From the sequence record ON529857.1: a stretch of 64,000 bases of DNA; one strand, given 5' to 3'. The position numbers and the translations under genes are program-made. Shown here piece after piece: positions 1 through 64,000 of this stretch. A model generated the notes under the pieces. That model was not told where the DNA came from, made no database searches, and saw nothing but the letters and a program-made list of their open reading frames with translations. Within the stretch, counting starts at the first letter, position 1. The number at the start of each line of letters is the position of its first letter.

Positions 1-1
1 C

Positions 2-154
2 GTCTACCGAACCCTCAGCACCATACTCGCCCGCGAACAGAACGCCGCAGGTGTACCCCTCGTCTTCGGGAGGGGACTTGATGAAGATGGGAAACGCCTC
101 GTGGGTTTCGACGTCAACTGCGACATCGCCCGTGACGTCGATAAACGCGGCCAT
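2..154 (-). CDS. hypothetical virion-module protein, partial (runs off window start)
   Basis: ATG at 154 just after the stop of 158..529; reads MAAFIDVTGDVAVDVETHEAFPIF... open to the edge. Confidence 0.6.
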   Translation of the reverse strand, partial: MAAFIDVTGDVAVDVETHEAFPIFIKSPPEDEGYTCGVLFAGEYGAEGSVD

Positions 155-157
155 GGG

Positions 158-529
158 TTACCGGAGACGAATCTGGATGTGATCTTGCGGGATGATGATT
201 CCCTTGCCGGCCTCGCAGGCCCGCGACGTGCGCAGGCGCCCATAGACCATCATGCGGCCCTGGGCGTCGAAGACGGCGAAATAGTTGACCTGCACCCAGT
301 CATTGAGGGCGGGTCCGAACGCCAAGGGGCCGTTCGAGGTCAGCGACGTGATCCCGGCGGCCTTTGTGGCGCTGAAAGTGATGGGTTGGCGCTCGTAGCC
401 CAACTCCGCCGCCGGCTCGACGATCTGCGAGCCGTCAGGTTCCGGCGCAGACGCCAGCAATCCGAGGGTCAGGTTCGGCCCCCAGAAAGCGACGATGGCG
501 TCATGCGACAGATAGGAAAGATTGGGCAC
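158..529 (-). CDS. putative virion structural protein
   Basis: 123 aa; WVQVNYFAVFDAQGRMMVYGRL resembles the 'W-T(I/V)THF-(I/L)-DA' small phage virion/tail protein family; head-tail module context. Confidence 0.6.
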   Translation of the reverse strand: MPNLSYLSHDAIVAFWGPNLTLGLLASAPEPDGSQIVEPAAELGYERQPITFSATKAAGITSLTSNGPLAFGPALNDWVQVNYFAVFDAQGRMMVYGRLRTSRACEAGKGIIIPQDHIQIRLR

Positions 530-547
530 GAGCGCGTTTCCCGAAGA

Positions 548-1012
548 TTACTTCTTGGCGCGACCGCGACGGGCCGGGCGAGCCGGTGCGGCGTCGTCTT
601 CGGCGGCCGGTTCGGCATCAGCCGGATCGTCCAGGTCCGAAGCGTCGACGGCTTCAACCTTCGAATAGTCCACGACCGGAGCAGCCGGAGCGGCGGCTTG
701 CTGCTGGGCGGCCGCGATCGCGGCCTGCTGCATCGCCAGTTGCTGGGCGACTTGCTGCTGCTGCGCCAGAAGCGCGGCGTTGGCGCCGTCGTTGGTCGAA
801 GTCTTCTGACCCTGAGCGGCGTCCAGAACCTTCTGCGAAGGCGACGGACCTTCCGGCACATGGGCGGTCGCGAACGGCGCATAATGGTTCGGCGACGCCT
901 TCACGCCGGGAATCCAGGAATAGCCGCAGCCGTTGACAAGGTCACGGGCGTTGGCGCGGGTGTGCATCTCGGCTTCGCCCGACGGGCTGTAGACGACGAC
1001 GGAGTTCGACAT
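548..1012 (-). CDS. hypothetical protein, Ala/Gln-rich with acidic and basic C-terminus
   Basis: 154 aa ORF with biased codon usage, upstream purine-rich RBS. Confidence 0.7.
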   Translation of the reverse strand: MSNSVVVYSPSGEAEMHTRANARDLVNGCGYSWIPGVKASPNHYAPFATAHVPEGPSPSQKVLDAAQGQKTSTNDGANAALLAQQQQVAQQLAMQQAAIAAAQQQAAAPAAPVVDYSKVEAVDASDLDDPADAEPAAEDDAAPARPARRGRAKK

Positions 1013-1159
1013 AGGTCGGGTGGTCCTGTTTCGGGGGAGTTAGGCGGGGATGAAAAAGAGCGCAGGGGCACCCGCGCGAGCCCAAAACTTGTGACACGAA
1101 TCGTCCTCGAAGTCAAGATTTTCAACTTGACAAGCCAGGATTCACGTCACTGAGAAAAC

Positions 1160-1760
1160 AATCCACAGACGGGCTTATCTGTGGATAACTGACGATGTGT
1201 CGTTGACCCGTCACATCGACCCGGCTACACGTTCGTCATCGCTTCGGTAACGGAGCGGTCGGCGACCGGGCCTCGGCCCCTAGCCGGGGTTTCTCGACTT
1301 TCCTCAACCTTCGGGAAGAGGACGGCGGGAAACTGGAGAACCAACCGGCGGGGTGACCCGCAGGACCTGGCCGTGGACACGAACCTTCAGACTGCCGCAG
1401 TCTTGAGTCGGTCCTCAGGGATTGGACGGTGCCCAGCAAAGCGTCGTCACGATTTTCTCCGCGAGCCGTCCGCAGCAATGCGCCGGTTCGTCCAGAGACC
1501 TACATCGGTCGACTTGCCTCCACGGGTTTTAGCCGGCCGATATGGTAGAGACGGAACACCGGGTCACACCGGACCGCTTACCGCCGGAACGGCTTCACCG
1601 TGGTGACACGGAATGCCCAACCGGACGACCCTTCCGGGAAACCGAGGAGGACCTCGTTCTCTCCCGGCCTAATCGTAAGAGATGGTCGGACAGTTAGGTC
1701 AGCCAGAACCAGATCGTCGGGGAAGCCCGCCTCAATCTTCGGATCGAGGCGGGCTTTTGC
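1160..1760 (+). ncRNA. candidate large structured non-coding RNA (~600 nt)
   Basis: No credible ORF; many helices (CGATGTG/CACATCG, CCCGGCTA/TAGCCGGG, GGACGGC/GCCGTCC, GGAGAA/TTCTCC, CCGGCC/GGTCGG, GACCTA/TAGGTC), GNRA (GUGA, GCAA, GAAA, GUAA) and UUCG loops on the + strand, ending in a +-strand terminator. Confidence 0.6.
1723..1758 (+). terminator. intrinsic terminator, + strand
   Basis: AAGCCCGCCTC...cTTCGg...GAGGCGGGCTT followed by TT; no U-tract in the minus direction. Confidence 0.7.
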
Positions 1761-1762
1761 AT

Positions 1763-2698
1763 TTAGGCCTCGACGGTGAAAGACAGCTCCACCGGCGGAG
1801 ACGTGCGCGTGCGCGTTTCCGCCTTCAGGGTCACGATGAAATCGCCGCCCGAGAAACCCTTGCGGTAGAACGACAGTCTCTGGATGTTCTGATAGACATA
1901 GCCGTCGGTGGTTCCGTCGGTGATGTCGATCCCTTCCGCCGGATTCTCCAGGTGAACCTTTCCGGCCGCATCCGTGCGCAGCGTCAGGACCAGATCGGAT
2001 TCCGGCGCCTTGCCCGTCACCGTCAAGGTGATGGTATAGAGGTCCGTCAACACCTTGCCGGACGTCTTGTCGGTCAAGCCGATGCTGAAAGGGATGATCC
2101 AGTCCCGTCCCGCCGCCTGGGGCAGGGCGTAAACGCCTTCCACCGGCTGCACGACCGTCAGATCGTTTGGATAACGGGCCGCAGCCGCCAGCTCGATCTC
2201 GCCGTTGGTGGCCGTCGTCATCCCGCCGACCGGATTGCCGGAGCCGTGCGTCAGGTAGCCGTCCGGGGTCTTGAACGACGGCTCGACATCTTCGGCCGTC
2301 GTCGGCGCGGTCAACTCCGCAGCCGGGACGACCGCCGTCGTGAAGGTCGTTTCAACCGTCTCGCCACCATAGACGGCCTGGACCGTAAACGAAATCGGAC
2401 CAGGAGCATCCGCTTCCGTCCCGCCGGCGACGATGCGGGACCCCGCCAAAGCCAGCAGTCCTCCGGCCGCGTCCGTCAGCGAAAGCGACGCTTCAGGAAT
2501 CGAGACGTAGACCTCGCCCACGGGCGCGTCCATCGCCGAGCCGGCGACCAGGGTGCCACCGCTGTAGAAGAGTTGGAGAGGCAGGGCGCGGCCCTGGGCT
2601 CCGGCGCCCGACATGCCGCCCGTGATGCGGCGCGGAAGCGGATCGCCTGGGGAGCTCTTGACGCGAGCGAGGAGATTGATCTTGCGAGTGATAGCCAT
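1763..2698 (-). CDS. putative virion structural protein, beta-rich (Ig-like?)
   Basis: 311 aa, Thr/Val/Gly-rich, downstream of capsid genes. Confidence 0.6.
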   Translation of the reverse strand: MAITRKINLLARVKSSPGDPLPRRITGGMSGAGAQGRALPLQLFYSGGTLVAGSAMDAPVGEVYVSIPEASLSLTDAAGGLLALAGSRIVAGGTEADAPGPISFTVQAVYGGETVETTFTTAVVPAAELTAPTTAEDVEPSFKTPDGYLTHGSGNPVGGMTTATNGEIELAAAARYPNDLTVVQPVEGVYALPQAAGRDWIIPFSIGLTDKTSGKVLTDLYTITLTVTGKAPESDLVLTLRTDAAGKVHLENPAEGIDITDGTTDGYVYQNIQRLSFYRKGFSGGDFIVTLKAETRTRTSPPVELSFTVEA

Positions 2699-2743
2699 GA
2701 TGCGTCCTTTTCATGATGGCGTATGGTGGTTAACCACCTGGAT

Positions 2744-2778
2744 AAAGAAAAAGGGCCGCCCCTTTCGAGGCGGCCCTT
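2744..2778 (-). terminator. intrinsic terminator after capsid operon
   Basis: Minus strand AAGGGCCGCC-(GAAA loop)-GGCGGCCCTT followed by TTTCTTT. Confidence 0.85.
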
Positions 2779-2805
2779 CATGTTTCCCGGACCGGGAGGC
2801 CTGGA

Positions 2806-3240
2806 TTAGGCCTTCGAGTTCGGAGCCGCGAACGCGTAGTACGAGACCGAAGCGCCCGAACCCAGTTCGGCGTAGATGCGGATGCCAGCGGCATCGTCAT
2901 CAGCAGCCTTCAGGGTGGCCGGGTCGAACTTCAGCACGACCACGCTGCCGATCAGGGCAGCGGCGTCGATCGAACCGCCGGGGGCGTCGACCGGGTTGGC
3001 GCCGGCGGCGTCAACGGTCTGAACCTTCAGGGCGGCGTCGCCGGTGGCAGCGTCGACGACGACGATGACGTCGAACGGCGTCTGGCCGTACATGTTCTTC
3101 AGATCGCCGCGACCGGCGGTCAGACGGTGCAGGTCAACGACCTGGCCGCCAGCAGCCGAAGCCGCCACAGCGGTGGCGCGATCCGAAAGGCTACGCAGCG
3201 CCAGGAGGGCGTCGTAACCGTGCTTGATCTTGGAGTTCAT
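2806..3240 (-). CDS. putative head decoration / minor capsid protein
   Basis: 144 aa directly downstream of the major capsid gene; beta-rich, Ala-rich. Confidence 0.6.
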   Translation of the reverse strand: MNSKIKHGYDALLALRSLSDRATAVAASAAGGQVVDLHRLTAGRGDLKNMYGQTPFDVIVVVDAATGDAALKVQTVDAAGANPVDAPGGSIDAAALIGSVVVLKFDPATLKAADDDAAGIRIYAELGSGASVSYYAFAAPNSKA

Positions 3241-3280
3241 CTCAGAGATGTCCTTAGAAGGTGGTGGTGTTGTGGAAAGC

Positions 3281-3302
3281 CGGGGTGACCGAAGTCACCC
3301 CG
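3281..3302 (-). terminator. UUCG hairpin between capsid and decoration genes (attenuator or mRNA stabiliser)
   Basis: CGGGGTGAC-TTCG-GTCACCCCG on minus strand, weak U-tract. Confidence 0.55.
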
Positions 3303-3315
3303 TTGGGGTCACCGC

Positions 3316-4251
3316 TTACGCGGTCACCGCCGCCTTCTTGATGCCCCAGACGCGAGCGGCGGCGCGGCCCGACAGCACCGCGAGGCTGATCAGCCACTCG
3401 ATGCGGGTGCGGTAAACCGGCTTGTCGTTGACCTGACCCAGGTCGTCGACTTCCATCACGCCGTTTTGCAGGCCGATGACGCCCGAGTCGCCCACGTTCA
3501 CGACGTAGATCGAGGTGCCAACGGGAGCGCCGCCACCGGGGCAGGCTTCGTTGAAGTCGATCACTTGCGTGTTCGTGTCGTCGTAGTCGGTGGTCAGGAT
3601 CGGCAGGTCGTTATAGAACGCGACGCGCGTTCCATATTCGTCCTTGTCCCAGGTGATGAAGCCGGCGACCGAAGTCTGGCGCGAAGCGGCCGACAGCAGG
3701 TTGCGCATGCGCTTCGACATGATCAGGTGCGTGGCGCCGTCGACAGCGTCGATGGCTTCGTCCAGCACTTGCAGCGACAGAGCGTCACCGCCAGCGGTGG
3801 CGCCGGCCGGGATCAGCTGATCGCCGACGATGCGCTTGCGCAGGCCGTCGAATTCACGCGGATCGGCTTCCGAGTCGCCGTTGATGATCTTGCCGGCCAG
3901 GAAGAGCGACAGGGCCTTGACCTTCATCTTTTCCTGCATGGTGCGGATGTTCGCGCCATGAGTACGGATGAGGGCCTTATCGACGTCCAGGTCGCCGCCG
4001 ACGATCTTCAGAACTTCGACTTGCGAGTTGATGACGCCGACGCCGTTCCCGTACGCTTCGTTGAAGCCACGGAAAGCCACGCCAGGCAGCTGACCTTCTT
4101 GGGTGTAGGTGTACGAACCACCCGGCACGTCCATGAAGGGGAGGACCTTCAGGAGGTCCGGATAAGCGAACAGCTCGATGATCGCCGAGCGCTTCACTTC
4201 GTCGTTGCCCATAGCCAGGTCAGAGGCTTCGAGCAGGGTCAAGGCAGCCAT
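3316..4251 (-). CDS. major capsid protein (HK97-fold)
   Basis: 311 aa; YTQEGQLPGVAFRGFNEAY, INGDSEADPREFDGLRKRI and YRTRIEWLISLAV patterns typical of this capsid family; follows scaffold. Confidence 0.85.
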   Translation of the reverse strand: MAALTLLEASDLAMGNDEVKRSAIIELFAYPDLLKVLPFMDVPGGSYTYTQEGQLPGVAFRGFNEAYGNGVGVINSQVEVLKIVGGDLDVDKALIRTHGANIRTMQEKMKVKALSLFLAGKIINGDSEADPREFDGLRKRIVGDQLIPAGATAGGDALSLQVLDEAIDAVDGATHLIMSKRMRNLLSAASRQTSVAGFITWDKDEYGTRVAFYNDLPILTTDYDDTNTQVIDFNEACPGGGAPVGTSIYVVNVGDSGVIGLQNGVMEVDDLGQVNDKPVYRTRIEWLISLAVLSGRAAARVWGIKKAAVTA

Positions 4252-4612
4252 TGGCTGTCTCCTCTAGGTTTCATGGTGGTCGTGTTCAGGGAGGCGGCCC
4301 CCGCCTCGGGCTCCCCCTCGGACCGACCACCGTCAGCACCCGAGGGAATATTTTTGAGTCACCTTTTCCGAAGAAACGTGACTCAATTCTGTGCGGATCG
4401 CCCCATGGCGCTCGACGCGAAAGTGGTTGCCCGTTCGGGCGAAATCTGTGACGGCTTTTGACGAGAGCCGACCAACTCGGGGCCTGGAGTAGAAAGGAGG
4501 AAACACCTCCAAGCCCGGTCGACCTGAATGAACAGGCCTAGACATGACGGGGTCATACCCGACGCTTTAGGTCCGCCGACCAACCCCTTGGCGGAGGGGA
4601 TTTCCGTGCGTC

Positions 4613-5407
4613 TTACAGACGCGAAGCGCGATCGCCGTTCGCCAGGGCCAGCTTGTCGGCCGCCGACAGGTTGCGCATCTCGGCCTGGGTCTTGCCCAGA
4701 GCGCCGCGCTGCCCGCCGTCCGCACCGCCGCCAGCCGCGCCGCCGCCGTGAGTGCCCTTGAAGTAGTGAGGCGCTTCGTCCTTCAGCTTCAGAATCCACT
4801 CCTTGGGCGTCAGCGGCGAGCCGCCGTCAGCACCGTACAGTTGCAGATCGCCCTGGTAGGCCAGAACGCGACCATCATCGCCGGCGCGCCAGACTTCCGT
4901 CGCGCGGTGCAGGATGTCGCGGACGGCCGCCGGAGCGACGCCCAGTTCCGGGTCGATCAGAGCGTCCTTGATGGCGGTATTCACCAGGGTGCGCTTGTAA
5001 GTCGATTCCAGATCGGTGGCCTTGGTCTTCCAGTTGGCGCCTTCCTTCTGGGCGGCGCGAATCTGGTCCTCCAGGACCTTCTTCATATCTTCGGTCCGGC
5101 GGATCACTTCTTCTTCGATCCGGCGGCTGTCGGTCAGCTGACCATCCTTCACGCGCTGCGACGTCGCGCGCAGTTCAGTCAGGTCGTTGACAAAGGCGGT
5201 GGGGTCTTCGCCGACGATCGGCTCCAGCGTCTCCACCTTCTTCTTCAGCTCGTCGCGTTCCTTGACGAGCGTGATGTTGGTCTCGCGAAATTCGTCCAGT
5301 TTTTCCTGGGCGACGAGGTTGATTTGGACCTTGTCCCCATCAGCCTTGGCATAGCTGCGGAGCGGCTCCGGAATCTGATCCAGAGTGTCGAAAGTGCAAA
5401 TGGGCAT
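4613..5407 (-). CDS. capsid scaffolding protein
   Basis: Start MPICTF at 5407; coiled-coil, EAPHYFK then Gly-rich linker and short C-terminal helix; directly upstream of capsid gene. Confidence 0.75.
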   Translation of the reverse strand: MPICTFDTLDQIPEPLRSYAKADGDKVQINLVAQEKLDEFRETNITLVKERDELKKKVETLEPIVGEDPTAFVNDLTELRATSQRVKDGQLTDSRRIEEEVIRRTEDMKKVLEDQIRAAQKEGANWKTKATDLESTYKRTLVNTAIKDALIDPELGVAPAAVRDILHRATEVWRAGDDGRVLAYQGDLQLYGADGGSPLTPKEWILKLKDEAPHYFKGTHGGGAAGGGADGGQRGALGKTQAEMRNLSAADKLALANGDRASRL

Positions 5408-5524
5408 TACTGAGTTGTTTCTCTTGCGCCCTGGACCCCAGGGCATGGCGCTACGACCCGTGCGTCGCGAGATGATTTTACGGTGGGACCGGCTTCGGGG
5501 CCGTTCTCCTTCGGGATGACGCGG

Positions 5525-5553
5525 ACCCTATCAAAAAAGATTGGAAATGTCAA
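5525..5553 (-). promoter_or_regulatory. sigma70-type promoter for scaffold/capsid operon
   Basis: TTGACA-17 nt-TAGGGT on minus strand. Confidence 0.65.
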
Positions 5554-5627
5554 GAATCTCCTCAATTAAGTATTGACTGCCAGGATTCACGGCGCTACTG
5601 ATTGGGGTTTGCCCAAAGAGTGGCCCC

Positions 5628-6200
5628 TTAGGAAGGCAGTTGTTTCTTCTGGGTCTTGACAGTATTGCGCGACTTCCGTTCAATGACGAAGCCGTAACGC
5701 GCCATATCCGAGGCGCTCTTTTCCTTGTGGCAGGGATCGGTGCAGAGTATCTGGACGTTCTCTGGTTCCCAGAATGACCAATCGCCAAATGCCAGGAACA
5801 ACGGCACTACGTGATCTGCTTGCCATTTATCCGACAAGCGATTCCATACCTTCCCACACTTAGCACATTTACCTTCGTCCCGCAAGAAGACATGCTGGCG
5901 CATCACCTTCGGATCGGAACGGAGCAAGTATTGGTTCACGCACGTCTGGCCGCACCAAGAACGGCGCAGATTCAACGTCACGCCGTCTACTTTAAAAATC
6001 TTCACGCCACACCACCGGCAGTGTCCGGGCGGCTGACGCGTGATTTTCGATGGGTGGGTGCGGTGGTTGTAGGACACAGGCAGTTTGGACCCGCGCGGTT
6101 TCTTTGACCGACGCGGTCGGCGCGACGCACGGCGTCGGCGGGTAATCGTATTGGCGGTCGTCTTCGGGGGAGATGCGCGCCGCTTTGGGCGGCGGGCCAT
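5628..6200 (-). CDS. HNH endonuclease
   Basis: CAKC...DHVVP...NVQILC...CHKEK motif plus N-terminal CRWC/WCGQTC; lower GC than neighbours; start may be GTG at 6077. Confidence 0.8.
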   Translation of the reverse strand: MARRPKRRASPPKTTANTITRRRRASRRPRRSKKPRGSKLPVSYNHRTHPSKITRQPPGHCRWCGVKIFKVDGVTLNLRRSWCGQTCVNQYLLRSDPKVMRQHVFLRDEGKCAKCGKVWNRLSDKWQADHVVPLFLAFGDWSFWEPENVQILCTDPCHKEKSASDMARYGFVIERKSRNTVKTQKKQLPS

Positions 6201-6230
6201 CAGGCGTCAGCCGGCTTTCGCCGTTCGTAT

Positions 6231-6686
6231 TCAGTCATCGGAAAAGAGGTGGCGCAGCGCCATCGCGTCCCAGTAGGCATTATGCTGGACGGCGCCTTCC
6301 AGCGAAGTCGGGTAGGATTGAACCCGCATCATCTCAAAGGTGAGGTGATGTTTGGCGACCATTTCACCAGGCCCCGTCATGAGCGCCCGGCAGAAGTAGG
6401 CGATGTCGTCCGGCCAGTCCGAGATGATGTGCGGTCGGTCATCCCCCAGAAGGTAGGCGGCGATGGTTCGCGCGGCATCCGCCGGCGTCAAACCCTTCCA
6501 GATCGACAGGTCGTCCGGAACCGATTCCAGCAGAGGTTTGACGTTCTCCTCAACCCAAGGCGTGCAGGGTTGTTCGGCCCGGTCCAGGATGATGTAAAGA
6601 GACTTGGCGCCGTCTTGCCGAATCAGCGCGAGACTGAGAAGATCACCGCCGAAGCCGTCGAACTCACAGTCGAGAAAATAGTTCAT
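6231..6686 (-). CDS. DEDDh 3'-5' exonuclease/exoribonuclease (Rv2179c-like)
   Basis: YFLDCEF (ExoI), SDWPDD (ExoII), HNAYWDA (ExoIII). Confidence 0.8.
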   Translation of the reverse strand: MNYFLDCEFDGFGGDLLSLALIRQDGAKSLYIILDRAEQPCTPWVEENVKPLLESVPDDLSIWKGLTPADAARTIAAYLLGDDRPHIISDWPDDIAYFCRALMTGPGEMVAKHHLTFEMMRVQSYPTSLEGAVQHNAYWDAMALRHLFSDD

Positions 6687-6718
6687 AGATAGATGATTCA
6701 GGTGACGTTCACGGCAGT

Positions 6719-6991
6719 TTACGTCAACTTCCCCTTCAGCGCCGCCAGGTGCGCCAGGTTGTCGTGGTGGATGCGGATGTGATCGAGGAGCGCTTCGTAG
6801 GTCGCCAGGGCCTGGAGCCGGGACGCCTCAACGTCCGAACCGGACACGCGCCCTTTCGTCGGCGTGGTCGTCATCAGCTTGACGTAAGCGTTGTGCGCCA
6901 AGGCGTATTCGTGGTTGAGCGAATCGATGTCGCGGCGAGACGCCGTGGCGTCAGCGATCGCCTTCTTGATCGCGTCTTTGCGTGCACTCAT
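6719..6991 (-). CDS. hypothetical helical protein
   Basis: Start MSARKD at 6991 overlapping previous stop; resembles 61750..61992. Confidence 0.65.
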   Translation of the reverse strand: MSARKDAIKKAIADATASRRDIDSLNHEYALAHNAYVKLMTTTPTKGRVSGSDVEASRLQALATYEALLDHIRIHHDNLAHLAALKGKLT

Positions 6992-7425
6992 AGGCGGGTG
7001 TGTTCGTCCCCATCGTCGATGTCCGGGGCCTGAACCGCTTCGACGATCTGAAACTGCGTCGTGTGCGGGAACAGCTGCGCGGCTTCTTCGGGAAGCCCTT
7101 CGAACAGCAGGTCCAACTCTTCCAGCGTCCACGGACCGTCAGGATTCCGTTCTAGGATGTCGTCTTTCGCGGCAGTCATTTCATAGCCCAGATGCGTCAG
7201 CATGAAGCGCAAGAGACCACCGGCCGGCGGCGCGACCTGGTCGGCATACTCCTCCGGAGACATATTCCAGTGCACGGCGACTTCACCCGTCACCGCCAGC
7301 GGAAAAGACCGATGCACCGGTCCTTGCGAATCAGCCAGGATAGCGGCATAGAGGTCGGGGTCCGACAGATAGAGGCCGCGCTCATCCCGCTCCTGGGCGA
7401 TCTCGGCCGGCGTCTTAGAGTCCAC
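6988..7425 (-). CDS. hypothetical acidic protein
   Basis: 145 aa, coupled to neighbours. Confidence 0.65.
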   Translation of the reverse strand: MDSKTPAEIAQERDERGLYLSDPDLYAAILADSQGPVHRSFPLAVTGEVAVHWNMSPEEYADQVAPPAGGLLRFMLTHLGYEMTAAKDDILERNPDGPWTLEELDLLFEGLPEEAAQLFPHTTQFQIVEAVQAPDIDDGDEHTRL

Positions 7426-7645
7426 GTTCGCACGCCTCCTTCAGCGCCTGGATCAGCTGGTTCGCCTGGCTCTCGTAGAGGAAGGAACGACGGGTCGCCT
7501 CAGCCGCGAGTTCATCGGGCGTCACGGTCGGTTTCATCAAATCCACCTCGGCGTAGAGCGCCTTGTAGGCCAAGGCCCAGGCGAGACGTCGGGTGGATTG
7601 GACCGGCGCGGGCCATTTCAGCAGCAGGGCGTCAACTTGCGGCAC
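7415..7645 (-). CDS. hypothetical protein
   Basis: GTG at 7645 with AAGAGG RBS. Confidence 0.55.
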   Translation of the reverse strand: MPQVDALLLKWPAPVQSTRRLAWALAYKALYAEVDLMKPTVTPDELAAEATRRSFLYESQANQLIQALKEACERGL

Positions 7646-8075
7646 GGTGGTCTTCCTCTTGCAGCGGTTCCGCGCGTGGGGCCAGGCCGGCGCGAACCTG
7701 TTCGATCCATTCCCGCCGCGCTTCGTCGGCGCTGTCACGCGCCGGAAGATACGGACGGAACCCGATCACCACAGCGGAGCCTGGCGATTCGTAGATGATC
7801 TCGACCGCATCCGCCTGAGCCAGGTCGCTTTCCAGCTCTTCCTCCGGACCGGCGATCTCCAGGATCGCCAAGGCGAGACGGCGCGCCAGCCGCCGATCGA
7901 ACAACATCTGGTTCTGCGGCGCGACGATCTCGACACAGCGTCCGTCGGGATTACCGATCGTGCGGAAGACGTGATGGAAGCGAGGGTCCATCGCCTCGGT
8001 GCAGCGCCAGACCATCAATCCGCCTTGGATCGTCCGGACGAACGCCGCATCGGGCGGCGGAACCGACTTCGTCAA
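7632..8075 (-). CDS. hypothetical protein
   Basis: 147 aa, operon-coupled. Confidence 0.65.
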   Translation of the reverse strand: MTKSVPPPDAAFVRTIQGGLMVWRCTEAMDPRFHHVFRTIGNPDGRCVEIVAPQNQMLFDRRLARRLALAILEIAGPEEELESDLAQADAVEIIYESPGSAVVIGFRPYLPARDSADEARREWIEQVRAGLAPRAEPLQEEDHRAAS

Positions 8076-8200
8076 CGCGGCGCCGTGGAGATGGTGGTGA
8101 TGGCCGAGGTGTTCATCAGCGCCGAGCGCAGCGATTCGTAACGGCGCGGAGCCAGGTAAGCCGGAACGATCGGAGCGAACAGCTTCGTCAAGGTCATCAT
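8072..8200 (-). CDS. small hypothetical protein
   Basis: MMTLTKLF start fills gap; overlaps next start. Confidence 0.4.
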   Translation of the reverse strand: MMTLTKLFAPIVPAYLAPRRYESLRSALMNTSAITTISTAPR

Positions 8201-8213
8201 GTCGGGAAGAAAC

Positions 8214-8450
8214 TCAGTTCGGGGGACGCCGTCCGCCCAGTTGCAGAAAATACAGCACGGCGCCGAAAGCGCCGACGAGACAGAAAAACGCCCCGATCGC
8301 ATGGGCGAGAGGCGTTTCTCCAGGCGCCGCATCAATATACGGCACGACGATCTGCGCGAAGACCACCATGAACCATGCGGCGACGATCAGCATCAAGCTG
8401 CGGCGCTGCGCACGGGTCACAGGCGGTCTCCCCATTTGGAGAAGGCCCAC
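8214..8450 (-). CDS. small membrane protein
   Basis: Two hydrophobic segments. Confidence 0.6.
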   Translation of the reverse strand: MGLLQMGRPPVTRAQRRSLMLIVAAWFMVVFAQIVVPYIDAAPGETPLAHAIGAFFCLVGAFGAVLYFLQLGGRRPPN

Positions 8451-8638
8451 TCTGCGAGGAGATAAAGGCCTGCCGCCGCGTTGGGGATCACGGCGCCGAC
8501 TGTCATCGGCAAGAACGTCAACCTGAGATCATGATGCCACAAAGCGTATGGCAACGCCAGAATTCCCCCGACGATCGCGCCGAGAAACGCCAACCCCACC
8601 ACCCCGCCGACAATGGCGAGCGCAACGAGCCAGTTCAT
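8417..8638 (-). CDS. small membrane protein
   Basis: MNWLVAL start; two or three hydrophobic segments. Confidence 0.6.
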   Translation of the reverse strand: MNWLVALAIVGGVVGLAFLGAIVGGILALPYALWHHDLRLTFLPMTVGAVIPNAAAGLYLLAEWAFSKWGDRL

Positions 8639-8676
8639 CGTGCCGCCCCAGCTATGCCCGAAGCCTGACGCGTCCA

Positions 8677-9414
8677 TCAGTCACTCTCCATCAACAGGGA
8701 CTGGATGCGATCCCAGCCCGCGCTGTCGATCTTGTCAAGCGCCGACAGGAACAACCCGACCAGGCGATCCTTAGACACCTGGGGTCCCGCCATGCCGTGC
8801 TGCGGTGGTTGACCGCGCGGCGCGATGATGCCGGCCCAGGAATCCTCCTGGTTGAACTTCTTCATCACCGTCAGGGTGACGTTGTGGCCTCGGCTCTCGT
8901 GATAGCGGCGCTTCGGGAAGCTGTAGGTGTCGCCCGCCATCAGCACCTGAACGCCGCCGATTTTGACGTCCACGCCTCGGCGACGAATCGTCGGCTCCTC
9001 CGAGCCGAGATGAGCCGGCATGACTTCCCACTCATCGAACGATCCGTATCCGGGGACGAACTGGTCTCCCGATCCCGCCGTTTGAACGGCGCCTTCACCC
9101 ACGTCGAGGAAGATGTTCGTCACCGCGCCGAGCAGAACCGTGGAGGTGAAATCGAATCGGTGGTCGTGTCGGCAACCGAAGGATTCCGGCTCCGTCGGCA
9201 GGTCCGGATGCCATAGGTGCAGCCGAACGTCCTCGCTCAAGTAGACCTGAGCGAAACCGACACCGGCGTGATAGCGCGGCTTCAGTCGCCCCGCCACCAG
9301 GCCGGAGCGCAGGTCGCCATGAAGCGGATGCCGGCGATCATTGTCAATGATCTCGGCGATCTTCCGATTGGCGGCCTCGGAGGCCTTCTTCAGCGTCGAC
9401 GGTTTGATGGTCAA
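8677..9414 (-). CDS. cupin-fold hypothetical protein
   Basis: LHLWHP...HDHRFDFTSTVLLG and later YHE metal-ligand pattern; probable TTG start overlapping upstream stop. Confidence 0.55.
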   Translation of the reverse strand: MTIKPSTLKKASEAANRKIAEIIDNDRRHPLHGDLRSGLVAGRLKPRYHAGVGFAQVYLSEDVRLHLWHPDLPTEPESFGCRHDHRFDFTSTVLLGAVTNIFLDVGEGAVQTAGSGDQFVPGYGSFDEWEVMPAHLGSEEPTIRRRGVDVKIGGVQVLMAGDTYSFPKRRYHESRGHNVTLTVMKKFNQEDSWAGIIAPRGQPPQHGMAGPQVSKDRLVGLFLSALDKIDSAGWDRIQSLLMESD

Positions 9415-10325
9415 TTCACGTCCCCTTCCCAACCCGCCGGCGCCCGAAAGCCTGCCGCGTTCTTGTGCCCGCCACCACCGAACTCGCCCGCCACGATCGA
9501 GACGTTGACCGCGCTCGGATCGTCCTTGTCGGAACGCAGCGAGAACGAGCGGGACCCATCAGCCGCGTCGAAATAGATCGCTGCGAACGGCTCGCCCTTG
9601 CTCATGATGTTCCCGCCTTCCGAGGCGAAGATATAAGGCAGGTTCGCGACCGGGACATCGTAGCCGCCAATCGTCATGCGGCGCTTCGACGCTTTGATTG
9701 CGCCGGCGAGGTCGGAGTCGAACTTCTTGCAGAGCGCCCGGCCGATGTCGACCGCGATATCGAAGGTTTCGACCATCGACAAACGCACCGCCGCGTCGGA
9801 CCAGGCCTTGAACGTCATCGGGGTCAGACCGATCCAGGCGCTGATCTCCTTGGAGGACGGCAGCGCCCACGTCCAGAGATCACGATCCTGGATGTAGCGG
9901 ACCAGGTCCGGCAGGCGATCCGCCTCCGTGACGCCGAAGCTGCGCGTGAACGCCGTGACGTCGTCGCCATAGGCGAACTCCCACGCCAGCGCGGCGCCCG
10001 ACTTGGACATGTCGAACACGCCCTTGATCGTGCCGTCTTCGATCATCGGCTCCAGCAGACGCTGCGCCGATTCGTGGTGATCCAGGATGGTGACAGACGC
10101 GGCTTCCGACACGATCTGCATCAGATCGTCCGGCTTGTAGGAGAAGTCGACCAGAAGGACGTGCTTGCCGGCGACGTCAGGAAGACTGTCAGCCTGATAC
10201 TTGCCCGGCTGCATCTCGCAATCGGGCCAGCGCAGCTGGATCGCCCAGGCGGCGGTGAAACCGTCGGCGCAAGGGTGGTGATAGATGCACAGTTCGGGCG
10301 TATAGCCCTCAGGAGCGCGATACAT
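9411..10325 (-). CDS. DHH/DHHA1-family phosphoesterase
   Basis: YHHPCADG, LVDFS, ILDHHES, GGGGHKNAAGF motifs. Confidence 0.9.
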   Translation of the reverse strand: MYRAPEGYTPELCIYHHPCADGFTAAWAIQLRWPDCEMQPGKYQADSLPDVAGKHVLLVDFSYKPDDLMQIVSEAASVTILDHHESAQRLLEPMIEDGTIKGVFDMSKSGAALAWEFAYGDDVTAFTRSFGVTEADRLPDLVRYIQDRDLWTWALPSSKEISAWIGLTPMTFKAWSDAAVRLSMVETFDIAVDIGRALCKKFDSDLAGAIKASKRRMTIGGYDVPVANLPYIFASEGGNIMSKGEPFAAIYFDAADGSRSFSLRSDKDDPSAVNVSIVAGEFGGGGHKNAAGFRAPAGWEGDVN

Positions 10326-10326
10326 C

Positions 10327-10527
10327 TCAGTCCTCGTCGCTTGCGAGGATTTCGATCTCAGCCGATCCCTCCTGGACCAGCTCCATCGAGTCGTCAGCAG
10401 ACAGCGACGAGGAGATGTAGATTTCGCCGTCTTCGTTGCGGCCGATGACGACGACGTCTTCGAGCTCGGCGTCCATGGCGTCGTCCAGAGCGCGATGGGG
10501 CGGGATACGGAACTTGGGCTTACTCAT
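10327..10527 (-). CDS. small acidic hypothetical protein
   Basis: 66 aa; VVVIGRNEDGEIYISSS common in alphaproteobacterial phage small proteins. Confidence 0.65.
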   Translation of the reverse strand: MSKPKFRIPPHRALDDAMDAELEDVVVIGRNEDGEIYISSSLSADDSMELVQEGSAEIEILASDED

Positions 10528-10560
10528 GTGGGGAACTTTTGAGGAAAAGGAAAAGGTTGG

Positions 10561-10953
10561 TCAGGCGCACGCCGGACAGGGCACGGGATGCGGAGCCGGG
10601 ACGCCGGCCGTTCGCACGACCTTGGCGCCGTAGCAGTTGGAGCAGGCGGCCGGATCGGCCGCCGCTTCCTTCTGCTTCATGGCGGTGATGCGCGCGGTGT
10701 GCTCGCAGCAGATGAAGCGATAGCCGTCTTTCGCGTCATATTTGATCGCGATCGGCAGCGCCTTTTCTTCCATGATCTTGTCGGCGAAATGCCGCAGCTC
10801 CCAGGCGGCGCGCATGCGGGCGATGTCGAGCGGGAGCTCTTCAACGCCATAGGCGATGCCGTTCGTCATCACGACGTTGGTCTCGGTCTTATCAAGAAAC
10901 ACCGTAGCGATTTGCGCCGGATCGAGCAGAAACTTGTCGGAAAGAAGCAGCAT
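10561..10953 (-). CDS. hypothetical protein with C-terminal CxxC...CxxC
   Basis: CSNC...CPAC zinc-ribbon pattern. Confidence 0.65.
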   Translation of the reverse strand: MLLLSDKFLLDPAQIATVFLDKTETNVVMTNGIAYGVEELPLDIARMRAAWELRHFADKIMEEKALPIAIKYDAKDGYRFICCEHTARITAMKQKEAAADPAACSNCYGAKVVRTAGVPAPHPVPCPACA

Positions 10954-11258
10954 CAGGCGGCCTCCGCCGGGCCGTAGGTCAGCACGCCGACGCGACCTTC
11001 ATCATCAGGCGGAGACAAGGCGATCGCATAGAGCGCGCTGTCCCCCGAAACTTCCGCCGCCAGGCAATCCCGCCACTGCTTCTTCAGGTAGGCGATCGCG
11101 ATCGGCTCTTCGATCACCTCGCACAGGTCGGACCCCCAGTCTTGCCGGCAGATGTAGTGGACGTCTTCACCGTCACGTTGGAACGTCCCGGCCTCGACGA
11201 TCGTAGCGGGCTCGATGAAGAAGGCTTCGCCGTTGCTGCGTTGATGGAGTTGAATCAC
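10953..11258 (-). CDS. hypothetical protein
   Basis: 101 aa, coupled stop/start. Confidence 0.6.
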   Translation of the reverse strand: MIQLHQRSNGEAFFIEPATIVEAGTFQRDGEDVHYICRQDWGSDLCEVIEEPIAIAYLKKQWRDCLAAEVSGDSALYAIALSPPDDEGRVGVLTYGPAEAA

Positions 11259-11734
11259 AGGATCACCGTCGGGGCGTCGGGCGCCAGGTAAGGTTGAACA
11301 GAATGACGCACCCAGGCGTCATATTCGGACGTCGTGATGCCGTCGGCCGGCTGGGGCCGGATCACGACCAGGCCGCGAAAGCCGTGATACCCCCGCCCCG
11401 TGTAGGGGATGGCGGTCGCCGGGTAGGGAATGACCCGGACGCCGTCATCTCCGGGCACGGCGTCGGGCGACGCCACCAGGGGATAGAGGTCTTCGGCCGC
11501 CTGGCGAGAAGGGACGCAGTAGACCAGGGCGCCGCGCGGCGTCCCCAGAGCCGGAAGCGCCTGAGTGCGCCGGCCCAGGGCATAGGCGTCCAGCTGATCC
11601 TGGGTCGGCTCGTGCAGATACCGATGCGACGTCGGATAGGTATGACCTTTGCGGCAGGTATCGTTTCCGTCCGGCCGCCGCTCTCGCGACATGCCGTCGT
11701 CCCCACAGTGCGGGCAGTAGCCGAGCATCCCCAT
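11255..11734 (-). CDS. hypothetical protein with N-terminal zinc finger
   Basis: CPHC...C..GH motif. Confidence 0.65.
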   Translation of the reverse strand: MGMLGYCPHCGDDGMSRERRPDGNDTCRKGHTYPTSHRYLHEPTQDQLDAYALGRRTQALPALGTPRGALVYCVPSRQAAEDLYPLVASPDAVPGDDGVRVIPYPATAIPYTGRGYHGFRGLVVIRPQPADGITTSEYDAWVRHSVQPYLAPDAPTVIL

Positions 11735-12048
11735 TACCAGCGCACCAGGAAGCTAGGGCGTCCCGCATGTCCGCCTTGGTAAAACTCGCTGCCGTAGCCC
11801 GCCACCTTGAGAGCGCGCGTCACCTCTTCGATCAGCTCGATCTTTTCCGGCCCCACGCGGGGATCGCCGAACAGTCCATAGATGTCGGTGCTCACCTGGC
11901 CCTGGTTGGCGGCATGATCGATGCGCGCCTGGACGAGATAAAGCATCTCATCCAGCGTCACATTCGACATGGCGCGACGCACTTCACGCGCCGGCGTCAG
12001 GGTGGACATAGACATCAGGGGCGCTTCGTCAGTCGATGGCATGATCAC
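11734..12048 (-). CDS. hypothetical protein (paralogue of 12029..12355)
   Basis: A-x-x-G ... L-x-x-AGY ... W pattern shared with neighbour. Confidence 0.65.
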   Translation of the reverse strand: MIMPSTDEAPLMSMSTLTPAREVRRAMSNVTLDEMLYLVQARIDHAANQGQVSTDIYGLFGDPRVGPEKIELIEEVTRALKVAGYGSEFYQGGHAGRPSFLVRW

Positions 12049-12355
12049 GCTCGGGCCAGGACAGGTTGATGTAGCCGCGCGCCGCGTTCGAACCGGCGTC
12101 GACTTGGATCGTGTAGCCGGCGTCTTCGAGCACAGCGGCGAGGTCTTGCACGTAGGGCGACGGCTTGCCGGTCATCCAGGCGCCGGAATGCGGCTGGCCG
12201 ACGATCGTGGTCAGATCGATCACGGAGCGCCCCAGCGACACGGCCTGCTTCACCGCATAATCGATCTTGGCGTAGACGCCGGTCGGATCGGGCTGAGGCA
12301 CGTAAAGGCGGGCTTCAGCGGCGGTGATGAAAGGGGCGGTCTTCTTCTTAGTCAT
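12029..12355 (-). CDS. hypothetical protein (paralogue of 11734..12048)
   Basis: Same pattern. Confidence 0.65.
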   Translation of the reverse strand: MTKKKTAPFITAAEARLYVPQPDPTGVYAKIDYAVKQAVSLGRSVIDLTTIVGQPHSGAWMTGKPSPYVQDLAAVLEDAGYTIQVDAGSNAARGYINLSWPERDHAID

Positions 12356-12687
12356 TAAACGGTCACTCGGTCGAGAAGGTGTTCTGCGATCGCCTCATCC
12401 GAAATCGCCGTTTTGAGCGGACGGCATTCGAAAAAGCGCGCATGATTGGGGTGTTCTGCGATCCACAGCCGCACGAAATAGGCGATGAAATCGTTGGGGA
12501 CCTTGAACGCGTCGCCCTTGGTCTGGATGTCGCAATCCCAGCGGATACGGTTAGCCAACAGCCAACCGCTAATCTTCGGCACGCCCGCCTGGAGCGCTTC
12601 TTGCGCATAATCCTTCCAGGCGGCGTAGAACTCAGGATTGGCCTTGTCCCATCGCCGCCAGCGATCAAACTTGGTGACGGTGGTCAC
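12355..12687 (-). CDS. hypothetical protein
   Basis: GTG at 12687 overlapping upstream stop; LANRIRW...FKVPNDFIAYFVRL...FFECR; lower GC. Confidence 0.6.
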   Translation of the reverse strand: MTTVTKFDRWRRWDKANPEFYAAWKDYAQEALQAGVPKISGWLLANRIRWDCDIQTKGDAFKVPNDFIAYFVRLWIAEHPNHARFFECRPLKTAISDEAIAEHLLDRVTV

Positions 12688-13502
12688 GACTTCCCCATCT
12701 CCTGGATGAGGGCGTCGAAGCGCGCCTTGACCTCTTCTGGCGTCAGGACCTGACCCGCGTCGACCTTCGCCATGGAGCGTTCGACCTTGGCCTCCAGCCA
12801 CTCGTCGTAGCTTTCGTGAATGTCGCCGACGGGGGTGATCGCCTGCTTCATGGCGGTGCGGACCGTTTCGGCGTCGCCCTTGCAGGCCGCCTCGATCACG
12901 TCACGCGACAGGCCGGTGGAGCGCATCATGTAGCGGATCGACCGTTCGAGCAGTTCGGCGGCGGTCAGCTCCGGCACCTCGACCGCCACGGCGTCCTTCA
13001 TCGTCCCGAACATGTAGACGTCGACCTTGGAATGGCGCGTCGACAGCCAGGTGGTGAAGGCCGCTTTCAGCGCCGCTTGAACCGCGTCGTCAGTCCCGGC
13101 GTGATCCGTCGCGATGTTGAAGGCGTCGCTCAGCGCCGTGAGGAGAATCTGTTCATCCTCTTCGGTGAAGGCGAAATCGCTGTCGAAGCCGTCCTCGCCC
13201 CAGCAGTCGGCGTTCTTGTCCAGGAACCACTCAAAGACGTCGTCACGATCGAAGTTCGGTCCCTTGGTCAGGTCGAAGTCCGGCGCGACCGTCAGGCGCT
13301 TGTCCGCTTCGGCGATGTAGATGGTCGAGCCCGGCTCAGGGCCGAAGGGCTCGTCATGCGCCGACTTCAGCGCCGCCGCCTTGGCGTCGTCGAATGTGTT
13401 GAACGGGCCGTGGGCGTATTCGAATTCTTCGTGATCCGCCCAATAGAAACGGAAGACGCCGTTGGAGGGAGCGTCGGCCCAGTCGGGTTCATTAAACGCC
13501 AT
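12684..13502 (-). CDS. hypothetical acidic protein
   Basis: 272 aa ORF with phage-like codon usage. Confidence 0.7.
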   Translation of the reverse strand: MAFNEPDWADAPSNGVFRFYWADHEEFEYAHGPFNTFDDAKAAALKSAHDEPFGPEPGSTIYIAEADKRLTVAPDFDLTKGPNFDRDDVFEWFLDKNADCWGEDGFDSDFAFTEEDEQILLTALSDAFNIATDHAGTDDAVQAALKAAFTTWLSTRHSKVDVYMFGTMKDAVAVEVPELTAAELLERSIRYMMRSTGLSRDVIEAACKGDAETVRTAMKQAITPVGDIHESYDEWLEAKVERSMAKVDAGQVLTPEEVKARFDALIQEMGKS

Positions 13503-13504
13503 GA

Positions 13505-13678
13505 TCAGGCCCCTTCCTGCAAGGCCTGGATCAAGGCCGAAACCTCAAGGCGATGAATGATGAAGTCGCACGCGCCCAGGTAATCCTGGCGGCCTTCACC
13601 GATCACGCGAACGAACGACGCCTCGGGACGAGGATCGTCTCGGCCGGCGGCGTCACAGGGAATGAGTTGAAACGACAT
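13505..13678 (-). CDS. small hypothetical protein (not in ORF track)
   Basis: AGGAG RBS; MSFQLIPCDAAG...QEGA, 57 aa. Confidence 0.55.
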   Translation of the reverse strand: MSFQLIPCDAAGRDDPRPEASFVRVIGEGRQDYLGACDFIIHRLEVSALIQALQEGA

Positions 13679-13754
13679 CTGAACTCCTACAGAGACAGCT
13701 GGACGTGGATGAGAGCCGCCAGTTCGACGCAGCGGCGGAACAAAGCGGGGATCA

Positions 13755-14720
13755 TCAGGCGATCTTTGACGTCACCTGGACGCAGGCGGCGGGTGAGGCG
13801 AAATAAGCAGGCGCGGCCGCGCGGTATCCTTCCCGATACGCCGCCGGGGAGCCTTCATGCGGATAGGCGAAAGGCGACATCTGGGAGGGGAACAGTCCGG
13901 TGGTCAGAAAGACATACCGGTGCAAGAAGCGATTACGCGCTTCGCTCGGCGACCAGGGTCGGATGGTGAAGGGCAGAGGATCGACGTCGCGCAACAAGGC
14001 CCAGACCTCGGTGTCTTCGGGACGACGCGGCATGAGATCGCGCTTTTCCGTCGCCAGCATCACCAGGTCGATTGCCTTGACCGGCGCGGACATCTTGGTC
14101 GGCAGGTTGAAGGTGCGCGCGATCGACGCCTCAACCCCGTGCTCGATCGCCCGGTAGCAGGGCATCAACTGCTTCAGCGGGCTGGAGACGTCTCCCAACA
14201 CGCTTTCGGAGGCGTCATGCAGCAGCGCCTCCAGCTCATAGCCCGGTTCGCAGTTCTCACTCGCCAGTACGCTGTGCTGCGCCACGGTGTAAACAGCATT
14301 GGGATCGATGTGCGCGCCCAGCTGCCCGGTAAAGCGGCAAATCCGCGACAGACCGGCGGCGACGTCTTCGATCGTCAACGGCGTTGTGTCGGGCTCCAGG
14401 AAATCGAAGTAGACGCCAGACGCCAGCTGGATCGACGGGTGCATCTTCAGCTGGTTGATCGTCCCGTCCGCCATCACCTGGATTTCACGCGCCTTGGCGG
14501 TGGTGCGTTCTTCCAGCAGGTCCAGGTAGGCGTCCGCCACCAGAGCGGCGTCGGTGCCGAAATCAGAGCGGCCGGTCCTGGGGTCCGTCTCGGCGATCCG
14601 GGTGCGCATCCGCAGGCGAAGAGCGGCGTTGCGCAGCTGGTCCGGCGTCATCGACAGGCGAAAGCCTTCCAGCTGGAGGTCCTGGGTGCGATTGTTGGCG
14701 GCGTCTGCGGCGAGGCTCAT
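13755..14720 (-). CDS. HD-domain phosphohydrolase (YfbR/5'-deoxynucleotidase-like) with N-terminal extension
   Basis: RICRFTG, YTVAQHSV, LLHDASE, IDLVMLATEKRDL motifs. Confidence 0.85.
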   Translation of the reverse strand: MSLAADAANNRTQDLQLEGFRLSMTPDQLRNAALRLRMRTRIAETDPRTGRSDFGTDAALVADAYLDLLEERTTAKAREIQVMADGTINQLKMHPSIQLASGVYFDFLEPDTTPLTIEDVAAGLSRICRFTGQLGAHIDPNAVYTVAQHSVLASENCEPGYELEALLHDASESVLGDVSSPLKQLMPCYRAIEHGVEASIARTFNLPTKMSAPVKAIDLVMLATEKRDLMPRRPEDTEVWALLRDVDPLPFTIRPWSPSEARNRFLHRYVFLTTGLFPSQMSPFAYPHEGSPAAYREGYRAAAPAYFASPAACVQVTSKIA

Positions 14721-14800
14721 TCCGAGGCCTTAGAAATGGTTAACGCCAGCCGTGATGTCACGGCTGGCGCCCCATGTCAAGATTTACAACAGAGGTGGAG

Positions 14801-15112
14801 TCAGTCTCCTCCGCCGCCGCCTCCGTCACCCCCGCCGGAACAACCGCCGCCGCCGCCCGAACACGATCCCCCTCCGCCATGGTAATCACCGCCGCCGAAA
14901 AAGAAGACGGGAACATCGTCCCCAGAATCGTAGCGACGCGACGACACATTGCGGGAAGTCGACCGATAGTCCATCCGCCTGGGTTCGGCCGACGTCAACG
15001 GGAAGAGTTCACGAGGTCCGCTCGTGGGGCGGCGTTTGCCGGCGGCGCCCAGCAGGGCTATCACGACGACGAACACCGTAAAGAAGATGCCGACGAAAAT
15101 GAGGTCAGCCAT
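14801..15112 (-). CDS. membrane protein with Gly-rich C-terminal tail
   Basis: N-terminal TM helix; GGGGSCSGGGGG tail. Confidence 0.65.
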   Translation of the reverse strand: MADLIFVGIFFTVFVVVIALLGAAGKRRPTSGPRELFPLTSAEPRRMDYRSTSRNVSSRRYDSGDDVPVFFFGGGDYHGGGGSCSGGGGGCSGGGDGGGGGGD

Positions 15113-15269
15113 TTGGTTTCCTTCCGACAAACATGACGATTTGATAATCGCCGTCCGGCGAAATGCCGGTGGTGAAGTTGAGCGGCCCGACGCGGATGTC
15201 GCCGAACCAGGGCGAGGCGATGATGAAAATCAGGAACAGCCAGATTCCCGCGAAGACCGCGCCCCACAT
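15105..15269 (-). CDS. small membrane protein (not in ORF track)
   Basis: MWGAVFAGIWLFLIFIIASPW..., 54 aa, overlaps neighbours. Confidence 0.5.
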   Translation of the reverse strand: MWGAVFAGIWLFLIFIIASPWFGDIRVGPLNFTTGISPDGDYQIVMFVGRKPNG

Positions 15270-15550
15270 CACAGACGCCCCGACATGAAGTTGCGATGAA
15301 GGCCCAGCACCTGGGGGTCCTTCACCTTATTCGTCTGGGTGGGGCAGAGCCGGCGGCAGATCGCCACGATCTGACGTTCGCGCGCCTGACGGGTCTCTTC
15401 GTCAACCACTTCGATCGGATTGACGTCCGCCTTGGCGAAGGCAGCGATGTAGGTGCGACTGTTCATCGCCCCGGACAGCGTGGCGCGTTTGGTCTCGCTT
15501 GCCGGATTGATCCGGTCCGTCTTATGGCGTTCGTCGATATTGCGGAACAT
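15269..15550 (-). CDS. hypothetical protein
   Basis: 93 aa. Confidence 0.55.
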   Translation of the reverse strand: MFRNIDERHKTDRINPASETKRATLSGAMNSRTYIAAFAKADVNPIEVVDEETRQARERQIVAICRRLCPTQTNKVKDPQVLGLHRNFMSGRL

Positions 15551-15552
15551 GG

Positions 15553-15975
15553 TTACAGGGTCAGGACGCGGACAGGGCCGCCGGAATAGATGTCGTACTC
15601 AAGCGCACAGTGCACCGCCTCGGACGCCGTAGCGCCGGCCGCCATGGCACCCAACGCGAGTTCACGGCCGGACCCCAGGGCGAAGTAGGGGCGATCCACG
15701 GTCAGGGAGCCGTATTCGCTGAACAACACCGCATGGCCCGAAGGCGCGATGATGAAGCCGGTGCTTTCGGCGCCGCTGGATTCCATCGGGCAGCGCCCGT
15801 GGGCGCCTTTGCGGACCCAGGCCATGAACGACACCACGGCCGCCCAGGTCCCAACGCCGCCGAACAGGACGCCGCGATGACTTTCGATCTTCACGGCGGA
15901 GCCTTCGCGGATGCCGTTCATCGTGACAAGGGAATCCGACGCCAGAACGCCGTCTCGATAAGCGATAGTGGTCAC
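15553..15975 (-). CDS. HslV/proteasome-beta-like N-terminal-threonine peptidase
   Basis: GTG at 15975 gives (M)TTIAY..GVLASDS; ALGSG and DIYSGG motifs of the Ntn-hydrolase family. Confidence 0.7.
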   Translation of the reverse strand: MTTIAYRDGVLASDSLVTMNGIREGSAVKIESHRGVLFGGVGTWAAVVSFMAWVRKGAHGRCPMESSGAESTGFIIAPSGHAVLFSEYGSLTVDRPYFALGSGRELALGAMAAGATASEAVHCALEYDIYSGGPVRVLTL

Positions 15976-16268
15976 GCAGGCTCGGTGGTTCGGGGTTTGC
16001 TGGATCGATAACGCTGCGGCACGGGCCAGCACGTCAGCAGGCTCTCGCCGGCGAACAGATAGAGATTGCCGCCGTGGACGCGGATGTTGGTCGCCTTGCG
16101 CTCGGACAGATAGAGACCGTCCAGGTAACGCCGGAACGATCCGCTGAACGCCTTGGGCGGCGCGCCCTGCTCCAGCGCGGTTTCGGCCTGGCGCTGAACC
16201 GCCTTGCGCGGAATCCCCATACGCTTACGCGCGCGCAGCTCCGCGTGTTCGGTTACATGGGCGCTCAT
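15972..16268 (-). CDS. hypothetical protein, possible DUF4258/RelE-like toxin
   Basis: V(T/S)EHA.LR.R.R.GI N-terminus; ATGA overlap with upstream antitoxin-like gene. Confidence 0.45.
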   Translation of the reverse strand: MSAHVTEHAELRARKRMGIPRKAVQRQAETALEQGAPPKAFSGSFRRYLDGLYLSERKATNIRVHGGNLYLFAGESLLTCWPVPQRYRSSKPRTTEPA

Positions 16269-16540
16269 GACACGCTCGCCATTTCGGCAGAGATGCGCTC
16301 GCTCGTCGCCAGGAAAGCGATCAGGTCCTCGACCTCGCGCTGATGCGCCGGAGTCAAGTCGGTCAGGCGACAGATCATGCGCTCCATCCGAGCATAGTCA
16401 GAGGATGTCATGACGACGAGATGGGCGTATTCACCCGCGCTGCCCACGAGAACCGGTTCGACCAACGCCTTGCGCTGGATTTCCCGCCAGCCCAAGGTGT
16501 CGCTCGGCGTTGAGATTCTCTGCATCAGGTGCATCTTCAT
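16265..16540 (-). CDS. Phd/YefM-like antitoxin
   Basis: WREIQRKALVEPVLV..G...HLVVMTSSDYARM matches the Phd/YefM pattern. Confidence 0.55.
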   Translation of the reverse strand: MKMHLMQRISTPSDTLGWREIQRKALVEPVLVGSAGEYAHLVVMTSSDYARMERMICRLTDLTPAHQREVEDLIAFLATSERISAEMASVS

Positions 16541-16548
16541 GGCGTCTC

Positions 16549-16830
16549 CTATCCGGCTCGGCCGGGTTTGGCGGGTCGCATGTCGTAGGGGTTGGACCGC
16601 ATCCCCAGGGGGATGGTGTCGTTCAACTCAGCCTGCGCCGGCTCGTAGATCGAGTAGTCGGAATCGTTGAGCACGATCCCGAAGAAGTTCCGGGTGTAGC
16701 GACGATAAAAGGTATGGGCGTGCTTCTCCGTGTCTTCGATAAACGCCAGGGTGCGTCCCGTCACCGACGCGCCGATCGCGCGAAGCTTATCCACGCCGGT
16801 CGGGTTGAGAGTGGCGATGTAACGGGGCAT
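16549..16830 (-). CDS. hypothetical protein
   Basis: 93 aa. Confidence 0.6.
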   Translation of the reverse strand: MPRYIATLNPTGVDKLRAIGASVTGRTLAFIEDTEKHAHTFYRRYTRNFFGIVLNDSDYSIYEPAQAELNDTIPLGMRSNPYDMRPAKPGRAG

Positions 16831-16894
16831 TCAAGCATCCTGACACAGAGCGTCAGCGATACTGACACAGTTCTGGCGTTTTGGAAAGTTCGTC

Positions 16895-17485
16895 CTAGAC
16901 CGTGGTTGCGCGATTGGCGCGCGTCCACTTCCGCAGGTTGGCGTCGAACAGCGCCAGGATCGGGTAGAAACGAACCTGCCACCGCAGGAAGGCGGCGTAT
17001 CGCGGCGTCCCTTCTTCGGGATGGAAGTAGACGTAGATGCGCTCGCGCCAGGTAGCCGGCGGGGTCGAGGTGCTGCCGGAGCGGCGCCGCGAATACTTCA
17101 TCTCGCCAATCGCGCGAAAACCGAGTTCATTCACGCGGGCGGTTTTCGCCAGCGGCGGCGTCGGGAAGTGGGGATGCACCTGGCCCGAAGACATGTGGTT
17201 GGGGCGAATGGTTTCCGACGTCATCCAGTCCGGTCGCAGCGGGCCGCGATTACACACCTCCGGCTCCGGTGTCGGATGCTGTCGGTGGTGCTGCCGGCGT
17301 TTCTCATTCGCCTGATCGAACAGTCGTGAAGCGTCCTTGGCGGCCTGGCGCATGTTCGCCTTGGCGGCGTAGGCGCGCGCGTTGGCCTCCTCCCATTCAC
17401 GGCGATTGAGGCTGACCTGCTTGAGGTGGAGTTTCGCCTGGGCGTCCAGGGCGTCCGCGTCGGTCAGAAGGGTCGGCTTAAGCAT
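16895..17485 (-). CDS. hypothetical basic protein
   Basis: 196 aa, coupled to upstream gene. Confidence 0.6.
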   Translation of the reverse strand: MLKPTLLTDADALDAQAKLHLKQVSLNRREWEEANARAYAAKANMRQAAKDASRLFDQANEKRRQHHRQHPTPEPEVCNRGPLRPDWMTSETIRPNHMSSGQVHPHFPTPPLAKTARVNELGFRAIGEMKYSRRRSGSTSTPPATWRERIYVYFHPEEGTPRYAAFLRWQVRFYPILALFDANLRKWTRANRATTV

Positions 17486-18080
17486 TCGCGCTCTCCGTGT
17501 GCATCTCCAGAGCGGTCGAAGACCAGTGCGGCCGATGCAGCACTTCGCCGGAAGGCATTTTCGCAGGATCGGCGCGGGTCAGCGTGGTGACGTAGGTCAG
17601 GGCCTCCTCCAACGTGTCGAAAGGCTGCGCGGGGGAACCTTCGGCGGTCTTCCAGCCGGCGACCGAAAAAACATCGCGCATTTGGTGGTAGTTAGGGTTC
17701 ACCTGATGGTAGAAACGATGGCGGATAATCGAAGCGATCTTTTCTCCGTCGACATGGATGACGGCGAACGAAGACTGCGTTCTCGTGGCGGTGTTCTCGA
17801 TGTCGCGGTAAGCGTAGGCGAACGAAGCGTAAAACGCTTGCGCCTTATCAACATCAATGTTCGGGGCGGGTTCTTCACGGGGGGCCATCACGGCACGAGC
17901 GCATTGGGCCGCAGCATGAGCCGCCGCCGCCCGTCGGCGCGCGGTCTGAGCGGCGGTCTTCGCTGCGTCAGCCTGCTGAGCCAAAGCCGCGTACTGCCGC
18001 TGGAGCTCCGACGCTTTCTTCAGCTCTTCCTTCAGGATGTCATCGAGAAGGCGCAGGTTTCCAAGGTCGTTCTCACTCAT
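17478..18080 (-). CDS. hypothetical protein, N-terminal coiled coil
   Basis: 200 aa. Confidence 0.65.
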   Translation of the reverse strand: MSENDLGNLRLLDDILKEELKKASELQRQYAALAQQADAAKTAAQTARRRAAAAHAAAQCARAVMAPREEPAPNIDVDKAQAFYASFAYAYRDIENTATRTQSSFAVIHVDGEKIASIIRHRFYHQVNPNYHQMRDVFSVAGWKTAEGSPAQPFDTLEEALTYVTTLTRADPAKMPSGEVLHRPHWSSTALEMHTESANA

Positions 18081-18327
18081 AGTCGTGATCCGCCTTTGCA
18101 GTCGTCGTGAGGGTGATGGTCGGGTAGACCTTCACGGTTGGAGCGTCCGACGTCGCGACCATCAGCAGGCCGGCGATGCCGGTGCCGATCATGATGATCG
18201 CTTCGGCGTGCTCGGGTCGAATGACATAGCCGAGCAGGCCAGCCAGAGCGATCAGACCCAGCCAGGTCGACCGCTCCAGCGCCTTGGTGAGCAGGAAGGT
18301 GTAGAGGGCTTTCCAGTTCCAGGTCAT
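18073..18327 (-). CDS. holin-like two-TM membrane protein
   Basis: E.STW.GL..L..L.G..I.PE....I...G..IAG pattern of small phage holins. Confidence 0.5.
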   Translation of the reverse strand: MTWNWKALYTFLLTKALERSTWLGLIALAGLLGYVIRPEHAEAIIMIGTGIAGLLMVATSDAPTVKVYPTITLTTTAKADHDYE

Positions 18328-19025
18328 TTGGAGCTCCCAAGCGTATCTTCGACCATCTCATCGGCAATCCGACGGGTGTCTTCGTCCAGGAGGGCCGCGA
18401 CGGTCTGTTCGTCGGTGGTCATGGGCCGGGCGCCGTTCGCCAGCTTCAAGCGATCCGACGCGGACATCCGGCGAGCGGCGGCGACCGCCTGCGTATGCTC
18501 GGTGTCAGCCGGGCGCGCCGGCGCTTCGGGCGTTCCGGTCAGAACCCCGCGCAGCATGGCGGTCGCCTTGACCCGGCGCGCATCGGCCTCGTGGCGAAGC
18601 GTCGCCATCTTGGTGCGCACGCGGTTGAACTCCTCGCGGGTGTCTTCCCGCGACATCTCCAGCTTCACCGCGTCCGAGAGGTAGGTCATCGCGCGGGTGA
18701 TGATGTCTTCCGCTTCCTGGAAGGTGTAGACGCCGCCGGGGGCCGGTTGAATCGAAGCGCGCGACGCCGCCGCGATCTTCGCCTCCAGCTCCGCGATACG
18801 CTGATGCGCCTGCTCCAAGGCCGTCGGCGAGGCTTCCAGGAAATCAACCTGGTAGCGGCGCGTCAGGTCGGAGATCGCGCGCGATGCGCTGGGGGTGCCT
18901 TCCGGGACGGTCACATCATGGCCGGCGCCCGCCAGGGCTTGCGCCAGGACGGCGATGAGGGTGGTCTTGCCGCTGCCCTTGTCACCCGTGACGGTGACAG
19001 TGACGCGGGCGATGTTATCGGTCAT
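18324..19025 (-). CDS. hypothetical protein with N-terminal Walker A and scaffold-like C-terminal motif
   Basis: GDKGSGKT at N-terminus; MSASDRLKLANG near C-terminus. Confidence 0.65.
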   Translation of the reverse strand: MTDNIARVTVTVTGDKGSGKTTLIAVLAQALAGAGHDVTVPEGTPSASRAISDLTRRYQVDFLEASPTALEQAHQRIAELEAKIAAASRASIQPAPGGVYTFQEAEDIITRAMTYLSDAVKLEMSREDTREEFNRVRTKMATLRHEADARRVKATAMLRGVLTGTPEAPARPADTEHTQAVAAARRMSASDRLKLANGARPMTTDEQTVAALLDEDTRRIADEMVEDTLGSSK

Positions 19026-19026
19026 T

Positions 19027-19287
19027 TCAGAACCAGATCAGGAGGTTTGCATTGCGGAGACGCGGATGCACCTCCAGGTTGAGCCAGTCGACCAAGCGCT
19101 TACGCAGCTCTTCAGGGCCATCGCCCAGGTCGGGGTCTCTGGCGGACCAGCGCACAATCGCGGCCTCGTAGACCCGGCCCACAACAGCGGAAGAATCGAA
19201 CGCCGACACGACGTGAAACAAGGCGCCGTCTCGGGGGTCGGACGGGCGCGGCTCGCCGATGACGACGTAGAGCGCCTGCCGCACCAT
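19027..19287 (-). CDS. hypothetical protein
   Basis: ATG at 19287 overlaps upstream TGA (MVRQALYVV...). Confidence 0.55.
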   Translation of the reverse strand: MVRQALYVVIGEPRPSDPRDGALFHVVSAFDSSAVVGRVYEAAIVRWSARDPDLGDGPEELRKRLVDWLNLEVHPRLRNANLLIWF

Positions 19288-19442
19288 CACAGCGTCCGGC
19301 CCAGGATGAACCCGATGAGGCCGGCCGCCAGAATGGGCGTTCCGATCAGGATCGACAGTGTCGACAACCAATGACGAACACACCAGGCGAAAAGGCGATT
19401 GCCCCCTTCATCCAGCCAGTCGAAATTGGTGTCGTTGATCAT
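19287..19442 (-). CDS. small membrane protein (not in ORF track)
   Basis: MINDTNFDWL...ILIGTPILAAGLIGFILGRTL, 51 aa. Confidence 0.55.
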   Translation of the reverse strand: MINDTNFDWLDEGGNRLFAWCVRHWLSTLSILIGTPILAAGLIGFILGRTL

Positions 19443-19443
19443 G

Positions 19444-19590
19444 TCAGTTCGATCCGAGGCCTTCGAAGATGGAGCCGATCAGCTCCAGGCCGGATTCCAG
19501 GATGGCGAAGACCCAAAAGCCATCCCAGAAGCTGGTCGAACGGTCCGGACGCCGCTTCGTCCGGTCCGTCGTTTTGGCGAAATCGACCAC
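19444..19590 (-). CDS. small protein (not in ORF track)
   Basis: GTG start; ...FWDGFWVFAILESGLELIGSIFEG, 48 aa. Confidence 0.5.
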   Translation of the reverse strand: MVDFAKTTDRTKRRPDRSTSFWDGFWVFAILESGLELIGSIFEGLGSN

Positions 19591-19591
19591 G

Positions 19592-19726
19592 TCAGAAGAA
19601 GACGCAGCCGGAGACCAGACCGCACAGGAAAATGACGGCGGCGGCCGACTTGGTCTCGCGGGCGATGGTGGCGGCCTGGCGCACAGCGGCTTCGACGGCG
19701 GCGACGATGGGGTTGGTGGAGTTCAT
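19592..19726 (-). CDS. small membrane protein (not in ORF track)
   Basis: MNSTNPIVAAVE...VIFLCGLVSGCVFF, 44 aa. Confidence 0.55.
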   Translation of the reverse strand: MNSTNPIVAAVEAAVRQAATIARETKSAAAVIFLCGLVSGCVFF

Positions 19727-19740
19727 GTCAGAAGGGTCCG

Positions 19741-19890
19741 TTAGGCTTTGGTTTCGGGGGTGGAAGTCAGGAAGGCCGTGAAGATTTTGGCGGTGTCGAC
19801 GATGTCGTCGGCCGAAGAACCCTTCTCAGCGTGATAACGCAGCGCCATCTCAAGGGCCTTCTCGTTAACAATGACGTTGTGGTCGTTCAT
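19741..19890 (-). CDS. small hypothetical protein (not in ORF track)
   Basis: MNDHNVIVNEKALEMAL..., 49 aa, ATGA overlap. Confidence 0.5.
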   Translation of the reverse strand: MNDHNVIVNEKALEMALRYHAEKGSSADDIVDTAKIFTAFLTSTPETKA

Positions 19891-20087
19891 TTCACTTTCT
19901 TTCGCGGTCGCCCGCGTTTCGGGGGTGGAGGGGGAGCGGCCGCCGGCGTTTCGTCCGGCGATCGTTTCGTCAGCAAGGCGAGGTCCTCGTCATCCAACGC
20001 CGGCAACCCATACGGGTCGTCCGACATCAAATCCCGATCGTCCAGGTCATGGATCAGATCGTTCAGGTCGGCGTATCTGCGCGGCAT
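19887..20087 (-). CDS. small protein with C-terminal AT-hook-like PKRGRPRK
   Basis: MPRRYADL start; acidic N-half, PPPPPKRGRPRKK end. Confidence 0.55.
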   Translation of the reverse strand: MPRRYADLNDLIHDLDDRDLMSDDPYGLPALDDEDLALLTKRSPDETPAAAPPPPPKRGRPRKKVK

Positions 20088-20100
20088 CGGCGTGGAGGGC

Positions 20101-20505
20101 TTAGTCCTGCTTGAGGCGGTAGATCGGCAGAGGCTGGGCCTCGGCGCCGTAGACGGCCGCATGGAAGACAGCGGTGGTCATCTCGACCACGCCCTTCTCC
20201 AGCAGCTCCGGCAGGCGGAACCCGCGCACGCGGTGGTCTTCGTGGTCGCGATCCGCGAACGATCGCCACTGCTTCTCGGTGGTCCAATCGGCGCCGGTGA
20301 CCGCCAGGAGACGCATCAGGGCGACGCAGGCCTTGAGCTCGACATTGGTCAAGCTGTCGGTCGACAGGTGATCCGGCAGGGCGGCCAGGCCGACCTTGTC
20401 TTCACCAGGACCGATCGACGGGAAGGAGACGGTTCCAGGAGCGCGGAGCGGTTGGGCGGCGCCGGCTGCGCCGGGACCGGCTGGGCGGTAGGTTTGTTCA
20501 GTCAT
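20101..20505 (-). CDS. hypothetical protein (possible winged helix)
   Basis: 134 aa; LPELLEKGVVE...IYRL pattern. Confidence 0.55.
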   Translation of the reverse strand: MTEQTYRPAGPGAAGAAQPLRAPGTVSFPSIGPGEDKVGLAALPDHLSTDSLTNVELKACVALMRLLAVTGADWTTEKQWRSFADRDHEDHRVRGFRLPELLEKGVVEMTTAVFHAAVYGAEAQPLPIYRLKQD

Positions 20506-20512
20506 CGGGTAC

Positions 20513-20623
20513 TCAGCACTTCTTGCGCTTCATGGGGAGAGGGGTCTTCGGAGACGCCGGCTTGGCCCTCTTGGGCTTCACCGGCTTGGCGAACGGCGTC
20601 GCGGTCAGGATGTCGATCGCCAT
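20513..20623 (-). CDS. small basic peptide
   Basis: ATG overlaps portal stop (TGATG); MAIDILTATPFAKPVKPKRAK..., 36 aa. Confidence 0.4.
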   Translation of the reverse strand: MAIDILTATPFAKPVKPKRAKPASPKTPLPMKRKKC

Positions 20624-22596
20624 CAGGCGGTATCCGTCCCGATACGCCGCGCCGGCGGCTGTTGCGGTGGCGCTTGCTTGGCCTTTGCGGCCGTTGCGGC
20701 GGACTTGCGCTGAATCGCCAGCTGCTGCTGCTCCGCCTGGGTCGGCGGGGCCTGCTCCGGATCGCCCAGCTTGCGAGAAGCCGACACGGTCGTGGAGCCG
20801 AACTGCTGCGCCAGGGCGAACTTCTCTTCTTCCAACGCGCGGGCGCGCTCTTGCAACTCCAGCTCCTTGGCCTGGAAAGTCGCCTCGCGCGCCAGGCGCA
20901 CCTGCTCCAGCTCCTGAGCCCGGCTGACGTAACCGCGACGCATCGCTTCGGCGTCGGGTTTGCCGATGAAGGAATTGGGGTCTTCCATCTTGGTGCGGAA
21001 GTCTTCCAGGGTCATGGTCGTGGAGATCACCCCGTTGCGCACCATGGCTTCGTAGAAGACGTCGATCGGAATGTCGCCCTCCTTGAACAGCTGCTGGATC
21101 GCGCGGATCGCGCGTGCGTCCAGGGTGGTCGACAGGAAGGTGGTGTCCAGCTCGTAACGCAGCAGGGCGGTGTCTTGCAGCGGCACGTCGCGGAACAGCA
21201 GCCAATATCGCATCAAGGTCGTCATGCCCTCTTCCAGGGCGGTGATGACATTGAGCAGCAGGCTCTGTTCGTTCGCTTCGCGGATCGATGACTGCTGGTT
21301 GGATTCCGACGTCGACTTCGACGAGCCGGGCATCATGCGACCGCCGATCGCGGCGATCTGCTGCTCCTTCTCGTCCAAGGCGCGCTCCAGGGTCTTGAGA
21401 CCCTCGCCCTTGAACTCCAGGATGCCGGGGATGCCGTCCGGGGTGGTTTCCCACACCGTGCCGGGGCCGATGTGATAGTTGGCCGAATCCGAATCCGAGG
21501 TGCCCGGCACATAGTAGGTCGGCAGGGCGGTGTAGAAGCGACCGTATTCCAGCTCCGCATAGGTGCGGTAGTGCTTCAGATTCAGGTCGACGATGTCGAG
21601 AAGCGGCGGCTTTTCGCAGTCCGCCGCATTGGAGAAGGCGCCGAAGAAGACGACCGGCAGGAATCTCAGCGGATTGCCGCGCACCTTCGGGTAGGTGACC
21701 TTGACCGGCTTGCTCAGCGGGTCTTCCTTGTAGACCTTCTGGCAGTAGACGCGCGATCCGTCTTCCTGGACCTCCAGGACCAGCTCGCGATACTGGGTGA
21801 CGTAGGTGTAGCCGCCCGTCGCCGGCTGTTCGGCCGGGGTGCGGGACGTCACCGGCATCAGCTCGCCGTCGGCGGTGCGGATCATCGCCGTTTGCGGGCG
21901 CTTGCGGCGGCCGCGCGCCGGCTTTTCTTCGCCGATCCAGGGATTGTCGGCGCTGGCGCCCGGCGCCACGCGCACGAACTCGCGCAGCAGAACGCGGGTC
22001 GGGACATAGAAGCCCTCGACCTCTTCGATCTGCCAGTCGATGATGTTCTCGGCCGTATAGCCGACGACGTAGGGCTGCGGCTTCTTACCGACCGGCGTTT
22101 CGTCAACATCCGCCAAGGCCAGGAAGCGGCCCATGGCGATCTGCTCGGCGGCGATCGTCTTGGCGAAGGAAGCGTGGCTGGTGCCGTCTTTGGCGAACCG
22201 CGCCAGCGCCGGCAGGAGCTTCTCACCCTGGTCGATCACCACCTCCGCGCCGCCGGCGTCGCGGGAGACGACGCGACCGGGCTGCGGCAGGTGACGAATG
22301 ACAGGAGGGCGGCGGAAAACCTGCCCGACCATGCCGGACAGCGTCTGAGACGCCATGTTGTAGAACACCGCCCGATGCAGATACTGCTCGTACTGATCGT
22401 CGGTCGACCCTTCCATCGGGCGCAGGTAGACCGCACCCTTACGCTTGATCTCGCGCTCGCCCGCGAGCGCGTCCCTGATCTTCTGCCAATCCTCAGCCCA
22501 GTAGCTGTATTCCGGGTGAGCGACGATCGAGCTGAAAGCCGCGATTGCGCGTTTCGTCCGGCCGATATTGGTGGAATTGGGTGTGGTGCCGGCCAT
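20623..22596 (-). CDS. portal protein (DUF4055-type)
   Basis: HPEY..W...W..IRDAL.GE..IK, RAVFYN, PPLLDIVDLNLKHY..YAELEYG motifs; likely start MAGTTPN at 22596. Confidence 0.9.
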   Translation of the reverse strand: MAGTTPNSTNIGRTKRAIAAFSSIVAHPEYSYWAEDWQKIRDALAGEREIKRKGAVYLRPMEGSTDDQYEQYLHRAVFYNMASQTLSGMVGQVFRRPPVIRHLPQPGRVVSRDAGGAEVVIDQGEKLLPALARFAKDGTSHASFAKTIAAEQIAMGRFLALADVDETPVGKKPQPYVVGYTAENIIDWQIEEVEGFYVPTRVLLREFVRVAPGASADNPWIGEEKPARGRRKRPQTAMIRTADGELMPVTSRTPAEQPATGGYTYVTQYRELVLEVQEDGSRVYCQKVYKEDPLSKPVKVTYPKVRGNPLRFLPVVFFGAFSNAADCEKPPLLDIVDLNLKHYRTYAELEYGRFYTALPTYYVPGTSDSDSANYHIGPGTVWETTPDGIPGILEFKGEGLKTLERALDEKEQQIAAIGGRMMPGSSKSTSESNQQSSIREANEQSLLLNVITALEEGMTTLMRYWLLFRDVPLQDTALLRYELDTTFLSTTLDARAIRAIQQLFKEGDIPIDVFYEAMVRNGVISTTMTLEDFRTKMEDPNSFIGKPDAEAMRRGYVSRAQELEQVRLAREATFQAKELELQERARALEEEKFALAQQFGSTTVSASRKLGDPEQAPPTQAEQQQLAIQRKSAATAAKAKQAPPQQPPARRIGTDTA

Positions 22597-22804
22597 GAGG
22601 AGCAGAAAAAGGCGAGGGCCGAAGGATTCGGCCCTCAAAGGCGTAGAACGAAGTTCGAGTTAGGCTTTTAAGCCTTACTCTGCCAGGATTACTGTCATGA
22701 AAGGGGTTGATTGTCAAGAAAAACGGCGTTTGAGGGTGATTCGGAGTCCCTGTTACGGCGATTTTCACGATTTTCGCGTTGACAGCCGGTTTTCGCTACC
22801 TTAA

Positions 22805-22983
22805 ACCTCAGGTTCACCCAAGGAAGGCCGAGGCTTTCTCGACAACCCGTAACCCGGAGGCGATCATGAAGTGAAACTCAGCGTCCCCGTCGTCTACGGG
22901 GCCGGCGGACGGGTGAAACCCAGACATTCGGACGTCGCGTTCACAAACGATCAAGGCCCTGTCGTCGACAGGGCCTTTTTTCA
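22805..22983 (+). ncRNA. candidate small structured RNA between protease and portal
   Basis: GGTTCACCC/GGGTGAAACC long-range stem, CCCCGT/ACGGGG hairpin, strong +-strand terminator. Confidence 0.4.
22953..22982 (+). terminator. intrinsic terminator, + strand
   Basis: AGGCCCTGTC-GTC-GACAGGGCCT followed by a T run. Confidence 0.75.
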
Positions 22984-22985
22984 CA

Positions 22986-23702
22986 TCACCAGCTGGGGTC
23001 TTCGCCGCACAACGGCGTTTGGGACAGATCGCGCACGCCGCCGCGTCCAGGACCGCCGACATTGATCACCCCGACGACGCGTCCCGCGCCGTCCAGGACC
23101 GGACCGCCCGACATTCCCGAATGGGCTTCGCCGCTCATGATCGCCTGGTGCAGCGCCGGTTGGGAGGCGTTGCGCAAGGGCATGTCAGCGTAGACGCCCG
23201 TAAAGGTGAAGCGCTGGAGGGCGAAGTCCCGGCCATAGGCCCAGCCAACACCGAGATATTCCCGACCACGCCGCAGCCCGCCGCAATGCAGCTCCAGCTG
23301 CGCCGGTGTCGGCAGAGGCACCGCCAGGACCGCAAGGTCCAGCGCCCGGTCGAAATGGAGCGGGGTCATGGGCTTGTCCTGGAACACGCACTGGGCGGCG
23401 CCCTCCACGACGTGCGCCGCCGTCAGGACGCGCCCCGGCCCGATCACCGATCCGGTTCCGGTCACAACGCGCACCTGCAAGCGTTGAAGCACTGTCAACG
23501 ACGAAAGCGGCGTATCCGGCGGCACGCCTTCCGGCAAAACCAGGCACAGGATCATCCCGGTGCTGTTGAGGTTGACGAAGTAGGGTCCAGAGGCGCGACC
23601 GACCAAGCCCATGGGTTCCGCCTGGACGGGCGGCGCCGACAATGACGTCGGAAACGTCAGGCACAGCAAGAAGGCCGTAAAGGCGGCGGCGAGACGACGC
23701 AT
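22986..23702 (-). CDS. trypsin-like (S1) serine protease with signal peptide
   Basis: TAAHV (His), LDLAVL (Asp), GMSGGP (Ser); hydrophobic N-terminus MRRLAAAFTAFLLCL. Confidence 0.85.
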   Translation of the reverse strand: MRRLAAAFTAFLLCLTFPTSLSAPPVQAEPMGLVGRASGPYFVNLNSTGMILCLVLPEGVPPDTPLSSLTVLQRLQVRVVTGTGSVIGPGRVLTAAHVVEGAAQCVFQDKPMTPLHFDRALDLAVLAVPLPTPAQLELHCGGLRRGREYLGVGWAYGRDFALQRFTFTGVYADMPLRNASQPALHQAIMSGEAHSGMSGGPVLDGAGRVVGVINVGGPGRGGVRDLSQTPLCGEDPSW

Positions 23703-24053
23703 GGGCGAGGGAAGCTCCAAGAACGCCGAAATTATGCCCTGTTTGCCAGAATTCACAACAATTCGTCAGAAATAACGGCGATTTTCGGATTCCTGAAAAT
23801 GGATTCACAAAATTTTCGGCAATTCGGACCTGGTTTTTGGATTCACTTCCAGGAAAACACGAGGTCGCTATAAAAATCGCCCCCTACCCCCCTCCCTTCG
23901 CCAGGCCAGGGGCAATTGCTAAATTTGATCCTTAGACGCTTGGCGCCCCCGCGAGAATCGGGCCGAAGAGGGGGTCCGTGGGTCCCTCCGGTCCCATTTT
24001 GAAACAGGGGGGTGGCCCCCTCCGCCGAGGGAGGGGACCGAGGGGCGAGGCGG

Positions 24054-24311
24054 TCAGGCCGCCGCCGCGATTTCGGAGGCTCCCGCCGCCATCTCCGCTT
24101 GAACCGCCTTTTCGATCGCGGCGAAGTCGGAGGGGGAGGTGTTGGCCTTCAGGTCAGCCATCGAGCGGATTTGCGCGCCCTTCATGTTGGCCTTACGGAA
24201 AGCCGCGTTCAGGACGTAGTGGAAGCGAGTGGCGATTGCCCCGGCTTGTTGAGCCGTCAGCAGCGACTGGAGGACTTCATAGTGAGAGGCGACCATTTGC
24301 ATTTTCGTCAT
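24054..24311 (-). CDS. hypothetical protein
   Basis: 85 aa; upstream TTGATG-17-TATAAC promoter. Confidence 0.65.
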   Translation of the reverse strand: MTKMQMVASHYEVLQSLLTAQQAGAIATRFHYVLNAAFRKANMKGAQIRSMADLKANTSPSDFAAIEKAVQAEMAAGASEIAAAA

Positions 24312-24531
24312 TCCCTTCGGAGGGCGGGGCCGATCCCCGCCGCCGATGAGTCAGTTATACGCAATGCGTTTCTTAACATCAAGCCCTTTCTGCGTATTTC
24401 GCAGAAAAAAGTTCGCGCGCCGGGCCTGTTTCCAAGGCCCGCCGTTACGGCCCTTTTCCGGGCCGTGGAGCGGTTCGGGGCGTGGCGGGCGTCCTAGCCT
24501 GCCGCGCCCCTAGAAGAGCGTCAGCGCGCGC

Positions 24532-24810
24532 CTAGCGGGCCAGGGCGCGGGGTTCTGGCTCACAGCGCGCGCCGTCCAGTTCGGCGGAGGCGGTCACGCA
24601 GTCGAGCGCGGTCAGGTTCCAATCCGCCACGTCGAGGCGGTCAGGCTCTTGCGGCGTCGGGGCGGGCAGGATCAGGGAGAACGTCGGCTCTTGCGCCTTG
24701 GCGGGCATGAGGGCGGCGAAGCCGCGTTGATCGTCATACGACGCCAAGGCGACGGCGAGGGCGATCATCAGGGCGAAGGGAATAGCGTTTCGCATGGGCG
24801 GGGCTTTCAT
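24532..24810 (-). CDS. exported/membrane hypothetical protein
   Basis: N-terminal hydrophobic signal; two Cys near C-terminus. Confidence 0.6.
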   Translation of the reverse strand: MKAPPMRNAIPFALMIALAVALASYDDQRGFAALMPAKAQEPTFSLILPAPTPQEPDRLDVADWNLTALDCVTASAELDGARCEPEPRALAR

Positions 24811-24844
24811 GTGAGGGCGGGCGGGAAGCCCGCCCTAGAAGGGT

Positions 24845-25012
24845 TCAGGCCAGAACGTCACGGATGCGGGCCAGCGCGTCCGAGGGGCGCGCGGTTTCGC
24901 CGGTCCATTCGGCGCGGACGTGCGCCGGAACGGAAGCGGAGGCTTGCGGCTGCACCGGGGCGCGCGGGGTCATGCGGGCCGAGGGGGTCAGGGGCGAGCG
25001 GTGCTTGAACAT
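24845..25012 (-). CDS. small hypothetical protein
   Basis: MFKHRSPL start behind GGAGA RBS and cassette promoter. Confidence 0.65.
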   Translation of the reverse strand: MFKHRSPLTPSARMTPRAPVQPQASASVPAHVRAEWTGETARPSDALARIRDVLA

Positions 25013-25173
25013 GGGTCGTTCTCCGTGGTTGCCTCTCTCTTGTAAGGGCGAGCGCACACGCTGTCAACGCCTTTTTATCAGAAAAGAGGGTTAACAGTTT
25101 CGGCGGGTTTGTTAAGGTTAACGCCAGCCGGGAAAGAGAAACCCGCCCCGGCGAACCGGGGCGGGCTGGATCG

Positions 25174-26088
25174 TCAGGCGGCCAGCGCCAGCGCCTCGGC
25201 GGCCTCGCCTTGCGGCTCTTGCGCGGCGTCAGCCTCGGCGGCTTTCAGGATGTAATCCGCCGCCGTCTGGGCCTTCGTGCAAGCCTGAATAAACGCCTTC
25301 GGGTTGGAGCGGATGCGGGCCGCCCAATGGCCGATATAGGCGGCGTGGTCGTCGCGCTCGACACTGGCGAAGCCTTGCGAGGCGCAGACAAACGCCGCCG
25401 TCAGTTCCGCGACCAGTTCCTCAAAGGCGTAAGCCTCATCGCCGAATTCACGGCCAAAGGTGCGGTTAAGGCGATGCTCCGCGCCGGTCCAATGCCCCAG
25501 CTCATGAAAGGCCGTCGAATAATAGCCGTCCGCGTTGATGAAGTCGGCGAAGGCGGGCAGGTGGATGCGGTCGAAAGTCGGGGTATAGAACGCCTTAGAC
25601 CCGCCGTGGCGGACTTCCGCGCCCGTGGCGACGATCAGGGCGTCAGCGGCGGCGATGCGCTCCGCTTCGGGCAGGATCGAAGCCGGGGCGGCTTCGGGCA
25701 GTTCCACGCCCTCGCATTGCGCGATGTTGAACACGGTGTAGACCTTGGCGAAGAATCGCGAGGTCGTCTCGCCCGTCGCGGCGTCTTCCTTCGTGGTGCG
25801 CGACCAGAAAAAGACCGGCGTTCCCTTCTCGCCCTTGCGAACCGAACCGCCGCGCGCCTTGGCCTGTTTGAACGTCATCCAGACGGGTTCCGCGTAACCC
25901 TTGGCCTCTTGCTCCATCCACAGCCAAAAGGTGTTGGCGCCGCGATAGGCGCGGCCTTCGATGTTGCGGGGCAGGGCCAGGGCCGAACCGCGCGCGGTCC
26001 AAGGCTTCGACCAAGGGCGAACGCCCGATTCCAGTTTACCGGCAATCGTGGCGGCGATCTTGTCAAACACTTCGTTAGCTTGTGCCAT
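25174..26088 (-). CDS. ardC: ArdC-family antirestriction / ssDNA-binding protein with zincin-like domain
   Basis: GVRPWSKPW, YRGAN, WMTFKQA, VRKGEKG, VFNIAQCEG, FHELGHWTG, EELVAEL motifs. Confidence 0.92.
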   Translation of the reverse strand: MAQANEVFDKIAATIAGKLESGVRPWSKPWTARGSALALPRNIEGRAYRGANTFWLWMEQEAKGYAEPVWMTFKQAKARGGSVRKGEKGTPVFFWSRTTKEDAATGETTSRFFAKVYTVFNIAQCEGVELPEAAPASILPEAERIAAADALIVATGAEVRHGGSKAFYTPTFDRIHLPAFADFINADGYYSTAFHELGHWTGAEHRLNRTFGREFGDEAYAFEELVAELTAAFVCASQGFASVERDDHAAYIGHWAARIRSNPKAFIQACTKAQTAADYILKAAEADAAQEPQGEAAEALALAA

Positions 26089-26137
26089 GGGGCGTCTCCG
26101 TTGCTGTCAACGTCGTTTTATTGGTTGGACGGTTAGC

Positions 26138-26143
26138 CGTCAA
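26138..26143 (-). promoter_or_regulatory. -35 of ardC promoter
   Basis: TTGACG-17-TAAAAC on minus strand. Confidence 0.6.
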
Positions 26144-26173
26144 TCCCCATTCCGAATAATTCTGAATGATCGC

Positions 26174-26207
26174 GTTAACCTCTCTTTAACACTTTCATGC
26201 TAGTCTG
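26174..26207 (+). promoter_or_regulatory. CtrA-box-type promoter on + strand
   Basis: TTAA-CCTCTCT-TTAA (N7) followed after 8-9 nt by GCTAGTCT. Confidence 0.55.
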
Positions 26208-26344
26208 GCATGGGGAGGGATGCGCTAGGCCGTTAACCATACCCGTTAAGGTTAACGCCGTGTTAAGGTTAACGCTATCGAGCGCGCAAAAGAAAGGCCG
26301 CCCAGCGGGCGGCCCAGTTTAGGAGGAAGCGGGAAGAAAGAGCG

Positions 26345-26539
26345 TCAGTCCCAGCCCAGCGCGCGGCGGGCCTCGGCGCGGGCGGCGCGACCATGCAGCG
26401 GGCGCGAGGCGACGGCCTCGCCGTCAAGGTCCATGTCGTCGAATTGGCGGGCGCGTTCGCGGCGGTCAGTCTGGCGGGCGAAGGCGGCGCGGCGGGCCTC
26501 GAAAGCGTCAACGTCATTACGGCGGAAAGTGCGGGCCAT
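26345..26539 (-). CDS. small Arg-rich hypothetical protein
   Basis: Behind cassette promoter, GGAG RBS. Confidence 0.7.
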   Translation of the reverse strand: MARTFRRNDVDAFEARRAAFARQTDRRERARQFDDMDLDGEAVASRPLHGRAARAEARRALGWD

Positions 26540-26720
26540 GTCAGGACTCCAAGGTTTCGCCTCCGGCCTATCCGGGGCTTCATCACGTTAGGGCGGGGCG
26601 TTCTGGGTGTCAACCACTTTTCTACAGAAAGATGGTTAACATTTCCGGGGCGGCTGTTAACCTTAACAGTTAAGGTTAATGCGGAGGGGTGAAAGAAAAG
26701 GGGCTTTTCAGCCCCTCCCC

Positions 26721-26951
26721 TTAGTGGCGCTTGGCTTGGGTCGCCAGCCGCAGGGCGGTTGCGCGATCAATGCGCTTGCCTTGGAAGGTGTGCGAATGGC
26801 GGGTGATGCGGCCATTCGCGCCACGGTGAACGCGGGTCATCAGTTCGCCCCCGTTGACTTGCATCGTCGTCACCGTCAGGCGGGCGGCGCGGGCGGCGAC
26901 CGTGGCGGTCGTCAGGGCAAGGCGGGCGTTCAGGTTGCGGGCGGTTTGCAT
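26721..26951 (-). CDS. small hypothetical protein
   Basis: Cassette promoter and GGAGACACCC RBS. Confidence 0.75.
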   Translation of the reverse strand: MQTARNLNARLALTTATVAARAARLTVTTMQVNGGELMTRVHRGANGRITRHSHTFQGKRIDRATALRLATQAKRH

Positions 26952-27189
26952 CGGGTGTCTCCCTGTTCCGATGACCCCAATCTAGGGGAGGGCATGGGGA
27001 GTGTCAACCGCTTTTCTGTAGAAAAGAGGGTTAACAGAATAGGCCCGTTTCGCCGGTCACGGCGAGGGCGGCGCGGTCATGGGGCGAGGCGTGACCGGCG
27101 CAGGGCGCGCCGCCGGGTCGGTCCCTGCCCCTCTCTAGGCTTGGGGAGGTCGCGGGCGACGGGGCGGCGCTTGAAAGGCCCTCGCGGGG

Positions 27190-27300
27190 GTAAAGTGAAG
27201 CGGCGTCAAGTCAAGTTCCGCGTAGGCGAAAGTGAAGCGACGTCAAGTCAAGCGCGGGGGCGAAAACCCGGCCCGGTCAAACCGGGCCGGGTCAAGGTCA
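27190..27300. repeat. CGTCAAGTC(AAG) repeat cluster A
   Basis: AAAGTGAAGCG(G/A)CGTCAAGTCAAG twice (37-bp period) plus GGTCAA copies. Confidence 0.85.
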
Positions 27301-27777
27301 GGCCGCCAAGACGCGGCGATTGACGCGATTCGCATAGGCCCAGGCGCGGCTGTCTTCCTCGGCGCGCTCATAGGCCGCCTTGGCGTCGGCGGCGCGTTGG
27401 GCGTCGAACGCCTCGCGCGGAAACGCCTTCTCGATGCGCTCGCGTTGCGTCTCGTGCCAAGGGCGCGGATCATAGACCGGCGGCGGGGCGGGCGGGGTCT
27501 TGCCGTCCAGCGTGACACGGGCGCCGTTCAGGCCGTGCGACCACATACCGCCGGGGTTGAGGTGCGCCAGCAGGTCGAGCGGGTCCATGCCTTCGGGCGC
27601 GGTCAGGGCGAGGCCGCCGCGCTTGTTCAGGGCGTGGGCCGGAAACTGGCCCGTCTCCGGGTCGCGCAGGATCAGGGCGTATTCAGCGGCGAAGCCGGCT
27701 TCATCCACGCGGCCCTTTTCGAGCAAATAGGCGTTGATGGCGGGATTGTTCTTGGCGGCCTTGGCGAGGGTCAACAT
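27298..27777 (-). CDS. hypothetical protein
   Basis: MLTLAKAAK start behind GGAGACACCC. Confidence 0.75.
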   Translation of the reverse strand: MLTLAKAAKNNPAINAYLLEKGRVDEAGFAAEYALILRDPETGQFPAHALNKRGGLALTAPEGMDPLDLLAHLNPGGMWSHGLNGARVTLDGKTPPAPPPVYDPRPWHETQRERIEKAFPREAFDAQRAADAKAAYERAEEDSRAWAYANRVNRRVLAA

Positions 27778-27921
27778 GGGGTGTCTCCGTTGCGTTGCCC
27801 CCGGTGTAGGGGATGGGCGCACAGGTGTCAACCCCTATTTTCTGGAAAATAGCCCTAGAAGATGACGCTAGGGCGTTAACCTTAACAAATCCCGACCATA
27901 GCGCCGGGGCGGCGCCTGGCC

Positions 27922-28242
27922 CTAGTGGGCGGGGAAGATCACCCGCCCTTGAGGCGTCACATCGTAATCCCACGCGGCGAACAGGGCGGCTTCGGCCAGC
28001 GCGTCCTCGCGCGACATCGATGCGGCGGCCTCGGCGGCTTCCACCGCGTCAATGTCCGCCAGTTCCTCGGCGTAGGCGTCGGGATCGCCGTAGCCGCAGG
28101 GACGGTTGGGGCGGTTGGCGAGCCACGCCTCGGCCTCGGCGAGGGTGATGCGGCCCATGGACGGGCGCGAGCCGTAGTCGTTCTTGTAGAGGTCCGAGTA
28201 GAGGCTAAGGACCGATTCTTCGTGGGTCGGAGCGGGGAACAT
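27922..28242 (-). CDS. hypothetical acidic protein
   Basis: MFPAPTHEE start behind GGAGAGAC; SDLYKNDYGSRP motif. Confidence 0.7.
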   Translation of the reverse strand: MFPAPTHEESVLSLYSDLYKNDYGSRPSMGRITLAEAEAWLANRPNRPCGYGDPDAYAEELADIDAVEAAEAAASMSREDALAEAALFAAWDYDVTPQGRVIFPAH

Positions 28243-28561
28243 GGCGTCTCTCCGGCGGGACCATCCCGCCACATGAGCAATCTAGCAAAGAGAAGTTAAC
28301 AAGAGGTAAACGCCGGGAGGTTTTCTGGCGAAAAATCGGCGCGGGTCCCCGACTTGAATCGGGCAGGGTCCCCGGATCGATTCCGGCGGGTTCGTCGCAA
28401 GTCAGGGCGCCGCCGATGCGCCGGGTCGATTCCCACTCATGGCGCATGAGCAGGCCCGTTCCGATCAGTTGCGGGTGTTTGTGGATCGGCTCGCCACACG
28501 CCGTTACGGCGGTTTTACCGCCCGGCGCAACCGCGCCGAGCAGGTGAATCTTCAACGCCAT
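28205..28561 (-). CDS. hypothetical protein; C-terminal part runs through repeats and next promoter
   Basis: ATG 1 nt after ArfA-like stop; TACG...WES....LTC N-terminal part plausible. Confidence 0.5.
   Translation of the reverse strand: MALKIHLLGAVAPGGKTAVTACGEPIHKHPQLIGTGLLMRHEWESTRRIGGALTCDEPAGIDPGTLPDSSRGPAPIFRQKTSRRLPLVNFSLLDCSCGGMVPPERRHVPRSDPRRIGP
28279..28311 (-). promoter_or_regulatory. CtrA-box-type promoter on minus strand
   Basis: TTTA-CCTCTTG-TTAA (N7) then 9 nt then GCTAGATT; replaces the TTGACA promoter for 27922..28242. Confidence 0.55.
28328..28400. repeat. AATCG-N-GGGTCCCC repeat cluster A
   Basis: Two full and one degenerate copy, ~23-bp period. Confidence 0.75.
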
Positions 28562-28562
28562 G

Positions 28563-28673
28563 TCAGCGCCCCTTGCGGGTGTAGGAACCCTTACCCTTAC
28601 GGGGACGAACCACGCGGGGGCGATAGGCCGGGGTGGCGAGGGCGGCGGCGGCCGGGTTTTTCTTGGGCTTCAT
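28563..28673 (-). CDS. arfA: ArfA-like alternative ribosome-rescue factor (36 aa; not in ORF track)
   Basis: MKPKKNPAAAALATPAYRPRVVRPRKGKGSYTRKGR aligns with E. coli ArfA [27 protein letters not shown]; own promoter and GGAGACACCCC RBS. Confidence 0.75.
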   Translation of the reverse strand: MKPKKNPAAAALATPAYRPRVVRPRKGKGSYTRKGR

Positions 28674-28740
28674 GGGGTGTCTCCGTTGAAAGCGAAGTCA
28701 CCTTTAAAGGAAGAGAGGTTGACTGTCAACCCCTCTTCAG

Positions 28741-29094
28741 TCAGGGCAGGCGCGCCGGGTTCAGCTTCAGCGAGCGGAGGCGAATCGACAGGGCGCCTTT
28801 GGCCGGGCTTCGCGTCGACTTCTCCAGCTTGCCCGTCTTGGCCTTGCAGCAGGGGCAGGCCTTGGCTTGGGTCGGCAGGACGTGGCCCGCCAAGGGGTCC
28901 AGCGTTCCGCGCACAGACAGGGTCAGGGCGAGCCCTTGCAGGGAGGTCAACGCGCCCGAGCGGCGGCGGCGCAGGTCGTCATGAACCGTCAGGCCCGCCG
29001 CAAGCCGGTTGGGCCGCGTTACGGCCACAGTCGAGGTGGAAACGCGGTATCCGCCCGGCAAGAGGCCGCGTGTGTCGGGGATATAGCGGCGCAT
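28741..29094 (-). CDS. hypothetical basic protein with CPCC
   Basis: 117 aa, 2 nt after upstream stop. Confidence 0.6.
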   Translation of the reverse strand: MRRYIPDTRGLLPGGYRVSTSTVAVTRPNRLAAGLTVHDDLRRRRSGALTSLQGLALTLSVRGTLDPLAGHVLPTQAKACPCCKAKTGKLEKSTRSPAKGALSIRLRSLKLNPARLP

Positions 29095-29096
29095 GG

Positions 29097-29606
29097 TCAG
29101 ACCGTCAGCGCGTCGCGCGCCGCCGTCAGTTGGTCGATCAGCATATCCAGACGCCGCACGGCCTCCGCGCCCGAATCACAACCTTCCTTGGCGTCCAGTT
29201 CCACCATGACGGCGGTAAAGATGGTGTCGCCGTAGTGTGGCGCGTCGGCCAGGGTGCGAATCCATGACAGTTCACCTTCACAGTAGGCGGAGGCGAATTC
29301 GCACTGCCACGGCGACAGGGGCGAGGCGGGCAGAATCGCGCCCAGAATTTGCGGCCCGAGGTCGTCAGCGACGCGCAGGATTTGGAAGCGGCCCGCCATG
29401 CCGTCGTCATAGGCGAGTTGCAGTTCCTTGGCGAGTTGATAGGCGAACTGTTCGCCGGTCGCCGAACCTTCAGCGACCCCCAGAACGGCCTCGTCGTCGC
29501 CTATATCGCGTTGCATCAGCACGATCGCGTGATACTCGCTAGGGCTGGCGCGGAAGGACGCCAGAGCGTCCAGCGGGGCGATGAAGGGTGTGAGTTTTTC
29601 AGTCAT
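29097..29606 (-). CDS. hypothetical protein
   Basis: MTEKLTPF start behind cassette RBS. Confidence 0.75.
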   Translation of the reverse strand: MTEKLTPFIAPLDALASFRASPSEYHAIVLMQRDIGDDEAVLGVAEGSATGEQFAYQLAKELQLAYDDGMAGRFQILRVADDLGPQILGAILPASPLSPWQCEFASAYCEGELSWIRTLADAPHYGDTIFTAVMVELDAKEGCDSGAEAVRRLDMLIDQLTAARDALTV

Positions 29607-29756
29607 CGGGTGTCTCCGTTGTCGGTCCCTCCCTTCTAGCGGGGCGGGCGGAGGTGTCAACCTCTTTTTCTCACTTAATCTAGCGTTAAGGTTAATGCGA
29701 GCGGGCCGCAAAAAGGGGCGTCGCCAGTCCGGCGCCGCCCAGTCTTGCACCTTGTG

Positions 29757-30023
29757 TTAGCGGCCTTGAGCCGCCCGGCGGCGCCAGTCCGCGACCGCCT
29801 CCGGCAGGTTGGAGAAATAGCCGCCCTTGTGGTAGCCGCCCAAGTCGTCATTGCGCCAATGCGTGACGAAGGGGTGGCCCGTGTTGTCGGGAAGGTGGCG
29901 CAGGACGACGGCGCCCTTGCACAGGCCGCGACCGCCCGGAGTCTTGGACTCCAGCAGGGTCACGCGCTTGGAGGGATCGGCGGCGGCAAGGGCCTCTTGG
30001 GCCTGGGTCAGATAGTCAGCCAT
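29757..30023 (-). CDS. hypothetical protein
   Basis: HPFVTHW...GGYHKGGYF..L.EAVADW motif; cassette RBS. Confidence 0.75.
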   Translation of the reverse strand: MADYLTQAQEALAAADPSKRVTLLESKTPGGRGLCKGAVVLRHLPDNTGHPFVTHWRNDDLGGYHKGGYFSNLPEAVADWRRRAAQGR

Positions 30024-30178
30024 GGGGCGTCTCCGTTGTTGACGCCCTAGAACTAAAACAGGGCGGCGGGACTGTCAACATCTCTTTTACAGAAAAGAGG
30101 GTTAATGCGCGAGGGTGTTTCGTTAACCTTAACGCCGGGCGGACGCGATGCGCCCCGGCGCTAGGCCGGGGCGTCGCC

Positions 30179-30469
30179 CTAGAGCGGGTGCAGGCAATGC
30201 CACAGGGCGTTAGGGACTTCCTCCCCAGCGGACACGGCGGGGAAGTCCGTCGAACCGCCTTCCGGGCCGTAATGAGGCAGGGAGCAGGGCGGAAGGTCGC
30301 CCATGAGGCGGATACGATAGAGCGGCACGTCAGCGAACGGGGGGTTTTCCACCAGTCCCAGAACCTCGGCGGTGACGCTCCCGTTCATGTAATAGGGCTC
30401 ATAGGTTACGATCTGGCCCGGCTTGAAAGTGGTGTTCTCCGGGGTGCGGACGGGGGCGAGCGCCGTCAT
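30179..30469 (-). CDS. hypothetical protein (SH3-like)
   Basis: FKPGQIV...AEVLG...YRIRL pattern. Confidence 0.6.
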   Translation of the reverse strand: MTALAPVRTPENTTFKPGQIVTYEPYYMNGSVTAEVLGLVENPPFADVPLYRIRLMGDLPPCSLPHYGPEGGSTDFPAVSAGEEVPNALWHCLHPL

Positions 30470-30472
30470 GGC

Positions 30473-30652
30473 TTAGAACCCCTCGGCGATGGCGGCGGCC
30501 TGCCGCAGATGCTGTTCCCCCAGCTTGCGCAGGGCGACGCGCAGCAGACGCCACGCCTCTTTGCGGTTTCCGGCCAGGGCGGCGGCTTCGGCCCGGCGCG
30601 CGAAGTGCATCTTGGACTTGCGAGCGAGGCGGACGGCTTTGCGGTTGGTCAT
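30473..30652 (-). CDS. small basic helical protein (paralogue of 55197..55409)
   Basis: HFARRAEAAALAGNRKEAWR vs YFARRAEEAALAGDRDEAHR. Confidence 0.75.
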   Translation of the reverse strand: MTNRKAVRLARKSKMHFARRAEAAALAGNRKEAWRLLRVALRKLGEQHLRQAAAIAEGF

Positions 30653-30804
30653 CGGGCGTCTCCGTTTCGATGCCCAAGGTGTAGGGGATGGGCGCGGTGG
30701 TGTCAACATCTCTTTTATAGAAAAATGGTTAACACCCGGTGGGGGTTTGTTAAGGTTAACGCAGGGCGGGCAGGCCGCCGCCCGGCGAACCGGGCGGCGG
30801 GGGA

Positions 30805-31227
30805 TCAGTCGGCGGGGCGTCCCGTTCGGATGCAGTCGCGGGCCTGTTGCAGCGTGTAGCGGGTCAGCCACAGGCGGCCCGCTTCGTCGTCGCTGGCCTC
30901 CGGCGTCAGGCCGGGAAGGCGCGACAGGCGGGCGGCGTTGGCGCACAGCATCTCAGACGGTAGAAGCGCGGCGCACAGAGCCTTGAGCGTTCCCACGTCC
31001 AAACCGTTATAGCCGTCGCCCGCCTTACGGATGACGGCGGCGGCGCGGGCGATCTGCCCCAAAATCGGCAGGACGGCGGACGCCTCTTCCATGGCGGCTT
31101 GCGTTAGTTCGATCAGGTCCGCCGCGTCGTCGTCGCCGTGGGACGCGGCGTCATACCAGATATCAGCGCCCGCCCCCTTGTCGAGGGCGGCGCCGAGGTC
31201 CAGCGGGATCGAGCGGCGCTCGCCCAT
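30805..31227 (-). CDS. hypothetical protein
   Basis: TAATG overlap with upstream gene. Confidence 0.7.
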   Translation of the reverse strand: MGERRSIPLDLGAALDKGAGADIWYDAASHGDDDAADLIELTQAAMEEASAVLPILGQIARAAAVIRKAGDGYNGLDVGTLKALCAALLPSEMLCANAARLSRLPGLTPEASDDEAGRLWLTRYTLQQARDCIRTGRPAD

Positions 31228-31511
31228 TAGACCGCCTCCCAGCCGGTTTCCGCGTTGTCGTTTTGGACGACTTGCAGTTGCAGCGCCGAATCATAGTTCG
31301 GGGTGAAGGGGCCGAGAATCCGCAAGGTGGCCTCTTCGATCTCCTCTTCGGTGAAGCCGTGTTCGCCAGAGCAGAAGAAGGCGGCGGCCTGTTCCCCGGC
31401 GGCGGTGGCGTCGGGGTTGCCCCCTTCCTCATACCACACTTCGTCAGAGGCCAGGCGCCCGCCGTTCGCGTCGAGCAGGTGGACGACAAAGAAAAAGGCT
31501 TGGGTTTGCAT
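31227..31511 (-). CDS. hypothetical acidic protein
   Basis: MQTQAFFF start behind cassette RBS. Confidence 0.75.
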   Translation of the reverse strand: MQTQAFFFVVHLLDANGGRLASDEVWYEEGGNPDATAAGEQAAAFFCSGEHGFTEEEIEEATLRILGPFTPNYDSALQLQVVQNDNAETGWEAV

Positions 31512-31663
31512 CGGGTGTCTCCGTGTTGATGCCCAAGGTGTAGGGGATGGGCGCGGAGGTGTCAACACCTCTTTTTCACGGAAAAGGGTTAACGTCGCGA
31601 GGGTTTTGTTAAGGTTAACGCGAACGGTTCGCAGCGCGCCGCCCGGCGAACCGGGCGGCGGGG

Positions 31664-31819
31664 TCAGGCTTGCAGGGCGTCGCGGATCAGCCGCTTGATC
31701 CCGTCGAGGGTGTCGGCGCGCAACCGTTGCCCGTCCGGGGCGGTGGCGGTCCAGCGGATTCCGCTGGCGTTCAGGTCGGCGGGGTGAATGAACACCCCGC
31801 GATATTGCTTCATCTTCAT
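31664..31819 (-). CDS. small hypothetical protein (not in ORF track)
   Basis: MKMKQYRGVFIHP...RADTLDGIKRLI, 51 aa, ATGA overlap. Confidence 0.6.
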   Translation of the reverse strand: MKMKQYRGVFIHPADLNASGIRWTATAPDGQRLRADTLDGIKRLIRDALQA

Positions 31820-32241
31820 GCCGTCACCTCCGCCGGGGCGCGAATCATATCGGCGAGCAGGTCAATCGCCTTGTTGACGACCGGCAGGGAATAGACGCAG
31901 AACTCGCCCAAGGTGACGACTTGCGCCGACTGCCACAGATAGGCGCGCAGATTGGCGCGGCGCTCGCCGTTCGCGGGCTTTTCGGTGGTGATGAAAATCG
32001 TGGCGCCTAGCGCCGGGTAGTCGTGAAACCCTGACGGGAATCGGGTGCCGAAACCGCGCATGGCGTTCTTGTCGAACCAATAGCCTCGACGGCGCCGGGC
32101 GTAGTCGCGTTCGATATTGGCGAGGCAGTTGCTCGAACCGGTGAAGGCCGGGCCTTCGTGCGGGGCGGGGGATTGCGCGGCCAGGGCGGCTTGCAGGTCG
32201 CTAAGGGCGGCGGCGGCGAGGCGTTGGGCTTGCGTGGACAT
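31816..32241 (-). CDS. hypothetical protein
   Basis: MSTQAQRL start; GYWFDKNAMRGFGTR motif. Confidence 0.75.
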   Translation of the reverse strand: MSTQAQRLAAAALSDLQAALAAQSPAPHEGPAFTGSSNCLANIERDYARRRRGYWFDKNAMRGFGTRFPSGFHDYPALGATIFITTEKPANGERRANLRAYLWQSAQVVTLGEFCVYSLPVVNKAIDLLADMIRAPAEVTA

Positions 32242-32390
32242 GAGGCGTCTCCGTTTCGATGCCCAAGGTGTAGGGGATGGGCGGGAAGGTGTCAACACCC
32301 TTTTTCTGTAATAATACGGTTCACGCTTGTTAAGGTTAATGCGACCGGAACGCATGACCCGCCCGGCGAACCGGGCGGGGTGATGCAGGG

Positions 32391-32711
32391 TCAACCGATC
32401 AGGCGAGTCTTAAGCGTCGCGCGGCCTTCCGGCGTCAGTTTGGCGCGTTGAGTGCGGAGGAAGGTCAAGGCGTTCTCATAGCTGGCGACCCGGCCCGCAT
32501 ACTGGCGTTCCAACCACTTGAGCGGGGCCGGGTATTGCGAGGCGTAAAAGGCCACGCGGCCCGGCGTGATGCGTGGAAACAGCTTGGCGCGGGCTTCCTT
32601 GATCGAGGTCGCGCCCGGCGCGGGCAGGGAGGCGACCACGCGGCCCTTGCGGAGAATATGAGCCGTATTCAGTTCCGGCGCATAGGCGTGGCGTTCAAGA
32701 GCGATTTTCAT
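32391..32711 (-). CDS. hypothetical basic protein
   Basis: MKIALERH start behind cassette RBS. Confidence 0.75.
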   Translation of the reverse strand: MKIALERHAYAPELNTAHILRKGRVVASLPAPGATSIKEARAKLFPRITPGRVAFYASQYPAPLKWLERQYAGRVASYENALTFLRTQRAKLTPEGRATLKTRLIG

Positions 32712-32864
32712 CCGGTGTCTCCGTTGCGATGACCAAGGTGTAAGGGATGGGCGGGAACGTGTCAACCTCTTTTTATTGTGAAGAGGGTTAACGCCGGAAA
32801 GTGATTTGTTAAGGTTAACACGGCGCGGGTGGAGGAAACCGCCCGGAGAACCGGGCGGCGGGGA

Positions 32865-33374
32865 TCAGCGCGCCTTGCGGGCGCAATGCGCCTCATATTC
32901 GAAGCCGCTCATGATGACGGGCGGGTCGTCGTGATTGGCCTCCGCCGATTCGCGCGCTTCATTCCAAGCGTCGTCACGCATGGCGTCGCGGCCTTCGTCG
33001 CTGTCTTCATAGTCGTCGGAATCCAGCGTGACGGTGATTCGGCCCGAGACGTAGGGCGCCGTTTCGGGCGCTTCCGGGTCGCGGATGAACGCCCGATAGG
33101 TCGAGGGTTCGCCGCCGTTCTCATATTCTTCGCCGTCCCCGCCGTCCTGCAAATAGGCTTCGGCGGCGGCGGGATCATCGGCGCGGTCCGTAAGGAAGGC
33201 GTTACGCAGGAAGTCGATACGCGACGACGGCGTGAGGCTGCAAACGTGCGTCGCCTCGCCTTCGCAGAACAGATAGAGGCCGAACACCGGCGAGCCGGCC
33301 AGGGCGGGCGGAAGGTTCCAATATTGCGTCTCTTCAACCGCTAGGGCGCGGAAGTGAAATTCGACTTGGGCCAT
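32865..33374 (-). CDS. hypothetical acidic protein
   Basis: MAQVEF start behind cassette RBS. Confidence 0.75.
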   Translation of the reverse strand: MAQVEFHFRALAVEETQYWNLPPALAGSPVFGLYLFCEGEATHVCSLTPSSRIDFLRNAFLTDRADDPAAAEAYLQDGGDGEEYENGGEPSTYRAFIRDPEAPETAPYVSGRITVTLDSDDYEDSDEGRDAMRDDAWNEARESAEANHDDPPVIMSGFEYEAHCARKAR

Positions 33375-33518
33375 GAGGTGTCTCCGTTTCGATACCCAAG
33401 GTGTAGGGGATGGGCGGGAGAATGTCAACACCTCTTTTTCAGAAAATGTCGGGCAAGGTTTTGTTAAGGTTAACGCGACGGGGACGCGGAACGCCCCGGC
33501 TTCGCGCCGGGGCGTGGG

Positions 33519-33788
33519 TCATCCGTCAGACCGGGGGTGCGCCAGATAGTCGAGAACCGAACCACCTTCGCAATCCGCTTCGGGGCAATGCAGGCGCATC
33601 GACCATGTAAAGCGCGGCGTCTGGTCGTCGCCGTCTTCGCCCGGCGCGATCCCGACGACGTGCGACACGTCTTCGCGATCCATCCAGCGATTGGCGGCGA
33701 CGACTTCCGCCGTCGTCAGGCTGGAGGCGTCGCCGTTGATCAGATAGGGCGCCCACGCTTCCGGGCCGGTTATGGTGACGAACCTCAT
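33519..33788 (-). CDS. hypothetical protein
   Basis: MRFVTITG start, ATGA overlap; WAPYLINGDASSL motif. Confidence 0.7.
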   Translation of the reverse strand: MRFVTITGPEAWAPYLINGDASSLTTAEVVAANRWMDREDVSHVVGIAPGEDGDDQTPRFTWSMRLHCPEADCEGGSVLDYLAHPRSDG

Positions 33789-34123
33789 TGGACACCTGCG
33801 ATGATCGACATATCGCCGTAGAACTTGCCGCCGTAAGCGATCAAATCCGATTCGGCGTAAAGGTGCCAGTCGATCCACCGGCGGTCGTCGCCGTCCACCG
33901 TGAAGCCCATGCCGTTGCTGACGCCGCGCGCCTCCCAATCGGCGAACACTTCGGGGAAAGCCGCCTTGAACGCCTCGCGTTCCATGGCGAACTTCACATC
34001 GCACAGATAGGTGATGTGGACATAGCGGAAGGGGCCGATAGTCGGGCCTTCAAACCCAAAATCGTCCATCTCCTGATCGACCGAATCGCGGCCGTGGAAA
34101 AGTCGGATATGCACGTCAGCCAT
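33785..34123 (-). CDS. hypothetical protein
   Basis: LFHGR....EMDDFGFEGP..GP; YGGKFYGD. Confidence 0.75.
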   Translation of the reverse strand: MADVHIRLFHGRDSVDQEMDDFGFEGPTIGPFRYVHITYLCDVKFAMEREAFKAAFPEVFADWEARGVSNGMGFTVDGDDRRWIDWHLYAESDLIAYGGKFYGDMSIIAGVQ

Positions 34124-34221
34124 GGGGTGTCTCCGTTGTTGGCCCTCTTGTTGTAGAGCCGGGGCGGGAGAGTGTCAACACCTCTTTTTCAGAAAAAGGA
34201 TTAACAGATTCCGGGCGGGCA

Positions 34222-34248
34222 TTAACCTTAACTCCGCGTTAAGGTTAA
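34222..34248. promoter_or_regulatory. palindromic double box TTAACCTTAA-N7-TTAAGGTTAA containing a canonical CtrA site
   Basis: Also at 49713-49739, 53039-53065, 53736-53762, 55499-55525; single N7 site at 26263. Confidence 0.7.
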
Positions 34249-34296
34249 CGCGAGCGGCTCGCAGAACACCGCCCGGCGAACCGGGCGGCGGGGAGA

Positions 34297-34551
34297 TCAG
34301 GCGGCGGGCGGCGCCGGGATCGGATAGCGGGCGGCGAGGTCTTTGGCCGTCCATGCGTCCGGGGTGTCAAGGTCGCGGTCCTCGGCGTAGAGGCGAGCGC
34401 ATTCCTGCACGGTCTCGCCGCGCTGGAGGTGATCGTCATACAGGCCGCGCAGTTCGGACTCGTCGGCCCCGGCGTCGCGGTAGTCGATGCCGTAGCCCGC
34501 CAGCAGGGCGGCGTTTGCGGCGGCGAGCCAGAGTTCAAAGGTGGGATACAT
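34297..34551 (-). CDS. small hypothetical protein
   Basis: Single-gene cassette. Confidence 0.75.
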   Translation of the reverse strand: MYPTFELWLAAANAALLAGYGIDYRDAGADESELRGLYDDHLQRGETVQECARLYAEDRDLDTPDAWTAKDLAARYPIPAPPAA

Positions 34552-34763
34552 CGGGTGTCTCCGTTGTTGATGGCTCCACTCTAGGGGTTGGGCTGGAGAG
34601 TGTCAACACTTCTTTTTCAGAAAAGAGGGTTAACAGAATCCGGGACGCCGTTAAGGTTAATGCGACCCGTTCGCGTTAACCTTAACGGGCGACGGGCGGA
34701 AATGGTTAACGGGGTGTTAACCATGGGCCAGGTTCGGGGGCGGTCGCCCGCCCCCTTCCCCGA

Positions 34764-35048
34764 TCAGGCCGCTTCGATGGGCATGGACGCCATAGCGGCG
34801 TCAATGGTCGCGGTCAGGTCGGCAATCGCCGCATCATGCTTCGTCTTGCCCTTGTAGGTCTTGCCGGTGATGGCCGAGGCGCTGGCGAGCATTTTGGTGA
34901 TGGTAACGCCGCGCGTCGGGATCATGCCGCAGTCACGGTGAAGCTTGATGCCCATCCGCAGGGACTTAAGGCCGTAGAGCTTGACGGCGTCCGCGCCTTC
35001 ATAGGTGACGGCGCCGGTCTTGCTGACGGTGATGCGGTCGTTGTTCAT
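34764..35048 (-). CDS. small hypothetical protein
   Basis: Single-gene cassette. Confidence 0.75.
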   Translation of the reverse strand: MNNDRITVSKTGAVTYEGADAVKLYGLKSLRMGIKLHRDCGMIPTRGVTITKMLASASAITGKTYKGKTKHDAAIADLTATIDAAMASMPIEAA

Positions 35049-35233
35049 CGGGTGTCTCCGTTGTTGATGGCTTCACTCTAGGGGTTGGGCGGCAGGGTGT
35101 CAACACCTCTTTTTCAGAAAAGATGGTTAACGGATTCCGGTGGTTTTGTTAACCTTAACGCCGGGGCGGGTTTTGTTAAGGTTAACGCGAGCGGGTCGCA
35201 GGGCGCGCCCCGGCTAGGCCGGGGCGCCGAGGG

Positions 35234-35602
35234 TCAACCCTCAAAGCGGTCATGAACGGGGGCGATGGCGGTGTATCGGCCGCCGCCGAGGCTTTCCACA
35301 GCCTCGCCGAAACGGCTGTCGCTCGTTCCGGCATAGTTGCCGCCCATCATCAGCCAGCGCGAGTCTTTCGCGCCGGTGGCGTCCGCCGGGACGATCTTGA
35401 CCGATCCGGCGACGTTGCCCTTCACCAGATAGGCGGCGGGGGCGTCTTCGGACGGCGAGGACGGTCCAGACACATTGACGAGCGTGAGGGCGGCCACGCG
35501 GCTCGAAACGCCGCCGTTGGTGCAATCCTCCGCGTCCAGCTTCAGCAGGTCGCCGGGGCGATCCGCCGGGGCGCGGCGGTAGATGTAAACAGTCAGGCCC
35601 AT
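35234..35602 (-). CDS. hypothetical protein
   Basis: DCTNGGVSS, MMGGNYAGTSDSRF, PVHDRFE motifs of a widespread phage family. Confidence 0.8.
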   Translation of the reverse strand: MGLTVYIYRRAPADRPGDLLKLDAEDCTNGGVSSRVAALTLVNVSGPSSPSEDAPAAYLVKGNVAGSVKIVPADATGAKDSRWLMMGGNYAGTSDSRFGEAVESLGGGRYTAIAPVHDRFEG

Positions 35603-35736
35603 CGGGGTGTCTCCGTTGTTGATGACTTCACTCTAGGGGTTGGGCGGTAGGGTGTCAACACCTCTTTTGCAGAAAAGATGGTTAACGGATTCGGGTGGTT
35701 TGTTAAGGTTAACGCGACTGAATCGCAGAACGGCCT

Positions 35737-35871
35737 TTACAGGCCGCCCCCGAACCCCGACGCCGCCGTGACGCCCGCCAGCGCCATAAAGGCGGCGACC
35801 CATAGCCAAGCCGCCTGAAAGGATTCAGCCCGGCGGCGGCGGTCGAGAGCGGAGGGACGGCGCCGGGTCAT
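35737..35871 (-). CDS. small membrane protein
   Basis: MTRRRPS..., TM helix, ATGA overlap. Confidence 0.55.
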   Translation of the reverse strand: MTRRRPSALDRRRRAESFQAAWLWVAAFMALAGVTAASGFGGGL

Positions 35872-36056
35872 GCCGGGCGCCCGTCCGACGCCAGCACCTC
35901 TAGGTGACAGGCATGGCCGATCCGGTTGAGATGGCGCATGGCGCTGTTCGCCGTGTTCAGGTCCGCATAGGACACGCCAGAGGCGATGAAATAAGGCGCG
36001 GCGTCTCGGCGCGGGTCGCCGCGATGGGGAGCGAGGGAAGGGACGACGGCGAACAT
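35868..36056 (-). CDS. small hypothetical protein
   Basis: GGAG RBS behind cassette promoter. Confidence 0.65.
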   Translation of the reverse strand: MFAVVPSLAPHRGDPRRDAAPYFIASGVSYADLNTANSAMRHLNRIGHACHLEVLASDGRPA

Positions 36057-36261
36057 GGCGGAACTCCCGAACGGGCGGAATTGCCCTGGCGTTCATGGCC
36101 TCAATCTAGGAGCGGTGGCACAGGTTGTCAACCATTCTTTTATATTGGAATGATTAACGGCGGTGGGTGGGTTCTGTTAACCTTAACGCCGGGATGGAAT
36201 CTGTTAAGGTTAACGCAAACGGGTCGCAAGGCGCGCCCGGCTCGAAAGCCGGGCGCGGGTC

Positions 36262-36882
36262 TCACATGGTTCCGATAGAGCCGTCGTCGCCCATCGCCAA
36301 GTCATAGTCCCCGAACTCGCGGGCGGCTTCGCTGAGGCGTTCGGCTTGCGGTTCGGGCCAATCGCCGTCCCAGAAGCCCGCGCCGTGACCGTTGCGGGTC
36401 AGCCAAAAGTCATGACCGGCGCGGCCCCATTCGTCAAAGTCCGGGCCGCAAACTACCTTGCCCGTCGCTATGGCGGATTCGATGGTGGCGCGATTCGCCG
36501 TCACGAAGGCGGCGCAATCGGCGATCATGTCGCGCAGGGTTTCGGGGCGAACGTCAAACGGCCCGAAGTCAAGCGCCCGGTCGCCTTCGGCGCGGGGGTC
36601 GCCGTGTTTGAACTCTACGCCCGTCCACAGGGCGGATACGATATAGGCTTGCGCGAAGTCGTCCGCCGCATCGAACAGGCGGCCCGATTCCACCCGATAG
36701 GCGGCGCGGGTCGCGGCGTCGGCTTCCTCCGCCGCCTCGACGATCTTACGCGCCTTGGCGAGGTCCGCCTTAGAGTGCAAATGCTGTAAGCCTAGAACCT
36801 CGCGCGCGGCGATCAATTCGGGCGTCATGACGCTGTATTCAGGAACGACGGCGGCGGCGGTCAGTTGAGCCAGGGTCTGCAT
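36262..36882 (-). CDS. hypothetical protein with GHDFWLTRNGHGAGFWDG domain (paralogue of 49785..50357)
   Basis: MQTLAQL start; conserved C-terminal motif. Confidence 0.8.
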   Translation of the reverse strand: MQTLAQLTAAAVVPEYSVMTPELIAAREVLGLQHLHSKADLAKARKIVEAAEEADAATRAAYRVESGRLFDAADDFAQAYIVSALWTGVEFKHGDPRAEGDRALDFGPFDVRPETLRDMIADCAAFVTANRATIESAIATGKVVCGPDFDEWGRAGHDFWLTRNGHGAGFWDGDWPEPQAERLSEAAREFGDYDLAMGDDGSIGTM

Positions 36883-37267
36883 GGGGTGTCTCCCGTTGTC
36901 TATGCCCCTCTTATAGAAGGCGGCTTGCAAGAGTGTCAACCCCTCTTTTTCAAAAATCTTCGCGGGCGACGGGCTGGGCGTTAACCTTAACGGATTCCCG
37001 CCCGAGGTTAACCTTAACGAAAAACGCCCAAGTGTTAACCACCTTTTCGCTTGCTCTGTCGGCGCGTTCCGCTAGTCTGGATGATGGAATCTCGCCCCTT
37101 GACCGGGGCGCGCATCGCTGGCGCCTGCCTGCGATCCATGGTCTTTGACATCCCGCGCCCGGCGCGGGGTTACGCGCTCGCCTGCCCGTCGCCGGGTCGG
37201 GTCCGCCGTCGCTCGCCTCGCCTCGCGGGCGGCCGGGCGGCGCCGACCGCATGGCGGGAGGGAGCGC

Positions 37268-37440
37268 CAGGACGAAACCCGGAAGGGTCAAGTCCGAGGC
37301 CGTCGAATCGAAATGACGTCAAGTCAAATCGAAACGGCGTCAAGTCAAGTCAAACTCAAATCGCGTCAAGTCAAGTTCGCCGGCGTCAAACTGAAACGGC
37401 GTCAGGTCAAGTCACGTTTCGTCAAATCGAAACCGGGCTT
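37268..37440. repeat. CGTCAAGTC/CGTCAAA repeat cluster B
   Basis: About 7 copies of CGTCAA(G/A) in 170 bp, several as CGTCAAGTCAA. Confidence 0.85.
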
Positions 37441-37564
37441 AAATGTGGCGAAGTGAGGGCGAGCGCCCTCACTTGAACATCATGACGACGAAGCAGGCCA
37501 GGAGGAGTTTCCAGGCGCTGAAGAGAGAATCGAGGGCTTTCATAGGGTTACGCTTTCTCTTGCA

Positions 37565-37690
37565 GTCACGAAGTTCTGGATTCGTGACAGGGGGTTTTGG
37601 GGGCGTGAGTCATGATTCAAGGGATTCGTGACTCGTTTGGAGCGGCGGCCGGCCCGGTTTTCGTGACTCGGGCCGGAATTTCGTGACTCA
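37565..37690. repeat. TCGTGAC(TC) cluster with GTCACGAA-N8-TTCGTGAC palindrome and 7 GANTC sites
   Basis: GANTC at 37579, 37607, 37614, 37623, 37630, 37665, 37685. Confidence 0.8.
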
Positions 37691-38632
37691 GTCCTCGTCG
37701 CCGGGGTCGAACGGGTCGGCCCATTGGGTGGTGACGGTCAGCATCCCTTCATGCCCGTAGAACTCATAAGAGTGGCCCGGCTTGAGGTCGAAGCTGGGGA
37801 AGGCGTCGATCTGCTTGATCAGGTCGGCGGAACCGGCGACGTGCGCGGCGATAGCGGCGTCTTGTGCGAACAGGCGGCGCAGGATCGCCTGCACCTGCTC
37901 GGGCGTGTCGGCGTAACGCGGCGAGACCGCCGGGGATTCGCGGTGGATGCGGTAGCGACGCGCGCGGACCTTGATCTCGAACGGGCCAGCCCAGGCGCGC
38001 ACTTCCGCCGGGGCGGCGGCGGCGTCGGACAGGGCGTCGAACGCCGTCAGGTCATGAGTCGCCACCGCGTCTTGAAACTCCGCGCGGGTGACGGGATAGG
38101 TCCAGCGGGCGTCGTCCACGTCCATGGCGTGGTCCATAATCATGGCCTGACCGGTGAAGATCGCCAGATAGGGGGCGGCTTCGTTGTTCAGCTCGGGCGG
38201 GTCGCGGTCCATCCAGAAGCGATAGAGGGCCGCCCAGGCGCGCGCTCTGTCGCGATCTCCCGTGTCCGGCTCGCAGGCCTCTTGCAAGGCCTCAATCGCC
38301 TGCGTGCGATCCGGCTGGTCGGCGTCCAGCTGGTCGCGCTGATGGGCGTCATAGGACAGCAGCACCGCGCAGGTGAAGCGGGCGTCCCACTCGCCGGCCG
38401 GGCCTGCCGCCAACGACTCGCGCACCTCGGGATGCGTGATGTGGGAAAATTCGGAAGGGTCCCCGGCGGTGAATTCGGAAGGGTCCCCGGCCGAAAATTG
38501 CGAAGGGTCCCCGGCGTTGATTTCAGCAGGGTCCCCCGACTCGATTCGGTCGGCCTCCCTCGTCAGCGTAGCGGCCTGCGCCAACAGGGTGGCGGCGGCG
38601 GCGCGCATGACGGCGGCGGATGTCAGTCTCAT
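37688..38632 (-). CDS. hypothetical protein with N-terminal AGDPSEF repeats
   Basis: 314 aa; repeats encoded by the GGGTCCCC DNA repeat. Confidence 0.75.
   Translation of the reverse strand: MRLTSAAVMRAAAATLLAQAATLTREADRIESGDPAEINAGDPSQFSAGDPSEFTAGDPSEFSHITHPEVRESLAAGPAGEWDARFTCAVLLSYDAHQRDQLDADQPDRTQAIEALQEACEPDTGDRDRARAWAALYRFWMDRDPPELNNEAAPYLAIFTGQAMIMDHAMDVDDARWTYPVTRAEFQDAVATHDLTAFDALSDAAAAPAEVRAWAGPFEIKVRARRYRIHRESPAVSPRYADTPEQVQAILRRLFAQDAAIAAHVAGSADLIKQIDAFPSFDLKPGHSYEFYGHEGMLTVTTQWADPFDPGDED
38445..38540. repeat. AATTCG-N-AGGGTCCCCGG repeat cluster B
   Basis: Four copies, ~23-bp period, inside CDS. Confidence 0.9.
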
Positions 38633-38771
38633 GGGCGGGTCTCCGTGTTCTCGATGCCGGCACCGTAAAGGGCGCCCACTGGAGTGTCAACCTCTTTTCT
38701 TCAGAGAAGTCTGCGGCGAGCGTTAACCCTAATGAGTTGTTAAGGTTAATGTAAACCGGTCGCAAAAGAAA

Positions 38772-38831
38772 GCGCCCGCCGGGGGAGACAGACCCGGCGG
38801 GCGCGACTGACGGGGAGACAGGCCGTCAGTC
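38772..38831 (-). terminator. tandem hairpins with UGUCUCC loops; second is the terminator
   Basis: GACUGACGG-CCUGUCUCC-CCGUCAGUC then CGCCCGCCGGG-UCUGUCUCC-CCCGGCGGGCG-CUUUCUUUU; repeated at 39989-40051 and 40936-40998; single copies at 47137, 48841, 52279. Confidence 0.85.
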
Positions 38832-39248
38832 TATCAGGTAGCGCCCCAGACCGGCGGTCGGCACCTCGGCGCCGTCGCGGTAGGCGACAGACCCCAGCAT
38901 CCCGAAGACGGCGTTACGGTCGCCCCGGTCGTATTCGGCGGCCTCGAACCGGCGCAGGATCGTCGGTTGGGCGGCGAAGCGGACATTGCGCGCATAGGGG
39001 TCGAGGTGCTTGTCCTGACCGGTGAAGAGGAACCATCCCCGTTCATGGGTGCCGCCGCCCAGCCAGCGGCGCTTGCGGCTGATGTGGATTTCGCGGTCGC
39101 CGTTGCCCGCCGTCACCCAGACGGTGCGGCCCGGCAGGGCCAGCGACAGTTCCCGCAAGGCTTCGTGCATCATGTCGCAAGTCAGGTCGAACAGCGCGTC
39201 CTCGGCGTCCTCGACCGCCTTCAGGGCTTGGGTGAAAACGTCGCTCAT
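38826..39248 (-). CDS. hypothetical protein
   Basis: ATGA overlap. Confidence 0.7.
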   Translation of the reverse strand: MSDVFTQALKAVEDAEDALFDLTCDMMHEALRELSLALPGRTVWVTAGNGDREIHISRKRRWLGGGTHERGWFLFTGQDKHLDPYARNVRFAAQPTILRRFEAAEYDRGDRNAVFGMLGSVAYRDGAEVPTAGLGRYLID

Positions 39249-39865
39249 GCCTTGGAGGCCTCAATGAGGGCCTGTTGCGCCTTCAGCGGCATACGATCCC
39301 AATCCTCGCTGGACAGGTCATAGGCCGCCATGGCGCGCTCGGCGTCGTCATACTCCGCCTCGATCTCCTCATTACGGCGAAGCTGAATGGCGGCGCGGCG
39401 CGCTTCGTCCGCGAGATTATCCAGCAGATATTTCAGGTCCACGTCCAGAACCCCGTTGCCGCGCAGCCAGGCGACGACGCGATCAAAGGCGGCGATCTCG
39501 CCTTGAGCCTCTTGCGGCGTCAGGTCGTCCAGCCGGGCGTCGTGGTTGAGGGCCGATTCGTTCACCATCCAGACCAGAGCCTCCAGCAGGGCGTCGTCCG
39601 CCAGCATGGTGGGGCGCATCAGGGTCCGGCCGTCCGCCTGCTCAACGTCGAAGGTCGAGACGCCGGCTTGCAGGTAGTCGGTGAACTCCGGCATGACCGT
39701 CCAGCCGCCGTCCGACAGGTGGGTTTCGTGCGCGATGGAGGCCAGGGCCTTGTCGCGGGCTTCCTGCGGCGTCTCGGCCTCGACGGCGATGGTCTTGCAG
39801 GCGGTCAGGTGGGCATAGGCCGTCACCAGATAGTTGATCCGAACGGAACTGCGGGCGGTGGTCAT
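39245..39865 (-). CDS. hypothetical protein
   Basis: V.VEAETPQEA motif; cassette RBS. Confidence 0.75.
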   Translation of the reverse strand: MTTARSSVRINYLVTAYAHLTACKTIAVEAETPQEARDKALASIAHETHLSDGGWTVMPEFTDYLQAGVSTFDVEQADGRTLMRPTMLADDALLEALVWMVNESALNHDARLDDLTPQEAQGEIAAFDRVVAWLRGNGVLDVDLKYLLDNLADEARRAAIQLRRNEEIEAEYDDAERAMAAYDLSSEDWDRMPLKAQQALIEASKA

Positions 39866-40045
39866 GGGGTGTCTCCCGTTGCTGTTGCGTTCGTTCTAGG
39901 TCGCCGATTGTGAGGTGTCAACCGTTTTTCTACAGAAAATAGCGCACCGGTTTCTGTTAAGGTTAATGCGAACCGAACGCAAAGAAAACGCCCGGCCGGG
40001 GGAGACAATCCCGGCCGGGCGTGGGGCTGACGGGGAGACAGGCCG

Positions 40046-40813
40046 TCAGTCGGGGTCGCCGTAACGCTCGCCGCAGCGGCCGCAGGTCGTATCGCGGTGC
40101 AGGCGGCCCGGCTCGCCGATCCAGTCGTGCAGGCCCGCCTGACAGTCGGCGTCGAAGGCGATGGGGGTCAGTTCGTCGGCGAAGGCGTCTTCCTCCTCTC
40201 CGCCCGGCAGACGCACCCGATACATGGCTCCGACTTCGGGGTCGCATTCGTCATCACCCAGAGGGCGCACGATCTCGACGCGGGTTCCGGGGGCGACCGT
40301 CGCATCCGAAGCGGTCGAGGCGAACAGGGCGATTTCGTCACGCATGAACACGTCAGCCGTAACGCTGTCGATCACGCTGTATGCCCCGTTGAACAGACGG
40401 TCAGGGTCAATCATCATATGACCCGACCCTAAGAAAGCCTCGGCGGCTTCCACCGTGGCGAAGCGGGCGACGAAGGTTTCAGCCTCGCCGGGCGTCGGCT
40501 CGGGGTTCTGGAGCGTCACCAGCACCGGCAGGACAGACAGGCGTTCCGGCGTCGTGTAGCCATCGCCCAGGTCCATGATGGCCTCGGCGCTCGAATCCTC
40601 GATCTCGCAGCCCTCCAGCGAGCCGGGGTCGAGCAGGTGGCGCAGGCAGCCCGAAACGTCAGGGTTGGCGCGCGATCCCAGGAAGTCCGCGTATTCCGCC
40701 GGCTCCGCGTTGGGGTTGGCGTCGAGGTAGGCCGCCACGGCGGCGGCGTGCAGAGCACGCGGATCAAAGACCTTGAGGCTGATCGTCACGTCATAGGCGA
40801 TGCGGCTGGACAT
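40046..40813 (-). CDS. multi-domain hypothetical protein, C-terminal Cys/His cluster
   Basis: CQAGLHDW...CGRCG at end; cassette RBS. Confidence 0.75.
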   Translation of the reverse strand: MSSRIAYDVTISLKVFDPRALHAAAVAAYLDANPNAEPAEYADFLGSRANPDVSGCLRHLLDPGSLEGCEIEDSSAEAIMDLGDGYTTPERLSVLPVLVTLQNPEPTPGEAETFVARFATVEAAEAFLGSGHMMIDPDRLFNGAYSVIDSVTADVFMRDEIALFASTASDATVAPGTRVEIVRPLGDDECDPEVGAMYRVRLPGGEEEDAFADELTPIAFDADCQAGLHDWIGEPGRLHRDTTCGRCGERYGDPD

Positions 40814-40992
40814 AGGGTGTCTCCCGTTGGTGTTGAGACCGTTCTAAGGCGGCGGTTGTGGGGTGTCAACCGCTTTTTCACAGAAAAGTTCTGGAGGGGC
40901 GCGTTAAGGTTAATGCGAACCGGACGCAAAGAAAACGCCCGGCCGGGGGAGACAAGCCCGGCCGGGCGTGGGGCTGACGGGGAGACAGACCG

Positions 40993-41631
40993 TCAGCTTA
41001 GGGGTGCGGAGCCGTCCCAGCCCTCCGGCTGCGTGAACGGATCATCCAAGGCGCGCACCAGGACGGCGGCCTCGTCTTCGGTGATCTCGTCCGCGTTCAG
41101 GCGGTTGCAAATCACCTCGATCTGCTCCTGAGCGTGGGCGCTGATGACGGCGGCCTGCACGAAGTCGTCTTCCGGCTCGCCGCTGGCGTCAATGCGGTAG
41201 AGGCCGACGTGTTCGTTATCGTCGGTGCAGACGTGCCAGTCGTAGCGCAGGCGGGCGGGCAGTTCGTCTTCGGCCTCGGCCTTCCAGTTCTGCAAGCCGT
41301 TGACGGCGCCGGCGAGGTCGCCGCTCGACCAGTTGTCCACGACGGCTTGAGCGGCCTGGGCGCCCTCGCTGACCAGATTCAGCAGGTGCGCCGCCTGAGC
41401 GGTGGTCAGGACGATCAGCTTTTCGCCCCGGCCCATCGCCGCCTCGATCAGTTCGCAGGCGGTGGCGTCCTTCGGCGGCTCGGGCGGCAGAACCTTCAAG
41501 GCGTTCTGCACGTCGTTGAAGAGTTCTTCGTAATCGTCCAGCTCGGGCGGGACTTGGTTCTCCCGCATGGCGTTGTCGCGGGCGTTGGTGGTGAGCTGCA
41601 AGGACAGCAGGGCGTAATAGAGGGTGTTCAT
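40993..41631 (-). CDS. hypothetical acidic protein
   Basis: MNTLYY start behind cassette RBS. Confidence 0.75.
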   Translation of the reverse strand: MNTLYYALLSLQLTTNARDNAMRENQVPPELDDYEELFNDVQNALKVLPPEPPKDATACELIEAAMGRGEKLIVLTTAQAAHLLNLVSEGAQAAQAVVDNWSSGDLAGAVNGLQNWKAEAEDELPARLRYDWHVCTDDNEHVGLYRIDASGEPEDDFVQAAVISAHAQEQIEVICNRLNADEITEDEAAVLVRALDDPFTQPEGWDGSAPLS

Positions 41632-41776
41632 CGGGTGTCTCCGTGTTCGTGTTGAGACCGTTCTAGGGCGCCCGCTGTTCGGTGTCAACTACTTTTTCGT
41701 AGAAATATTCCGCCAGCCTCATTAACCTTAACGCAAGCGGGTCGCAAAAACGCCCGGCCGAAGCCGGGCGTTCGCC

Positions 41777-42526
41777 TTAACCCTTGAGCGGGGGCAGGTA
41801 GTCGAGATCGACCATCGGCGGCTCGCCGTCCTTGCCGCTCTTGGCGGCTTGCAGGATGGATTCCATCAGGGTTTGGGTCGCCGTGCCGTCGCGCAGGCGG
41901 GCCGCCGTCGGGGACGATTCGACCTTTTCCGCATAGACGCCGGACGCAGCCTTCACCGCTTCCAGGCAAGCCTGCATCGCCGTTTGCGCGGTGCGGTGCG
42001 CTTCCGCCGCCGCCTCTTGCAACGCGGTCTTATAGGCGCCTTGGCCTTCCTCCGACATCTGCATCAGTCGCTCGCTTTCCTTCAGCATCCGCGCCGCTTC
42101 ATGGGCGGTAAGGGCGATGGCGTTGGGAAGTTCGTCGGCCGCCTTAGCGTAGAGCGTCAACAGACGCGCCGCCTCAACAGCGTCATCGGCATAGACGGCG
42201 CCGGCGTCCGACCAGTTGTTCGCCAGCACCGCCAGGGCGGCCTGAGCGGCGTAGTGCGGCAGGGTCGAGCCGCTTTCGAGGTCTTCCAGGCGCTGGGCCA
42301 GCCGCAGGGTCAGCGGATCGGTGTTCTGCGCCAGGGCCAGGGTCATGAACTCCGGCTGGACCTGAAACTCCGTGACGGAACCGTCGTCGTCTTCGTGCGT
42401 CAGGCCCTCGGCGCTCATGTAATGCTGCACGGCGAACTCCAGCGAGCGGCGCACATGGGCAGGGTCCACAGCGCCGCCTTCGACTTGCAGGGTGACGATG
42501 TAATTGATGGTGACGGGTGCGGTCAT
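41777..42526 (-). CDS. hypothetical protein
   Basis: 249 aa single-gene cassette. Confidence 0.75.
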   Translation of the reverse strand: MTAPVTINYIVTLQVEGGAVDPAHVRRSLEFAVQHYMSAEGLTHEDDDGSVTEFQVQPEFMTLALAQNTDPLTLRLAQRLEDLESGSTLPHYAAQAALAVLANNWSDAGAVYADDAVEAARLLTLYAKAADELPNAIALTAHEAARMLKESERLMQMSEEGQGAYKTALQEAAAEAHRTAQTAMQACLEAVKAASGVYAEKVESSPTAARLRDGTATQTLMESILQAAKSGKDGEPPMVDLDYLPPLKG

Positions 42527-42665
42527 CGGGTGTCTCCGGTGGTTGATCTGTCTCCCTTCTAGGCCGCCCGGTGTAAGGTGTCAACCACTTTTCTACAGAA
42601 AACTTCTCGTTAAGGTTAACGTGGGCGGGGCGCAAAAACGCCCGGCCGAAGCCGGGCGTTCAGGG

Positions 42666-43631
42666 TCAGGCGGGGATGTTGGAGAAGTCGGGGCTGTCGC
42701 CGTCCTGCGGCGTCACCTCGATCCACGACATGCGTTCCATGTAGCGCTTGACGGAGCCGGACGGCAGGCCGTTGAGGATGTAGAGCAGGGCGAGGCGTTT
42801 AGCCGCTTCGCTGGCGCGGGCGCTGATCCGGGTGCAGTAGGAGGAATCCTCCACATACTCCCAGGCGCCGTCCGCCCCCTTGCGCTCGACCGAGACCCGC
42901 ATCAGGGGTTCATCACCCGGATCGGTCTGGTCATAGTCTCCGTCCGCCCCTTCCCCGATGTATTCCAGCATCACCGCGTCGTCGCCGTTTTCTTCGCGCA
43001 GTTCGGGCGCGTCGAACGGCTCCGCTGAGCCGGGCACATCAGGCAGGAACTCCGAAGCGGCGGCCGCCCAATCTTCCAGAATGGTCGAGGCTTCAACCAT
43101 GGACGTTCCCGCCTGCCGGGCGTCGGTCAGCGCCTGGATCGACTCGACCGCCGATTCGACAGCCCTCAGCAGCGGGCGCGTCAGAGGGTCCGTCACCAGG
43201 GCGTCGGCCGCGTCATCGTGCGACAGGCGTTGGATCGGCCCCGCCGTTCCAGCGCGATAGAGATAGACGGCGCGGCCTTGATGACCGAATCCGTAGGCGT
43301 TCCAATGCGCGCCGACCACCTCGGCCGCCGCGCCGTGATCGCCATACACCAGCGTATCCGCCACGACGGCGCCGGAAGGGTCCGCCGCGACGACGCGATA
43401 CGCCGGCAGGGTGACGGTCTGCAAGTCGAACTCATAGTCGATGTCTTCCTCGCCTATCCAGTTGCTGATGGCGGCGGTGTCAGCCCCCACGTCTTCGGGC
43501 AGGCCGTAGGCTTGCAGTTCGCGCACCACGTCCGCCAGGGCGGCGGCTTCGGACGGGAAGAATTGAGCGCCCATGCCGTATTTGTTACGGGTGATGAGCA
43601 GGACGGTCGGGGCGAGGCTAGGCAGGGTCAT
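42666..43631 (-). CDS. multi-domain hypothetical protein
   Basis: 321 aa single-gene cassette. Confidence 0.75.
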   Translation of the reverse strand: MTLPSLAPTVLLITRNKYGMGAQFFPSEAAALADVVRELQAYGLPEDVGADTAAISNWIGEEDIDYEFDLQTVTLPAYRVVAADPSGAVVADTLVYGDHGAAAEVVGAHWNAYGFGHQGRAVYLYRAGTAGPIQRLSHDDAADALVTDPLTRPLLRAVESAVESIQALTDARQAGTSMVEASTILEDWAAAASEFLPDVPGSAEPFDAPELREENGDDAVMLEYIGEGADGDYDQTDPGDEPLMRVSVERKGADGAWEYVEDSSYCTRISARASEAAKRLALLYILNGLPSGSVKRYMERMSWIEVTPQDGDSPDFSNIPA

Positions 43632-43750
43632 CGGGTGTCTCCGGTGGTTGTTCTGCCTCTCTTCTAGGCCGGACGGCGTAGAGTGTCAACAGCTTTTCTT
43701 TAGAAAACTTCTCGTTAAGGTTAACGAGAACGGTTCGCAGAAAAGCCGGG

Positions 43751-43858
43751 TCAAGCGACCCGGCTCCACATCTGCTGCGCCAGCATGAAGAGATAGTAGA
43801 GGATGACGCCCGCCAGCATCAGCAGGGCCATCCCCAGGCGCGGCGCCCGCGCGGTCAT
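43751..43858 (-). CDS. small membrane peptide (not in ORF track)
   Basis: MTARAPRLGMALLMLAGVILYYLFMLAQQMWSRVA, ATGA overlap. Confidence 0.55.
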   Translation of the reverse strand: MTARAPRLGMALLMLAGVILYYLFMLAQQMWSRVA

Positions 43859-44409
43859 GCGCCGTCCGCTTCGTCTTCGTCGTCGTCTTCCGACGCCAGC
43901 CTGCCGTCATAGGCCAGAAGGTCGCCAATCGCCTCGTTGCCGCGTTCCGACAGAATGTCGTCCAGACGGCGGCGGTTGTTGACCAGCCAGTCGGCGGCTT
44001 CCTCTTCGGTGCCGTCGAAGCGGTCGATCACGTCTTCAACGGTGAAGACGGTCGGAGCGGCGCCGGCGAGACGGATGGCCTCGGTCAGGTCATAGACGCT
44101 GATCGCAACGTCGATGGCGTAGATGTGACCGTTGAAGCCGATTCGCTCTTCGGCGAACAGCACGATCTCGACGTCGGACAGGTCGTCCAGGGTCTTGATC
44201 TCGTCCAGCGGCTTTTGCGTGTGGATGTCGTAGTCTTCCAGCCCGCTTTGCAGCGACGTGGCGTCGGTATAGCGGCCCGCCATCCAGTCGCGCGCCTGCT
44301 GCGCCTTGGCGTCCTCGGCCTCGACTTCGGAGGCGTAGGGGGCGCCGTCCGGCTCGTAGCCGTTGGCGGTGACGGCCAGTTGATAGAGTTTGAGTTTCGC
44401 GGTCTGCAT
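43855..44409 (-). CDS. hypothetical acidic protein
   Basis: MQTAKL start behind cassette RBS. Confidence 0.75.
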   Translation of the reverse strand: MQTAKLKLYQLAVTANGYEPDGAPYASEVEAEDAKAQQARDWMAGRYTDATSLQSGLEDYDIHTQKPLDEIKTLDDLSDVEIVLFAEERIGFNGHIYAIDVAISVYDLTEAIRLAGAAPTVFTVEDVIDRFDGTEEEAADWLVNNRRRLDDILSERGNEAIGDLLAYDGRLASEDDDEDEADGA

Positions 44410-44546
44410 GGGGTGTCTCCCGTTGTTGGTCATCCCCTTCTAGGCCGCGCGGTCTTTTGTGTCAACTTCTTTTCTACAGAAAACTTTTCGTTAAGGTTAA
44501 TGCGAGCGGATCGCAAAACGCCCGACCGAAGCCGGGCGTCTGCGGG

Positions 44547-45020
44547 TCAGTAGGGGCGGGCGGCCTCGGGTTCGTCGTAGAGAATATCCAGATCATCGAC
44601 CGAAACGACGACAGACCCGCCGCAGTCAAGCGACACCTCCACGCGGGCGAACCCATCGGCGAAGGTGTCGGGCAAGATCGTGGTGATCTCGCCCCGGTCG
44701 GCATGGGTCGGCACGTCGCAGCGGTCGCCCGCATCCCAGCCCTTGGTCTCGTTCTCGTCCGCGTCGTCTTCGCCGTCGTCGATCAGGGATTCGACCTCGC
44801 GCAGGCCGTTGGCCCAGGCGGTGACGGCTTCGACGTTATCCCCCAGGACATGAACGCCCTGGCCCCACTGTTGATAGGAGCCTTCATAGTAGGAGGCGAA
44901 GACGCGCAGGTCGTCCCCCTGCCGGTCGCGGCGGATGAAGACGATGTCGGCGCCCTTGCCGACGCCTTCGGTCAGCTCTTCGACGGTCGGGGCGCGAAAC
45001 TCGATCAGCTTGGTGGTCAT
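44547..45020 (-). CDS. hypothetical acidic protein with C-terminal SH3-like part
   Basis: MTTKLI start. Confidence 0.75.
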   Translation of the reverse strand: MTTKLIEFRAPTVEELTEGVGKGADIVFIRRDRQGDDLRVFASYYEGSYQQWGQGVHVLGDNVEAVTAWANGLREVESLIDDGEDDADENETKGWDAGDRCDVPTHADRGEITTILPDTFADGFARVEVSLDCGGSVVVSVDDLDILYDEPEAARPY

Positions 45021-45157
45021 GGGGTGTCTCCCGTTGTTGGTCATCCCCTTCTAGGCCGGGCGTGGTGGTGTGTCAACCTCTTTTTGGTAGTTATTCATCC
45101 GTTAAGGTTAACACAAGGGGGGTTCGCAAAAAGCCGGGATTGCTCCCGGCCTTCGCC

Positions 45158-45829
45158 TCAGTGGGACAGGGCGGCGTAGAAGGTGTGATCCTGCGGAACC
45201 GCCACCGTGACAGAGCCGAACTCGATTTCGAGCGCCTTGCGGTCGGGCGTCAACCCGATGCCCGTCACGACCGCCAGATCATCATAGAAAAGCTGCGCAG
45301 CGGTCTCGACCTCGGCGTCCGGCGTGTCCAGGCGGTTCGCATATTCGTCGTTGGCGAGGTTGATCCGCATCCCCGTCATGACCGCGTAAGCCTTGACCGG
45401 GATCAGGCCCTGATCGACCGCCTCGCACATATCCATCATGGATTCGCCGACCCGCACCAGTTCGGCGACCGACAGGAAATTGGGGCGGTCCTCGCCTTCG
45501 ATGTTCGAGACCCCTTCCAGATTCGCCAGCATGGCGCCGATGTCCCACATCGCGCCTTCCTCGGAGGCGACCACAGCCAGGGCGGCGGCCTTGGGGTCGC
45601 CCTCGACGCCGTTGGGGCCATAGCTGCGGCTGTTGGCGAAGTCCTCGTCGCCGGCCTCGTCCACCAGATAGCCGGTGATCTCCTCGGCGTCTTCGGCGGC
45701 CCTGGCCGCCAGGGCGGCGGCGCCGTCGAATTGGGCGGTCGCCTTGGCGATGGCCTCTTCATGCGAGGCGGCGGTCACTTCGACCGCGACGCGGGCGGTG
45801 AAATAGACGGTTACGCGGTGGGTGTTCAT
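45158..45829 (-). CDS. hypothetical protein
   Basis: MNTHRV start; VEVTAASHEEA; ITGYLVDEAGDEDFANSRSY. Confidence 0.75.
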   Translation of the reverse strand: MNTHRVTVYFTARVAVEVTAASHEEAIAKATAQFDGAAALAARAAEDAEEITGYLVDEAGDEDFANSRSYGPNGVEGDPKAAALAVVASEEGAMWDIGAMLANLEGVSNIEGEDRPNFLSVAELVRVGESMMDMCEAVDQGLIPVKAYAVMTGMRINLANDEYANRLDTPDAEVETAAQLFYDDLAVVTGIGLTPDRKALEIEFGSVTVAVPQDHTFYAALSH

Positions 45830-45967
45830 GGGCTGTCTCCCGTTGTTGGTCATCCCCTTCTAAGGCGGGGCGGGAGGGGTGTCAACCTCTTTTCTACAGC
45901 TATCTCGCTGTTAAGGTTAACGCAAGCGGTTCGCAAAACGCCCCGGCCGGAGCCGGGGCGCGCGTCT

Positions 45968-46282
45968 TCAGTAAGGCTCGGCGTTCCTGACGAAAATCAC
46001 CGCCGAGGGCGAACCTTCCTCGTCCTCTTCGTCAGAGTCCATCATGTCGATCAGGTCGCGGGTGTCCTTGGCGTTCTGGCGGTGTTGCTCCGCCACCTTG
46101 TCCCAGTTGCGGCTCGGGTCGGCTTCGTGGGCGGCGTCGAACTGGGCGGCGTAATCGTCGTAACGTCCAGCAGCGATCACCAGAGCGTGGCGCATGGTGT
46201 TCCGCTGCTTATCCACGAGGCGGTGGTGGGCGCCCTTGGCGATGATCAGGTCGCCGCGCGAAAAGGTGATGGGGTCTTGCAT
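45968..46282 (-). CDS. hypothetical protein
   Basis: Single-gene cassette. Confidence 0.7.
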   Translation of the reverse strand: MQDPITFSRGDLIIAKGAHHRLVDKQRNTMRHALVIAAGRYDDYAAQFDAAHEADPSRNWDKVAEQHRQNAKDTRDLIDMMDSDEEDEEGSPSAVIFVRNAEPY

Positions 46283-46333
46283 GGGTGTCTCCCGTTGGTG
46301 ATGCCCCCGTTATAGGCCGGGGCTGCGGGAGTG

Positions 46334-46660
46334 TCAACCACTCTTTTGCAGTTTTTCCTGTTCGTTGTAGTAGGTCAGCAGGGCCGCCGCATCCAAGGCG
46401 TTGCGGCGCGCCCCCTCGTCGTAGTTGCGCGACCACGACAGGCTGAACAGTTGGGAAACCAGTTGCTCCAGCGAGCCGTCCGCCGCCGGCGCCAGGCCGC
46501 CCTCATGGGCGCGCAGGACCGCTTCGGCTTCGGCCTGAACCGCTTCGGCGCGGGCCACCGCGTCGCAGTCGCGAGACCAGCCCGCGTCCAGCGTCAGAGT
46601 CGCGGTCACATCGTTCAGCGCCTGCGACAGGGCGCGGATCAGGGGCAGGGCGTCCTGCAT
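46334..46660 (-). CDS. hypothetical protein; stop codon lies in next promoter's TTGACA
   Basis: AGGAGG RBS. Confidence 0.7.
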   Translation of the reverse strand: MQDALPLIRALSQALNDVTATLTLDAGWSRDCDAVARAEAVQAEAEAVLRAHEGGLAPAADGSLEQLVSQLFSLSWSRNYDEGARRNALDAAALLTYYNEQEKLQKSG

Positions 46661-46662
46661 GG

Positions 46663-47022
46663 TCAGTCCTCCTGCCCGACTTCGGCGGCCTCGTTGGGGA
46701 AGGCGGCTTCCAGCGCCGCGACCAGAACCGGGTCACGCCCGCCGCGAATCACCCGCTTGATCGCGGCCGATTCGTCCTCGCTCGGGCCTTCTCCGCCCGT
46801 CATGCCGAAACGCACATTCCACGCATCGGCGATTTCTTGGGCGCCGGCGCGGGTCTCGTCCATGCCGTCCAGGGTGTAGTCGAAGGCCGACTCCAGGTGC
46901 TGGCCCTTGATCCAGAAGGCGGACGCGGCCGCGTCGGTGGTGTCCTCCCAGCCGCCGTCCGGGCCGTTCGGCTCATGGGTCGGCTGGACATAGTAGAAGA
47001 AAAAGGCTTGGCGCGGGATCAT
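46663..47022 (-). CDS. hypothetical acidic protein
   Basis: MIPRQAFFF start behind cassette RBS. Confidence 0.75.
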   Translation of the reverse strand: MIPRQAFFFYYVQPTHEPNGPDGGWEDTTDAAASAFWIKGQHLESAFDYTLDGMDETRAGAQEIADAWNVRFGMTGGEGPSEDESAAIKRVIRGGRDPVLVAALEAAFPNEAAEVGQED

Positions 47023-47227
47023 GGCGGGGCGTCTCCGTGTTGTTGCTCCCCTTCTAGGCCGGGCGCGGTGGTGTGTCAACCTCTTTTCGGTAGTTATTTA
47101 TCCGTTAAGGTTAATGCGAGCCGGACACAAAGAAAACGCCCGGCCGGGGGAGACAGGCCCGGCCGGGCGCTTCAGGCGGAGAGGATGCAGAAGGTGACGA
47201 AATAGAACCAGAGGCGGGCGGGCAAAC

Positions 47228-47602
47228 TCAAGCGGGCGGCCCCATCCGGCTGTCGACCCATTCCGGCCCCCAAGTGAGGATGCGCAGGCGATCCGCCATC
47301 GACTGAACCGCCAGGGCGCGGGCGGCGCGCACGTCGCCCTTCAGGGCGCGCGACGCCAGTTGCAGACAGAGATAGTTGTCGTCGATGAAACGATCCATCT
47401 CGTCCAGCTTCTCGATGCCGACGCTGAGCGCGGTCTGCGCCGTCAGTTCGGCGCCGCCGATGTTGAACACCGCCCAGCCTTCCGTGAGGTTGGTCTCGTT
47501 GTCCTTCTCGATGATAGCGGCGTATTCCTTCAGCATCCCCAGCAGGGCGTTGATGAGGACCACCTTGGGCATGTCGTCGATCTTCTTCATCTCAGTCCTC
47601 AT
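47228..47602 (-). CDS. hypothetical protein
   Basis: EGWAVFN...IEKLDEMDRF.DD motif. Confidence 0.7.
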   Translation of the reverse strand: MRTEMKKIDDMPKVVLINALLGMLKEYAAIIEKDNETNLTEGWAVFNIGGAELTAQTALSVGIEKLDEMDRFIDDNYLCLQLASRALKGDVRAARALAVQSMADRLRILTWGPEWVDSRMGPPA

Positions 47603-47957
47603 ACATGGCGTCGTTGAACAGGTCTTGCGAACCGGGATCGGTGAACTCCAGAATCGTTTCTTCGCGAATCGTCTGGGTCAGCACGGCGCGGCCGTCGTCG
47701 GTGGTGGTCGATTCGCTCTTGTAGGTCCGCAGGATCAGGCGGACATCGTCGAGCGACTTGAAGTCGCCGAAGACCACAGATTCGGGCCGGGCATAGACCA
47801 TCTGCCGGGCCTCGGGGCGGCGCAGCAGGGCGAGGCGCAGAGCCTTGGCCTCGAACGGCGCCAGCGGCTCCAGCATCGTGCGCTGTTGGCGGCTGGCGGA
47901 CTTGAAGCCGCCCCAGGCGTCGCCGACGACTTCAATGATCAGGGTGCCGTGGTTCAT
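47592..47957 (-). CDS. hypothetical protein
   Basis: MNHGTL start, ATGA overlap. Confidence 0.7.
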   Translation of the reverse strand: MNHGTLIIEVVGDAWGGFKSASRQQRTMLEPLAPFEAKALRLALLRRPEARQMVYARPESVVFGDFKSLDDVRLILRTYKSESTTTDDGRAVLTQTIREETILEFTDPGSQDLFNDAMYED

Positions 47958-48151
47958 GACGGCGCCCGATCCAGATTCATCCGCTTCGTGGTCGTGCGGG
48001 TGCGGCCGTCGTCGCAGGCGACGATGAAACGACCGGTGTCGGCGGGGACGCGCTTCAGGCGGCCCAGCCACGTCGGGGCGATGCCGTTGCGGTCGGGGCG
48101 GCCGTAAAGCCGCACCCGGTCGCCGGGGGCGAGGGTGGCGCGGGCGTCCAT
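47954..48151 (-). CDS. small SH3-like hypothetical protein
   Basis: LAPGDRVRL...G....F.VACDDG; TGATG overlap. Confidence 0.6.
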   Translation of the reverse strand: MDARATLAPGDRVRLYGRPDRNGIAPTWLGRLKRVPADTGRFIVACDDGRTRTTTKRMNLDRAPS

Positions 48152-48348
48152 CAGCGAATCGCCTTGGCGCGGATCGACTTTTCGGTGACTTCCTGCATGA
48201 AGTTGGCGGGGTTGGACATCAGATAGTTGCACTGATCGTTCAGCAGGGTCTTGACCTCGCGGCGCGCCTGCGCCCGGTTCATCCAGGCCGGCACCGTGAC
48301 CTTGACGGTGAATTCCAGTTCCTTGCGGCGTTTGATCGTCTTGGGCAT
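48151..48348 (-). CDS. small basic hypothetical protein
   Basis: Cassette RBS. Confidence 0.75.
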   Translation of the reverse strand: MPKTIKRRKELEFTVKVTVPAWMNRAQARREVKTLLNDQCNYLMSNPANFMQEVTEKSIRAKAIR

Positions 48349-48390
48349 GGGGTGTCTCCCGTTGTTTGATGGCTCAGGTGTAGCCCGGCG

Positions 48391-48729
48391 TCAGGCCGGT
48401 GTCAACTCCTCTTTTATACTATTTTTCGCCGCCTCGGCCAGGGCGGTGAAGCCCGCCTCCTTCAACGTCGCATAGAGGTGTCCGTGCAGATAGCGCAGGG
48501 TCGAGCGGCCGCGCATGATCGTGCGCACCACGCCCAGGGGTTCGCCCTTGCGGTTGCGGACGGTGATGATGATGGTGGTCTTTTCCGACCCATAGGGCGA
48601 CGGCAGTTCAGGGCCTTCCACCTGATACAGCACCTCGGCGCTCTGGCGCGGGGTCGTCAGGGTCAGGGTCTGGATGGCGCCCTTGATCAGGGTGTCGCCG
48701 TAAAGAAAGGTCATGCGGGCGCGAGCCAT
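48391..48729 (-). CDS. hypothetical protein; C-terminus read through next promoter
   Basis: Ends KNSIKEELTPA encoded by A-tract and TTGACA. Confidence 0.7.
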   Translation of the reverse strand: MARARMTFLYGDTLIKGAIQTLTLTTPRQSAEVLYQVEGPELPSPYGSEKTTIIITVRNRKGEPLGVVRTIMRGRSTLRYLHGHLYATLKEAGFTALAEAAKNSIKEELTPA

Positions 48730-48883
48730 GGGGTGTCTCCTCTGTTCGCCCTCCTTCTAGGCCGGGCGCGGCCGGGTGTCAACCCCTTTTCCGTAGTTAT
48801 GGGTTTGTTAAGGTTAACGCGAACCGCTCGCGAAAAATGCGCCCGGCCGGGGGAGACAAGCCCGGCCGGGCGCGGTCGGCGCC

Positions 48884-49237
48884 TCAGGCGTTGAGGTCGC
48901 CGTATTCGGTCCCGCATTGCAGGATTTCGCCCGTCTCGTCGCTGAAATGGATTTGATTCAGCCGCAGGAAGGCGCCGGTGCGGGCGTGGGGCCATTCGAC
49001 CTGACAGGTGAGCATATCGTCGAAGATCACCTTAGGCTCGCCGTATTGCGACCAGTCGATGCCGCCGCGCGCGTCAATCTCGCCCTTGGCGTCGGAGACG
49101 ATGCGATCCAGCACCGACCGGGCGATCCGGCCCGGCGCGCTCTTGATCCCATAGGCGCCGCGCCCGTTGTTGGCGAAGCTGTTCCAGTTGCTTTCGTCTT
49201 GAGTGTAGTTCTCGACGTCGATCTGTTCGTCCGTCAT
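48884..49237 (-). CDS. hypothetical protein
   Basis: 117 aa second gene of cassette. Confidence 0.7.
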   Translation of the reverse strand: MTDEQIDVENYTQDESNWNSFANNGRGAYGIKSAPGRIARSVLDRIVSDAKGEIDARGGIDWSQYGEPKVIFDDMLTCQVEWPHARTGAFLRLNQIHFSDETGEILQCGTEYGDLNA

Positions 49238-49241
49238 CGCC

Positions 49242-49625
49242 TCACTCCTTGTTGATGATCAGATAGCCCGGCACGTCGTCGCGGGCTTGCGGGCGCACCA
49301 CGAAGAGATAGAACCGGCCGTTGTGGGTGCGATTCTTGGCCTCGGCGGCGTCGCGGGTCGGATAGACCGACAGGCCCAGGGCGGGCAACCAGTCGCCGAC
49401 CCACGGCTCGTCGTTGAGCGTCAGCAGATACTGCTGCGGCAGGTCGTCCTCGTCGCGCTCGTCTTCGCTCTCGTCCAGATGCTCGACCTCCCACCAGCCG
49501 GCGCCGTGGGCGTCGCCCGAGGTGTAGCCCTCGCGAACCTGCCCGGCGATCATGTCCAGCACGTCCGCCAGATGATCGGCGGTCAGGGAGGCGCGGGGGC
49601 GGAAGGTGAAAACCGTGTTCTTCAT
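49242..49625 (-). CDS. hypothetical acidic protein
   Basis: L..IAGQVREGYTSG....GWW motif. Confidence 0.75.
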   Translation of the reverse strand: MKNTVFTFRPRASLTADHLADVLDMIAGQVREGYTSGDAHGAGWWEVEHLDESEDERDEDDLPQQYLLTLNDEPWVGDWLPALGLSVYPTRDAAEAKNRTHNGRFYLFVVRPQARDDVPGYLIINKE

Positions 49626-49784
49626 GTCGGGTGTCTCCGTTGTTCTGTCTCCCTTCTAGCCGGGGCGATTTCAAGTGTCAACCGCTTTTGTGTAGATAAT
49701 GCCGGAGAGACGTTAACCTTAACACCGCATTAAGGTTAATGCGAACGGGGCGCAGAAAGGCGGTCCGTCAGGACCGCCCTCGCG

Positions 49785-50357
49785 TCAGGCCAGATAGACC
49801 TTGCCGTCGTCGCCGATATAGACCCCGACCGTCCCGAAAGCCTCGGCGGCGGATTGCAGGGCCGTGCCGTGCGGCGAGGGCCAGCCGCCGTCGAAGAAAC
49901 CGGCGCCATGCCCGTTGCGGCTGCGCCAGAAGTCATGCCCCGCCTTGGGGCTGTCGATGTCGGGAAAGGCCAGCGTCGCCGTCTCGGGCATGGCCTCGGC
50001 GTAGGCGTCGAAGTCGCGCGTTCCCCGGAACAGGTCGCAGTCGGCGATGATGCGCGCCAGCGTCTCCGGCGCCAGGTCGGTGAAGCGGGCGGCGCGGAAG
50101 GACGGCGCGTCGGCGGGCTTGTCGTCGCACCACCATTCGGACTCGTTCAGGTCCGTGAGCATCCAGTCCCAGGCGCCGTCGCTGCGCGTCTGCGGGGCGA
50201 GACTCCAGCCTTGAAACAGGGCGATGATGTAGCCTTGGGTGAAGGCGTCAAGGTCGCGATCCCACAGATAGACGTTTGACGCCTTCGGCGCCCAGGAAAC
50301 GGGCGGATCAAGCGGGATGCAAACCTCTCCGGTGGTGTCGAGTATGAGTTCCGGCAT
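49785..50357 (-). CDS. hypothetical protein with GHDFWRSRNGHGAGFFDG domain (paralogue of 36262..36882)
   Basis: MPELIL start behind GGAGAC RBS. Confidence 0.8.
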   Translation of the reverse strand: MPELILDTTGEVCIPLDPPVSWAPKASNVYLWDRDLDAFTQGYIIALFQGWSLAPQTRSDGAWDWMLTDLNESEWWCDDKPADAPSFRAARFTDLAPETLARIIADCDLFRGTRDFDAYAEAMPETATLAFPDIDSPKAGHDFWRSRNGHGAGFFDGGWPSPHGTALQSAAEAFGTVGVYIGDDGKVYLA

Positions 50358-50367
50358 GGGGCGTCTC

Positions 50368-50571
50368 CTACAGGGCCAGGGCGGCGTCGAAGGCCGCCGA
50401 TTGCAGTTTCTTGGCGGCTTCGGCTTCGCGGGGGTGCCGCTGCGCCAGACCGTCAAAGCGTTCTTTCTGGTGCGACCGCTCGCCGTCAGCGGTGGTCATG
50501 TTCATCACCTCGCCCCACAGGTGGGCCATTTCGAGGATTAGGACGGAACGGCGGGAAGCGTTCATATACAT
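50368..50571 (-). CDS. small hypothetical protein
   Basis: Cassette RBS. Confidence 0.7.
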   Translation of the reverse strand: MYMNASRRSVLILEMAHLWGEVMNMTTADGERSHQKERFDGLAQRHPREAEAAKKLQSAAFDAALAL

Positions 50572-50642
50572 CGGGTGTCTCCGGTTGCGGTGGTTCTGTA
50601 GTAGCCCGCCGCAACCGGAGTGTCAACCGTTCTTTTTCAGAA

Positions 50643-51119
50643 TCAGCACCGCCGCAACATTTCGCGCGTCAAGGCTTCTTCCTGGCGGGCGATGTCAATC
50701 GCGGCGCGCTCATTCGCCTTGGCGTGGGCGCTGGCGGCCTGTTCCTGACAGATGGCCTGACGCCGGCGAATCTCATTGGTCGAAAGGGTGCGGAACAGGA
50801 CGTCGGCGTCCTGATCGACCTTGACGGTCCAGTGCTGCGCGGATTCATCGTCCGACCGCAGGTGCGGTGGGAAATAGATGTCCGCCACGTCCTGTTGAAA
50901 GAAGGTGCCGTCGCCGCGCATCTTGCGTTCCAGGTCCGCCACCTCGGCGGGCGCGATCTCGTCGATTGAGAAGGTCACGCTTTCGCCCAGGCCGTCGCCC
51001 TCGTCGATGAAATGGCCGATCTGCCCCAGCGACATACGCTCGACGGCGTGAACGTCTTCGGGCGTATGGGCCGTGTGCAGAACCGTCACGGTGATGACGG
51101 TGCGGATGATCTGAGGCAT
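50643..51119 (-). CDS. hypothetical protein
   Basis: Cassette RBS; SLGQIGHFIDEGD. Confidence 0.75.
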   Translation of the reverse strand: MPQIIRTVITVTVLHTAHTPEDVHAVERMSLGQIGHFIDEGDGLGESVTFSIDEIAPAEVADLERKMRGDGTFFQQDVADIYFPPHLRSDDESAQHWTVKVDQDADVLFRTLSTNEIRRRQAICQEQAASAHAKANERAAIDIARQEEALTREMLRRC

Positions 51120-51271
51120 GGGGGTGTCTCCCGTTGTTGTTCGCCGCCTGTGTAAGGCGGTCGAAAAGGAGTGTCAACCTCTTTTTCACAGAAAGTCGTC
51201 AACCTTAATGCGGTGTTAAGGTTAACGCGAACCGACCGCACAAAAGAAAACCCGGCCGAAGCCGGGTTCCC

Positions 51272-51604
51272 TCAGAAAGGTATGTCGGAGTCCAGCGCGG
51301 GCGCCGGCTCGACGGGGGCGGGCGGGGCGTTCAGGGCGGCGATGTAGGCCGCCTGCTCCGCCTCGCTCATGTCCCAGAAGGAATCATCTTCCGGGTGCGG
51401 GCCGCGCGGTCCCCGATAATGGGGGTTGCGCTCCCAGGTGTCGAACGGCGACAGCACATATTCGCTGTCCGGGTCGAGGCTTCCATAGGCCGAGACATAT
51501 TGAAACACCGCCTCGTTCATGTATTCCGCCTGTCCCATCGCCTCCTGCGCCAGGGCGTCCGCCTTTTCGCGTTCGTAGGCGTCGACTCGTTCCAGGTAGT
51601 CCAT
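51272..51604 (-). CDS. hypothetical acidic protein
   Basis: YVLSPFDTWERNPHYRGPRGPHPE motif. Confidence 0.75.
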   Translation of the reverse strand: MDYLERVDAYEREKADALAQEAMGQAEYMNEAVFQYVSAYGSLDPDSEYVLSPFDTWERNPHYRGPRGPHPEDDSFWDMSEAEQAAYIAALNAPPAPVEPAPALDSDIPF

Positions 51605-51624
51605 GTTCAGTTCTCCGGTTGAAG

Positions 51625-51633
51625 CTACTTCAT
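51625..51633 (-). other. two-codon minigene ATG AAG TAG behind AAGGAG RBS
   Basis: RBS 7 nt upstream; first element after cassette promoter 51699. Confidence 0.5.
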
Positions 51634-51800
51634 GGCGGTTCTCCTTGGGTTGGGGTTGCTCTCGTCTTGAGGCCCCACCATAGCAGGGCGGTTCAGGGTG
51701 TCAACACCTTTTTCGCAGAAAAATCGACGAGGCGGTTCTGTTAAGGTTAATGCGACCGGTGCGCAGATAGACCCCGGCTTAGGCCGGGGTCGTGTGCGCG

Positions 51801-52157
51801 TCAGCCGCCGAGGCGCTGGATGATTTCGTCATTCGACATCGTGTCCATCAGTTCCTCGACGCGGCGGGCCTTTTCAGCCTCGACCTTCTGGGCCGCCTCC
51901 TGCGCGCGGCGATATTCGGCCATCGCCGCCTTGCCCGCCTCGGTCGTCTCGGGATCGACGGTCATGTAAAGCGTGACCTCGCGGCCCTGGCGATCCACGA
52001 AGACCGGGCGCCCGGACGGCGTCATCGTCACGGTGAAATGGTGCTTGACCAGCCGATTGGCGGTCTCCATCCCGAAGTCGCCGCCGAAGCAGCCGCCGGC
52101 CGCCTTGACGGTGTGGTTTTTACGCAGACGGGTGTGATAGCCGATATTCTTGTGCAT
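51801..52157 (-). CDS. hypothetical protein
   Basis: Single-gene cassette. Confidence 0.75.
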   Translation of the reverse strand: MHKNIGYHTRLRKNHTVKAAGGCFGGDFGMETANRLVKHHFTVTMTPSGRPVFVDRQGREVTLYMTVDPETTEAGKAAMAEYRRAQEAAQKVEAEKARRVEELMDTMSNDEIIQRLGG

Positions 52158-52320
52158 GGGGTGTCTCCTCCCTTGATCTGTCCCAGGGTATAGCCGGGGC
52201 GGTTCTAGGTGTCAACCGCTTTTTCATAGAAAATGCCGGGGATGCGTTAAGGTTAACGCGAACCGCTCGCGAAAAATGCGCCCGGCCGGGGGAGACAAGC
52301 CCGGCCGGGCGCGGTTTGGT

Positions 52321-52947
52321 TCAGACGGCGACGTGCTTGCCGGTCTCGTCGAACCAATAGCCGTTGATCTGCAAGGTCTCGTTGACCGCCTCGTCGGAGG
52401 TTTCGGCCTCGTAAGCCTCGCGAAGCTGTTCCCAAATCCAGTCCATGTATCGGCGCAGGACGTCCGCCAGGGCGCGCTCCGTCTCGGGCGTCACGTCGCC
52501 GTCTTCGCCGAGGGTGACATGAATGTCCACGGACCCCGAATGGGTGTAGCGGTCGCGGTGGCTGATCTCCGCGCGCAGGGCGAAGGCGTTGTCCTGTTGC
52601 AGGGTGAACAGGTCGGCGGCGATTTGAAGCAGCTTCGCATCTTGCGGGGCCTCTTCCTTGAGCGCCGCGAGGGCGCCGGCCTTGAAGACGTAGCCGCCGG
52701 TGAAACAGGCGCCGTCGCCTTGGGTGTAGAAGCCGCTCCACAGGATGCGCGGGCTTCCGTTCCGTTCGGTGTCGATGGTGATTCCCATCAGGGCGGCGAA
52801 GTCGTCCGCCTCCTCCAGCACCGTGTCGGCGTAGTTGGTGTCCCCCGCCATCACCACGTCGGTGAACCACTGGCGGGCGGCCGCCTTGGCCTTCTCGGTC
52901 GGCAATTCGTCGATCTGATAGAGGGTGCGGGTCTGGGTCATGGGCAT
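52321..52947 (-). CDS. protein of the family often annotated 'antitoxin of toxin-antitoxin stability system' on plasmids/phages
   Basis: YQIDEL..EKAKAAARQW, WSGFYTQGDGACF, L..EY.Y..SDEAV.E....NGY.F.E.G motifs. Confidence 0.7.
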   Translation of the reverse strand: MPMTQTRTLYQIDELPTEKAKAAARQWFTDVVMAGDTNYADTVLEEADDFAALMGITIDTERNGSPRILWSGFYTQGDGACFTGGYVFKAGALAALKEEAPQDAKLLQIAADLFTLQQDNAFALRAEISHRDRYTHSGSVDIHVTLGEDGDVTPETERALADVLRRYMDWIWEQLREAYEAETSDEAVNETLQINGYWFDETGKHVAV

Positions 52948-53114
52948 GGCGGGTGTCTCCGTTGTTCTGCTTCCCTTCTAGCCGGGGCGGTCTCAGGTGT
53001 CAACCACTTTTTCACAGAAAATAGCAGGGCGGCGGCCATTAACCTTAATGGGGTGTTAAGGTTAATGCGAGCGGGTCGCAGAACGCCCCGGCTTCGGCCG
53101 GGGCGCATCGCGGG

Positions 53115-53645
53115 TCATCCCTCCCCGAAGTAGAAGGCGCCCAGCCACGTCCGAATCGCCTCGTCCTCTTCATAGGAGGTCGGGTAATCCGTCCACGGCG
53201 TCCCCCAGTCCTGATATTGCAGGCGGGCGTTCGACGGGTCGCCCCACGTCCCCAGCTCGCCGCGCAGGCGCAGCGCCGGGCCGCCGGTGCTCAGCAGGAT
53301 TTGAAACTCTTCGGCGCCGTCGCGGTCCTCGGGATCGCGCGGGCCGGGGTCGCGCCAGCCGTCGCGCACCTGAACCGACAGGACCGATTCGATGATCTCC
53401 TGACGCACGGCGTCCTTGTCCACCTCCTCGCCTTCGACCGGCTCGACGCTGTAGTCGTCCAGCCCCGCCGCCTCGGCGGCTTCCTCGGCCGCCTCTTCGG
53501 TCTCATAGGTGGCGCTCTCGTAGCCGTCCGCCTCGATCGTGTAGCCGATCGGCTCGGGCGTGTCGTCGGCGGCGTTCAGCTTGGCGGCCTGCTCCACGAT
53601 GGTGGAAAGCCAGGCGGCGGCGTTGCCTTTAGCGTGTTCGCTCAT
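53115..53645 (-). CDS. hypothetical acidic phage protein
   Basis: ILLSTGGPA.R..G.L....A.LQYQDWGTPW motif. Confidence 0.8.
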   Translation of the reverse strand: MSEHAKGNAAAWLSTIVEQAAKLNAADDTPEPIGYTIEADGYESATYETEEAAEEAAEAAGLDDYSVEPVEGEEVDKDAVRQEIIESVLSVQVRDGWRDPGPRDPEDRDGAEEFQILLSTGGPALRLRGELGTWGDPSNARLQYQDWGTPWTDYPTSYEEDEAIRTWLGAFYFGEG

Positions 53646-53806
53646 GTCGGTGTGTCTCCGTTGTTGGTGACACCCTTTTAGCCGGAGCGATTCAGGGTGT
53701 CAACACATCTTTTTCAGAAAATACAGAAGGAGGTGTTAACCTTAATACGGCGTTAAGGTTAACGCGAACGGATCGCAGAACGCCCCGGCGTCGTCCGGGG
53801 CGAGGA

Positions 53807-54019
53807 TCAGCCCTTGAACCAGGACTCAGGCGCAGACCCGATCCAATGCGGGCGACCATTCGTCAGGGTGCGGCGAATGTGGCGCGAGGGCAGGGCGTCG
53901 TCGCGAATGACGACTTCATGCGCCTGCTGGCGCGCCCATGCCTTCGCCTTGGCGAGGGCGGTGAAAGAGCGGCGCGCCACGATCTCGCGGAGGGTCAGGG
54001 CGGTGGCGGTGTAGGCCAT
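53807..54019 (-). CDS. small hypothetical protein
   Basis: AAAGGA RBS. Confidence 0.65.
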   Translation of the reverse strand: MAYTATALTLREIVARRSFTALAKAKAWARQQAHEVVIRDDALPSRHIRRTLTNGRPHWIGSAPESWFKG

Positions 54020-54034
54020 GATTCGTCCTTTCGT

Positions 54035-54280
54035 TCAGTTCTGGCGCAGGCCGGGGAAGGCCGGATTCTGGTCGCACCACGCCTGCGCCTCCGCCTCGGT
54101 GGTGAAGGGCATACGGCAAAGGCCGGTGGTGCCGTCGGGGTGTTCGACCGTCCAGCCCGCCGGCTCGCGGGTCCAGTTCGGCTTGTCGGCCTCGCTCGAC
54201 CAGGGGGCGGCGCCTCGGACGGAGGCGGTGCGGCCGGTCACGGCGTGGCGCCAGACGTGGTGCGGGATGGGGCGGCTCAT
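54035..54280 (-). CDS. small Trp-rich hypothetical protein
   Basis: Cassette RBS. Confidence 0.75.
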   Translation of the reverse strand: MSRPIPHHVWRHAVTGRTASVRGAAPWSSEADKPNWTREPAGWTVEHPDGTTGLCRMPFTTEAEAQAWCDQNPAFPGLRQN

Positions 54281-54353
54281 GGGGCGTCTCCGTTGTTGGT
54301 GACACCCTTCTAGCCGGACGCCAGAAGGGTGTCAACCTCTTTTTATCAGAAAA

Positions 54354-55151
54354 TCAGTCCCGCGTGTCGGCGATCATCTGCGCCGTCTCGGCGGCGATCT
54401 CCTGGCGGTCGCCGACGATCAGCCAGCCGTCTTCGTCGGCGTTCGGATCGAAGACGACGAAGGGGCCTTCATGCTGCGCCGCGCGGGCGATCAGTCCGGC
54501 CTTGATCGCCTCATGCCGGGCGGCGATCTCGTCAGGCGTCAGGGACGGGGCGCCGTGGAAGGCGTGGACGTCGAACCGTCCTTCGAGGAAGGCGGCGCGG
54601 CGGCGAAACTGATAGCCGCCCATCATCACCTCACATTCGGCTTGCGAATAGATTTCGGGGCCGAACAGATGGCCGATCACGTCGCCCTTGTTCTGCTTGG
54701 TCAGATAGGCAGGCGGATCGACAAAGCGCACGATCAGGCCCAAGAATCCACCTTCGGTGAAATAGCCGGTGACGACGGCGCGCCCCAGGTTGTTGAAGTT
54801 GGCTTCCACTTCGGAGCCCACGGCGGGCGGCGGCTCCTCCCCGCCCCAGCGCGGCAGAAGGCTCTGAGTCTCGACCGGGCGGCCGTCCGCATCCCATTCC
54901 AGCGCCTCCCATTGCGGCAGGTCAGGCGTCCAGCCGTAGCCGTAAACCTCCAGCAGCCAGGACGGGCCGTAACGGTTGCGGATCAGCCGCAGCGCGGCGG
55001 CGTCGTCCTCGTCGCTCTCGCGCGCTTCGGCCCAGACCGCGCACAGGGCGGTTTTCCAGCCCCCGGCGGCGCCGGCGTATTTGGTCGCGAACGCCTCCAG
55101 GGCGGCGCGGGCGGGGTCGCGCAGGGGCGGATAGGTCACAGCGTCAGTCAT
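54354..55151 (-). CDS. multi-domain hypothetical protein
   Basis: W...L...W......LR.IRN..GP.WL domain then GYF.E.G.LG.IV domain. Confidence 0.75.
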   Translation of the reverse strand: MTDAVTYPPLRDPARAALEAFATKYAGAAGGWKTALCAVWAEARESDEDDAAALRLIRNRYGPSWLLEVYGYGWTPDLPQWEALEWDADGRPVETQSLLPRWGGEEPPPAVGSEVEANFNNLGRAVVTGYFTEGGFLGLIVRFVDPPAYLTKQNKGDVIGHLFGPEIYSQAECEVMMGGYQFRRRAAFLEGRFDVHAFHGAPSLTPDEIAARHEAIKAGLIARAAQHEGPFVVFDPNADEDGWLIVGDRQEIAAETAQMIADTRD

Positions 55152-55196
55152 GGGGCGTCTCCCGTTTCGGTGTTGAGCCTGTCTATCCGGGCGGCG

Positions 55197-55409
55197 TCAG
55201 CTTGTCAACCGATTTTCTGTGGAAAGCGTTTCGCGCGGCTGGACCGCATAGGTGCGGCGCACGGCGCGCTCCGCCCCCTGCTTCTGCAAGGCCAGCTTGA
55301 GGCAGCGATGCGCCTCGTCCCGATCCCCCGCCAGGGCGGCCTCTTCGGCGCGGCGCGCGAAATACAGCTTGGCGCGGCGGGAATGGCGGGCGGCGATCTT
55401 GGCGTTCAT
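55197..55409 (-). CDS. small basic protein (paralogue of 30473..30652); C-terminus read through next promoter
   Basis: Ends RETLSTENRLTS encoded by A/T tract and TTGACA. Confidence 0.7.
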   Translation of the reverse strand: MNAKIAARHSRRAKLYFARRAEEAALAGDRDEAHRCLKLALQKQGAERAVRRTYAVQPRETLSTENRLTS

Positions 55410-55594
55410 CGGGTGTCTCCGTTGCGTCTGTCCTTTCGTTCTAGGGCAGGGCGAGGATGGTGTCAACCTCTTTTCTGTAGAAAAATGCAGTCGGCCCGTT
55501 AACCTTAATGCGGCGTTAAGGTTAATGCGAGCGGCTCGCGTTAACCTTAACAAGCTGGGGCGCGGGTAGGCCCGCCAGCGGCGGGCCTTGTCGG

Positions 55595-55669
55595 CTATTT
55601 AAACAGCATGACCACGACGACGGCGAGCGCCAGTTTCCACGCGCCAAGGGCGCGGTCCAGCACCTTCAC
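55595..55669 (-). CDS. 24-aa membrane peptide (not in ORF track)
   Basis: GTG overlapping upstream TGA; MKVLDRALGAWKLALAVVVVMLFK. Confidence 0.4.
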   Translation of the reverse strand: MKVLDRALGAWKLALAVVVVMLFK

Positions 55670-55965
55670 GCGCCCTCCGGCGCGATGAAATAGACGCGAT
55701 CAATAAACGTCACCTCGACGCCCTCGGGCTGTTCGTCCGGGCTGTCGGTCTCCAGATCGGCGTCGATCAGCACGGTCTGGAGGCTGTTCTCCAGCCACGT
55801 CACATAGTCGGGGTCCGTGTCCGCCGTCTCCAGAACGGCGTCAAGGTCGGCGTCGAGACTGGCGCGCAGCATCTGCACGGCGTCTTGCCAATCCATCGGA
55901 CCTGCGGGCGCCTCTTCGGGCAGGTAGCCCGGCACATTGGAGCCGACGACATATTGGTGGGACAT
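55666..55965 (-). CDS. hypothetical acidic protein
   Basis: YVVGSNVPGYLPE motif; first cassette of the array. Confidence 0.7.
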   Translation of the reverse strand: MSHQYVVGSNVPGYLPEEAPAGPMDWQDAVQMLRASLDADLDAVLETADTDPDYVTWLENSLQTVLIDADLETDSPDEQPEGVEVTFIDRVYFIAPEGA

Positions 55966-56383
55966 GGGCGGGGGGCCTTTCGTGTTGCGGTCCTGCCTTG
56001 TCCCACGCCCGGCGTCAGGTGTCAACCGCTTTTCTTCAGAAAACTTCGCCGCGCGGCGGGTGGGCGTTAACCTTAACACTTAACCTTAATCGTTAAGGTT
56101 AATGCGAACGGCTCGCGTTAACCTTAATAACCCTGCGCCGCGTGCGGGTATGGCCGGGTCATACCCGGTATGACCGGGGAGGGCCGGACGGCCTCGAACC
56201 AGGGCCGGGCCTGGATGACTCGGACGGCGTTAACCTTAACAAACCGTTACCTGCGAATGCGTCGCAGGTGCTGTCTCAACTCCGGCCCCGGCCCCCCTGG
56301 CGGGGCGGCCCCCATCAGGTGCGAATGCGTCGCAGGAGGGCTCGCATCGTCCGGCCCCCGGCCCCTGGGGGCGAAACCAAACC

Positions 56384-56760
56384 GTGTCGAATCAAGCCGG
56401 CGTCGAATCGAAACGACGTCAAGTCAAGTTTGGCACCAGCGAAACGAAACGCGCGCGCGTCAAATCGGGCTCGCGTCAAATTTCGCTCCCGTTGAATCGC
56501 GCGGGCGTCAAGTCGCGTTGAAACGCGCTCGCGTCGAATCGATCGGGCGTCAAGTCGCCAGGCCGGGCGTCGAAGCGGGCGGGCGTCAAGTCGACCCGGC
56601 GCGTCGAAACCCGCTGGCGTCAAGCCGGGGTGTCGAGGACGCGGAGCGCGGATCAGACGCGCGACGCCGCCCGGCAAGGAGGACAGCCCGCCGGCCGGCG
56701 CCTGGACAATACACGCCCTCGACGCCCCATCGGGACCCGGATCGCCGGCGCTGTCAAGCG
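56384..56760. repeat. (G)CGTCAAGTC / CGTCGAA repeat cluster C
   Basis: More than 10 CGTC(A/G)A copies in non-coding DNA. Confidence 0.85.
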
Positions 56761-56888
56761 CGCGGTCATAGGAGGGCGATTGTGCAGGTGCGAAATGGGC
56801 GCGACGGAGCGCAGAGCGGTTGACGGCGACGGGGCGTTTGGCGGCGTAAAGAAACCCGCTGCGGTCCAGGCGGGGCGGGGAATCCGCT

Positions 56889-57226
56889 GTCACGAAACCC
56901 CTCAAAGGTGACTCTGGGGATGGGGCGGTTTTCGTAAGGCGGGGGCGGCGGGTCGCCGGTCTGAAGCGGGGTCCAGGGCGGATCAGGGCCAAATAAGGCG
57001 AGAATGGGGCAGTCACGAAATTCGGAGCCGGGCGGCGGGGCGAATTCGGGCGTTTGTTGAAAACATTGAGGTTTTCGGGAGGGTTTCGTGACTCGGATCA
57101 GGGGCTCAGGGCCTCCTTTGGGTTGAAATTGTCCCGAAAACGGGGGCGAATCCCAGTCACGTTTCTATAAGTCGTTGTTTTTACTGCGGAAATATCTTTG
57201 AGTCACGAATCCCCTCAAGGGTGACT
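56889..57226. repeat. GTCACGAA(A/T)CCCCTCAA(A/G)GGTGACT direct repeat and TCGTGAC cluster
   Basis: 25-bp copies at 56889-56913 and 57202-57226, each GTCAC-N14-GTGAC; six GANTC in 56880-57211. Confidence 0.8.
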
Positions 57227-57275
57227 GCGTCAGGCCGGGATCGACAAGCGCCGGGCGGCGCCCGATCCTATGGAT

Positions 57276-57389
57276 TCAGCGGCGTCGACGCCGGCGGTCC
57301 GGCGGGGCTTGGAAGACATTGAGGATGTCCAGCATATACCAGACGAGGGCGGCATACGCCGTCAGCAGGATCACGCACAGCCAGCCCAT
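57276..57389 (-). CDS. small membrane peptide with poly-Arg tail
   Basis: GGGAGAGAC RBS; MGWLCVILLTAYAALVWYML...RRRRRR. Confidence 0.55.
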   Translation of the reverse strand: MGWLCVILLTAYAALVWYMLDILNVFQAPPDRRRRRR

Positions 57390-57515
57390 AGGGCGTCTCT
57401 CCCAGCGATCGTGGACGCGGCTCGCCGCGCCTGTTCCCCACGTCAGGGCTAACACATCCCAGGCCGCGCGTCGCCTGGTGGAAATCCGCAGTTCTGCGAT
57501 CTCGAATCGCCGGGA

Positions 57516-57690
57516 GAATTCGCAGGGTCCCTCGCCCGAAAAATCGCTAGGGTCCCCAGCCGGAAAATTCGCAGGGTCCCCGGCGGCTGAATTTCGAGGG
57601 TCCCCGTCCGGGGGAAAATTCGAAAGGGTCCCGCTGATGAATCGGCCGGGTCCCCCGCCGCTCGAAAGATGAATTCCGAAGGGTCCCCGC
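57516..57690. repeat. AAWTTCG-N-AGGGTCCCC repeat cluster C
   Basis: Seven copies, ~24-25-bp period. Confidence 0.9.
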
Positions 57691-57996
57691 CGGTCATACT
57701 CGGTAGGGCCAAGCCATGCCCGCACGTCGGGCGGGGTCATTAAGGTTAATGCGACCGCGTCGCAGTTCGCCGCCCGACAGGGGCCGAGGGCCGCTCACTC
57801 TTGGGGACTCGATGGAAGAGTGGCGCCTTTACAACAATTTCTCTGTCAACACTTGCAGGACAAAAAGTCGATTCGGAATTTCCTCTTACGGACGCCCGAC
57901 TTGAGACCCTTGTAAGGGAATGGGATGCGTTGAAAATCTGTTATAGGATTTAGAGTAGACCTGAGACAAACGAGAGTCCCAACACGGCCTGGAGTC

Positions 57997-58026
57997 AAAG
58001 AACCCCGCCGGGTTAGGACGGGGTTC
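57997..58026 (-). terminator. terminator after large terminase
   Basis: GAACCCCG...CGGGGTTC followed by TTT on minus strand. Confidence 0.7.
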
Positions 58027-58053
58027 AAGTGATTTTAAGTTTTGGCGGACGCC

Positions 58054-60789
58054 TTAACCGAAGGAGCCGATCTTCTTGGAGCCGTAGCGGGTGCGCCGGC
58101 CCTTCATGTATTTCAGCGCCTGGGTCATGGCGTCGACCTGGTCGTCGTGCGCCCCGTCGGGGAACTGCGCCACCTCCTTGACGAAGCCGCTCAGCCACTC
58201 CGCGTCCTTGGGCAGGTAGACGTCGCCGGCGGTGATCAACGGGCTCACCTCGTCGAAGCGGAACTCCTTGGACTGGCCGTGCGGGTCGATGCCGACGATG
58301 GGGGCCGGCGCCAGGCGGCGTTGCGAATCCGTCCGACCCCGGTTCTGGATGTAGGCCGTCCCCTGGCCCTTGTCTTCGACCAGGATCACGTCCACGTCGT
58401 CGTCGATCGCCTGCTTTTCGATGAGCGGGATCATGTCGTTGAACTCGACCTTCTTGCGGGTCTGGCGCAGCAGGTGGTATTGCCCGTCGTGCGTCTCGCC
58501 CCAGGTCTGGGCCACGGTGTAGTCGGCCCGTTCCGTCACCTTGGCGGCGCAGTCGACCGACAGGACGATGCGGCGGTAATAGGCGCGGCGGTCCGGCTTG
58601 GCGCGGCCGACCTCGTCGATCAGCCCCTCTTCACGCGCCTTCTTCAGCGCCTCGTCGGTCTTGTGCAGCGGCTGACGGTAGAACTGGAACTTCGACGCGA
58701 CCGAGTCATCCGAGGTGGCGTCCGCCATCTGCTGATAGACCAGGGCGAATCGCTGGAACGTCCACTCGGTTTTCTTCGTCACATAGAAGGCGAGATCGTA
58801 GTAGTCCCACAAGACGTCGCCCAGCTTGCGGCCGAGCACGTCGTTCTCTTCATCGACGCACAACGCCGGCGCCTCCACCTGGTGCCAGCGGGCGTAGGGC
58901 GGCAGGTGCTTGTTCATGTCCATGAGGTGCCCGGTCAGGTCGTGCTCATGGAAGCGCGTCATGATCAGGAACATCTTGGACATGGGCAGCATACGCGAGC
59001 CGATGTCGCCGACGAACCAGGTGTTGACCTTCTCGCGCTGCACCGCGCTTTCGGCCTCCTCGATCTTGGCGTAGGGGTCGTCGACGCAGGCGAAATGCGC
59101 GCGGAAACCGTGGACGGCCTGACCGACGCCCTTGGCGACATACTGACCGCCCTTGCCGGCGATGGCCCATTGGTCGGCGGCGCGCGTCGAGTAGTCGATC
59201 ACCACCTCGGGGAAGACGCGGCGGAACTCGGGCGAGCCGACCAGGCCGCGAATCTTCTTGGAGAACTCGTTCTCGACGAAGCGTTGGGAGTGGCCCCCGC
59301 CGATGATCTTCAGCGTCGGTTGACGCCCCAGACGCCAGGCGACGAACAGGCGCGAGGCGTAGGTGGAGTTGTGCACCACCACCCCGTCGGCCAGGAACGT
59401 CGAGTCCTTGTAGACGGTCAGGCAGCGGCACTCGCCCTGTCCCGCCGGGCTCACCTCCACCACCTTGTCGGTCGCCTTGGAGCCGTAGGGCAGGCGCTTG
59501 GCGATGAAGTCGGCGTCGTTGCGGCCGAGGAACTGCACCCCGGCGTCCAGCAGGGTTTCCACCGCCGGGCCGCGCACGATCACCTTGGGCAGGCCGCGCT
59601 CCGGCGCCTCCATCCGGGCGTCCACATCGAAGCGCGCCAGCAGCCGTTGCAGGTCGCGCGCCAGGCCCGGCGACTTGACCGCCACCGACACCGTGGCCTG
59701 GCTGAAGCGTTTGGGCGTGGTGGCGCGCAGGCGATACAGCGTCGACAGATAGGCGCGCACCTTGACGTCGTCGCCCTTGAACACCCATTCGGGCACGCGC
59801 CGTTCGGTCGCCCGCACCGCCATCCCCAGGGCGTCGCGCAGCGGCTTGGCGTCGAAGTTGCGCAGGCGCAGCATGTGGCGGCGGTTCGCCGGCAGCCAGT
59901 TCTTGTGATAGCGGATGCCCATGCGCGTCAGCAGCGCCTCGGCCTCCTCCACCTGGTCGGTCTTGGCGAACCACAGTTGCAGGTTGAAATAGGGCTTGCC
60001 GGTGTGGGGCGAGATCGCCTCGTTGAAGCCGCCGCAGACGGCGAAGAAGGCCGCCAGACGGAAGGCGTCCTCGCTCATGCCGGAGGTGTCGTTGCGCCCG
60101 TTCTGCTCGTCGATCGGGCCGCCCACCACGGTCAGGTTCATGCCCGGCCGCAGGTCTTCGGCGTTGATCCAGGCCGGGGCCGCGCCGGGGCGCGTGACCT
60201 GGAACGGATGGTCGGGGGCCGAATAGACGACCCGGCCCTTCTCGGTCTCGATCTTCAGCAGCGGCAAGACGCCCTGCTCATGCACCGCCTCGACCTTGCG
60301 GCGGCGGCCGGTGTGGGTGATGACCTCCTCGCCCGGCGTGATGTCGGCGATGCGCTTCCACGAGCCGTCGCCCATCATGACCGGGGTGTCGACGTGCAGC
60401 GGCTTGGCGTGACCGGGCGGGCAGTTCAGGATGAACCGGTCCATCTCCGGGTCCATCTCGATCTTCTGAAGCAGCTCGGTCAGATAGACGTGCCAGGCCG
60501 ATTCGGGCGGCTCGTCCGGCGAGACGTATTCGCAAAAGGCGTTGAAATCGTCCCGCGCCAGCGGTAGAAGCTTCTCCAGATGACGGCGTTGCAGTTCTTC
60601 GGACAGGCTGTTCAGCGCCGTGATCTGCTGATTGACGTCGTTGGTCTGGGTCAGGGCGTAGATGCCCTGGCGGGTGACGTCCGGCAGGATGAGGCCGCGC
60701 TCGGCCGAGCGCTTGGCTTCCATCGCCAGGTTCTGCAACCGGCGCGACGACTGTCGGGCGCGGATGCGGTCTTCGATCAAATAGGTCAT
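58054..60789 (-). CDS. terL: terminase large subunit with intein
   Basis: Walker A PPGHAK|S, FACVDDP Walker B, IMTRFHEHDL coupling motif, SVDCA...ADYT and HDDQVDA nuclease motifs. Confidence 0.95.
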   Translation of the reverse strand: MTYLIEDRIRARQSSRRLQNLAMEAKRSAERGLILPDVTRQGIYALTQTNDVNQQITALNSLSEELQRRHLEKLLPLARDDFNAFCEYVSPDEPPESAWHVYLTELLQKIEMDPEMDRFILNCPPGHAKPLHVDTPVMMGDGSWKRIADITPGEEVITHTGRRRKVEAVHEQGVLPLLKIETEKGRVVYSAPDHPFQVTRPGAAPAWINAEDLRPGMNLTVVGGPIDEQNGRNDTSGMSEDAFRLAAFFAVCGGFNEAISPHTGKPYFNLQLWFAKTDQVEEAEALLTRMGIRYHKNWLPANRRHMLRLRNFDAKPLRDALGMAVRATERRVPEWVFKGDDVKVRAYLSTLYRLRATTPKRFSQATVSVAVKSPGLARDLQRLLARFDVDARMEAPERGLPKVIVRGPAVETLLDAGVQFLGRNDADFIAKRLPYGSKATDKVVEVSPAGQGECRCLTVYKDSTFLADGVVVHNSTYASRLFVAWRLGRQPTLKIIGGGHSQRFVENEFSKKIRGLVGSPEFRRVFPEVVIDYSTRAADQWAIAGKGGQYVAKGVGQAVHGFRAHFACVDDPYAKIEEAESAVQREKVNTWFVGDIGSRMLPMSKMFLIMTRFHEHDLTGHLMDMNKHLPPYARWHQVEAPALCVDEENDVLGRKLGDVLWDYYDLAFYVTKKTEWTFQRFALVYQQMADATSDDSVASKFQFYRQPLHKTDEALKKAREEGLIDEVGRAKPDRRAYYRRIVLSVDCAAKVTERADYTVAQTWGETHDGQYHLLRQTRKKVEFNDMIPLIEKQAIDDDVDVILVEDKGQGTAYIQNRGRTDSQRRLAPAPIVGIDPHGQSKEFRFDEVSPLITAGDVYLPKDAEWLSGFVKEVAQFPDGAHDDQVDAMTQALKYMKGRRTRYGSKKIGSFG
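59368..60402 (-). mobile_element. 345-aa intein in terminase P-loop; Pro1, block F Cys, degenerate LAGLIDADG domain
   Basis: PLHVDTPV...I.DI.PGE.V (block A), APDHPF (B), ECRCLTV (F), VVVHN|S (G). Confidence 0.9.
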
Positions 60790-60798
60790 GGTGTCGTG

Positions 60799-60808
60799 TT
60801 AAGGTTAA
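60799..60808. promoter_or_regulatory. TTAAGGTTAA box 10 bp upstream of terL start
   Basis: Identical to the box in the early cassettes. Confidence 0.55.
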
Positions 60809-61065
60809 CGAGCCGAAACGGGCTCGACGTCGATGTCGAGCTCGGCGGCGCGCAGCAGCCCCTCGACGGAGGTCGCCAGCACTTCATCGCCACGATGGCG
60901 AGCGACGACCCGGATGGTGCGCACCGCCTGCTCCAGGCGGACGATGCGACGGCGAAGCGCCGAGGCGTGCGCCAGGAGCGCCGCGACGACGAAGGTGAAG
61001 GCCAGGACGATGCCGACCAGCAGGCCGGCGGCGAGCGCCGCGTCCACGGGCACGCAGGCGGTCAT
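60805..61065 (-). CDS. small membrane protein
   Basis: N-terminal TM helix then basic coiled coil. Confidence 0.65.
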   Translation of the reverse strand: MTACVPVDAALAAGLLVGIVLAFTFVVAALLAHASALRRRIVRLEQAVRTIRVVARHRGDEVLATSVEGLLRAAELDIDVEPVSAR

Positions 61066-61748
61066 TCGGGAACCCCCGCGTCATCGTCCAACTGATCGAG
61101 CACGCCCATGGCCTCGTCCAGGTCCGGCAGGTCGGCCCCCAGGGCGACGTCGGTCTCCGATCCGGTCGACAGCTCGCGCGCCTTGGCGAGGTTGGGGGCC
61201 GGCGGCGAGCGGACCTGTCCGGCGATCAGCTCCATAGCGGTCTCGTGGGTGAAGTCGCGCGACAGGTCGGCCTCGGTGCGTTCGGCCGCCGGCAGGGCGT
61301 CCATCGCCGCGCCCAGCAGGGCGTCCATCTTGTCCAGGTCCAGCGTCTGCGGCACGCCGCCGCCGTCGTCGCCGTCCGAGCCGCCCTGGAACATGCCCAG
61401 GTCCTTGCCGATCAGCTCCAAGGCCGCGTTCGATTCCTTGAACAACTCCGCCTTGGCGGCCAGGATCGCGTTCTCCGCCAGCTGCGAGATCACCCAGGCG
61501 CGCGACGCGCCGGTGATGGTGCCCACCACCTTGGCGGCCTCTCGGGCGGCGACCCGCTGCGATTCGCGCTGCGCCTGGTAGTCCTCGAACAGCTCGGCGA
61601 TGCGCAGCTTGATCGTCTCGTCCTGCTCCAGGTGCGTGGTCGAGGTGCCGGGCGCATAACCGGCGGCCTGCGCCGCCTGGGCGGGCTTCATCCCGCGCGC
61701 ACGGTGCTTGGCGTAGAGTTCGTTTCGGTCGTTAGAAAGTCTTGGCAT
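61062..61748 (-). CDS. terS: terminase small subunit
   Basis: AA.AAGY HTH, SRAWVISQL, ALELIGKDLGMF motif; upstream of terL. Confidence 0.85.
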   Translation of the reverse strand: MPRLSNDRNELYAKHRARGMKPAQAAQAAGYAPGTSTTHLEQDETIKLRIAELFEDYQAQRESQRVAAREAAKVVGTITGASRAWVISQLAENAILAAKAELFKESNAALELIGKDLGMFQGGSDGDDGGGVPQTLDLDKMDALLGAAMDALPAAERTEADLSRDFTHETAMELIAGQVRSPPAPNLAKARELSTGSETDVALGADLPDLDEAMGVLDQLDDDAGVPE

Positions 61749-61749
61749 G

Positions 61750-61992
61750 TCAGGCCTCGGAAAGGTCGATCAGCCGTCGGGTCAGCTTTCCGATGTGGAT
61801 GTTGAGGTCGAGGAAGATTTCGTAGTAGGTGAGCGCCGCCACGCGGTGCTCTTCGATAAGCGCGTCTTTGGCGCCCTGGTGGGTCAGGGACAGGACCGAG
61901 GACTGGTTCTCCATGCAGACCGCGAACGTCAGTTCGGCGCGGTGCTTCAACCGCTCGATCTCCGCATGGATGTCGGCGCGGGTCTCGGTCAT
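61750..61992 (-). CDS. hypothetical helical protein (resembles 6719..6991)
   Basis: MTETRADI start; RVAALTYYEIFLD. Confidence 0.65.
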   Translation of the reverse strand: MTETRADIHAEIERLKHRAELTFAVCMENQSSVLSLTHQGAKDALIEEHRVAALTYYEIFLDLNIHIGKLTRRLIDLSEA

Positions 61993-62474
61993 GACGGCGC
62001 CTCGGCGAACTCGACGTCGACCACCACCTCGACGCCCTGATGGGTCAGGGTGCGCAGCACGTCCGACAGCCGCACCTGGTTCTCCTCCAGACCGTCGCGG
62101 TTGAGCGGCGGGGGCGCGTCTTCGTCGTCGCCGTCGCCGTCGTCCGCTTCTTCCGGGGTCAGGCTTTCGACGCCCATGCCGCAGTCGGACACCGCCAGCA
62201 GGTCTTCCGGCACGATGGTCTCCACCTCGTCCGGCTCGCGGCTTTCGTGCGGCAGGTGAAAGCCCATCTTGACCTTGATCGGCACGCGGACCCGCACCAG
62301 CATCTGCCCGCGCGAGTCCAGAACGCCGGTCGGCGTCATGATCGGTTCGCGCGGGTCGTCGACCAGGTGATCGGCGGTCCACGAAATGCTGCCGTCTTCA
62401 CCCGGAATGGGTCCGGAACGCGGCCGGCTGCGCCAGGCGGTCAGTCGGCGCAGGGCGGCTTGGACTTGGGTCAC
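61989..62474 (-). CDS. hypothetical acidic protein
   Basis: 161 aa, coupled overlaps. Confidence 0.65.
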   Translation of the reverse strand: MTQVQAALRRLTAWRSRPRSGPIPGEDGSISWTADHLVDDPREPIMTPTGVLDSRGQMLVRVRVPIKVKMGFHLPHESREPDEVETIVPEDLLAVSDCGMGVESLTPEEADDGDGDDEDAPPPLNRDGLEENQVRLSDVLRTLTHQGVEVVVDVEFAEAPS

Positions 62475-62980
62475 TCAGGGAACTCCACCAAGGTCAGGGG
62501 TTTGGTCGGCGGCGTGCGCAGCAGCATGACCACGCCGTAGAGGCACAGGAGCGCCGCCTCGGCGCGGCCGTCGTCCTTGACGCGGGCGAACAGCTTCAGC
62601 GCGCAAGGGAACATCTCCATGGCGCGGCGACGCGCCTCGTTCTTGTCCTTGGGCGTCTTGGTGGCGGTCTTCCACTCCTGCGGCCGCACCTTGGTCAGCA
62701 TCGAACGCGCCGCTGCGGCGCCTTCCAGGATGCCGAGCGCCCGGCCGAAGTTGAACGCCGAGGTCACGCCCATCTGCGGCGACGACCACACGTCCTCGAT
62801 CACGACATAGTCAGGATCGGCGGCGATGATCGCCTGCCCGACGCCGCCCGGCGACACGGCCTCCTTGCCGCTGCGGCCCGGCTCGCGCGGCATGTCGGTG
62901 ATCGCCAGCGTCCAGGTTTCAGTGTCGATCAGCGCCAGAGCGCCGTTCTTGCCGGGGTCGATGCCCAGGATGCGGCTCAT
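62471..62980 (-). CDS. RuvC-like Holliday junction resolvase
   Basis: ILGIDPG, VVIEDV, FNFG, DGRAEAALL. Confidence 0.85.
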   Translation of the reverse strand: MSRILGIDPGKNGALALIDTETWTLAITDMPREPGRSGKEAVSPGGVGQAIIAADPDYVVIEDVWSSPQMGVTSAFNFGRALGILEGAAAARSMLTKVRPQEWKTATKTPKDKNEARRRAMEMFPCALKLFARVKDDGRAEAALLCLYGVVMLLRTPPTKPLTLVEFPE

Positions 62981-63144
62981 GACGACACCGCCTCGGCGTC
63001 CAGCAGGGTCAAGGCGTAATCCAGCGCGGCGCGCTCCACCTCGTTCATGCAGGTCGACGCCAGGCGATCACGCCACAGGCCCAGAACGACGGCGCAGGCG
63101 TAACTCGCCTCGGCCTGCTCACAAGGCGGGAAAGGTTCGCGCAT
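62977..63144 (-). CDS. small hypothetical protein (not in ORF track)
   Basis: MREPFPPC..., 55 aa, overlaps at both ends. Confidence 0.55.
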   Translation of the reverse strand: MREPFPPCEQAEASYACAVVLGLWRDRLASTCMNEVERAALDYALTLLDAEAVSS

Positions 63145-63353
63145 CAGAATTCCGGCCCGTAGCGCAGCGTCAAGCGATCCATCTCGTCGCCGTCATGGGC
63201 GCGTTGCTGCACCCGCAGCATGTTGACCTCGAAACGCAGGCGCTGGTTCTCCGCCAGCAGATCGGTCAGGGCGACGGACAGTTGCTGGCTCTGCGGATCG
63301 CCGGCGCGGGCCAGGTCGAGCGCCAGGTCTTGAAGGGTGGTCGGTTCGGACAT
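63144..63353 (-). CDS. small coiled-coil protein
   Basis: MSEPTTL start, TGATG overlaps. Confidence 0.6.
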   Translation of the reverse strand: MSEPTTLQDLALDLARAGDPQSQQLSVALTDLLAENQRLRFEVNMLRVQQRAHDGDEMDRLTLRYGPEF

Positions 63354-63517
63354 CACAGGGTCTCTTCGGCGCGGCGGCGCGCGGCGGCATGGGTCATCCA
63401 CGCCAGGGACAGGTCGTCGGCGTCGTTCCAGCGGTCGAAGGCCGGCGTCAGCAGCATGACCGGCGGCTCCGGCATCAACGGGATTTTCGGCGTAGCCGGG
63501 CGCGGGGGATTAGGCAT
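63353..63517 (-). CDS. small Pro-rich protein (not in ORF track)
   Basis: MPNPPRP...AEETL, 54 aa. Confidence 0.45.
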   Translation of the reverse strand: MPNPPRPATPKIPLMPEPPVMLLTPAFDRWNDADDLSLAWMTHAAARRRAEETL

Positions 63518-63998
63518 CCAGGATCGCCTTACGTTGTCGCGGGACGCGCCCCGTCGGGGCCTTGCCGGTGGTCAGATTGGTGATGACCTGCTCGGCCAGG
63601 ACGCGGCGCGGATCGCCCGCCTTCAGCAACCCTTCGACCGGCTGCACCACACCGGCGGCGAGCGAGCGATCCACCGCCACCACCTCGCCCATGCGCTTGC
63701 GCCCGGCGCCGTCGATCCATTCGATCTGTTCGCGGTCCTTGGCGGGGAAGCGGTAGCCGGTGCGCATCACCCATTCGCTCGTGACCTGGCGCAGGGCGAA
63801 GTCGAGGTGATGGGTGATGTCGCGCAGGATCAGGCACAGACCCATGTCGGCGGGCCAGGAGTTCTCGTTCTTCAGGTGACAGGCGGCGCGAAAGCCGTCC
63901 GCCCCGCTACGCCGCACCGCCGCGATCACGCCGGCGCAAATCTCATGCGGCTCCAGCGCCGGCACACGCGGGCGAAGCCAGTCCAGCAGAGCGGGGAT
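63510..63998 (-). CDS. hypothetical protein, partial (continues beyond window end)
   Basis: Frame open from the edge; WVMRTGYRFPAK motif. Confidence 0.6.
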   Translation of the reverse strand: MPALLDWLRPRVPALEPHEICAGVIAAVRRSGADGFRAACHLKNENSWPADMGLCLILRDITHHLDFALRQVTSEWVMRTGYRFPAKDREQIEWIDGAGRKRMGEVVAVDRSLAAGVVQPVEGLLKAGDPRRVLAEQVITNLTTGKAPTGRVPRQRKAILDA

Positions 63999-64000
63999 GT

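Follow-up and report, generated by a model that had tools for sequence, protein, structure and literature searches.

The stretch of DNA analysed here (hereafter the window, 64,000 nucleotides) comprises bases 248001-312000 of the genome of Brevundimonas phage vB_BpoS-Kikimora (ON529857.1, 312,615 bp), a jumbo (giant) siphophage with a prolate head, as in other phiCbK-like phages (Dolichocephalovirinae). The head genes of the window include, on the same strand, those for the portal, scaffolding and major capsid proteins, together with a gene of an unnamed, portal-adjacent family that is found in phiCbK-like phages and is denoted here the accessory family. The features relevant to this analysis are listed below, in window coordinates, with the evidence for each in parentheses.

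18324..19025, minus strand: accessory gene KIKIMORA_04420, 233 aa (ORF, annotation, 8 close homologues, 38 family representatives)
18831..19025, minus strand: N-terminal mini-domain of the accessory protein, residues 1-65 (family alignments, AF2)
18963..18986, minus strand: Walker A loop G-x4-G-K-T, residues 14-21 (sequence)
18537..18722, minus strand: predicted long helix or coiled coil, residues 102-163 (AF2 model)
18432..18473, minus strand: internal copy of the putative docking helix of the scaffold, accessory residues 185-198 (BLASTP, BLOSUM62 scan, profile comparison, AF2)
4613..5407, minus strand: head scaffolding protein gene, 264 aa (phrog_206, E 6e-36; annotated start; homologue alignment)
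4634..4675, minus strand: C-terminal putative docking helix motif of the scaffold, residues 245-258, followed by six terminal residues (sequence, conservation)
4685..4753, minus strand: Gly-rich, probably flexible linker of the scaffold, N-terminal to the putative docking helix (sequence; G-G-G block invariant in homologues)
3316..4251, minus strand: major capsid protein, 311 aa, HK97 fold of the epsilon15 gp7 / BPP-1 type (phrog_212, E 1e-83; PF20911)
20623..22596, minus strand: portal protein gene, DUF4055 (annotation)

The major capsid protein, which is the presumed partner of the docking helix by analogy with other phages, has relatives in the PDB (8cjz, 3j4u, 3j40), and its gene is followed by that of a Bbp16-like cement protein. 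The scaffold gene is labelled 'hypothetical' in GenBank, and we found no solved structural relatives of its product. The original prediction placed the scaffold start at 5446, for a product of 277 aa; the annotated start, shared by all homologues, is at 5407 (M-P-I) and yields 264 aa; because the ORF start was used instead, the scaffold residue numbers given there were 13 too high.

In Kikimora, the accessory gene is located 1.6 kb downstream of the portal gene on the same strand, and at both its start and its stop it abuts or overlaps the adjacent gene. No strong terminator was found between the portal and accessory genes in this genome, so that the two are probably co-transcribed. The same order, with several small ORFs in between, is seen in Domovoi, CcrColossus and four metagenomic contigs, and the distance from the portal gene ranges from 1.3 to ~3 kb in seven phages and contigs. 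The scaffold and capsid genes lie 8-14 kb beyond the accessory gene, again on the same strand.

A motif common to the accessory protein and the scaffold

BLASTP aligns the accessory protein with the scaffold over the motif only (11/19 residues identical, pairwise E 0.001). The pattern common to the two is [LM]-S-A-x-D-[KR]-L-x-L-A-N-G, and it is located where the original prediction had placed it, at residues 185-198 of the accessory protein and residues 245-258 of the 264-residue scaffold. When the scaffold 14-mer was compared, using BLOSUM62, with all six-frame ORFs of the 312,615-bp genome (402,163 windows), the accessory protein scored 47 and the runner-up window 34. None of 200,000 shuffled versions of the accessory protein reached 47 (the maximum was 43), and a Gumbel fit gives p ~1.3e-5 per protein, or ~0.007 over roughly 500 genes. 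The back-translated DNA pattern occurs at exactly two sites in each of the whole genomes of Kikimora, Gurke, Domovoi and Bambus and at one site in CcrColossus; the reversed control pattern has zero sites in these genomes. A motif HMM scores the two Kikimora copies at 34.3 and 30.4, and the next match at 7.9. The genome scan for further copies that was proposed along with the original prediction thus recovers only these two in Kikimora, with no third tagged protein detected by the whole-genome pattern, 14-mer or HMM scans. For CcrColossus and two large IMG/VR relatives, the genome-wide pattern returns the scaffold copy only, or no copy with the pattern used. The predicted close resemblance of the accessory peptide to the scaffold C-terminus is confirmed by BLASTP, the genome-wide scan, the shuffles and the conservation described below. 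Collectively, these results support the conclusion that the match is not due to chance and that purifying selection maintains the motif in both families.

The similarity does not extend beyond the motif. Comparison of the accessory and scaffold profiles with hhalign yields a motif-to-motif alignment only (20 columns, E 2.7e-4); with the distant accessory subgroup, the motif is again the top match and its register is unchanged, but the E of 0.14 is not significant. A search of the accessory protein for the scaffold body found no PHROG or Pfam scaffold match (phrog_206 / PF06810). We therefore rejected the possibility that the accessory protein is a scaffold paralogue, given that both BLASTP and hhalign show only the motif (~20 columns). 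Recent gene conversion from the scaffold gene was rejected as well: the DNA identity amounts to ~25 nt of preferred codons with unrelated flanks, the accessory and scaffold copies of Domovoi differ in the serine codon family, and the motif is old within the accessory family.

Conservation and architecture of the two proteins

The scaffold motif is kept from the Brevundimonas phages via CcrColossus to phiCbK (44% identity) and in metagenomic relatives, fading only in remote relatives. It always follows a Gly-rich linker and is located 6-8 residues from the C-terminus. These sequence features support a docking-peptide anatomy of the scaffold tail, with a Gly-rich linker, a capped, amphipathic helix of ~10 residues and a few terminal residues. 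Within the motif, both families vary most at positions 1 and 5; conservation of positions 9 and 10 is confined to the scaffolds. The Ala at position 4, which the extraction pattern left free, is well kept in scaffold and accessory families alike; the low entropy at positions 6-8 and 11-12 is partly by construction because the pattern fixed them.

Across eight accessory homologues, down to 39% identity, A-A-R ... L-x-L-A-N-G is invariant, and the flanks and length are variable. A profile search of 1.84 billion representatives returned 38 accessory-family matches, each representing a 50% cluster, and a 17-sequence alignment spans them. The full motif is present in 16 of these 38, and a distant subgroup carries A-x-D-[KR]-L-x-x-A-N at 6-31 residues before the C-terminus. 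In the 17-sequence alignment, the only invariant columns beyond the N-terminal domain are the L, A and N of the motif. Both the sequence and the length of the region between the N-terminal domain and the motif vary among homologues, as does the length of the segment that precedes the conserved mid-region. The motif is followed by 33 residues in the Kikimora protein and by 30-89 in the full-motif homologues, and the accessory copy lacks the conserved terminal [RKS]-L residues of the scaffold.

For three metagenomic phages, we recovered the scaffold and accessory genes of the same phage by walking along the contigs. In all three pairs, a canonical scaffold motif is accompanied by an accessory motif of the drifted form A-x-D-[KR]-L-x-x-A-N-L. 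Tight co-variation of the two motifs is thus not seen in these pairs, which weakens the case for one identical binding site, even though the core is common to both. Two further features were noticed in the distant subgroup: many of its members (P0018, P0020-P0022, P0024, P0027, P0029; L059:4282-4971) end in a conserved C-terminal Gly-Cys, and the second half of the motif is tandemly duplicated in P0023.

The AF2 model of the Kikimora accessory protein, built from 39 sequences, has a mean pLDDT of 85, with values of 86-91 at residues 11-40 that drop to 71-77 at residues 51-70, and contains no predicted beta-strands. Helices are predicted at residues 69-91 and 102-163, followed by a Pro/Ala-rich linker, a confident helix-turn-helix (residues 172-186 and 189-196) and a last helix at residues 204-230. 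The second helix of the helix-turn-helix is the motif; it is amphipathic, with an S-x-x-D box as the N-cap and N-G as the C-cap. Fold searches (PDB Foldseek, BFVD and a wide VIA search) matched generic coiled coils only, and a search of the ESM Atlas gave no match above chance. As judged from the alignments and the model, the family architecture appears to consist of a Walker A mini-domain, a coiled coil of variable length and a capped helix.

Conservation within the family is highest in the mini-domain (residues 1-65), where the invariant residues include G19, K20, L23, L31, H36, L54 and E64. A Walker A sequence (G-x4-G-K-[ST]) spans residues 14-21, and 39 family members all retain G19 and K20. 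The arrangement is reminiscent of ParA/MinD-type P-loop NTPases in that the Walker A loop is followed by a predicted helix and then by a short hydrophobic, strand-like segment, and in that the invariant E64 comes after the second hydrophobic segment. When this site was checked as a possible Walker B, E64 was found to follow V-x-F-x, with a non-acidic residue immediately before it and no strand predicted there. Unlike P-loop NTPases, the domain is only ~65 residues long and shows no sign, in the AF2 model, of the five-stranded sheet of the full alpha/beta core. No Pfam family scores above its cut-off (the best, AAA_16, reaches 26.4 bits against a cut-off of 32.6), and the sub-threshold matches are spread over 35 P-loop families. 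The description of the protein as P-loop-bearing (GDKGSGKT) holds for the Walker A loop; a full NTPase fold, with its beta-sheet core, is not predicted. On this evidence from sequence and model, the protein is not a demonstrable NTPase, despite its GenBank label, 'P-loop containing nucleoside triphosphate hydrolase'.

CcrColossus and CcrPW encode a short version that retains the N-terminal domain and lacks the motif. Neither phiCbK nor a complete 279-kb relative from IMG/VR has a family member; head assembly as such therefore does not require the protein. Scans of IMG/VR and two metagenomes with the accessory family yielded no usable relatives, and one candidate (L055) was rejected as an unrelated P-loop protein. 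The accessory protein is 233-238 aa long in phages with genomes of 312-321 kb vs 304-317 aa in those with genomes of 348-357 kb, and most of the difference lies in the coiled coil and the tail (18324-19025 vs L002:22373-23317 and L004:20844-21758). This relation between protein length and genome size may be a coincidence because only two lineages are involved.

Candidate role of the accessory helix

A close parallel to this arrangement is provided by the staphylococcal phage 80alpha and the satellite SaPI1. The 'helix-and-hook' element of the 80alpha scaffold, whose anatomy the Kikimora scaffold tail resembles, binds the N-arm of the capsid protein, and CpmB of SaPI1, like the scaffold a helical or coiled-coil dimer but not otherwise related to it, has the same element and makes the same contacts (PMC5644958). 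As in that pair, a non-scaffold protein appears to carry the short amphipathic helix found at the C-terminus of its cognate scaffold, the two proteins being otherwise unrelated and helical or coiled-coil. There are also differences. CpmB is encoded by a hijacking satellite, whereas the Kikimora genome itself encodes both the scaffold and the accessory protein; the CpmB motif, with its 'hook' (RIIK), forms the very C-terminus of the protein, whereas the accessory copy is internal and lacks the terminal residues; the two motifs are unrelated in sequence; and capsid binding, shown for CpmB, is what we infer for the accessory protein.

In phage P22, the scaffold is a flexible helical protein whose C-terminal helix-turn-helix is required for capsid assembly and has been named the coat-binding domain in a review (PMC9962691). 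The accessory motif is likewise predicted to form the second helix of a helix-turn-helix. The P22 element suffices to carry fused cargo into procapsids; those fusions were engineered, however, the sequences are not similar, and the coat protein of P22 differs in its insertion-domain architecture. Sharing of the capsid-binding end of the scaffold between two head-assembly proteins also has a precedent in lambda C/Nu3 and P2 gpO, where the protease and scaffold genes are nested and the products have a common C-terminus. By analogy, the accessory protein could be such a second protein; in lambda and P2, however, the shared end is the same DNA in the same frame, whereas in Kikimora the two genes are 13.7 kb apart and have ~14 residues in common. 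The internal proteins of T4 enter the head by means of a capsid targeting sequence, an N-terminal targeting peptide (PMC3012670). There, too, one short conserved peptide is common to diverse non-structural proteins and brings them into the prohead, but the T4 peptide is N-terminal, is aimed at the scaffolding core rather than mimicking the scaffold tail, and is removed by the prohead protease; the accessory motif is C-proximal (residues 185-198). Thus, sharing of the capsid-binding end of a scaffold is already known from a satellite (CpmB), from nested genes and from P22 engineering. For a separate phage gene with an internal, family-conserved copy of the scaffold helix, we found no precedent among the open-access papers retrieved.

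Because the helix is kept across the accessory family, it probably docks on the partner of the scaffold while the head is being assembled. We tentatively propose, with a confidence that falls a little short of even, that the accessory helix binds the site of the C-terminal helix of the scaffold, probably on the capsid protein in proheads, and thereby either recruits the accessory protein or competes with the scaffold. By analogy with P22, HSV and 80alpha, this site would lie on the major capsid protein of the prohead, at its inner face or N-arm. Through occupation of the site by its helix, the accessory protein, with its coiled coil and Walker A loop, would be carried into or onto the assembling heads and tethered there as a minor internal or assembly protein, which would then necessarily compete with the scaffold for sites. 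The partner, the entry into proheads and any dependence on a nucleotide are what we infer in this scheme. The non-chance match, the docking-peptide anatomy and the location in the head region agree with the capsid-targeting role that was originally predicted. The notion of the same helix is right; that of the same tag is not established because the copy is internal and lacks the terminal residues of the scaffold. In the scaffold, the terminal [RKS]-L may form part of the docking element, by analogy with the 80alpha 'hook'. A search for virion or prohead proteomes of the Brevundimonas phages returned none; that of phiCbK virions lists eight proteins (PMC3556154) and is uninformative in this respect because phiCbK lacks the accessory family.

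The proposal of a common site on the capsid protein has to be weighed against the generic character of part of the motif, namely, the N-cap and C-cap portions, which are ordinary helix signals. The helix could therefore be simply a self-contained capped helix that originated independently in the two families, without any shared partner, and serves folding or self-association in the accessory protein. Such an origin would fit the restriction of the homology to ~20 columns with no extended DNA identity, the different serine codon families in Domovoi, and the drift of the accessory motif against the fixed scaffold motif. It would not, however, account for the positions that have no role in capping (A, [KR]-L, x-x-A) and are nevertheless common to, and conserved in, both families, or for a match that is an outlier in the whole genome. 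Given also that the motif is the sole invariant element of the accessory family beyond the N-terminal domain and that both genes belong to the head-gene region, we consider this explanation unlikely. About the same low probability attaches to the possibility that the helix is indeed the same and the shared partner is not the capsid protein but the portal, a host chaperone or one of the peptidases of the head region, for which the helix would be a docking or degradation signal. As a rule, scaffolds leave the head or are removed by proteolysis, and those of several phages recruit the portal as well. The accessory gene is always within a few kb downstream of the portal gene, with which it is probably co-transcribed, and two peptidase genes are present in the same region (15553-15975, HslV-like, and 22986-23702, trypsin-like). 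Against such partners, in the solved or genetically dissected cases considered (80alpha and P22), it is with the helix at its very C-terminus that the scaffold binds the capsid protein, and nothing in the present analysis links the motif to the portal or a peptidase.

A narrower variant of the shared-site proposal is that the accessory protein adjusts how long the prolate head becomes, acting like CpmB as a competing, second scaffold inside the head, with the coiled coil as a spacer. In addition to the precedent of CpmB itself, this variant could draw on the prediction that the protein is mostly a long helix, similarly to a scaffold, and on its greater length in the phages with larger genomes (304-317 vs 233-238 aa). 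We nevertheless regard a length regulator as very improbable: the length relation comes from two lineages only, equally long-headed relatives lack the motif or the protein (the head of CcrColossus measures 292 nm), and, as a special case of the shared-site reading, it needs the same putative binding. Taken further, the idea of a common docking site leads to a natural 'scaffold-tail mimic' by which giant prolate-headed phages would load a nucleotide-binding coiled-coil protein into the prohead, or position it there, as an ATP-dependent assembly regulator, for instance, of the timing of scaffold release or of head length, with the coiled coil tuned to genome size. This is a long shot; if true, the mimic would be a phage-encoded counterpart of both the satellite trick exemplified by CpmB and encapsulin cargo loading.

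A conserved accessory protein with the putative docking helix of the scaffold offers a concrete and testable way into the question of how phiCbK-like giant phages assemble and measure their very long prolate heads. Should the helix dock on the capsid protein as proposed, a phage, and not a satellite, would be mimicking its own scaffold by means of a natural short motif, and the capped helix of ~14 residues is a candidate tag for encapsidation in capsids of this type. If it does not bind the capsid protein, the finding reduces to an unnamed family of helical proteins with a Walker A loop.

Other genes and signals of the head region

Several additional features were noted in the neighbourhood of the genes discussed above. 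The accessory stop codon overlaps (ATGA) a small gene, 18073-18327(-), whose 84-aa product has two hydrophobic, membrane-like segments; this gene is present in Gurke and absent from the corresponding site of Domovoi and Bambus. Two terminator-like hairpins of 11 pairs each (22613-22637 and 22953-22977, both on the minus strand) are located upstream of the portal gene. Two strong hairpins at this location make a transcription-unit boundary likely. In the scanned region as a whole, 26 terminator-like sites were detected vs 14.6 in shuffled controls.

Neither of the two peptidase genes, the HslV-like one (minus strand, phrog_1040) and the trypsin-like one (minus strand, just upstream of the portal gene), belongs to a classical prohead protease family. 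A 311-aa ORF at 1763-2698(-), downstream of the cement-like protein, equals the capsid protein in length and has no PHROG match. CcrColossus encodes a second 'major head protein', gp036 (L005:1-461), next to a peptidase, on the opposite strand and upstream of the portal; this gene is additional to the capsid gene that lies beside the scaffold.

Finally, the gene at 25174-26088(-), labelled 'DNA primase TraC', matches the anti-restriction protein family phrog_7245 (E 1e-85), and a metagenomic homologue contains ArdC-N and MPTase-PolyVal domains. From these sequence matches, the product is more likely to be an ArdC-like anti-restriction protein than a primase.

Follow-up and report, generated by a model that had tools for sequence, protein, structure and literature searches.

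A stop-terminated, 36-residue ArfA-like protein encoded by Brevundimonas jumbo phage vB_BpoS-Kikimora and its relatives in phages of Alphaproteobacteria

Textbooks present ArfA as a back-up for ribosome rescue in some Gamma- and Betaproteobacteria, and the feature that marks it out is that it is made from non-stop mRNA. The E. coli arfA open reading frame (ORF) contains a hairpin that leads to a non-stop mRNA and to tagging of the product by tmRNA, and ArfA accumulates only if trans-translation fails. The N-terminus of the E. coli protein (~14 residues) becomes ordered when RF2 opens. E. coli arfA encodes 72 residues, and the active form has about 55; residues 15 to 24 form a short helix, F25 and the strand of residues 27 to 30 bind RF2 domain II/IV, and the basic C-terminus, resolved to residues 46-48, forms a loop within the mRNA channel (PMC8012679). 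The 1-40 truncation is inactive, the K-H motif (residues 44-45) occupies a pocket, and the A18T substitution blocks RF2 activation: the variant binds and recruits RF2, which is docked in the closed form (PMC8012679). ArfA/RF2 pairs have been reported to be species-specific, and Thermus RF2 remained closed with E. coli ArfA (PMC8012679).

Other factors do comparable work. BrfA (Bacillus) and ArfT (Francisella) are likewise small basic proteins that bring a release factor to non-stop ribosomes, and BrfA is made from non-stop mRNA (PMC8012679). Neither has a detectable sequence relation to the phage protein described here. Phage-encoded tmRNA is likewise phage-supplied ribosome rescue, but unlike that protein it is an RNA, tags the nascent peptide for degradation, and needs SmpB and alanylation. 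The related Caulobacter phage phiCbK has a tmRNA. Among Alphaproteobacteria, a search with nucleotide hidden Markov models (HMMs) found arfA in 0 of 2,376 genomes (PMC11633108). Feaga et al. described Caulobacter crescentus as lacking an arfA homologue and depending on tmRNA and ArfB, with ssrA and arfB forming a synthetic-lethal pair, and used phage Cr30 for transduction (PMC4235212).

In the literature that we searched, phage ArfA is named in passing only (PMC8953757, PMC12753301); we found no functional study, and nothing on a stop-terminated phage ArfA or on the host distribution of phage ArfAs. Gene g10 of Citromicrobium phage RXM is a listed auxiliary gene (PMC8953757), and gp30 of Pelagibacter phage HTVC027P, an ArfA-domain protein, is highly expressed both early and late, at 3 h and 12-15 h after infection (PMC12753301). 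HTVC027P gp30 contains the same module as the Kikimora protein and ends a few residues past the motif; it differs in its 24-residue N-terminal extension, its weaker C-terminal motif (GRGSFKRD), and its SAR11 host.

Brevundimonas phage vB_BpoS-Kikimora (ON529857.1; 312,615 bp) is a sewage-derived jumbo siphovirus (Dolichocephalovirinae) whose host is B. pondensis LVF1; 6 kb of sequence surrounding the arfA-like gene matched this record with 100% identity. We analyzed a window of 64,000 nucleotides of this genome, in which the window coordinate plus 248,000 gives the record coordinate; all positions below are window coordinates unless another source is named. The paper on the isolation of Kikimora lists 29 tRNAs and no tmRNA, does not contain the word "rescue," and does not discuss the arfA-like gene; tmRNA was undetected in all seven Brevundimonas jumbo phages (PMC10070969). 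ARAGORN detected no tRNA or tmRNA in the 64-kb window, and Rfam gave no matches at gathering thresholds in the window, with chance-level matches only near the arfA-like gene.

A sequence-only reading of the window had proposed a 36-residue ArfA-like ORF at 28563-28673, and this ORF is present on the minus strand, with an ATG at 28673-28671, 36 codons, and a TGA at 28565-28563; the C-terminal end of the product is RKGKGSYTRKGR. That reading had also described the gene as absent from the ORF track, a description that fails for the public record: the gene is annotated in GenBank as KIKIMORA_04590, and it is missing only from lists with a length floor of 60 amino acids. The assignment to ArfA is thus already public, under the GenBank product name "alternative ribosome-rescue factor." The HMM search that the sequence-only reading had called for agrees, in that the protein matched the Pfam ArfA family PF03889 with 37.3 bits (E=1.9e-9; profile positions 11-42 of 44), against a curated gathering threshold of 25.5 bits. 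Among chains of the Protein Data Bank, phmmer aligned residues 4-36 without gaps with residues 12-44 of E. coli ArfA (E ~5e-5). Searches of the Kikimora protein against NCBIfam and PHROGs gave no match, and DUF7230 (PF23876) did not match it at E<=1.

With tblastn, the same small ORF was recovered from every one of the seven Brevundimonas jumbo phages, from Brevundimonas phage Bajun and Citromicrobium phage RXM, and from the T4-like Caulobacter phage Cr30, where it is unannotated. Over a core of 30 codons compared among seven phages, pN/pS was 0.21 to 0.67 for all pairs differing at a replacement site, and 0.2 to 0.5 for the Kikimora gene against its orthologues; the Kikimora and Gurke cores differ by eight synonymous and six non-synonymous changes (pN/pS 0.30). 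The DNA alignment of these two phages retains the promoter, the leader, and the coding region, and the 3' flank is rearranged. By these substitution counts the gene is under purifying selection, and it is a real member of the ArfA family.

Compared residue by residue with E. coli ArfA (YhdL; PF03889), the Kikimora protein is likewise small and basic, presumably unstructured off the ribosome, and has the KGKGSYxRKG channel motif together with an aromatic residue and an R-x-R-V strand at the RF2-binding positions. It retains N14, L20, P23, F25 (as Y), R26, R28, V29, and nearly all of residues 34 to 44 (E. coli numbering). Y17 aligns with F25, and R18-P19-R20-V21-V22 align with R26-Q27-R28-V29-E30; over residues 26-35 the only departure from E. 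coli 34-43 is T in place of M, and the columns of the channel motif are nearly invariant in 64 aligned relatives. The aromatic position is Y or F in 52 of these 64, and a V or I stands within the strand in 63. The motif itself lies in the mRNA channel, and the recruitment of RF2 is the work of residues 25-30 in E. coli ArfA (PMC8012679), so that the sequence-only reading, which had given both roles to the motif, ran the two together.

The protein is naturally truncated, as had been claimed, and this is so at both ends. Only five residues precede the conserved N-P, so that the first residue corresponds to residue 9 of E. coli ArfA and equivalents of residues 1-8 are lacking; at the other end the TGA directly follows the residue aligned with K44, and H45 of the K-H pocket motif, the hydrophobic tail, and everything else beyond K44 are missing. 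A length of 36 residues plausibly suffices for an ArfA, because an end at K44 lies beyond the inactive 1-40 truncation and slightly short of the resolved residues 46-48. Opposite E. coli A18 the Kikimora protein has A10, in a column that varies in the clade (Lys in 22, Arg in 16, and Ala in 12 of the 64 relatives); the adjacent position 9 is Ala in all 64. The register or the mechanism at the A18 position may thus differ from that in E. coli, and with this column so variable, RF2 activation may work differently or fail altogether.

Relatives of the 36-residue protein were sought with degenerate DNA patterns and with a search of representative proteins. Among 1.84 billion of the latter, 70 clusters matched at E<=1e-3, mostly 33-70 residues long, and at least 24 of the 70 stop within seven residues of the motif. 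The ten representative clusters that were looked up were all metagenomic; the contexts opened were two phage-like contigs (a 166-kb contig of small ORFs and one with a P22-type portal) and one chromosomal contig. A profile of 64 aligned clade members matched E. coli ArfA (E=1e-10), and 63 of the 64 matched PF03889, in line with the ArfA-like character claimed for the Kikimora protein; DUF7230 was matched by 1 of the 64 at E<=0.001 and, among the relatives scanned, only locus L058 scored above its threshold, with four others weak and sub-threshold. The clade consensus is R-N-P-x-A-x-x-L-x-x-P-x-Y-R-P-R-V-V-K-P-R-K-G-K-G-S-Y-x-R-K, and A9, G27, and R33 are invariant in the 64 members. Several clusters of ArfA-domain proteins of ~30-35 residues are also present in the ESM Atlas. 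The pattern V-[VI]-[KR]-P-[RK]-K-G-[KR]-G-[SA]-Y occurred in at least 120 viral contigs and only 12 times in 185,579 species genomes (one genome per species), a contrast that is indicative only, because this single exact degenerate pattern misses AGY serine codons as well as variant residues. None of the 12 genome matches is alphaproteobacterial, an absence that is suggestive; most are ArfAs of Alteromonadales with the longer bacterial N-terminus. Judged from these profiles and patterns, there is a large, mostly viral branch of the ArfA family with an "NP-A-L" N-terminus.

The isolated phages with the module infect Brevundimonas, Caulobacter, Citromicrobium, Erythrobacter, Ochrobactrum, a strain of Rhodobacteraceae, and Pelagibacter, so that all such phages found have hosts among the Alphaproteobacteria. 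In Cr30 the ArfA-like ORF encodes 50 residues (KF301602.1, 11139-11291; L005:1411-1563), scores 27.2 bits with PF03889 against the threshold of 25.5, and lies one gene upstream of the phage RNA ligase. An unannotated ArfA-like ORF of 41 residues lies under the 3' end of gp38 in Roseobacter phage CRP-212 (L218:1204-1329), and Ochrobactrum phage ORM_20 (L216:1120-1416) has a decayed-looking copy from which G-K-G-S of the motif has been lost. One gene of the viral "NP" type, with an ArfA-like product of 45 residues, is located in a GC-rich proteobacterial chromosome from a metagenome (L213:10001-10138), with PEPCK, folC, trpFBA, pyrF, rpsA, cmk, and aroA as neighbors, which shows that this type is not strictly viral.

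Marine viruses also encode fusions of a basic N-terminal part, the ArfA module, and a C-terminal domain, phrog_17747 (for example, L015:976-1332, L020:1617-2033, and L013:7716-8144, with about 40 more loci in IMG/VR). This C-terminal domain was found in podophages of Pelagibacter, Roseobacter, Puniceispirillum, and Methylophilales, and all that tblastn with a fusion-type protein retrieved was this unrelated domain, from pelagiphages and roseophages. Among bacteria, chromosomal ArfAs of Alteromonadales (Psychrobium, Paraglaciecola, Colwellia, and Algibacillus) and of Carnimonas end in ..YLIAA, ..YLMAA, or ..TLAA (L128, L129, L130, L131, L132, L134, L137, and L139). These endings resemble the C-terminal end of the ssrA tag and may form a built-in degron that acts instead of, or alongside, non-stop control.

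The position of the stop codon differs among the phage homologues. In six isolates (Kikimora, Gurke, Papperlapapp, Marchewka, Bajun, and Cr30) the stop lies zero to two residues past the motif (RKGR), and the predicted structure of the Kikimora transcript region does not exceed that of shuffled controls (z = +0.31). The 60-residue RXM homologue has an 11-bp hairpin that starts in the codons right past the motif and then a hydrophobic tail (z = -2.4), and p093 of Ochrobactrum phage vB_OspM_OC also has a hydrophobic tail. A motif scan of IMG/VR gave at least 120 loci, with 78 unique complete ORFs among the matches listed; of the 78 ORFs so listed, 13 stop within seven residues of the motif, 21 continue into a tail of 8 to 40 residues, and 44 carry the module inside proteins of ~90 to 250 residues, mostly 118 to 138. 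Again among the matches listed, 9 of the 21 ORFs with tails have a GC-rich stem and a U-run immediately past the motif (GGGCGG..CCGCCCCTTTT, or GGCCGC..GCGGTC and a T run), followed by the hydrophobic tail, and none of the stop-terminated ORFs has such a stem and U-run. The stop of the latter often overlaps the start of the next gene.

Non-stop phage ArfAs (RXM g10, OC p093, and those of many IMG/VR contigs) belong to the same viral clade as the Kikimora protein, with the same R-N-P-x-A-x-x-L N-terminus and the same core, and they too occur in phages of Alphaproteobacteria; they differ in having a bacterial-style hairpin or terminator and a hydrophobic tail where Kikimora has a stop codon. Since tailed and stop-terminated relatives exist side by side, both regulatory states occur in phages. 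The features of non-stop synthesis, an in-ORF hairpin or terminator and a hydrophobic tail, are missing in Kikimora, and the hairpin-bearing relatives serve as positive controls for their detection. By this comparison the Kikimora gene is the unregulated state. Unlike E. coli arfA, it is stop-terminated, has no RNase III or terminator hairpin in the ORF, and is not expected to be repressed through tmRNA; it is also phage-encoded, with a host-type promoter, in phages of a host class reported to lack arfA. The stop right after the motif had been claimed correctly, and the escape from tmRNA control that had been deduced from it, though itself an inference, is supported by the contrast between the hairpin-bearing relatives and the unstructured Kikimora mRNA with its in-frame stop.

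The genes flanking the arfA-like gene on the minus strand have a common upstream cassette of TTGACA, a 17-nt spacer, a -10 of the TA-A type (mostly CCTAGA or CCTACA), and, ~15 nt further on, the leader AACGGAGACACCCC-ATG. The window contains 35 sites of the form TTGACA-N17-TANA (0.06 expected), 34 of which lie on the minus strand, and the leader or ribosome-binding box AACGGAGACACCCCATG has 19 copies in the window with at most one mismatch, all on the minus strand before annotated starts, with none expected. The arfA-like gene has one promoter-like site (TTGACA, a 17-nt spacer, and TAAAGG) at 28703..28729 on the minus strand, conserved in Gurke, and one exact copy of the leader box at 28671..28687 on the same strand, with the start codon at its end. 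The "own promoter" that the earlier reading had proposed is therefore there as one of the 35 cassettes of the window, with a -10 (TAAAGG) weaker than the CCTAGA and CCTACA of other cassettes. A scan with the strict E. coli consensus found no promoter and no terminator beside the gene, and the promoter is recognized only through the phage's own repeated cassette. Promoter-like elements also lie directly upstream of the copies in the larger Brevundimonas phages and in Erythrobacter phage XM05. The consensus of the Caulobacter housekeeping sigma-73 is TTGACGS / GCTANAWC, and we take the Kikimora cassette, including the CCTAGA/CCTACA form of its -10, to resemble it. Because the cassette looks host-type, it is plausible that host polymerase transcribes the arfA-like gene and that expression is therefore early. 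Contigs of Kikimora and related phages in public sequencing runs were short and scattered, left 28424-28591 uncovered, and are uninformative on expression.

A near-perfect palindrome of 29 nt (GAAGAG.GGTTGAC / GTCAACC.CTCTTC; 28710..28738), centered on the -35 hexamer and largely conserved in Gurke, could be a terminator of the upstream gene at 28741-29094, an operator, or both. More broadly, positions 22779-55466, mostly on the minus strand, form a long array of small genes, each independently promoted, with 35 promoter-like cassettes and 19 leader copies (AACGGAGACRCCCNATG). With at most one mismatch, the 12-mer GTTAACCTTAAC has 50 copies between 25111 and 60809, where 0.03 are expected; it usually lies 60-90 nt upstream of cassettes, often in pairs on opposite strands, and looks like an operator for some regulator; unlike most cassettes, that of the arfA-like gene has no copy of it within 800 nt upstream. 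CtrA control of phage promoters in Alphaproteobacteria has been described (PMC9437464), and the CtrA-box form TTAA-N7-TTAAC occurs five times in the window (0.05 expected). Upstream of the arfA-like genes of phages Papperlapapp and Marchewka stands TTAACCTCTTGTTAAC (L003 and L007, ~1393-1412), a perfect TTAA-N7-TTAA CtrA-box form that overlaps the -35 region; in Kikimora an element with one mismatch precedes the next gene, KIKIMORA_04580 (~28283-28299).

On the 3' side, an ORF of 118 amino acids (28205-28561) starts 1 nt past the stop of the arfA-like gene. It was considered as a gene and rejected: its GC3 is 0.66-0.68, compared with 0.75-0.86 in neighboring genes, and it is not conserved in Gurke, from which ~150 nt of it are missing. 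For these reasons, the 320 nt between the arfA-like gene and the next gene (28243..28562, minus strand, unannotated) were treated as probably non-coding; neither an Rfam family nor a canonical terminator was found in this 3' region. Relative to Gurke, 28273-28561 contains a Kikimora-specific insertion of ~150 nt with short repeats (GGGGACCC.GCCCGATT) and GC-rich hairpins.

The peptide was modeled with Caulobacter RF2 (RF2_CAUVC) by ESMFold2. The median ipSAE was 0.54, compared with 0.00 for the best of three controls, which counts as "weak support." Of 78 solved complexes, 51 reach that mark, as do 2 of 108 mismatched pairs; with scores of <=0.60, no more than 5 of the 78 reach it, together with all 4 passing mismatches. 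The predicted interface comprises residues 5-13 and 16-24 of the peptide and residues 126-136, 173, 191-216, and 314-317 of RF2, and leaves the basic tail free. This geometry is the one expected from the solved E. coli complexes; the score may be model memory of solved ArfA-RF2 structures, and the geometry may in part be so too.

Taken together, these comparisons incline us, with modest confidence, to the reading that the gene encodes a minimal ArfA, a rescue-factor core without the regulatory tail that would provide tag-free, RF2-dependent rescue in the host. Host RNA polymerase would transcribe the gene from its host-type promoter cassette, and translation would stop normally at its own TGA, so that the peptide would come off without a tag irrespective of the state of trans-translation. 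Residues 23-36, the basic C-terminal half, would thread into the mRNA channel left empty in ribosomes that have stalled at the 3' ends of broken mRNAs, and the middle (Y17 to V22) would add a beta-strand to domain II/IV of the host RF2, which would then hydrolyze the peptidyl-tRNA. A host with only tmRNA and ArfB would thereby gain from the phage a tag-free rescue route, and ribosomes would keep cycling when infection or RNA-cutting defenses yield many truncated mRNAs. In this scheme, ribosome binding, RF2 activation, the timing of expression, and the benefit to the phage are what we infer. We counted against it the missing N-terminal eight residues and H45, the variable A18 column, and the weaker -10; a further consideration is that ArfA/RF2 pairs are reported to be species-specific (PMC8012679) and that the host RF2 has had no resident ArfA to co-evolve with.

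An alternative is a peptide that fills the empty A site and mRNA channel of non-stop ribosomes, and may dock closed RF2, but triggers no hydrolysis. Such a channel blocker or competitor would keep tmRNA-SmpB or ArfB off, so that, for example, phage proteins would be spared tagging and degradation or host translation would be shut down. It would fit a clade whose most conserved part is the mRNA-channel motif, whose N-terminus is very short, and in which the equivalent of A18 is often Lys or Arg; in E. coli the bulkier residue of A18T permits binding and recruitment of RF2 yet blocks activation, and the closed Thermus RF2 with E. coli ArfA indicates that activation is easily lost across species (PMC8012679). 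A pure plug, however, needs neither the RF2-contacting strand nor the aromatic residue, which are conserved across very different phages. The bacterial non-stop regulation retained by some clade members is sensible for a back-up rescuer, and trapped ribosomes would cost the phage translation capacity. We think a blocker unlikely, though it is the most serious of the alternatives. A different job altogether, such as binding RNA or DNA or another ribosomal state, with the resemblance to ArfA reflecting shared ancestry only, is suggested by the tiny, very basic peptide and by the module embedded in marine viral proteins of ~90-250 residues with the unrelated phrog_17747 domain, a hint that the module is reusable. 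Conservation in the clade is nevertheless position-specific and tracks the functional sites of E. coli ArfA, not simple charge, and the RF2 fold was predicted to use the expected face; we regard this reading as improbable.

The gene could also have stayed under tmRNA control if most transcripts were cut or terminated upstream of the stop and the product came from non-stop mRNA, which is the rule for bacterial ArfA and BrfA (PMC8012679) and would agree with the in-ORF hairpins of some phage homologues. We give this little credence for Kikimora: its transcript has no more structure than shuffles (z = +0.31), the gap between motif and stop is too small for a hairpin, and the stop, although it shifts by zero to two codons among orthologues, is always present. 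As for a spurious or decaying ORF without function, a frame of only 36 codons in a GC-rich genome rich in chance ORFs invites the suspicion, as does the decayed look of the ORM_20 relative, yet the Pfam match (E=1.9e-9), the dedicated promoter and ribosome-binding site, and conservation with largely synonymous change in seven phages that span three morphotypes make it scarcely credible; conservation effectively refutes it.

A broader proposal goes with the minimal-ArfA reading, and we advance it only tentatively, as possible but falling short of probable: virus-specific, constitutive mini-ArfAs may be a widespread tool of phage takeover or counter-defense, early peptides of 35-45 residues that, free of tmRNA, would redirect host RF2 to clear ribosomes from cleaved mRNAs. 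The hosts, Alphaproteobacteria that include SAR11 and Caulobacter, would have no ArfA themselves. If so, phage translation would withstand RNase-based abortive infection or mRNA degradation by the phage itself, phage proteins would avoid tmRNA tagging, and a minimal functional ArfA would be defined. The comparison places a branch of ArfA in phages of a class of bacteria reported to lack it, with two regulatory states, non-stop and stop-terminated, and the synthetic lethality of ssrA and arfB in Caulobacter together with phage Cr30, which has an unannotated copy, provides tools that are already in hand. Should the 36-residue protein be active, it would show how the RF2 of a naive host can be recruited, and ribosome rescue would join the functions that phages supply in the takeover of their hosts.

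Follow-up and report, generated by a model that had tools for sequence, protein, structure and literature searches.

Nine hairpins in the early region of Brevundimonas phage vB_BpoS-Kikimora, a phiCbK-like jumbo phage, display an open 9-nt loop, NNUGUCUCC, that ends in UGUCUCC, the exact reverse complement of the RBS heptamer GGAGACA, and, to judge from related phages, the loop sequence itself is under purifying selection. We regard it as quite possible, if somewhat short of probable, that these hairpins represent a terminator-embedded anti-RBS element acting by RNA-RNA pairing, either in cis or in trans. The window analysed here is a stretch of 64,000 nucleotides (ON529857.1, bases 248001-312000), and all positions are those of the window.

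Hairpins with a common loop and their proposed RBS partners

The window contains 44 copies of the heptamer GGAGACA (6.8 +/- 2.5 expected), of which 33 lie on the minus strand and 11 on the plus. Nine of the plus-strand copies lie between 38.7 and 52.3 kb (at 38784, 38814, 40001, 40034, 40948, 40981, 47149, 48852 and 52291, each position in the initial annotation being exact on recount), where about 0.7 would be expected on that strand over 13.5 kb. When folded as minus-strand RNA, all nine form the open loop, as an RNA-level role, and not a duplex-DNA role, would predict. The hairpins are stable (z = -3.7 to -7.3), and opening the loop 7-mer is predicted to cost essentially nothing (about 0.05 kcal/mol).

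Two types of hairpin can be distinguished (Table 1). The six T hairpins have unusually long, GC-rich stems of 12-16 bp followed by a U-tract, lie 9-60 nt past stop codons on the coding strand and, with tails such as UUUUCUUUG or AUUUUUCG, have the make-up of intrinsic terminators. The three S hairpins, whose CUGACGG stem includes the UGA stop codon, have no U-tract and are not terminators alone. The hairpins set in at a stop codon or closely follow one. Every S hairpin lies directly 5' of a T hairpin, and the coordinates bear out the three tandem loci originally reported (38772-38831, 39988-40049 and 40935-40997), the remaining three loci holding a single hairpin. S and T have in common only the loop and two closing pairs, and in both types the complement of GGAGACA occupies the same loop positions, with GUCUCC against GGAGAC as the pairing core. 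Although the stems quoted in the initial annotation were correct, it had counted three kinds; since CGCCCGCCGGG and CGCCCGGCCGGG are one base-pair indel apart, there are two.

The T hairpins are the strongest terminators of the region, and a simple terminator scanner missed them because its loops were limited to 8 nt. Of some 29 GC-rich terminator hairpins between genes, only six carry the loop; the others have loops of 3-5 nt, UUCG in ten. As the copies are paralogues of two modules, the raw count of nine overstates their independence, and the independent evidence is cross-phage conservation, not copy number. No paralogy was detected among the genes ahead of the three S+T modules.

Table 1. 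Hairpins carrying the loop motif and their proposed pairing partners in the window.
Feature	Position	Strand	Description	Basis
S hairpin	38805..38831	-	stem GACUGACGG/CCGUCAGUC includes UGA stop of CDS 38826-39248; loop CCUGUCUCC	fold, sequence
T' intrinsic terminator	38772..38804	-	12-bp stem GCGCCCGCCGGG, loop UCUGUCUCC, tail UUUCUUUUG; orthologous copies in Gurke, Marchewka, Bambus, Papperlapapp	fold
S hairpin	40027..40049	-	stem CUGACGG includes UGA stop of CDS 40046-40813; loop CCUGUCUCC	fold
T terminator	39988..40022	-	13-bp stem ACGCCCGGCCGGG, loop AUUGUCUCC, tail UUUCUUUGC	fold
S hairpin	40973..40997	-	stem GCUGACGG includes UGA stop of CDS 40993-41631; loop UCUGUCUCC	fold
T terminator	40935..40969	-	13-bp stem, loop CUUGUCUCC, tail UUUCUUUGC	fold
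T terminator	47133..47173	-	16-bp stem, loop CCUGUCUCC; end of operon 48729-47228	fold
T terminator	48839..48873	-	13-bp stem, loop CUUGUCUCC, tail AUUUUUCGC; after CDS 48884-49237	fold
T terminator	52278..52312	-	13-bp stem, loop CUUGUCUCC, tail AUUUUUCGC; after CDS 52321-52947	fold
Proposed pairing partners: 32 copies of GGAGACA, plus GGAGACG variants	26956..55420	-	consensus AACAACGGAGACACCCC-AUG	
GGAGACA RBS of major capsid protein gene (3316-4251), non-early	4256..4262	-		

On the other side of the proposed pairing, (G)GGAGACA is the usual cassette RBS, as had been noted: over the whole window, 60 minus-strand starts follow a GGAG, which is part of GGAGACA in 31 cases and of GGAGACG in nine. 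Nearly all of the 32 partner copies of GGAGACA lie 4-7 nt before cassette start codons, and in two 5' UTRs a second copy lies further upstream, at 42549 and at 49646. Duplexes between loop and RBS are predicted at -11.0 to -15.6 kcal/mol (mean -12.6, 38 start regions), against -8.35 +/- 1.23 kcal/mol for composition-matched shuffled loops and, assuming a canonical 16S tail, -6.6 to -12.7 kcal/mol (mean -7.9) for the RBS with that tail. Extending the pairing into the C residues of the stem would come out about even, at a predicted cost of +2.8 to +3.5 against a gain of -3.3 kcal/mol. All six Kikimora loop cassettes begin with (G)GGAGACA and hence have 7-8 nt complementary to their own loop; three of the six loop cassettes of Gurke have GGAGACG, with wobble pairing.

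In five relatives with 350-kb genomes, the base after the RBS GGAGAC is A, C or G in about equal shares. The RBSs of the terminator-owning and next downstream cassettes in this clade are mostly GGAGACC or GGAGACG, with GGGAGAGC also found, and the match within the same mRNA is only 6 nt, GGAGAC or GGGAGA, which leaves the conserved loop U unmatched. Caulobacter phage CcrBL9 has the same RBS, GGGAGACACCCC, with 13 GGAGAC in 21 kb, and its sense RNA has no GUCUCC anywhere; the RBS is thus not dependent on the loops.

Conservation of the loop in related phages

Loop conservation in relatives had been put forward as a check on the role of the hairpins, and the comparison found the loops kept while stems and flanks change. 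In the 25 T hairpins compared, which come from seven B. pondensis phages, GUCUCC, the next three C residues of the stem and the six inner pairs never vary; of the outer pairs, 7 and 9-13 covary in compensatory fashion, and the flanks are unalignable. The constancy of the six inner pairs would also be compatible with a protein that recognises a structured motif.

Between Kikimora and Gurke, compared over six orthologous spacers, the 7-mer has changed at 1 of 63 positions, the other two loop bases at 6 of 18, the hairpin stems at 7 of 196 and the remaining spacer at 199 of 815 (24%). The difference is significant by Fisher's test both against the rest (p = 1.3e-6) and against the other two loop bases (p = 3.5e-4). 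Of 21 syntenic pairs of ordinary terminators, matched by hand, about 10 have loops that are not the same. The motif is also retained between clades that are about 70-75% identical. Upstream of a conserved gene of 314 aa, each phage retains at least one hairpin with the motif or its variant CGUCUCC, and which hairpin is lost or mutated differs: S in Bambus and Papperlapapp, T in Kabachok and Domovoi. The main tolerated change, U to C at position 1, is found in four hairpins and yields this CGUCUCC, the complement of GGAGACG, which is the second RBS type.

Proposed function and alternative explanations

We propose that the loop would pair with GGAGAC-type RBSs in competition with the 30S subunit. 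Its target may be the 5' end of its own mRNA, as in icaR, or read-through RNA; alternatively, a stable 3' decay fragment could act in trans on other phage mRNAs in the manner of the cuckoo sRNAs or RNAIII. As no promoter motif was found within about 190 nt upstream of the hairpins, a separate small RNA could come only from processing or decay. There is also some chance, although we think it unlikely, that this jumbo-phage clade has a cuckoo-like anti-RBS riboregulator in some early-mRNA terminators that titrates the extended RBS GGAGAC. Here 3' ends or stable decay products would sequester the GGAGAC common to strongly expressed cassettes and so provide an RNA-only feedback on phage translation, and the stop-codon hairpin would tie display of the loop to translation of the parent mRNA. 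The genome paper on these phages does not mention the motifs. In its plus-strand reading, CCGGGGGAGACAAGCCCGG, the apex of the hairpin looks like a whole RBS region, CGGGAGACACCCC, so that the complementarity could in part go back to an inverted stretch of RBS sequence.

Alternatively, the apical module GCCGGG-NN-UGUCUCC-CCCGGC and the S loop may be the site of a protein, such as an antiterminator, nuclease or stability factor resembling the boxB/N pair, in which case the RBS complementarity would be incidental or the relic of an inverted RBS segment. We consider this rather unlikely. The inner six stem pairs are invariant along with the loop, as they would be if a protein recognised the structure, the U of the loop is kept though the RBSs of the 350-kb clade do not match it, and the strongest terminators of the region would be a natural place for regulated read-through. 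Against a protein site, the part common to S and T is small, the tolerated replacement of U by C suits the second RBS type, no RNA-binding domain was found in ten neighbouring, mostly uncharacterised proteins, and an exact 7-8-nt reverse complement of the region's most over-represented heptamer is unlikely to be fortuitous (a chance of about 1e-3 by a rough, uncomputed estimate).

The initial annotation had gone further and suggested that stable 3' fragments of about 60 nt act in trans to shut off translation of the early regulon, with GGAGACG cassettes partly exempt. The loops are indeed single-stranded, exactly complementary to the commonest RBS heptamer and selectively conserved, and the claims of exemption and early specificity found no support; as a whole we hold this model to be improbable. 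In its favour, some 40 early RBSs are complementary, the tandem open loops with a U-rich tail behind them call to mind an Hfq-type sRNA, and there is a sub-threshold likeness to ar14 and sX13. Against it, GGAGACG would still pair with the loop through a G-U wobble, at a predicted loss of only 0.7 kcal/mol, and GGAGACA is not early-specific: the RBS of the major capsid gene, GAGGAGACAGCC, has the same motif, which complicates any simple role in early shut-off. Furthermore, the hairpins lack a nearby promoter, position 7 is C in a third of the GGAGAC sites of the 350-kb clade, and CcrBL9 has the regulon RBS with no loops.

We also disfavour, as distinctly improbable, a functionless loop that belongs to a single terminator-promoter spacer module, duplicated and kept uniform by recombination or gene conversion. 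The hairpins do lie within a repeated spacer module of about 180 nt, two copies of which (family D14) are 97% identical over 94 nt, and all nine hairpins belong to one or other of two types. However, conversion would homogenise the 7-mer and its neighbours alike, whereas within the loops the 7-mer is almost unchanged and the non-motif bases vary; moreover, the flanks of the paralogues cannot be aligned, their outer stems covary, and the motif persists between the diverged clades. Finally, it is very hard to credit that GGAGACA serves some DNA-binding or DNA-modifying protein as a duplex-DNA site, whichever way round it lies: it is over-represented on both strands and includes GAGAC/GTCTC, but the minus-strand copies keep the fixed, RBS-like distance from start codons, and a DNA site would have no reason to fall exactly in hairpin loops on the plus strand.

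The loop of a terminator is normally the least constrained, freely varying part of the hairpin. In Kikimora the loop is instead the best-conserved part, and a mirror of the RBS that the phage itself uses. If the pairing is real, it would represent a phage case of regulation from the mRNA 3' end, with the terminator doubling as an anti-RBS regulator, and would provide a simple point of access to early-gene translation in these phages, almost none of whose early genes has a known function. To our knowledge, anti-RBS arrangements at a terminator or 3' end have been seen in just a few bacterial systems (icaR, RNAIII and cuckoo-type sRNAs), and we know of no prior description for phiCbK-like jumbo phages. 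If the pairing is not real, the hairpins still constitute a well-defined conserved RNA motif in need of a binding partner.

Relation to known riboregulators

The element resembles the cuckoo/ar14 sRNAs, RNAIII and the icaR 3'UTR, and is a member of no curated family. At Rfam gathering thresholds the whole window gave no hit. The best sub-threshold match to cuckoo/ar14 (RF02344) was an S+T module, which scored 27.1 bits where the gathering score is 58.8, with S and T' aligned to the model's own second and terminal hairpins. The analogy first drawn with tandem anti-SD hairpin sRNAs is apt. The cuckoo/ar14 sRNAs of Alphaproteobacteria consist of adjacent hairpins with a common C/U-rich, anti-SD-like loop, the terminator being the last (PMC4615179). 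Kikimora shares with them the repeated loop motif, the compensatory stem variation and the terminator as last hairpin, and at three loci has adjacent hairpins with variable stems, of which cuckoo/ar14 sRNAs have 2-4. In contrast to the cuckoo/ar14 loop, CCUCCUCCC, the Kikimora loops contain UGUCUCC; the element is phage-borne, appears to be the 3' end of protein-coding mRNAs rather than a separate gene, and fits a phage-specific RBS extension rather than the generic SD.

In RNAIII, the terminator hairpin is among those that pair with target RBSs. Pairing of C-rich loops with the target RBS is described (PMC4615179) for RNAIII and the Rsa sRNAs of S. aureus, which have UCCC loops, and for sX13 of Xanthomonas. 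The match to sX13 was weak and sub-threshold (19.5 bits), no homology of the Kikimora hairpins to RNAIII, Rsa or sX13 was detected, and sequences, hosts and genetic contexts differ. CpxQ and SroC are 3'UTR-derived sRNAs that share the terminator of the parent mRNA. A Kikimora sRNA would likewise derive from an mRNA 3' end by processing and would end in the mRNA terminator and U-tail, but the seed of such sRNAs is usually upstream of the terminator, whereas the Kikimora motif is in the terminator loop.

In the icaR mRNA of Staphylococcus aureus, the 3'UTR carries UCCCCUG, a C-rich heptamer complementary to the mRNA's own SD, with initiation blocked and an RNase III substrate formed (PMC3868564), and a 5'/3'UTR interaction has been described for the hbs mRNA of Bacillus subtilis (PMC5737220). 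Like icaR, the six Kikimora cassettes have a 3'UTR motif complementary to the SD region of their own mRNA over 7-8 nt. Unlike in icaR and hbs, the motif in Kikimora lies within a terminator loop and a stop-codon hairpin, is found on six cassettes and fits nearly all cassette RBSs.

Terminator loops complementary to the cassette ribosome-binding site

The window matches, with 100% identity, the genome of Brevundimonas phage vB_BpoS-Kikimora (Kikimora; Dolichocephalovirinae; 312,615 bp; ON529857.1), and it carries about 45 early genes of unknown function set out as near-identical cassettes. Each runs from a stop codon through a GC-rich hairpin, GCGAnCnGnUCGC, (A/G)TTAACCTTAAC (in many cases accompanied by its inverted copy), TTTTCTGnAGAAAAG, GTTGACAC, ~17 nt and CTAGAAG to AACAACGGAGACACCCC-ATG. 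The initial annotation named GGAGACA as the ribosome-binding site (RBS) of most cassettes and placed nine plus-strand copies in hairpin loops of minus-strand transcripts, and both observations proved exact. GGAGACA occurs 44 times in the window against 6.8 expected; 33 of these copies are on the minus strand, 32 of them in the early region and, with few exceptions, 4-7 nt upstream of a start codon, and the remaining one is the RBS of the major capsid protein gene. Nine of the 11 plus-strand copies are those of the initial annotation and, read as minus-strand RNA, each belongs to a stable hairpin (z = -3.7 to -7.3) and lies within its 9-nt loop, NNUGUCUCC, where the 7-mer UGUCUCC, the reverse complement of the RBS, is predicted to be unpaired at a cost of ~0.05 kcal/mol.

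Six of these hairpins (T) have a stem of 12-16 bp, CGCCCGGCCGGG or CGCCCGCCGGG, followed by a U-tract, and are intrinsic terminators. The other three (S) have a CUGACGG stem that takes in the stop codon (UGA) of the gene before it, always with a T hairpin directly 3'. Stems had been said to differ while the loop was kept; the loop is indeed common to all, but there are only two types of stem, CGCCCGCCGGG being CGCCCGGCCGGG minus one pair. Among the ~29 GC-rich intergenic terminator hairpins with stems of at least 9 bp, 23 have loops of 3-5 nt (10 of them UUCG); a 9-nt loop is found only in six, and all six carry the motif. The observation is exact, but the nine copies are paralogues of two modules, so that their count by itself is weak evidence.

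Several other features of the early region were observed (table below). The (A/G)TTAACCTTAAC spacer motif lies between a short palindrome upstream, GCGAnCnGnTCGC, and TTTTCTGnAGAAAAG downstream, and often has its inverted copy GTTAAGGTTAAC alongside; these sites look operator-like. A generic promoter/terminator consensus scanner was uninformative for the cassettes, since the 9-nt loops exceed its 8-nt limit and the -10 element is CTAGAAG-like. At the -35 position, Kikimora and Gurke have GTTGACAC in place of the GTTAACCTCTTGTTAAC-like sequence, of the form TTAA-N7-TTAA, found in five 350-kb relatives. TTAA-N7-TTAA is the spacing of the CtrA box, and early transcription in these relatives may depend on this host cell-cycle regulator. 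The two repeat arrays, an arrangement shared by Marchewka, are candidates for a replication origin or another protein-binding array. ORF ends like that of the hydrophobic ORF within the long spacer were seen by eye after one further CDS and in Marchewka spacers. The ArfA-like gene, by annotation a phage-encoded translation-rescue function, recurs in several relatives (Papperlapapp, Kabachok and Domovoi). The ten neighbouring proteins, scanned against Pfam and PHROGs, gave no indication of function. In two 5' UTRs the GGAGACA motif is present twice, with a separation of 14-18 nt (GGGAGACAGAUCAACCACCGGAGACACCCG, for example), as it is in their Gurke orthologues, and tandem loops could have a double target there.

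Coordinates of features in the window (record coordinate of ON529857.1 minus 248,000) and in two relatives
Feature	Coordinates	Strand	Remarks
Capsid gene GGAGACA	4256-4262	-	RBS GAGGAGACAGCC
Early gene cassettes	~24-56 kb	-	
Spacer motif (A/G)TTAACCTTAAC	24000-56500		~20 or more copies, in nearly every early spacer
Shorter repeat array	26952-27297		Resembles the repeats at 36883-37687
ArfA-like alternative ribosome-rescue factor	28563-28673	-	36-aa gene
Non-coding stretch	36883-37687		805 nt, following the conserved 314-aa gene; TTGACTTGACGCC...TTTCGATTTGAC-type repeats in tandem (periods of 21 and 26); several GAGTCACGAA copies
Hydrophobic ORF	37469-37543	-	24 aa, unannotated, MKALDSLFSAWKLLLACFVVMMFK
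T' hairpin	38772-38804		T variant with 12-bp stem
Doubled GGAGACA	42531-42555	-	5' UTR
Doubled GGAGACA	49632-49652	-	5' UTR
CDS followed by similar ORF end	55666-55965		
Marchewka early cassettes	~15000-36500 (Marchewka)		GTTAACCTCTTGTTAAC-like -35
Gurke degenerate S hairpin	16063-16085 (Gurke)		CUGAC-GCACCGUCUCCUA-GUCAG; 5-bp stem, 13-nt loop; CGUCUCC retained

Conservation of the loop in related phages

Gurke, the closest relative (~82% identical), shares these hairpins, each at the corresponding position. Over six orthologous spacers the two phages differ at 1 of 63 sites in the loop 7-mer and 7 of 196 in the stems, compared with 6 of 18 in the other two loop bases and 199 of 815 (24%) in the rest of the spacers (Fisher test for the 7-mer, p = 1.3e-6 against the rest of the spacers and p = 3.5e-4 against the two other loop bases). 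For ordinary terminator loops, paired by hand, ~10 of 21 syntenic pairs differ. One orthologous S hairpin is degenerate in Gurke.

Marchewka, Bambus, Papperlapapp, Kabachok and Domovoi, the 350-kb relatives, are ~70-75% identical in patches and have three such loci apiece, with the loop UUGUCUCC and distinct outer stems (GCGCCCGCCGGG, GAGCCCGCCGGG and CGCGCCGCCGGG). When 25 T hairpins were aligned, GUCUCC, the following three stem C's and six inner base pairs were invariant, compensatory changes fell at outer pairs 7 and 9-13, and the flanks were unalignable. In front of the conserved 314-aa gene, each of the phages has at least one hairpin with the motif or CGUCUCC, while loss or mutation differs by phage: the S loop is UGUCUUC in Bambus and a short pentaloop in Papperlapapp, and AUGCAC has taken the place of the T loop in Kabachok and Domovoi, whose S hairpin carries CGUCUCC. 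Apart from the C-to-U change in Bambus, the motif varies only where its first base, U, is replaced by C; in that form it is complementary to GGAGACG, the second RBS type.

The initial annotation had proposed loop conservation in relatives as a check, and it is borne out here; we conclude that purifying selection acts on the loop sequence itself. Neutral hitchhiking or gene conversion as the source of the uniform loop is rejected because the two adjacent loop bases vary freely. As to whether the S+T modules were duplicated along with their genes, BLASTP of the genes preceding the three modules detected no paralogy.

An exact-pattern scan of IMG/VR gave 14 matches, all on unrelated contigs and none with the TTAACCTTAAC spacer motif or right-strand GGAGAC RBS usage; these are at chance level. 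None of 49 metagenome matches had the phage spacer motif, three being unrelated terminators with the same apex, and 55 matches in GTDB genomes were spread over many phyla with none in Caulobacterales; a host-derived copy is not indicated. One Bacteroidetes contig from the GTDB search had a single spacer-motif match, which is taken to be chance.

Proposed pairing with the ribosome-binding site and its alternatives

The most economical explanation, which we offer tentatively, is that the terminators embed an anti-RBS element, whose loop would pair with the RBS in cis or in trans. For 38 start regions, duplexes with the loop were predicted at -11.0 to -15.6 kcal/mol (mean -12.6), compared with -8.35 +/- 1.23 kcal/mol for control loops shuffled to the same composition and -7.9 kcal/mol for the canonical 16S tail (assumed sequence). 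The adjacent stem had been proposed to add CC; the two C's could indeed extend the predicted pairing to GGGAGACA, but opening the closing pairs costs 2.8-3.5 kcal/mol, which roughly cancels the gain.

The RBS of the 350-kb clade is GGAGAC followed about equally by A, C or G, and the cassettes that own the terminators, together with the next downstream, have GGAGACC, GGAGACG or GGGAGAGC. A comparison of each loop with the RBS of the cassette it belongs to, or of the following one, showed no covariation at position 7; pairing in this clade spans only six bases, and the conserved loop U is not accounted for by pairing. The main rival, in which the loop hairpin is a recognition site for a protein, we regard as unlikely. 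A duplex-DNA site is rejected, all plus-strand copies in the early region being in hairpin loops, as is a plus-strand small ORF driven by an inverted RBS, for which there is no start codon at usable spacing.

Possible regulatory scope and known riboregulators

The initial annotation went further and proposed that stable 3' fragments could shut down the early regulon in trans, with GGAGACG cassettes partly exempt. The predicted pairing with GGAGACG is weaker by only 0.7 kcal/mol, through a G-U wobble, and GGAGAC-type sites are present at 3 of 46 non-early genes in the window. As the capsid gene is among these, the motif is a mark of strong expression rather than of early timing. No dedicated promoter was found near or upstream of the hairpins, so that a separate sRNA would need processing. 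We do not favour a regulon-wide shut-off with exempt GGAGACG cassettes.

The Caulobacter phage CcrBL9 has the RBS GGGAGACACCCC on similar cassettes, as in Kikimora, and GUCUCC is absent from 21 kb of its sense RNA; phiCbK and Bajun have AAGGAG-type sites without the loops. The GGAGAC-type RBS therefore predates the loops and does not depend on them. Short C/U-rich loops were also seen in terminators of CcrBL9 (UCCCC twice, GCUCUCCU and CUCACC) and phiCbK (UCCCC and UUCCUCU), and these could be weaker anti-SD-like loops.

The Kikimora genome paper mentions none of these motifs, and the conserved terminator-loop feature is real and unreported. No Rfam family reached its gathering threshold anywhere in the window. 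At relaxed thresholds the S+T' module matched ar14/cuckoo (RF02344) at 27.1 bits against a threshold of 58.8, with S and T' aligned, at this sub-threshold score, onto the second and terminal hairpins of the family; weaker matches were to sX13 and 6C, which like ar14/cuckoo are sRNAs with C-rich loops. In the cuckoo family, by definition, two to four hairpins with variable stems lie side by side and share the loop CCUCCUCCC (PMC4615179). The analogy drawn by the initial annotation extends to the adjacent-hairpin architecture, but not to the loop motif or the score. The nearest cis precedent is the icaR mRNA of S. aureus, in which a 3'UTR heptamer, UCCCCUG, pairs with the SD of its own mRNA (PMC3868564).
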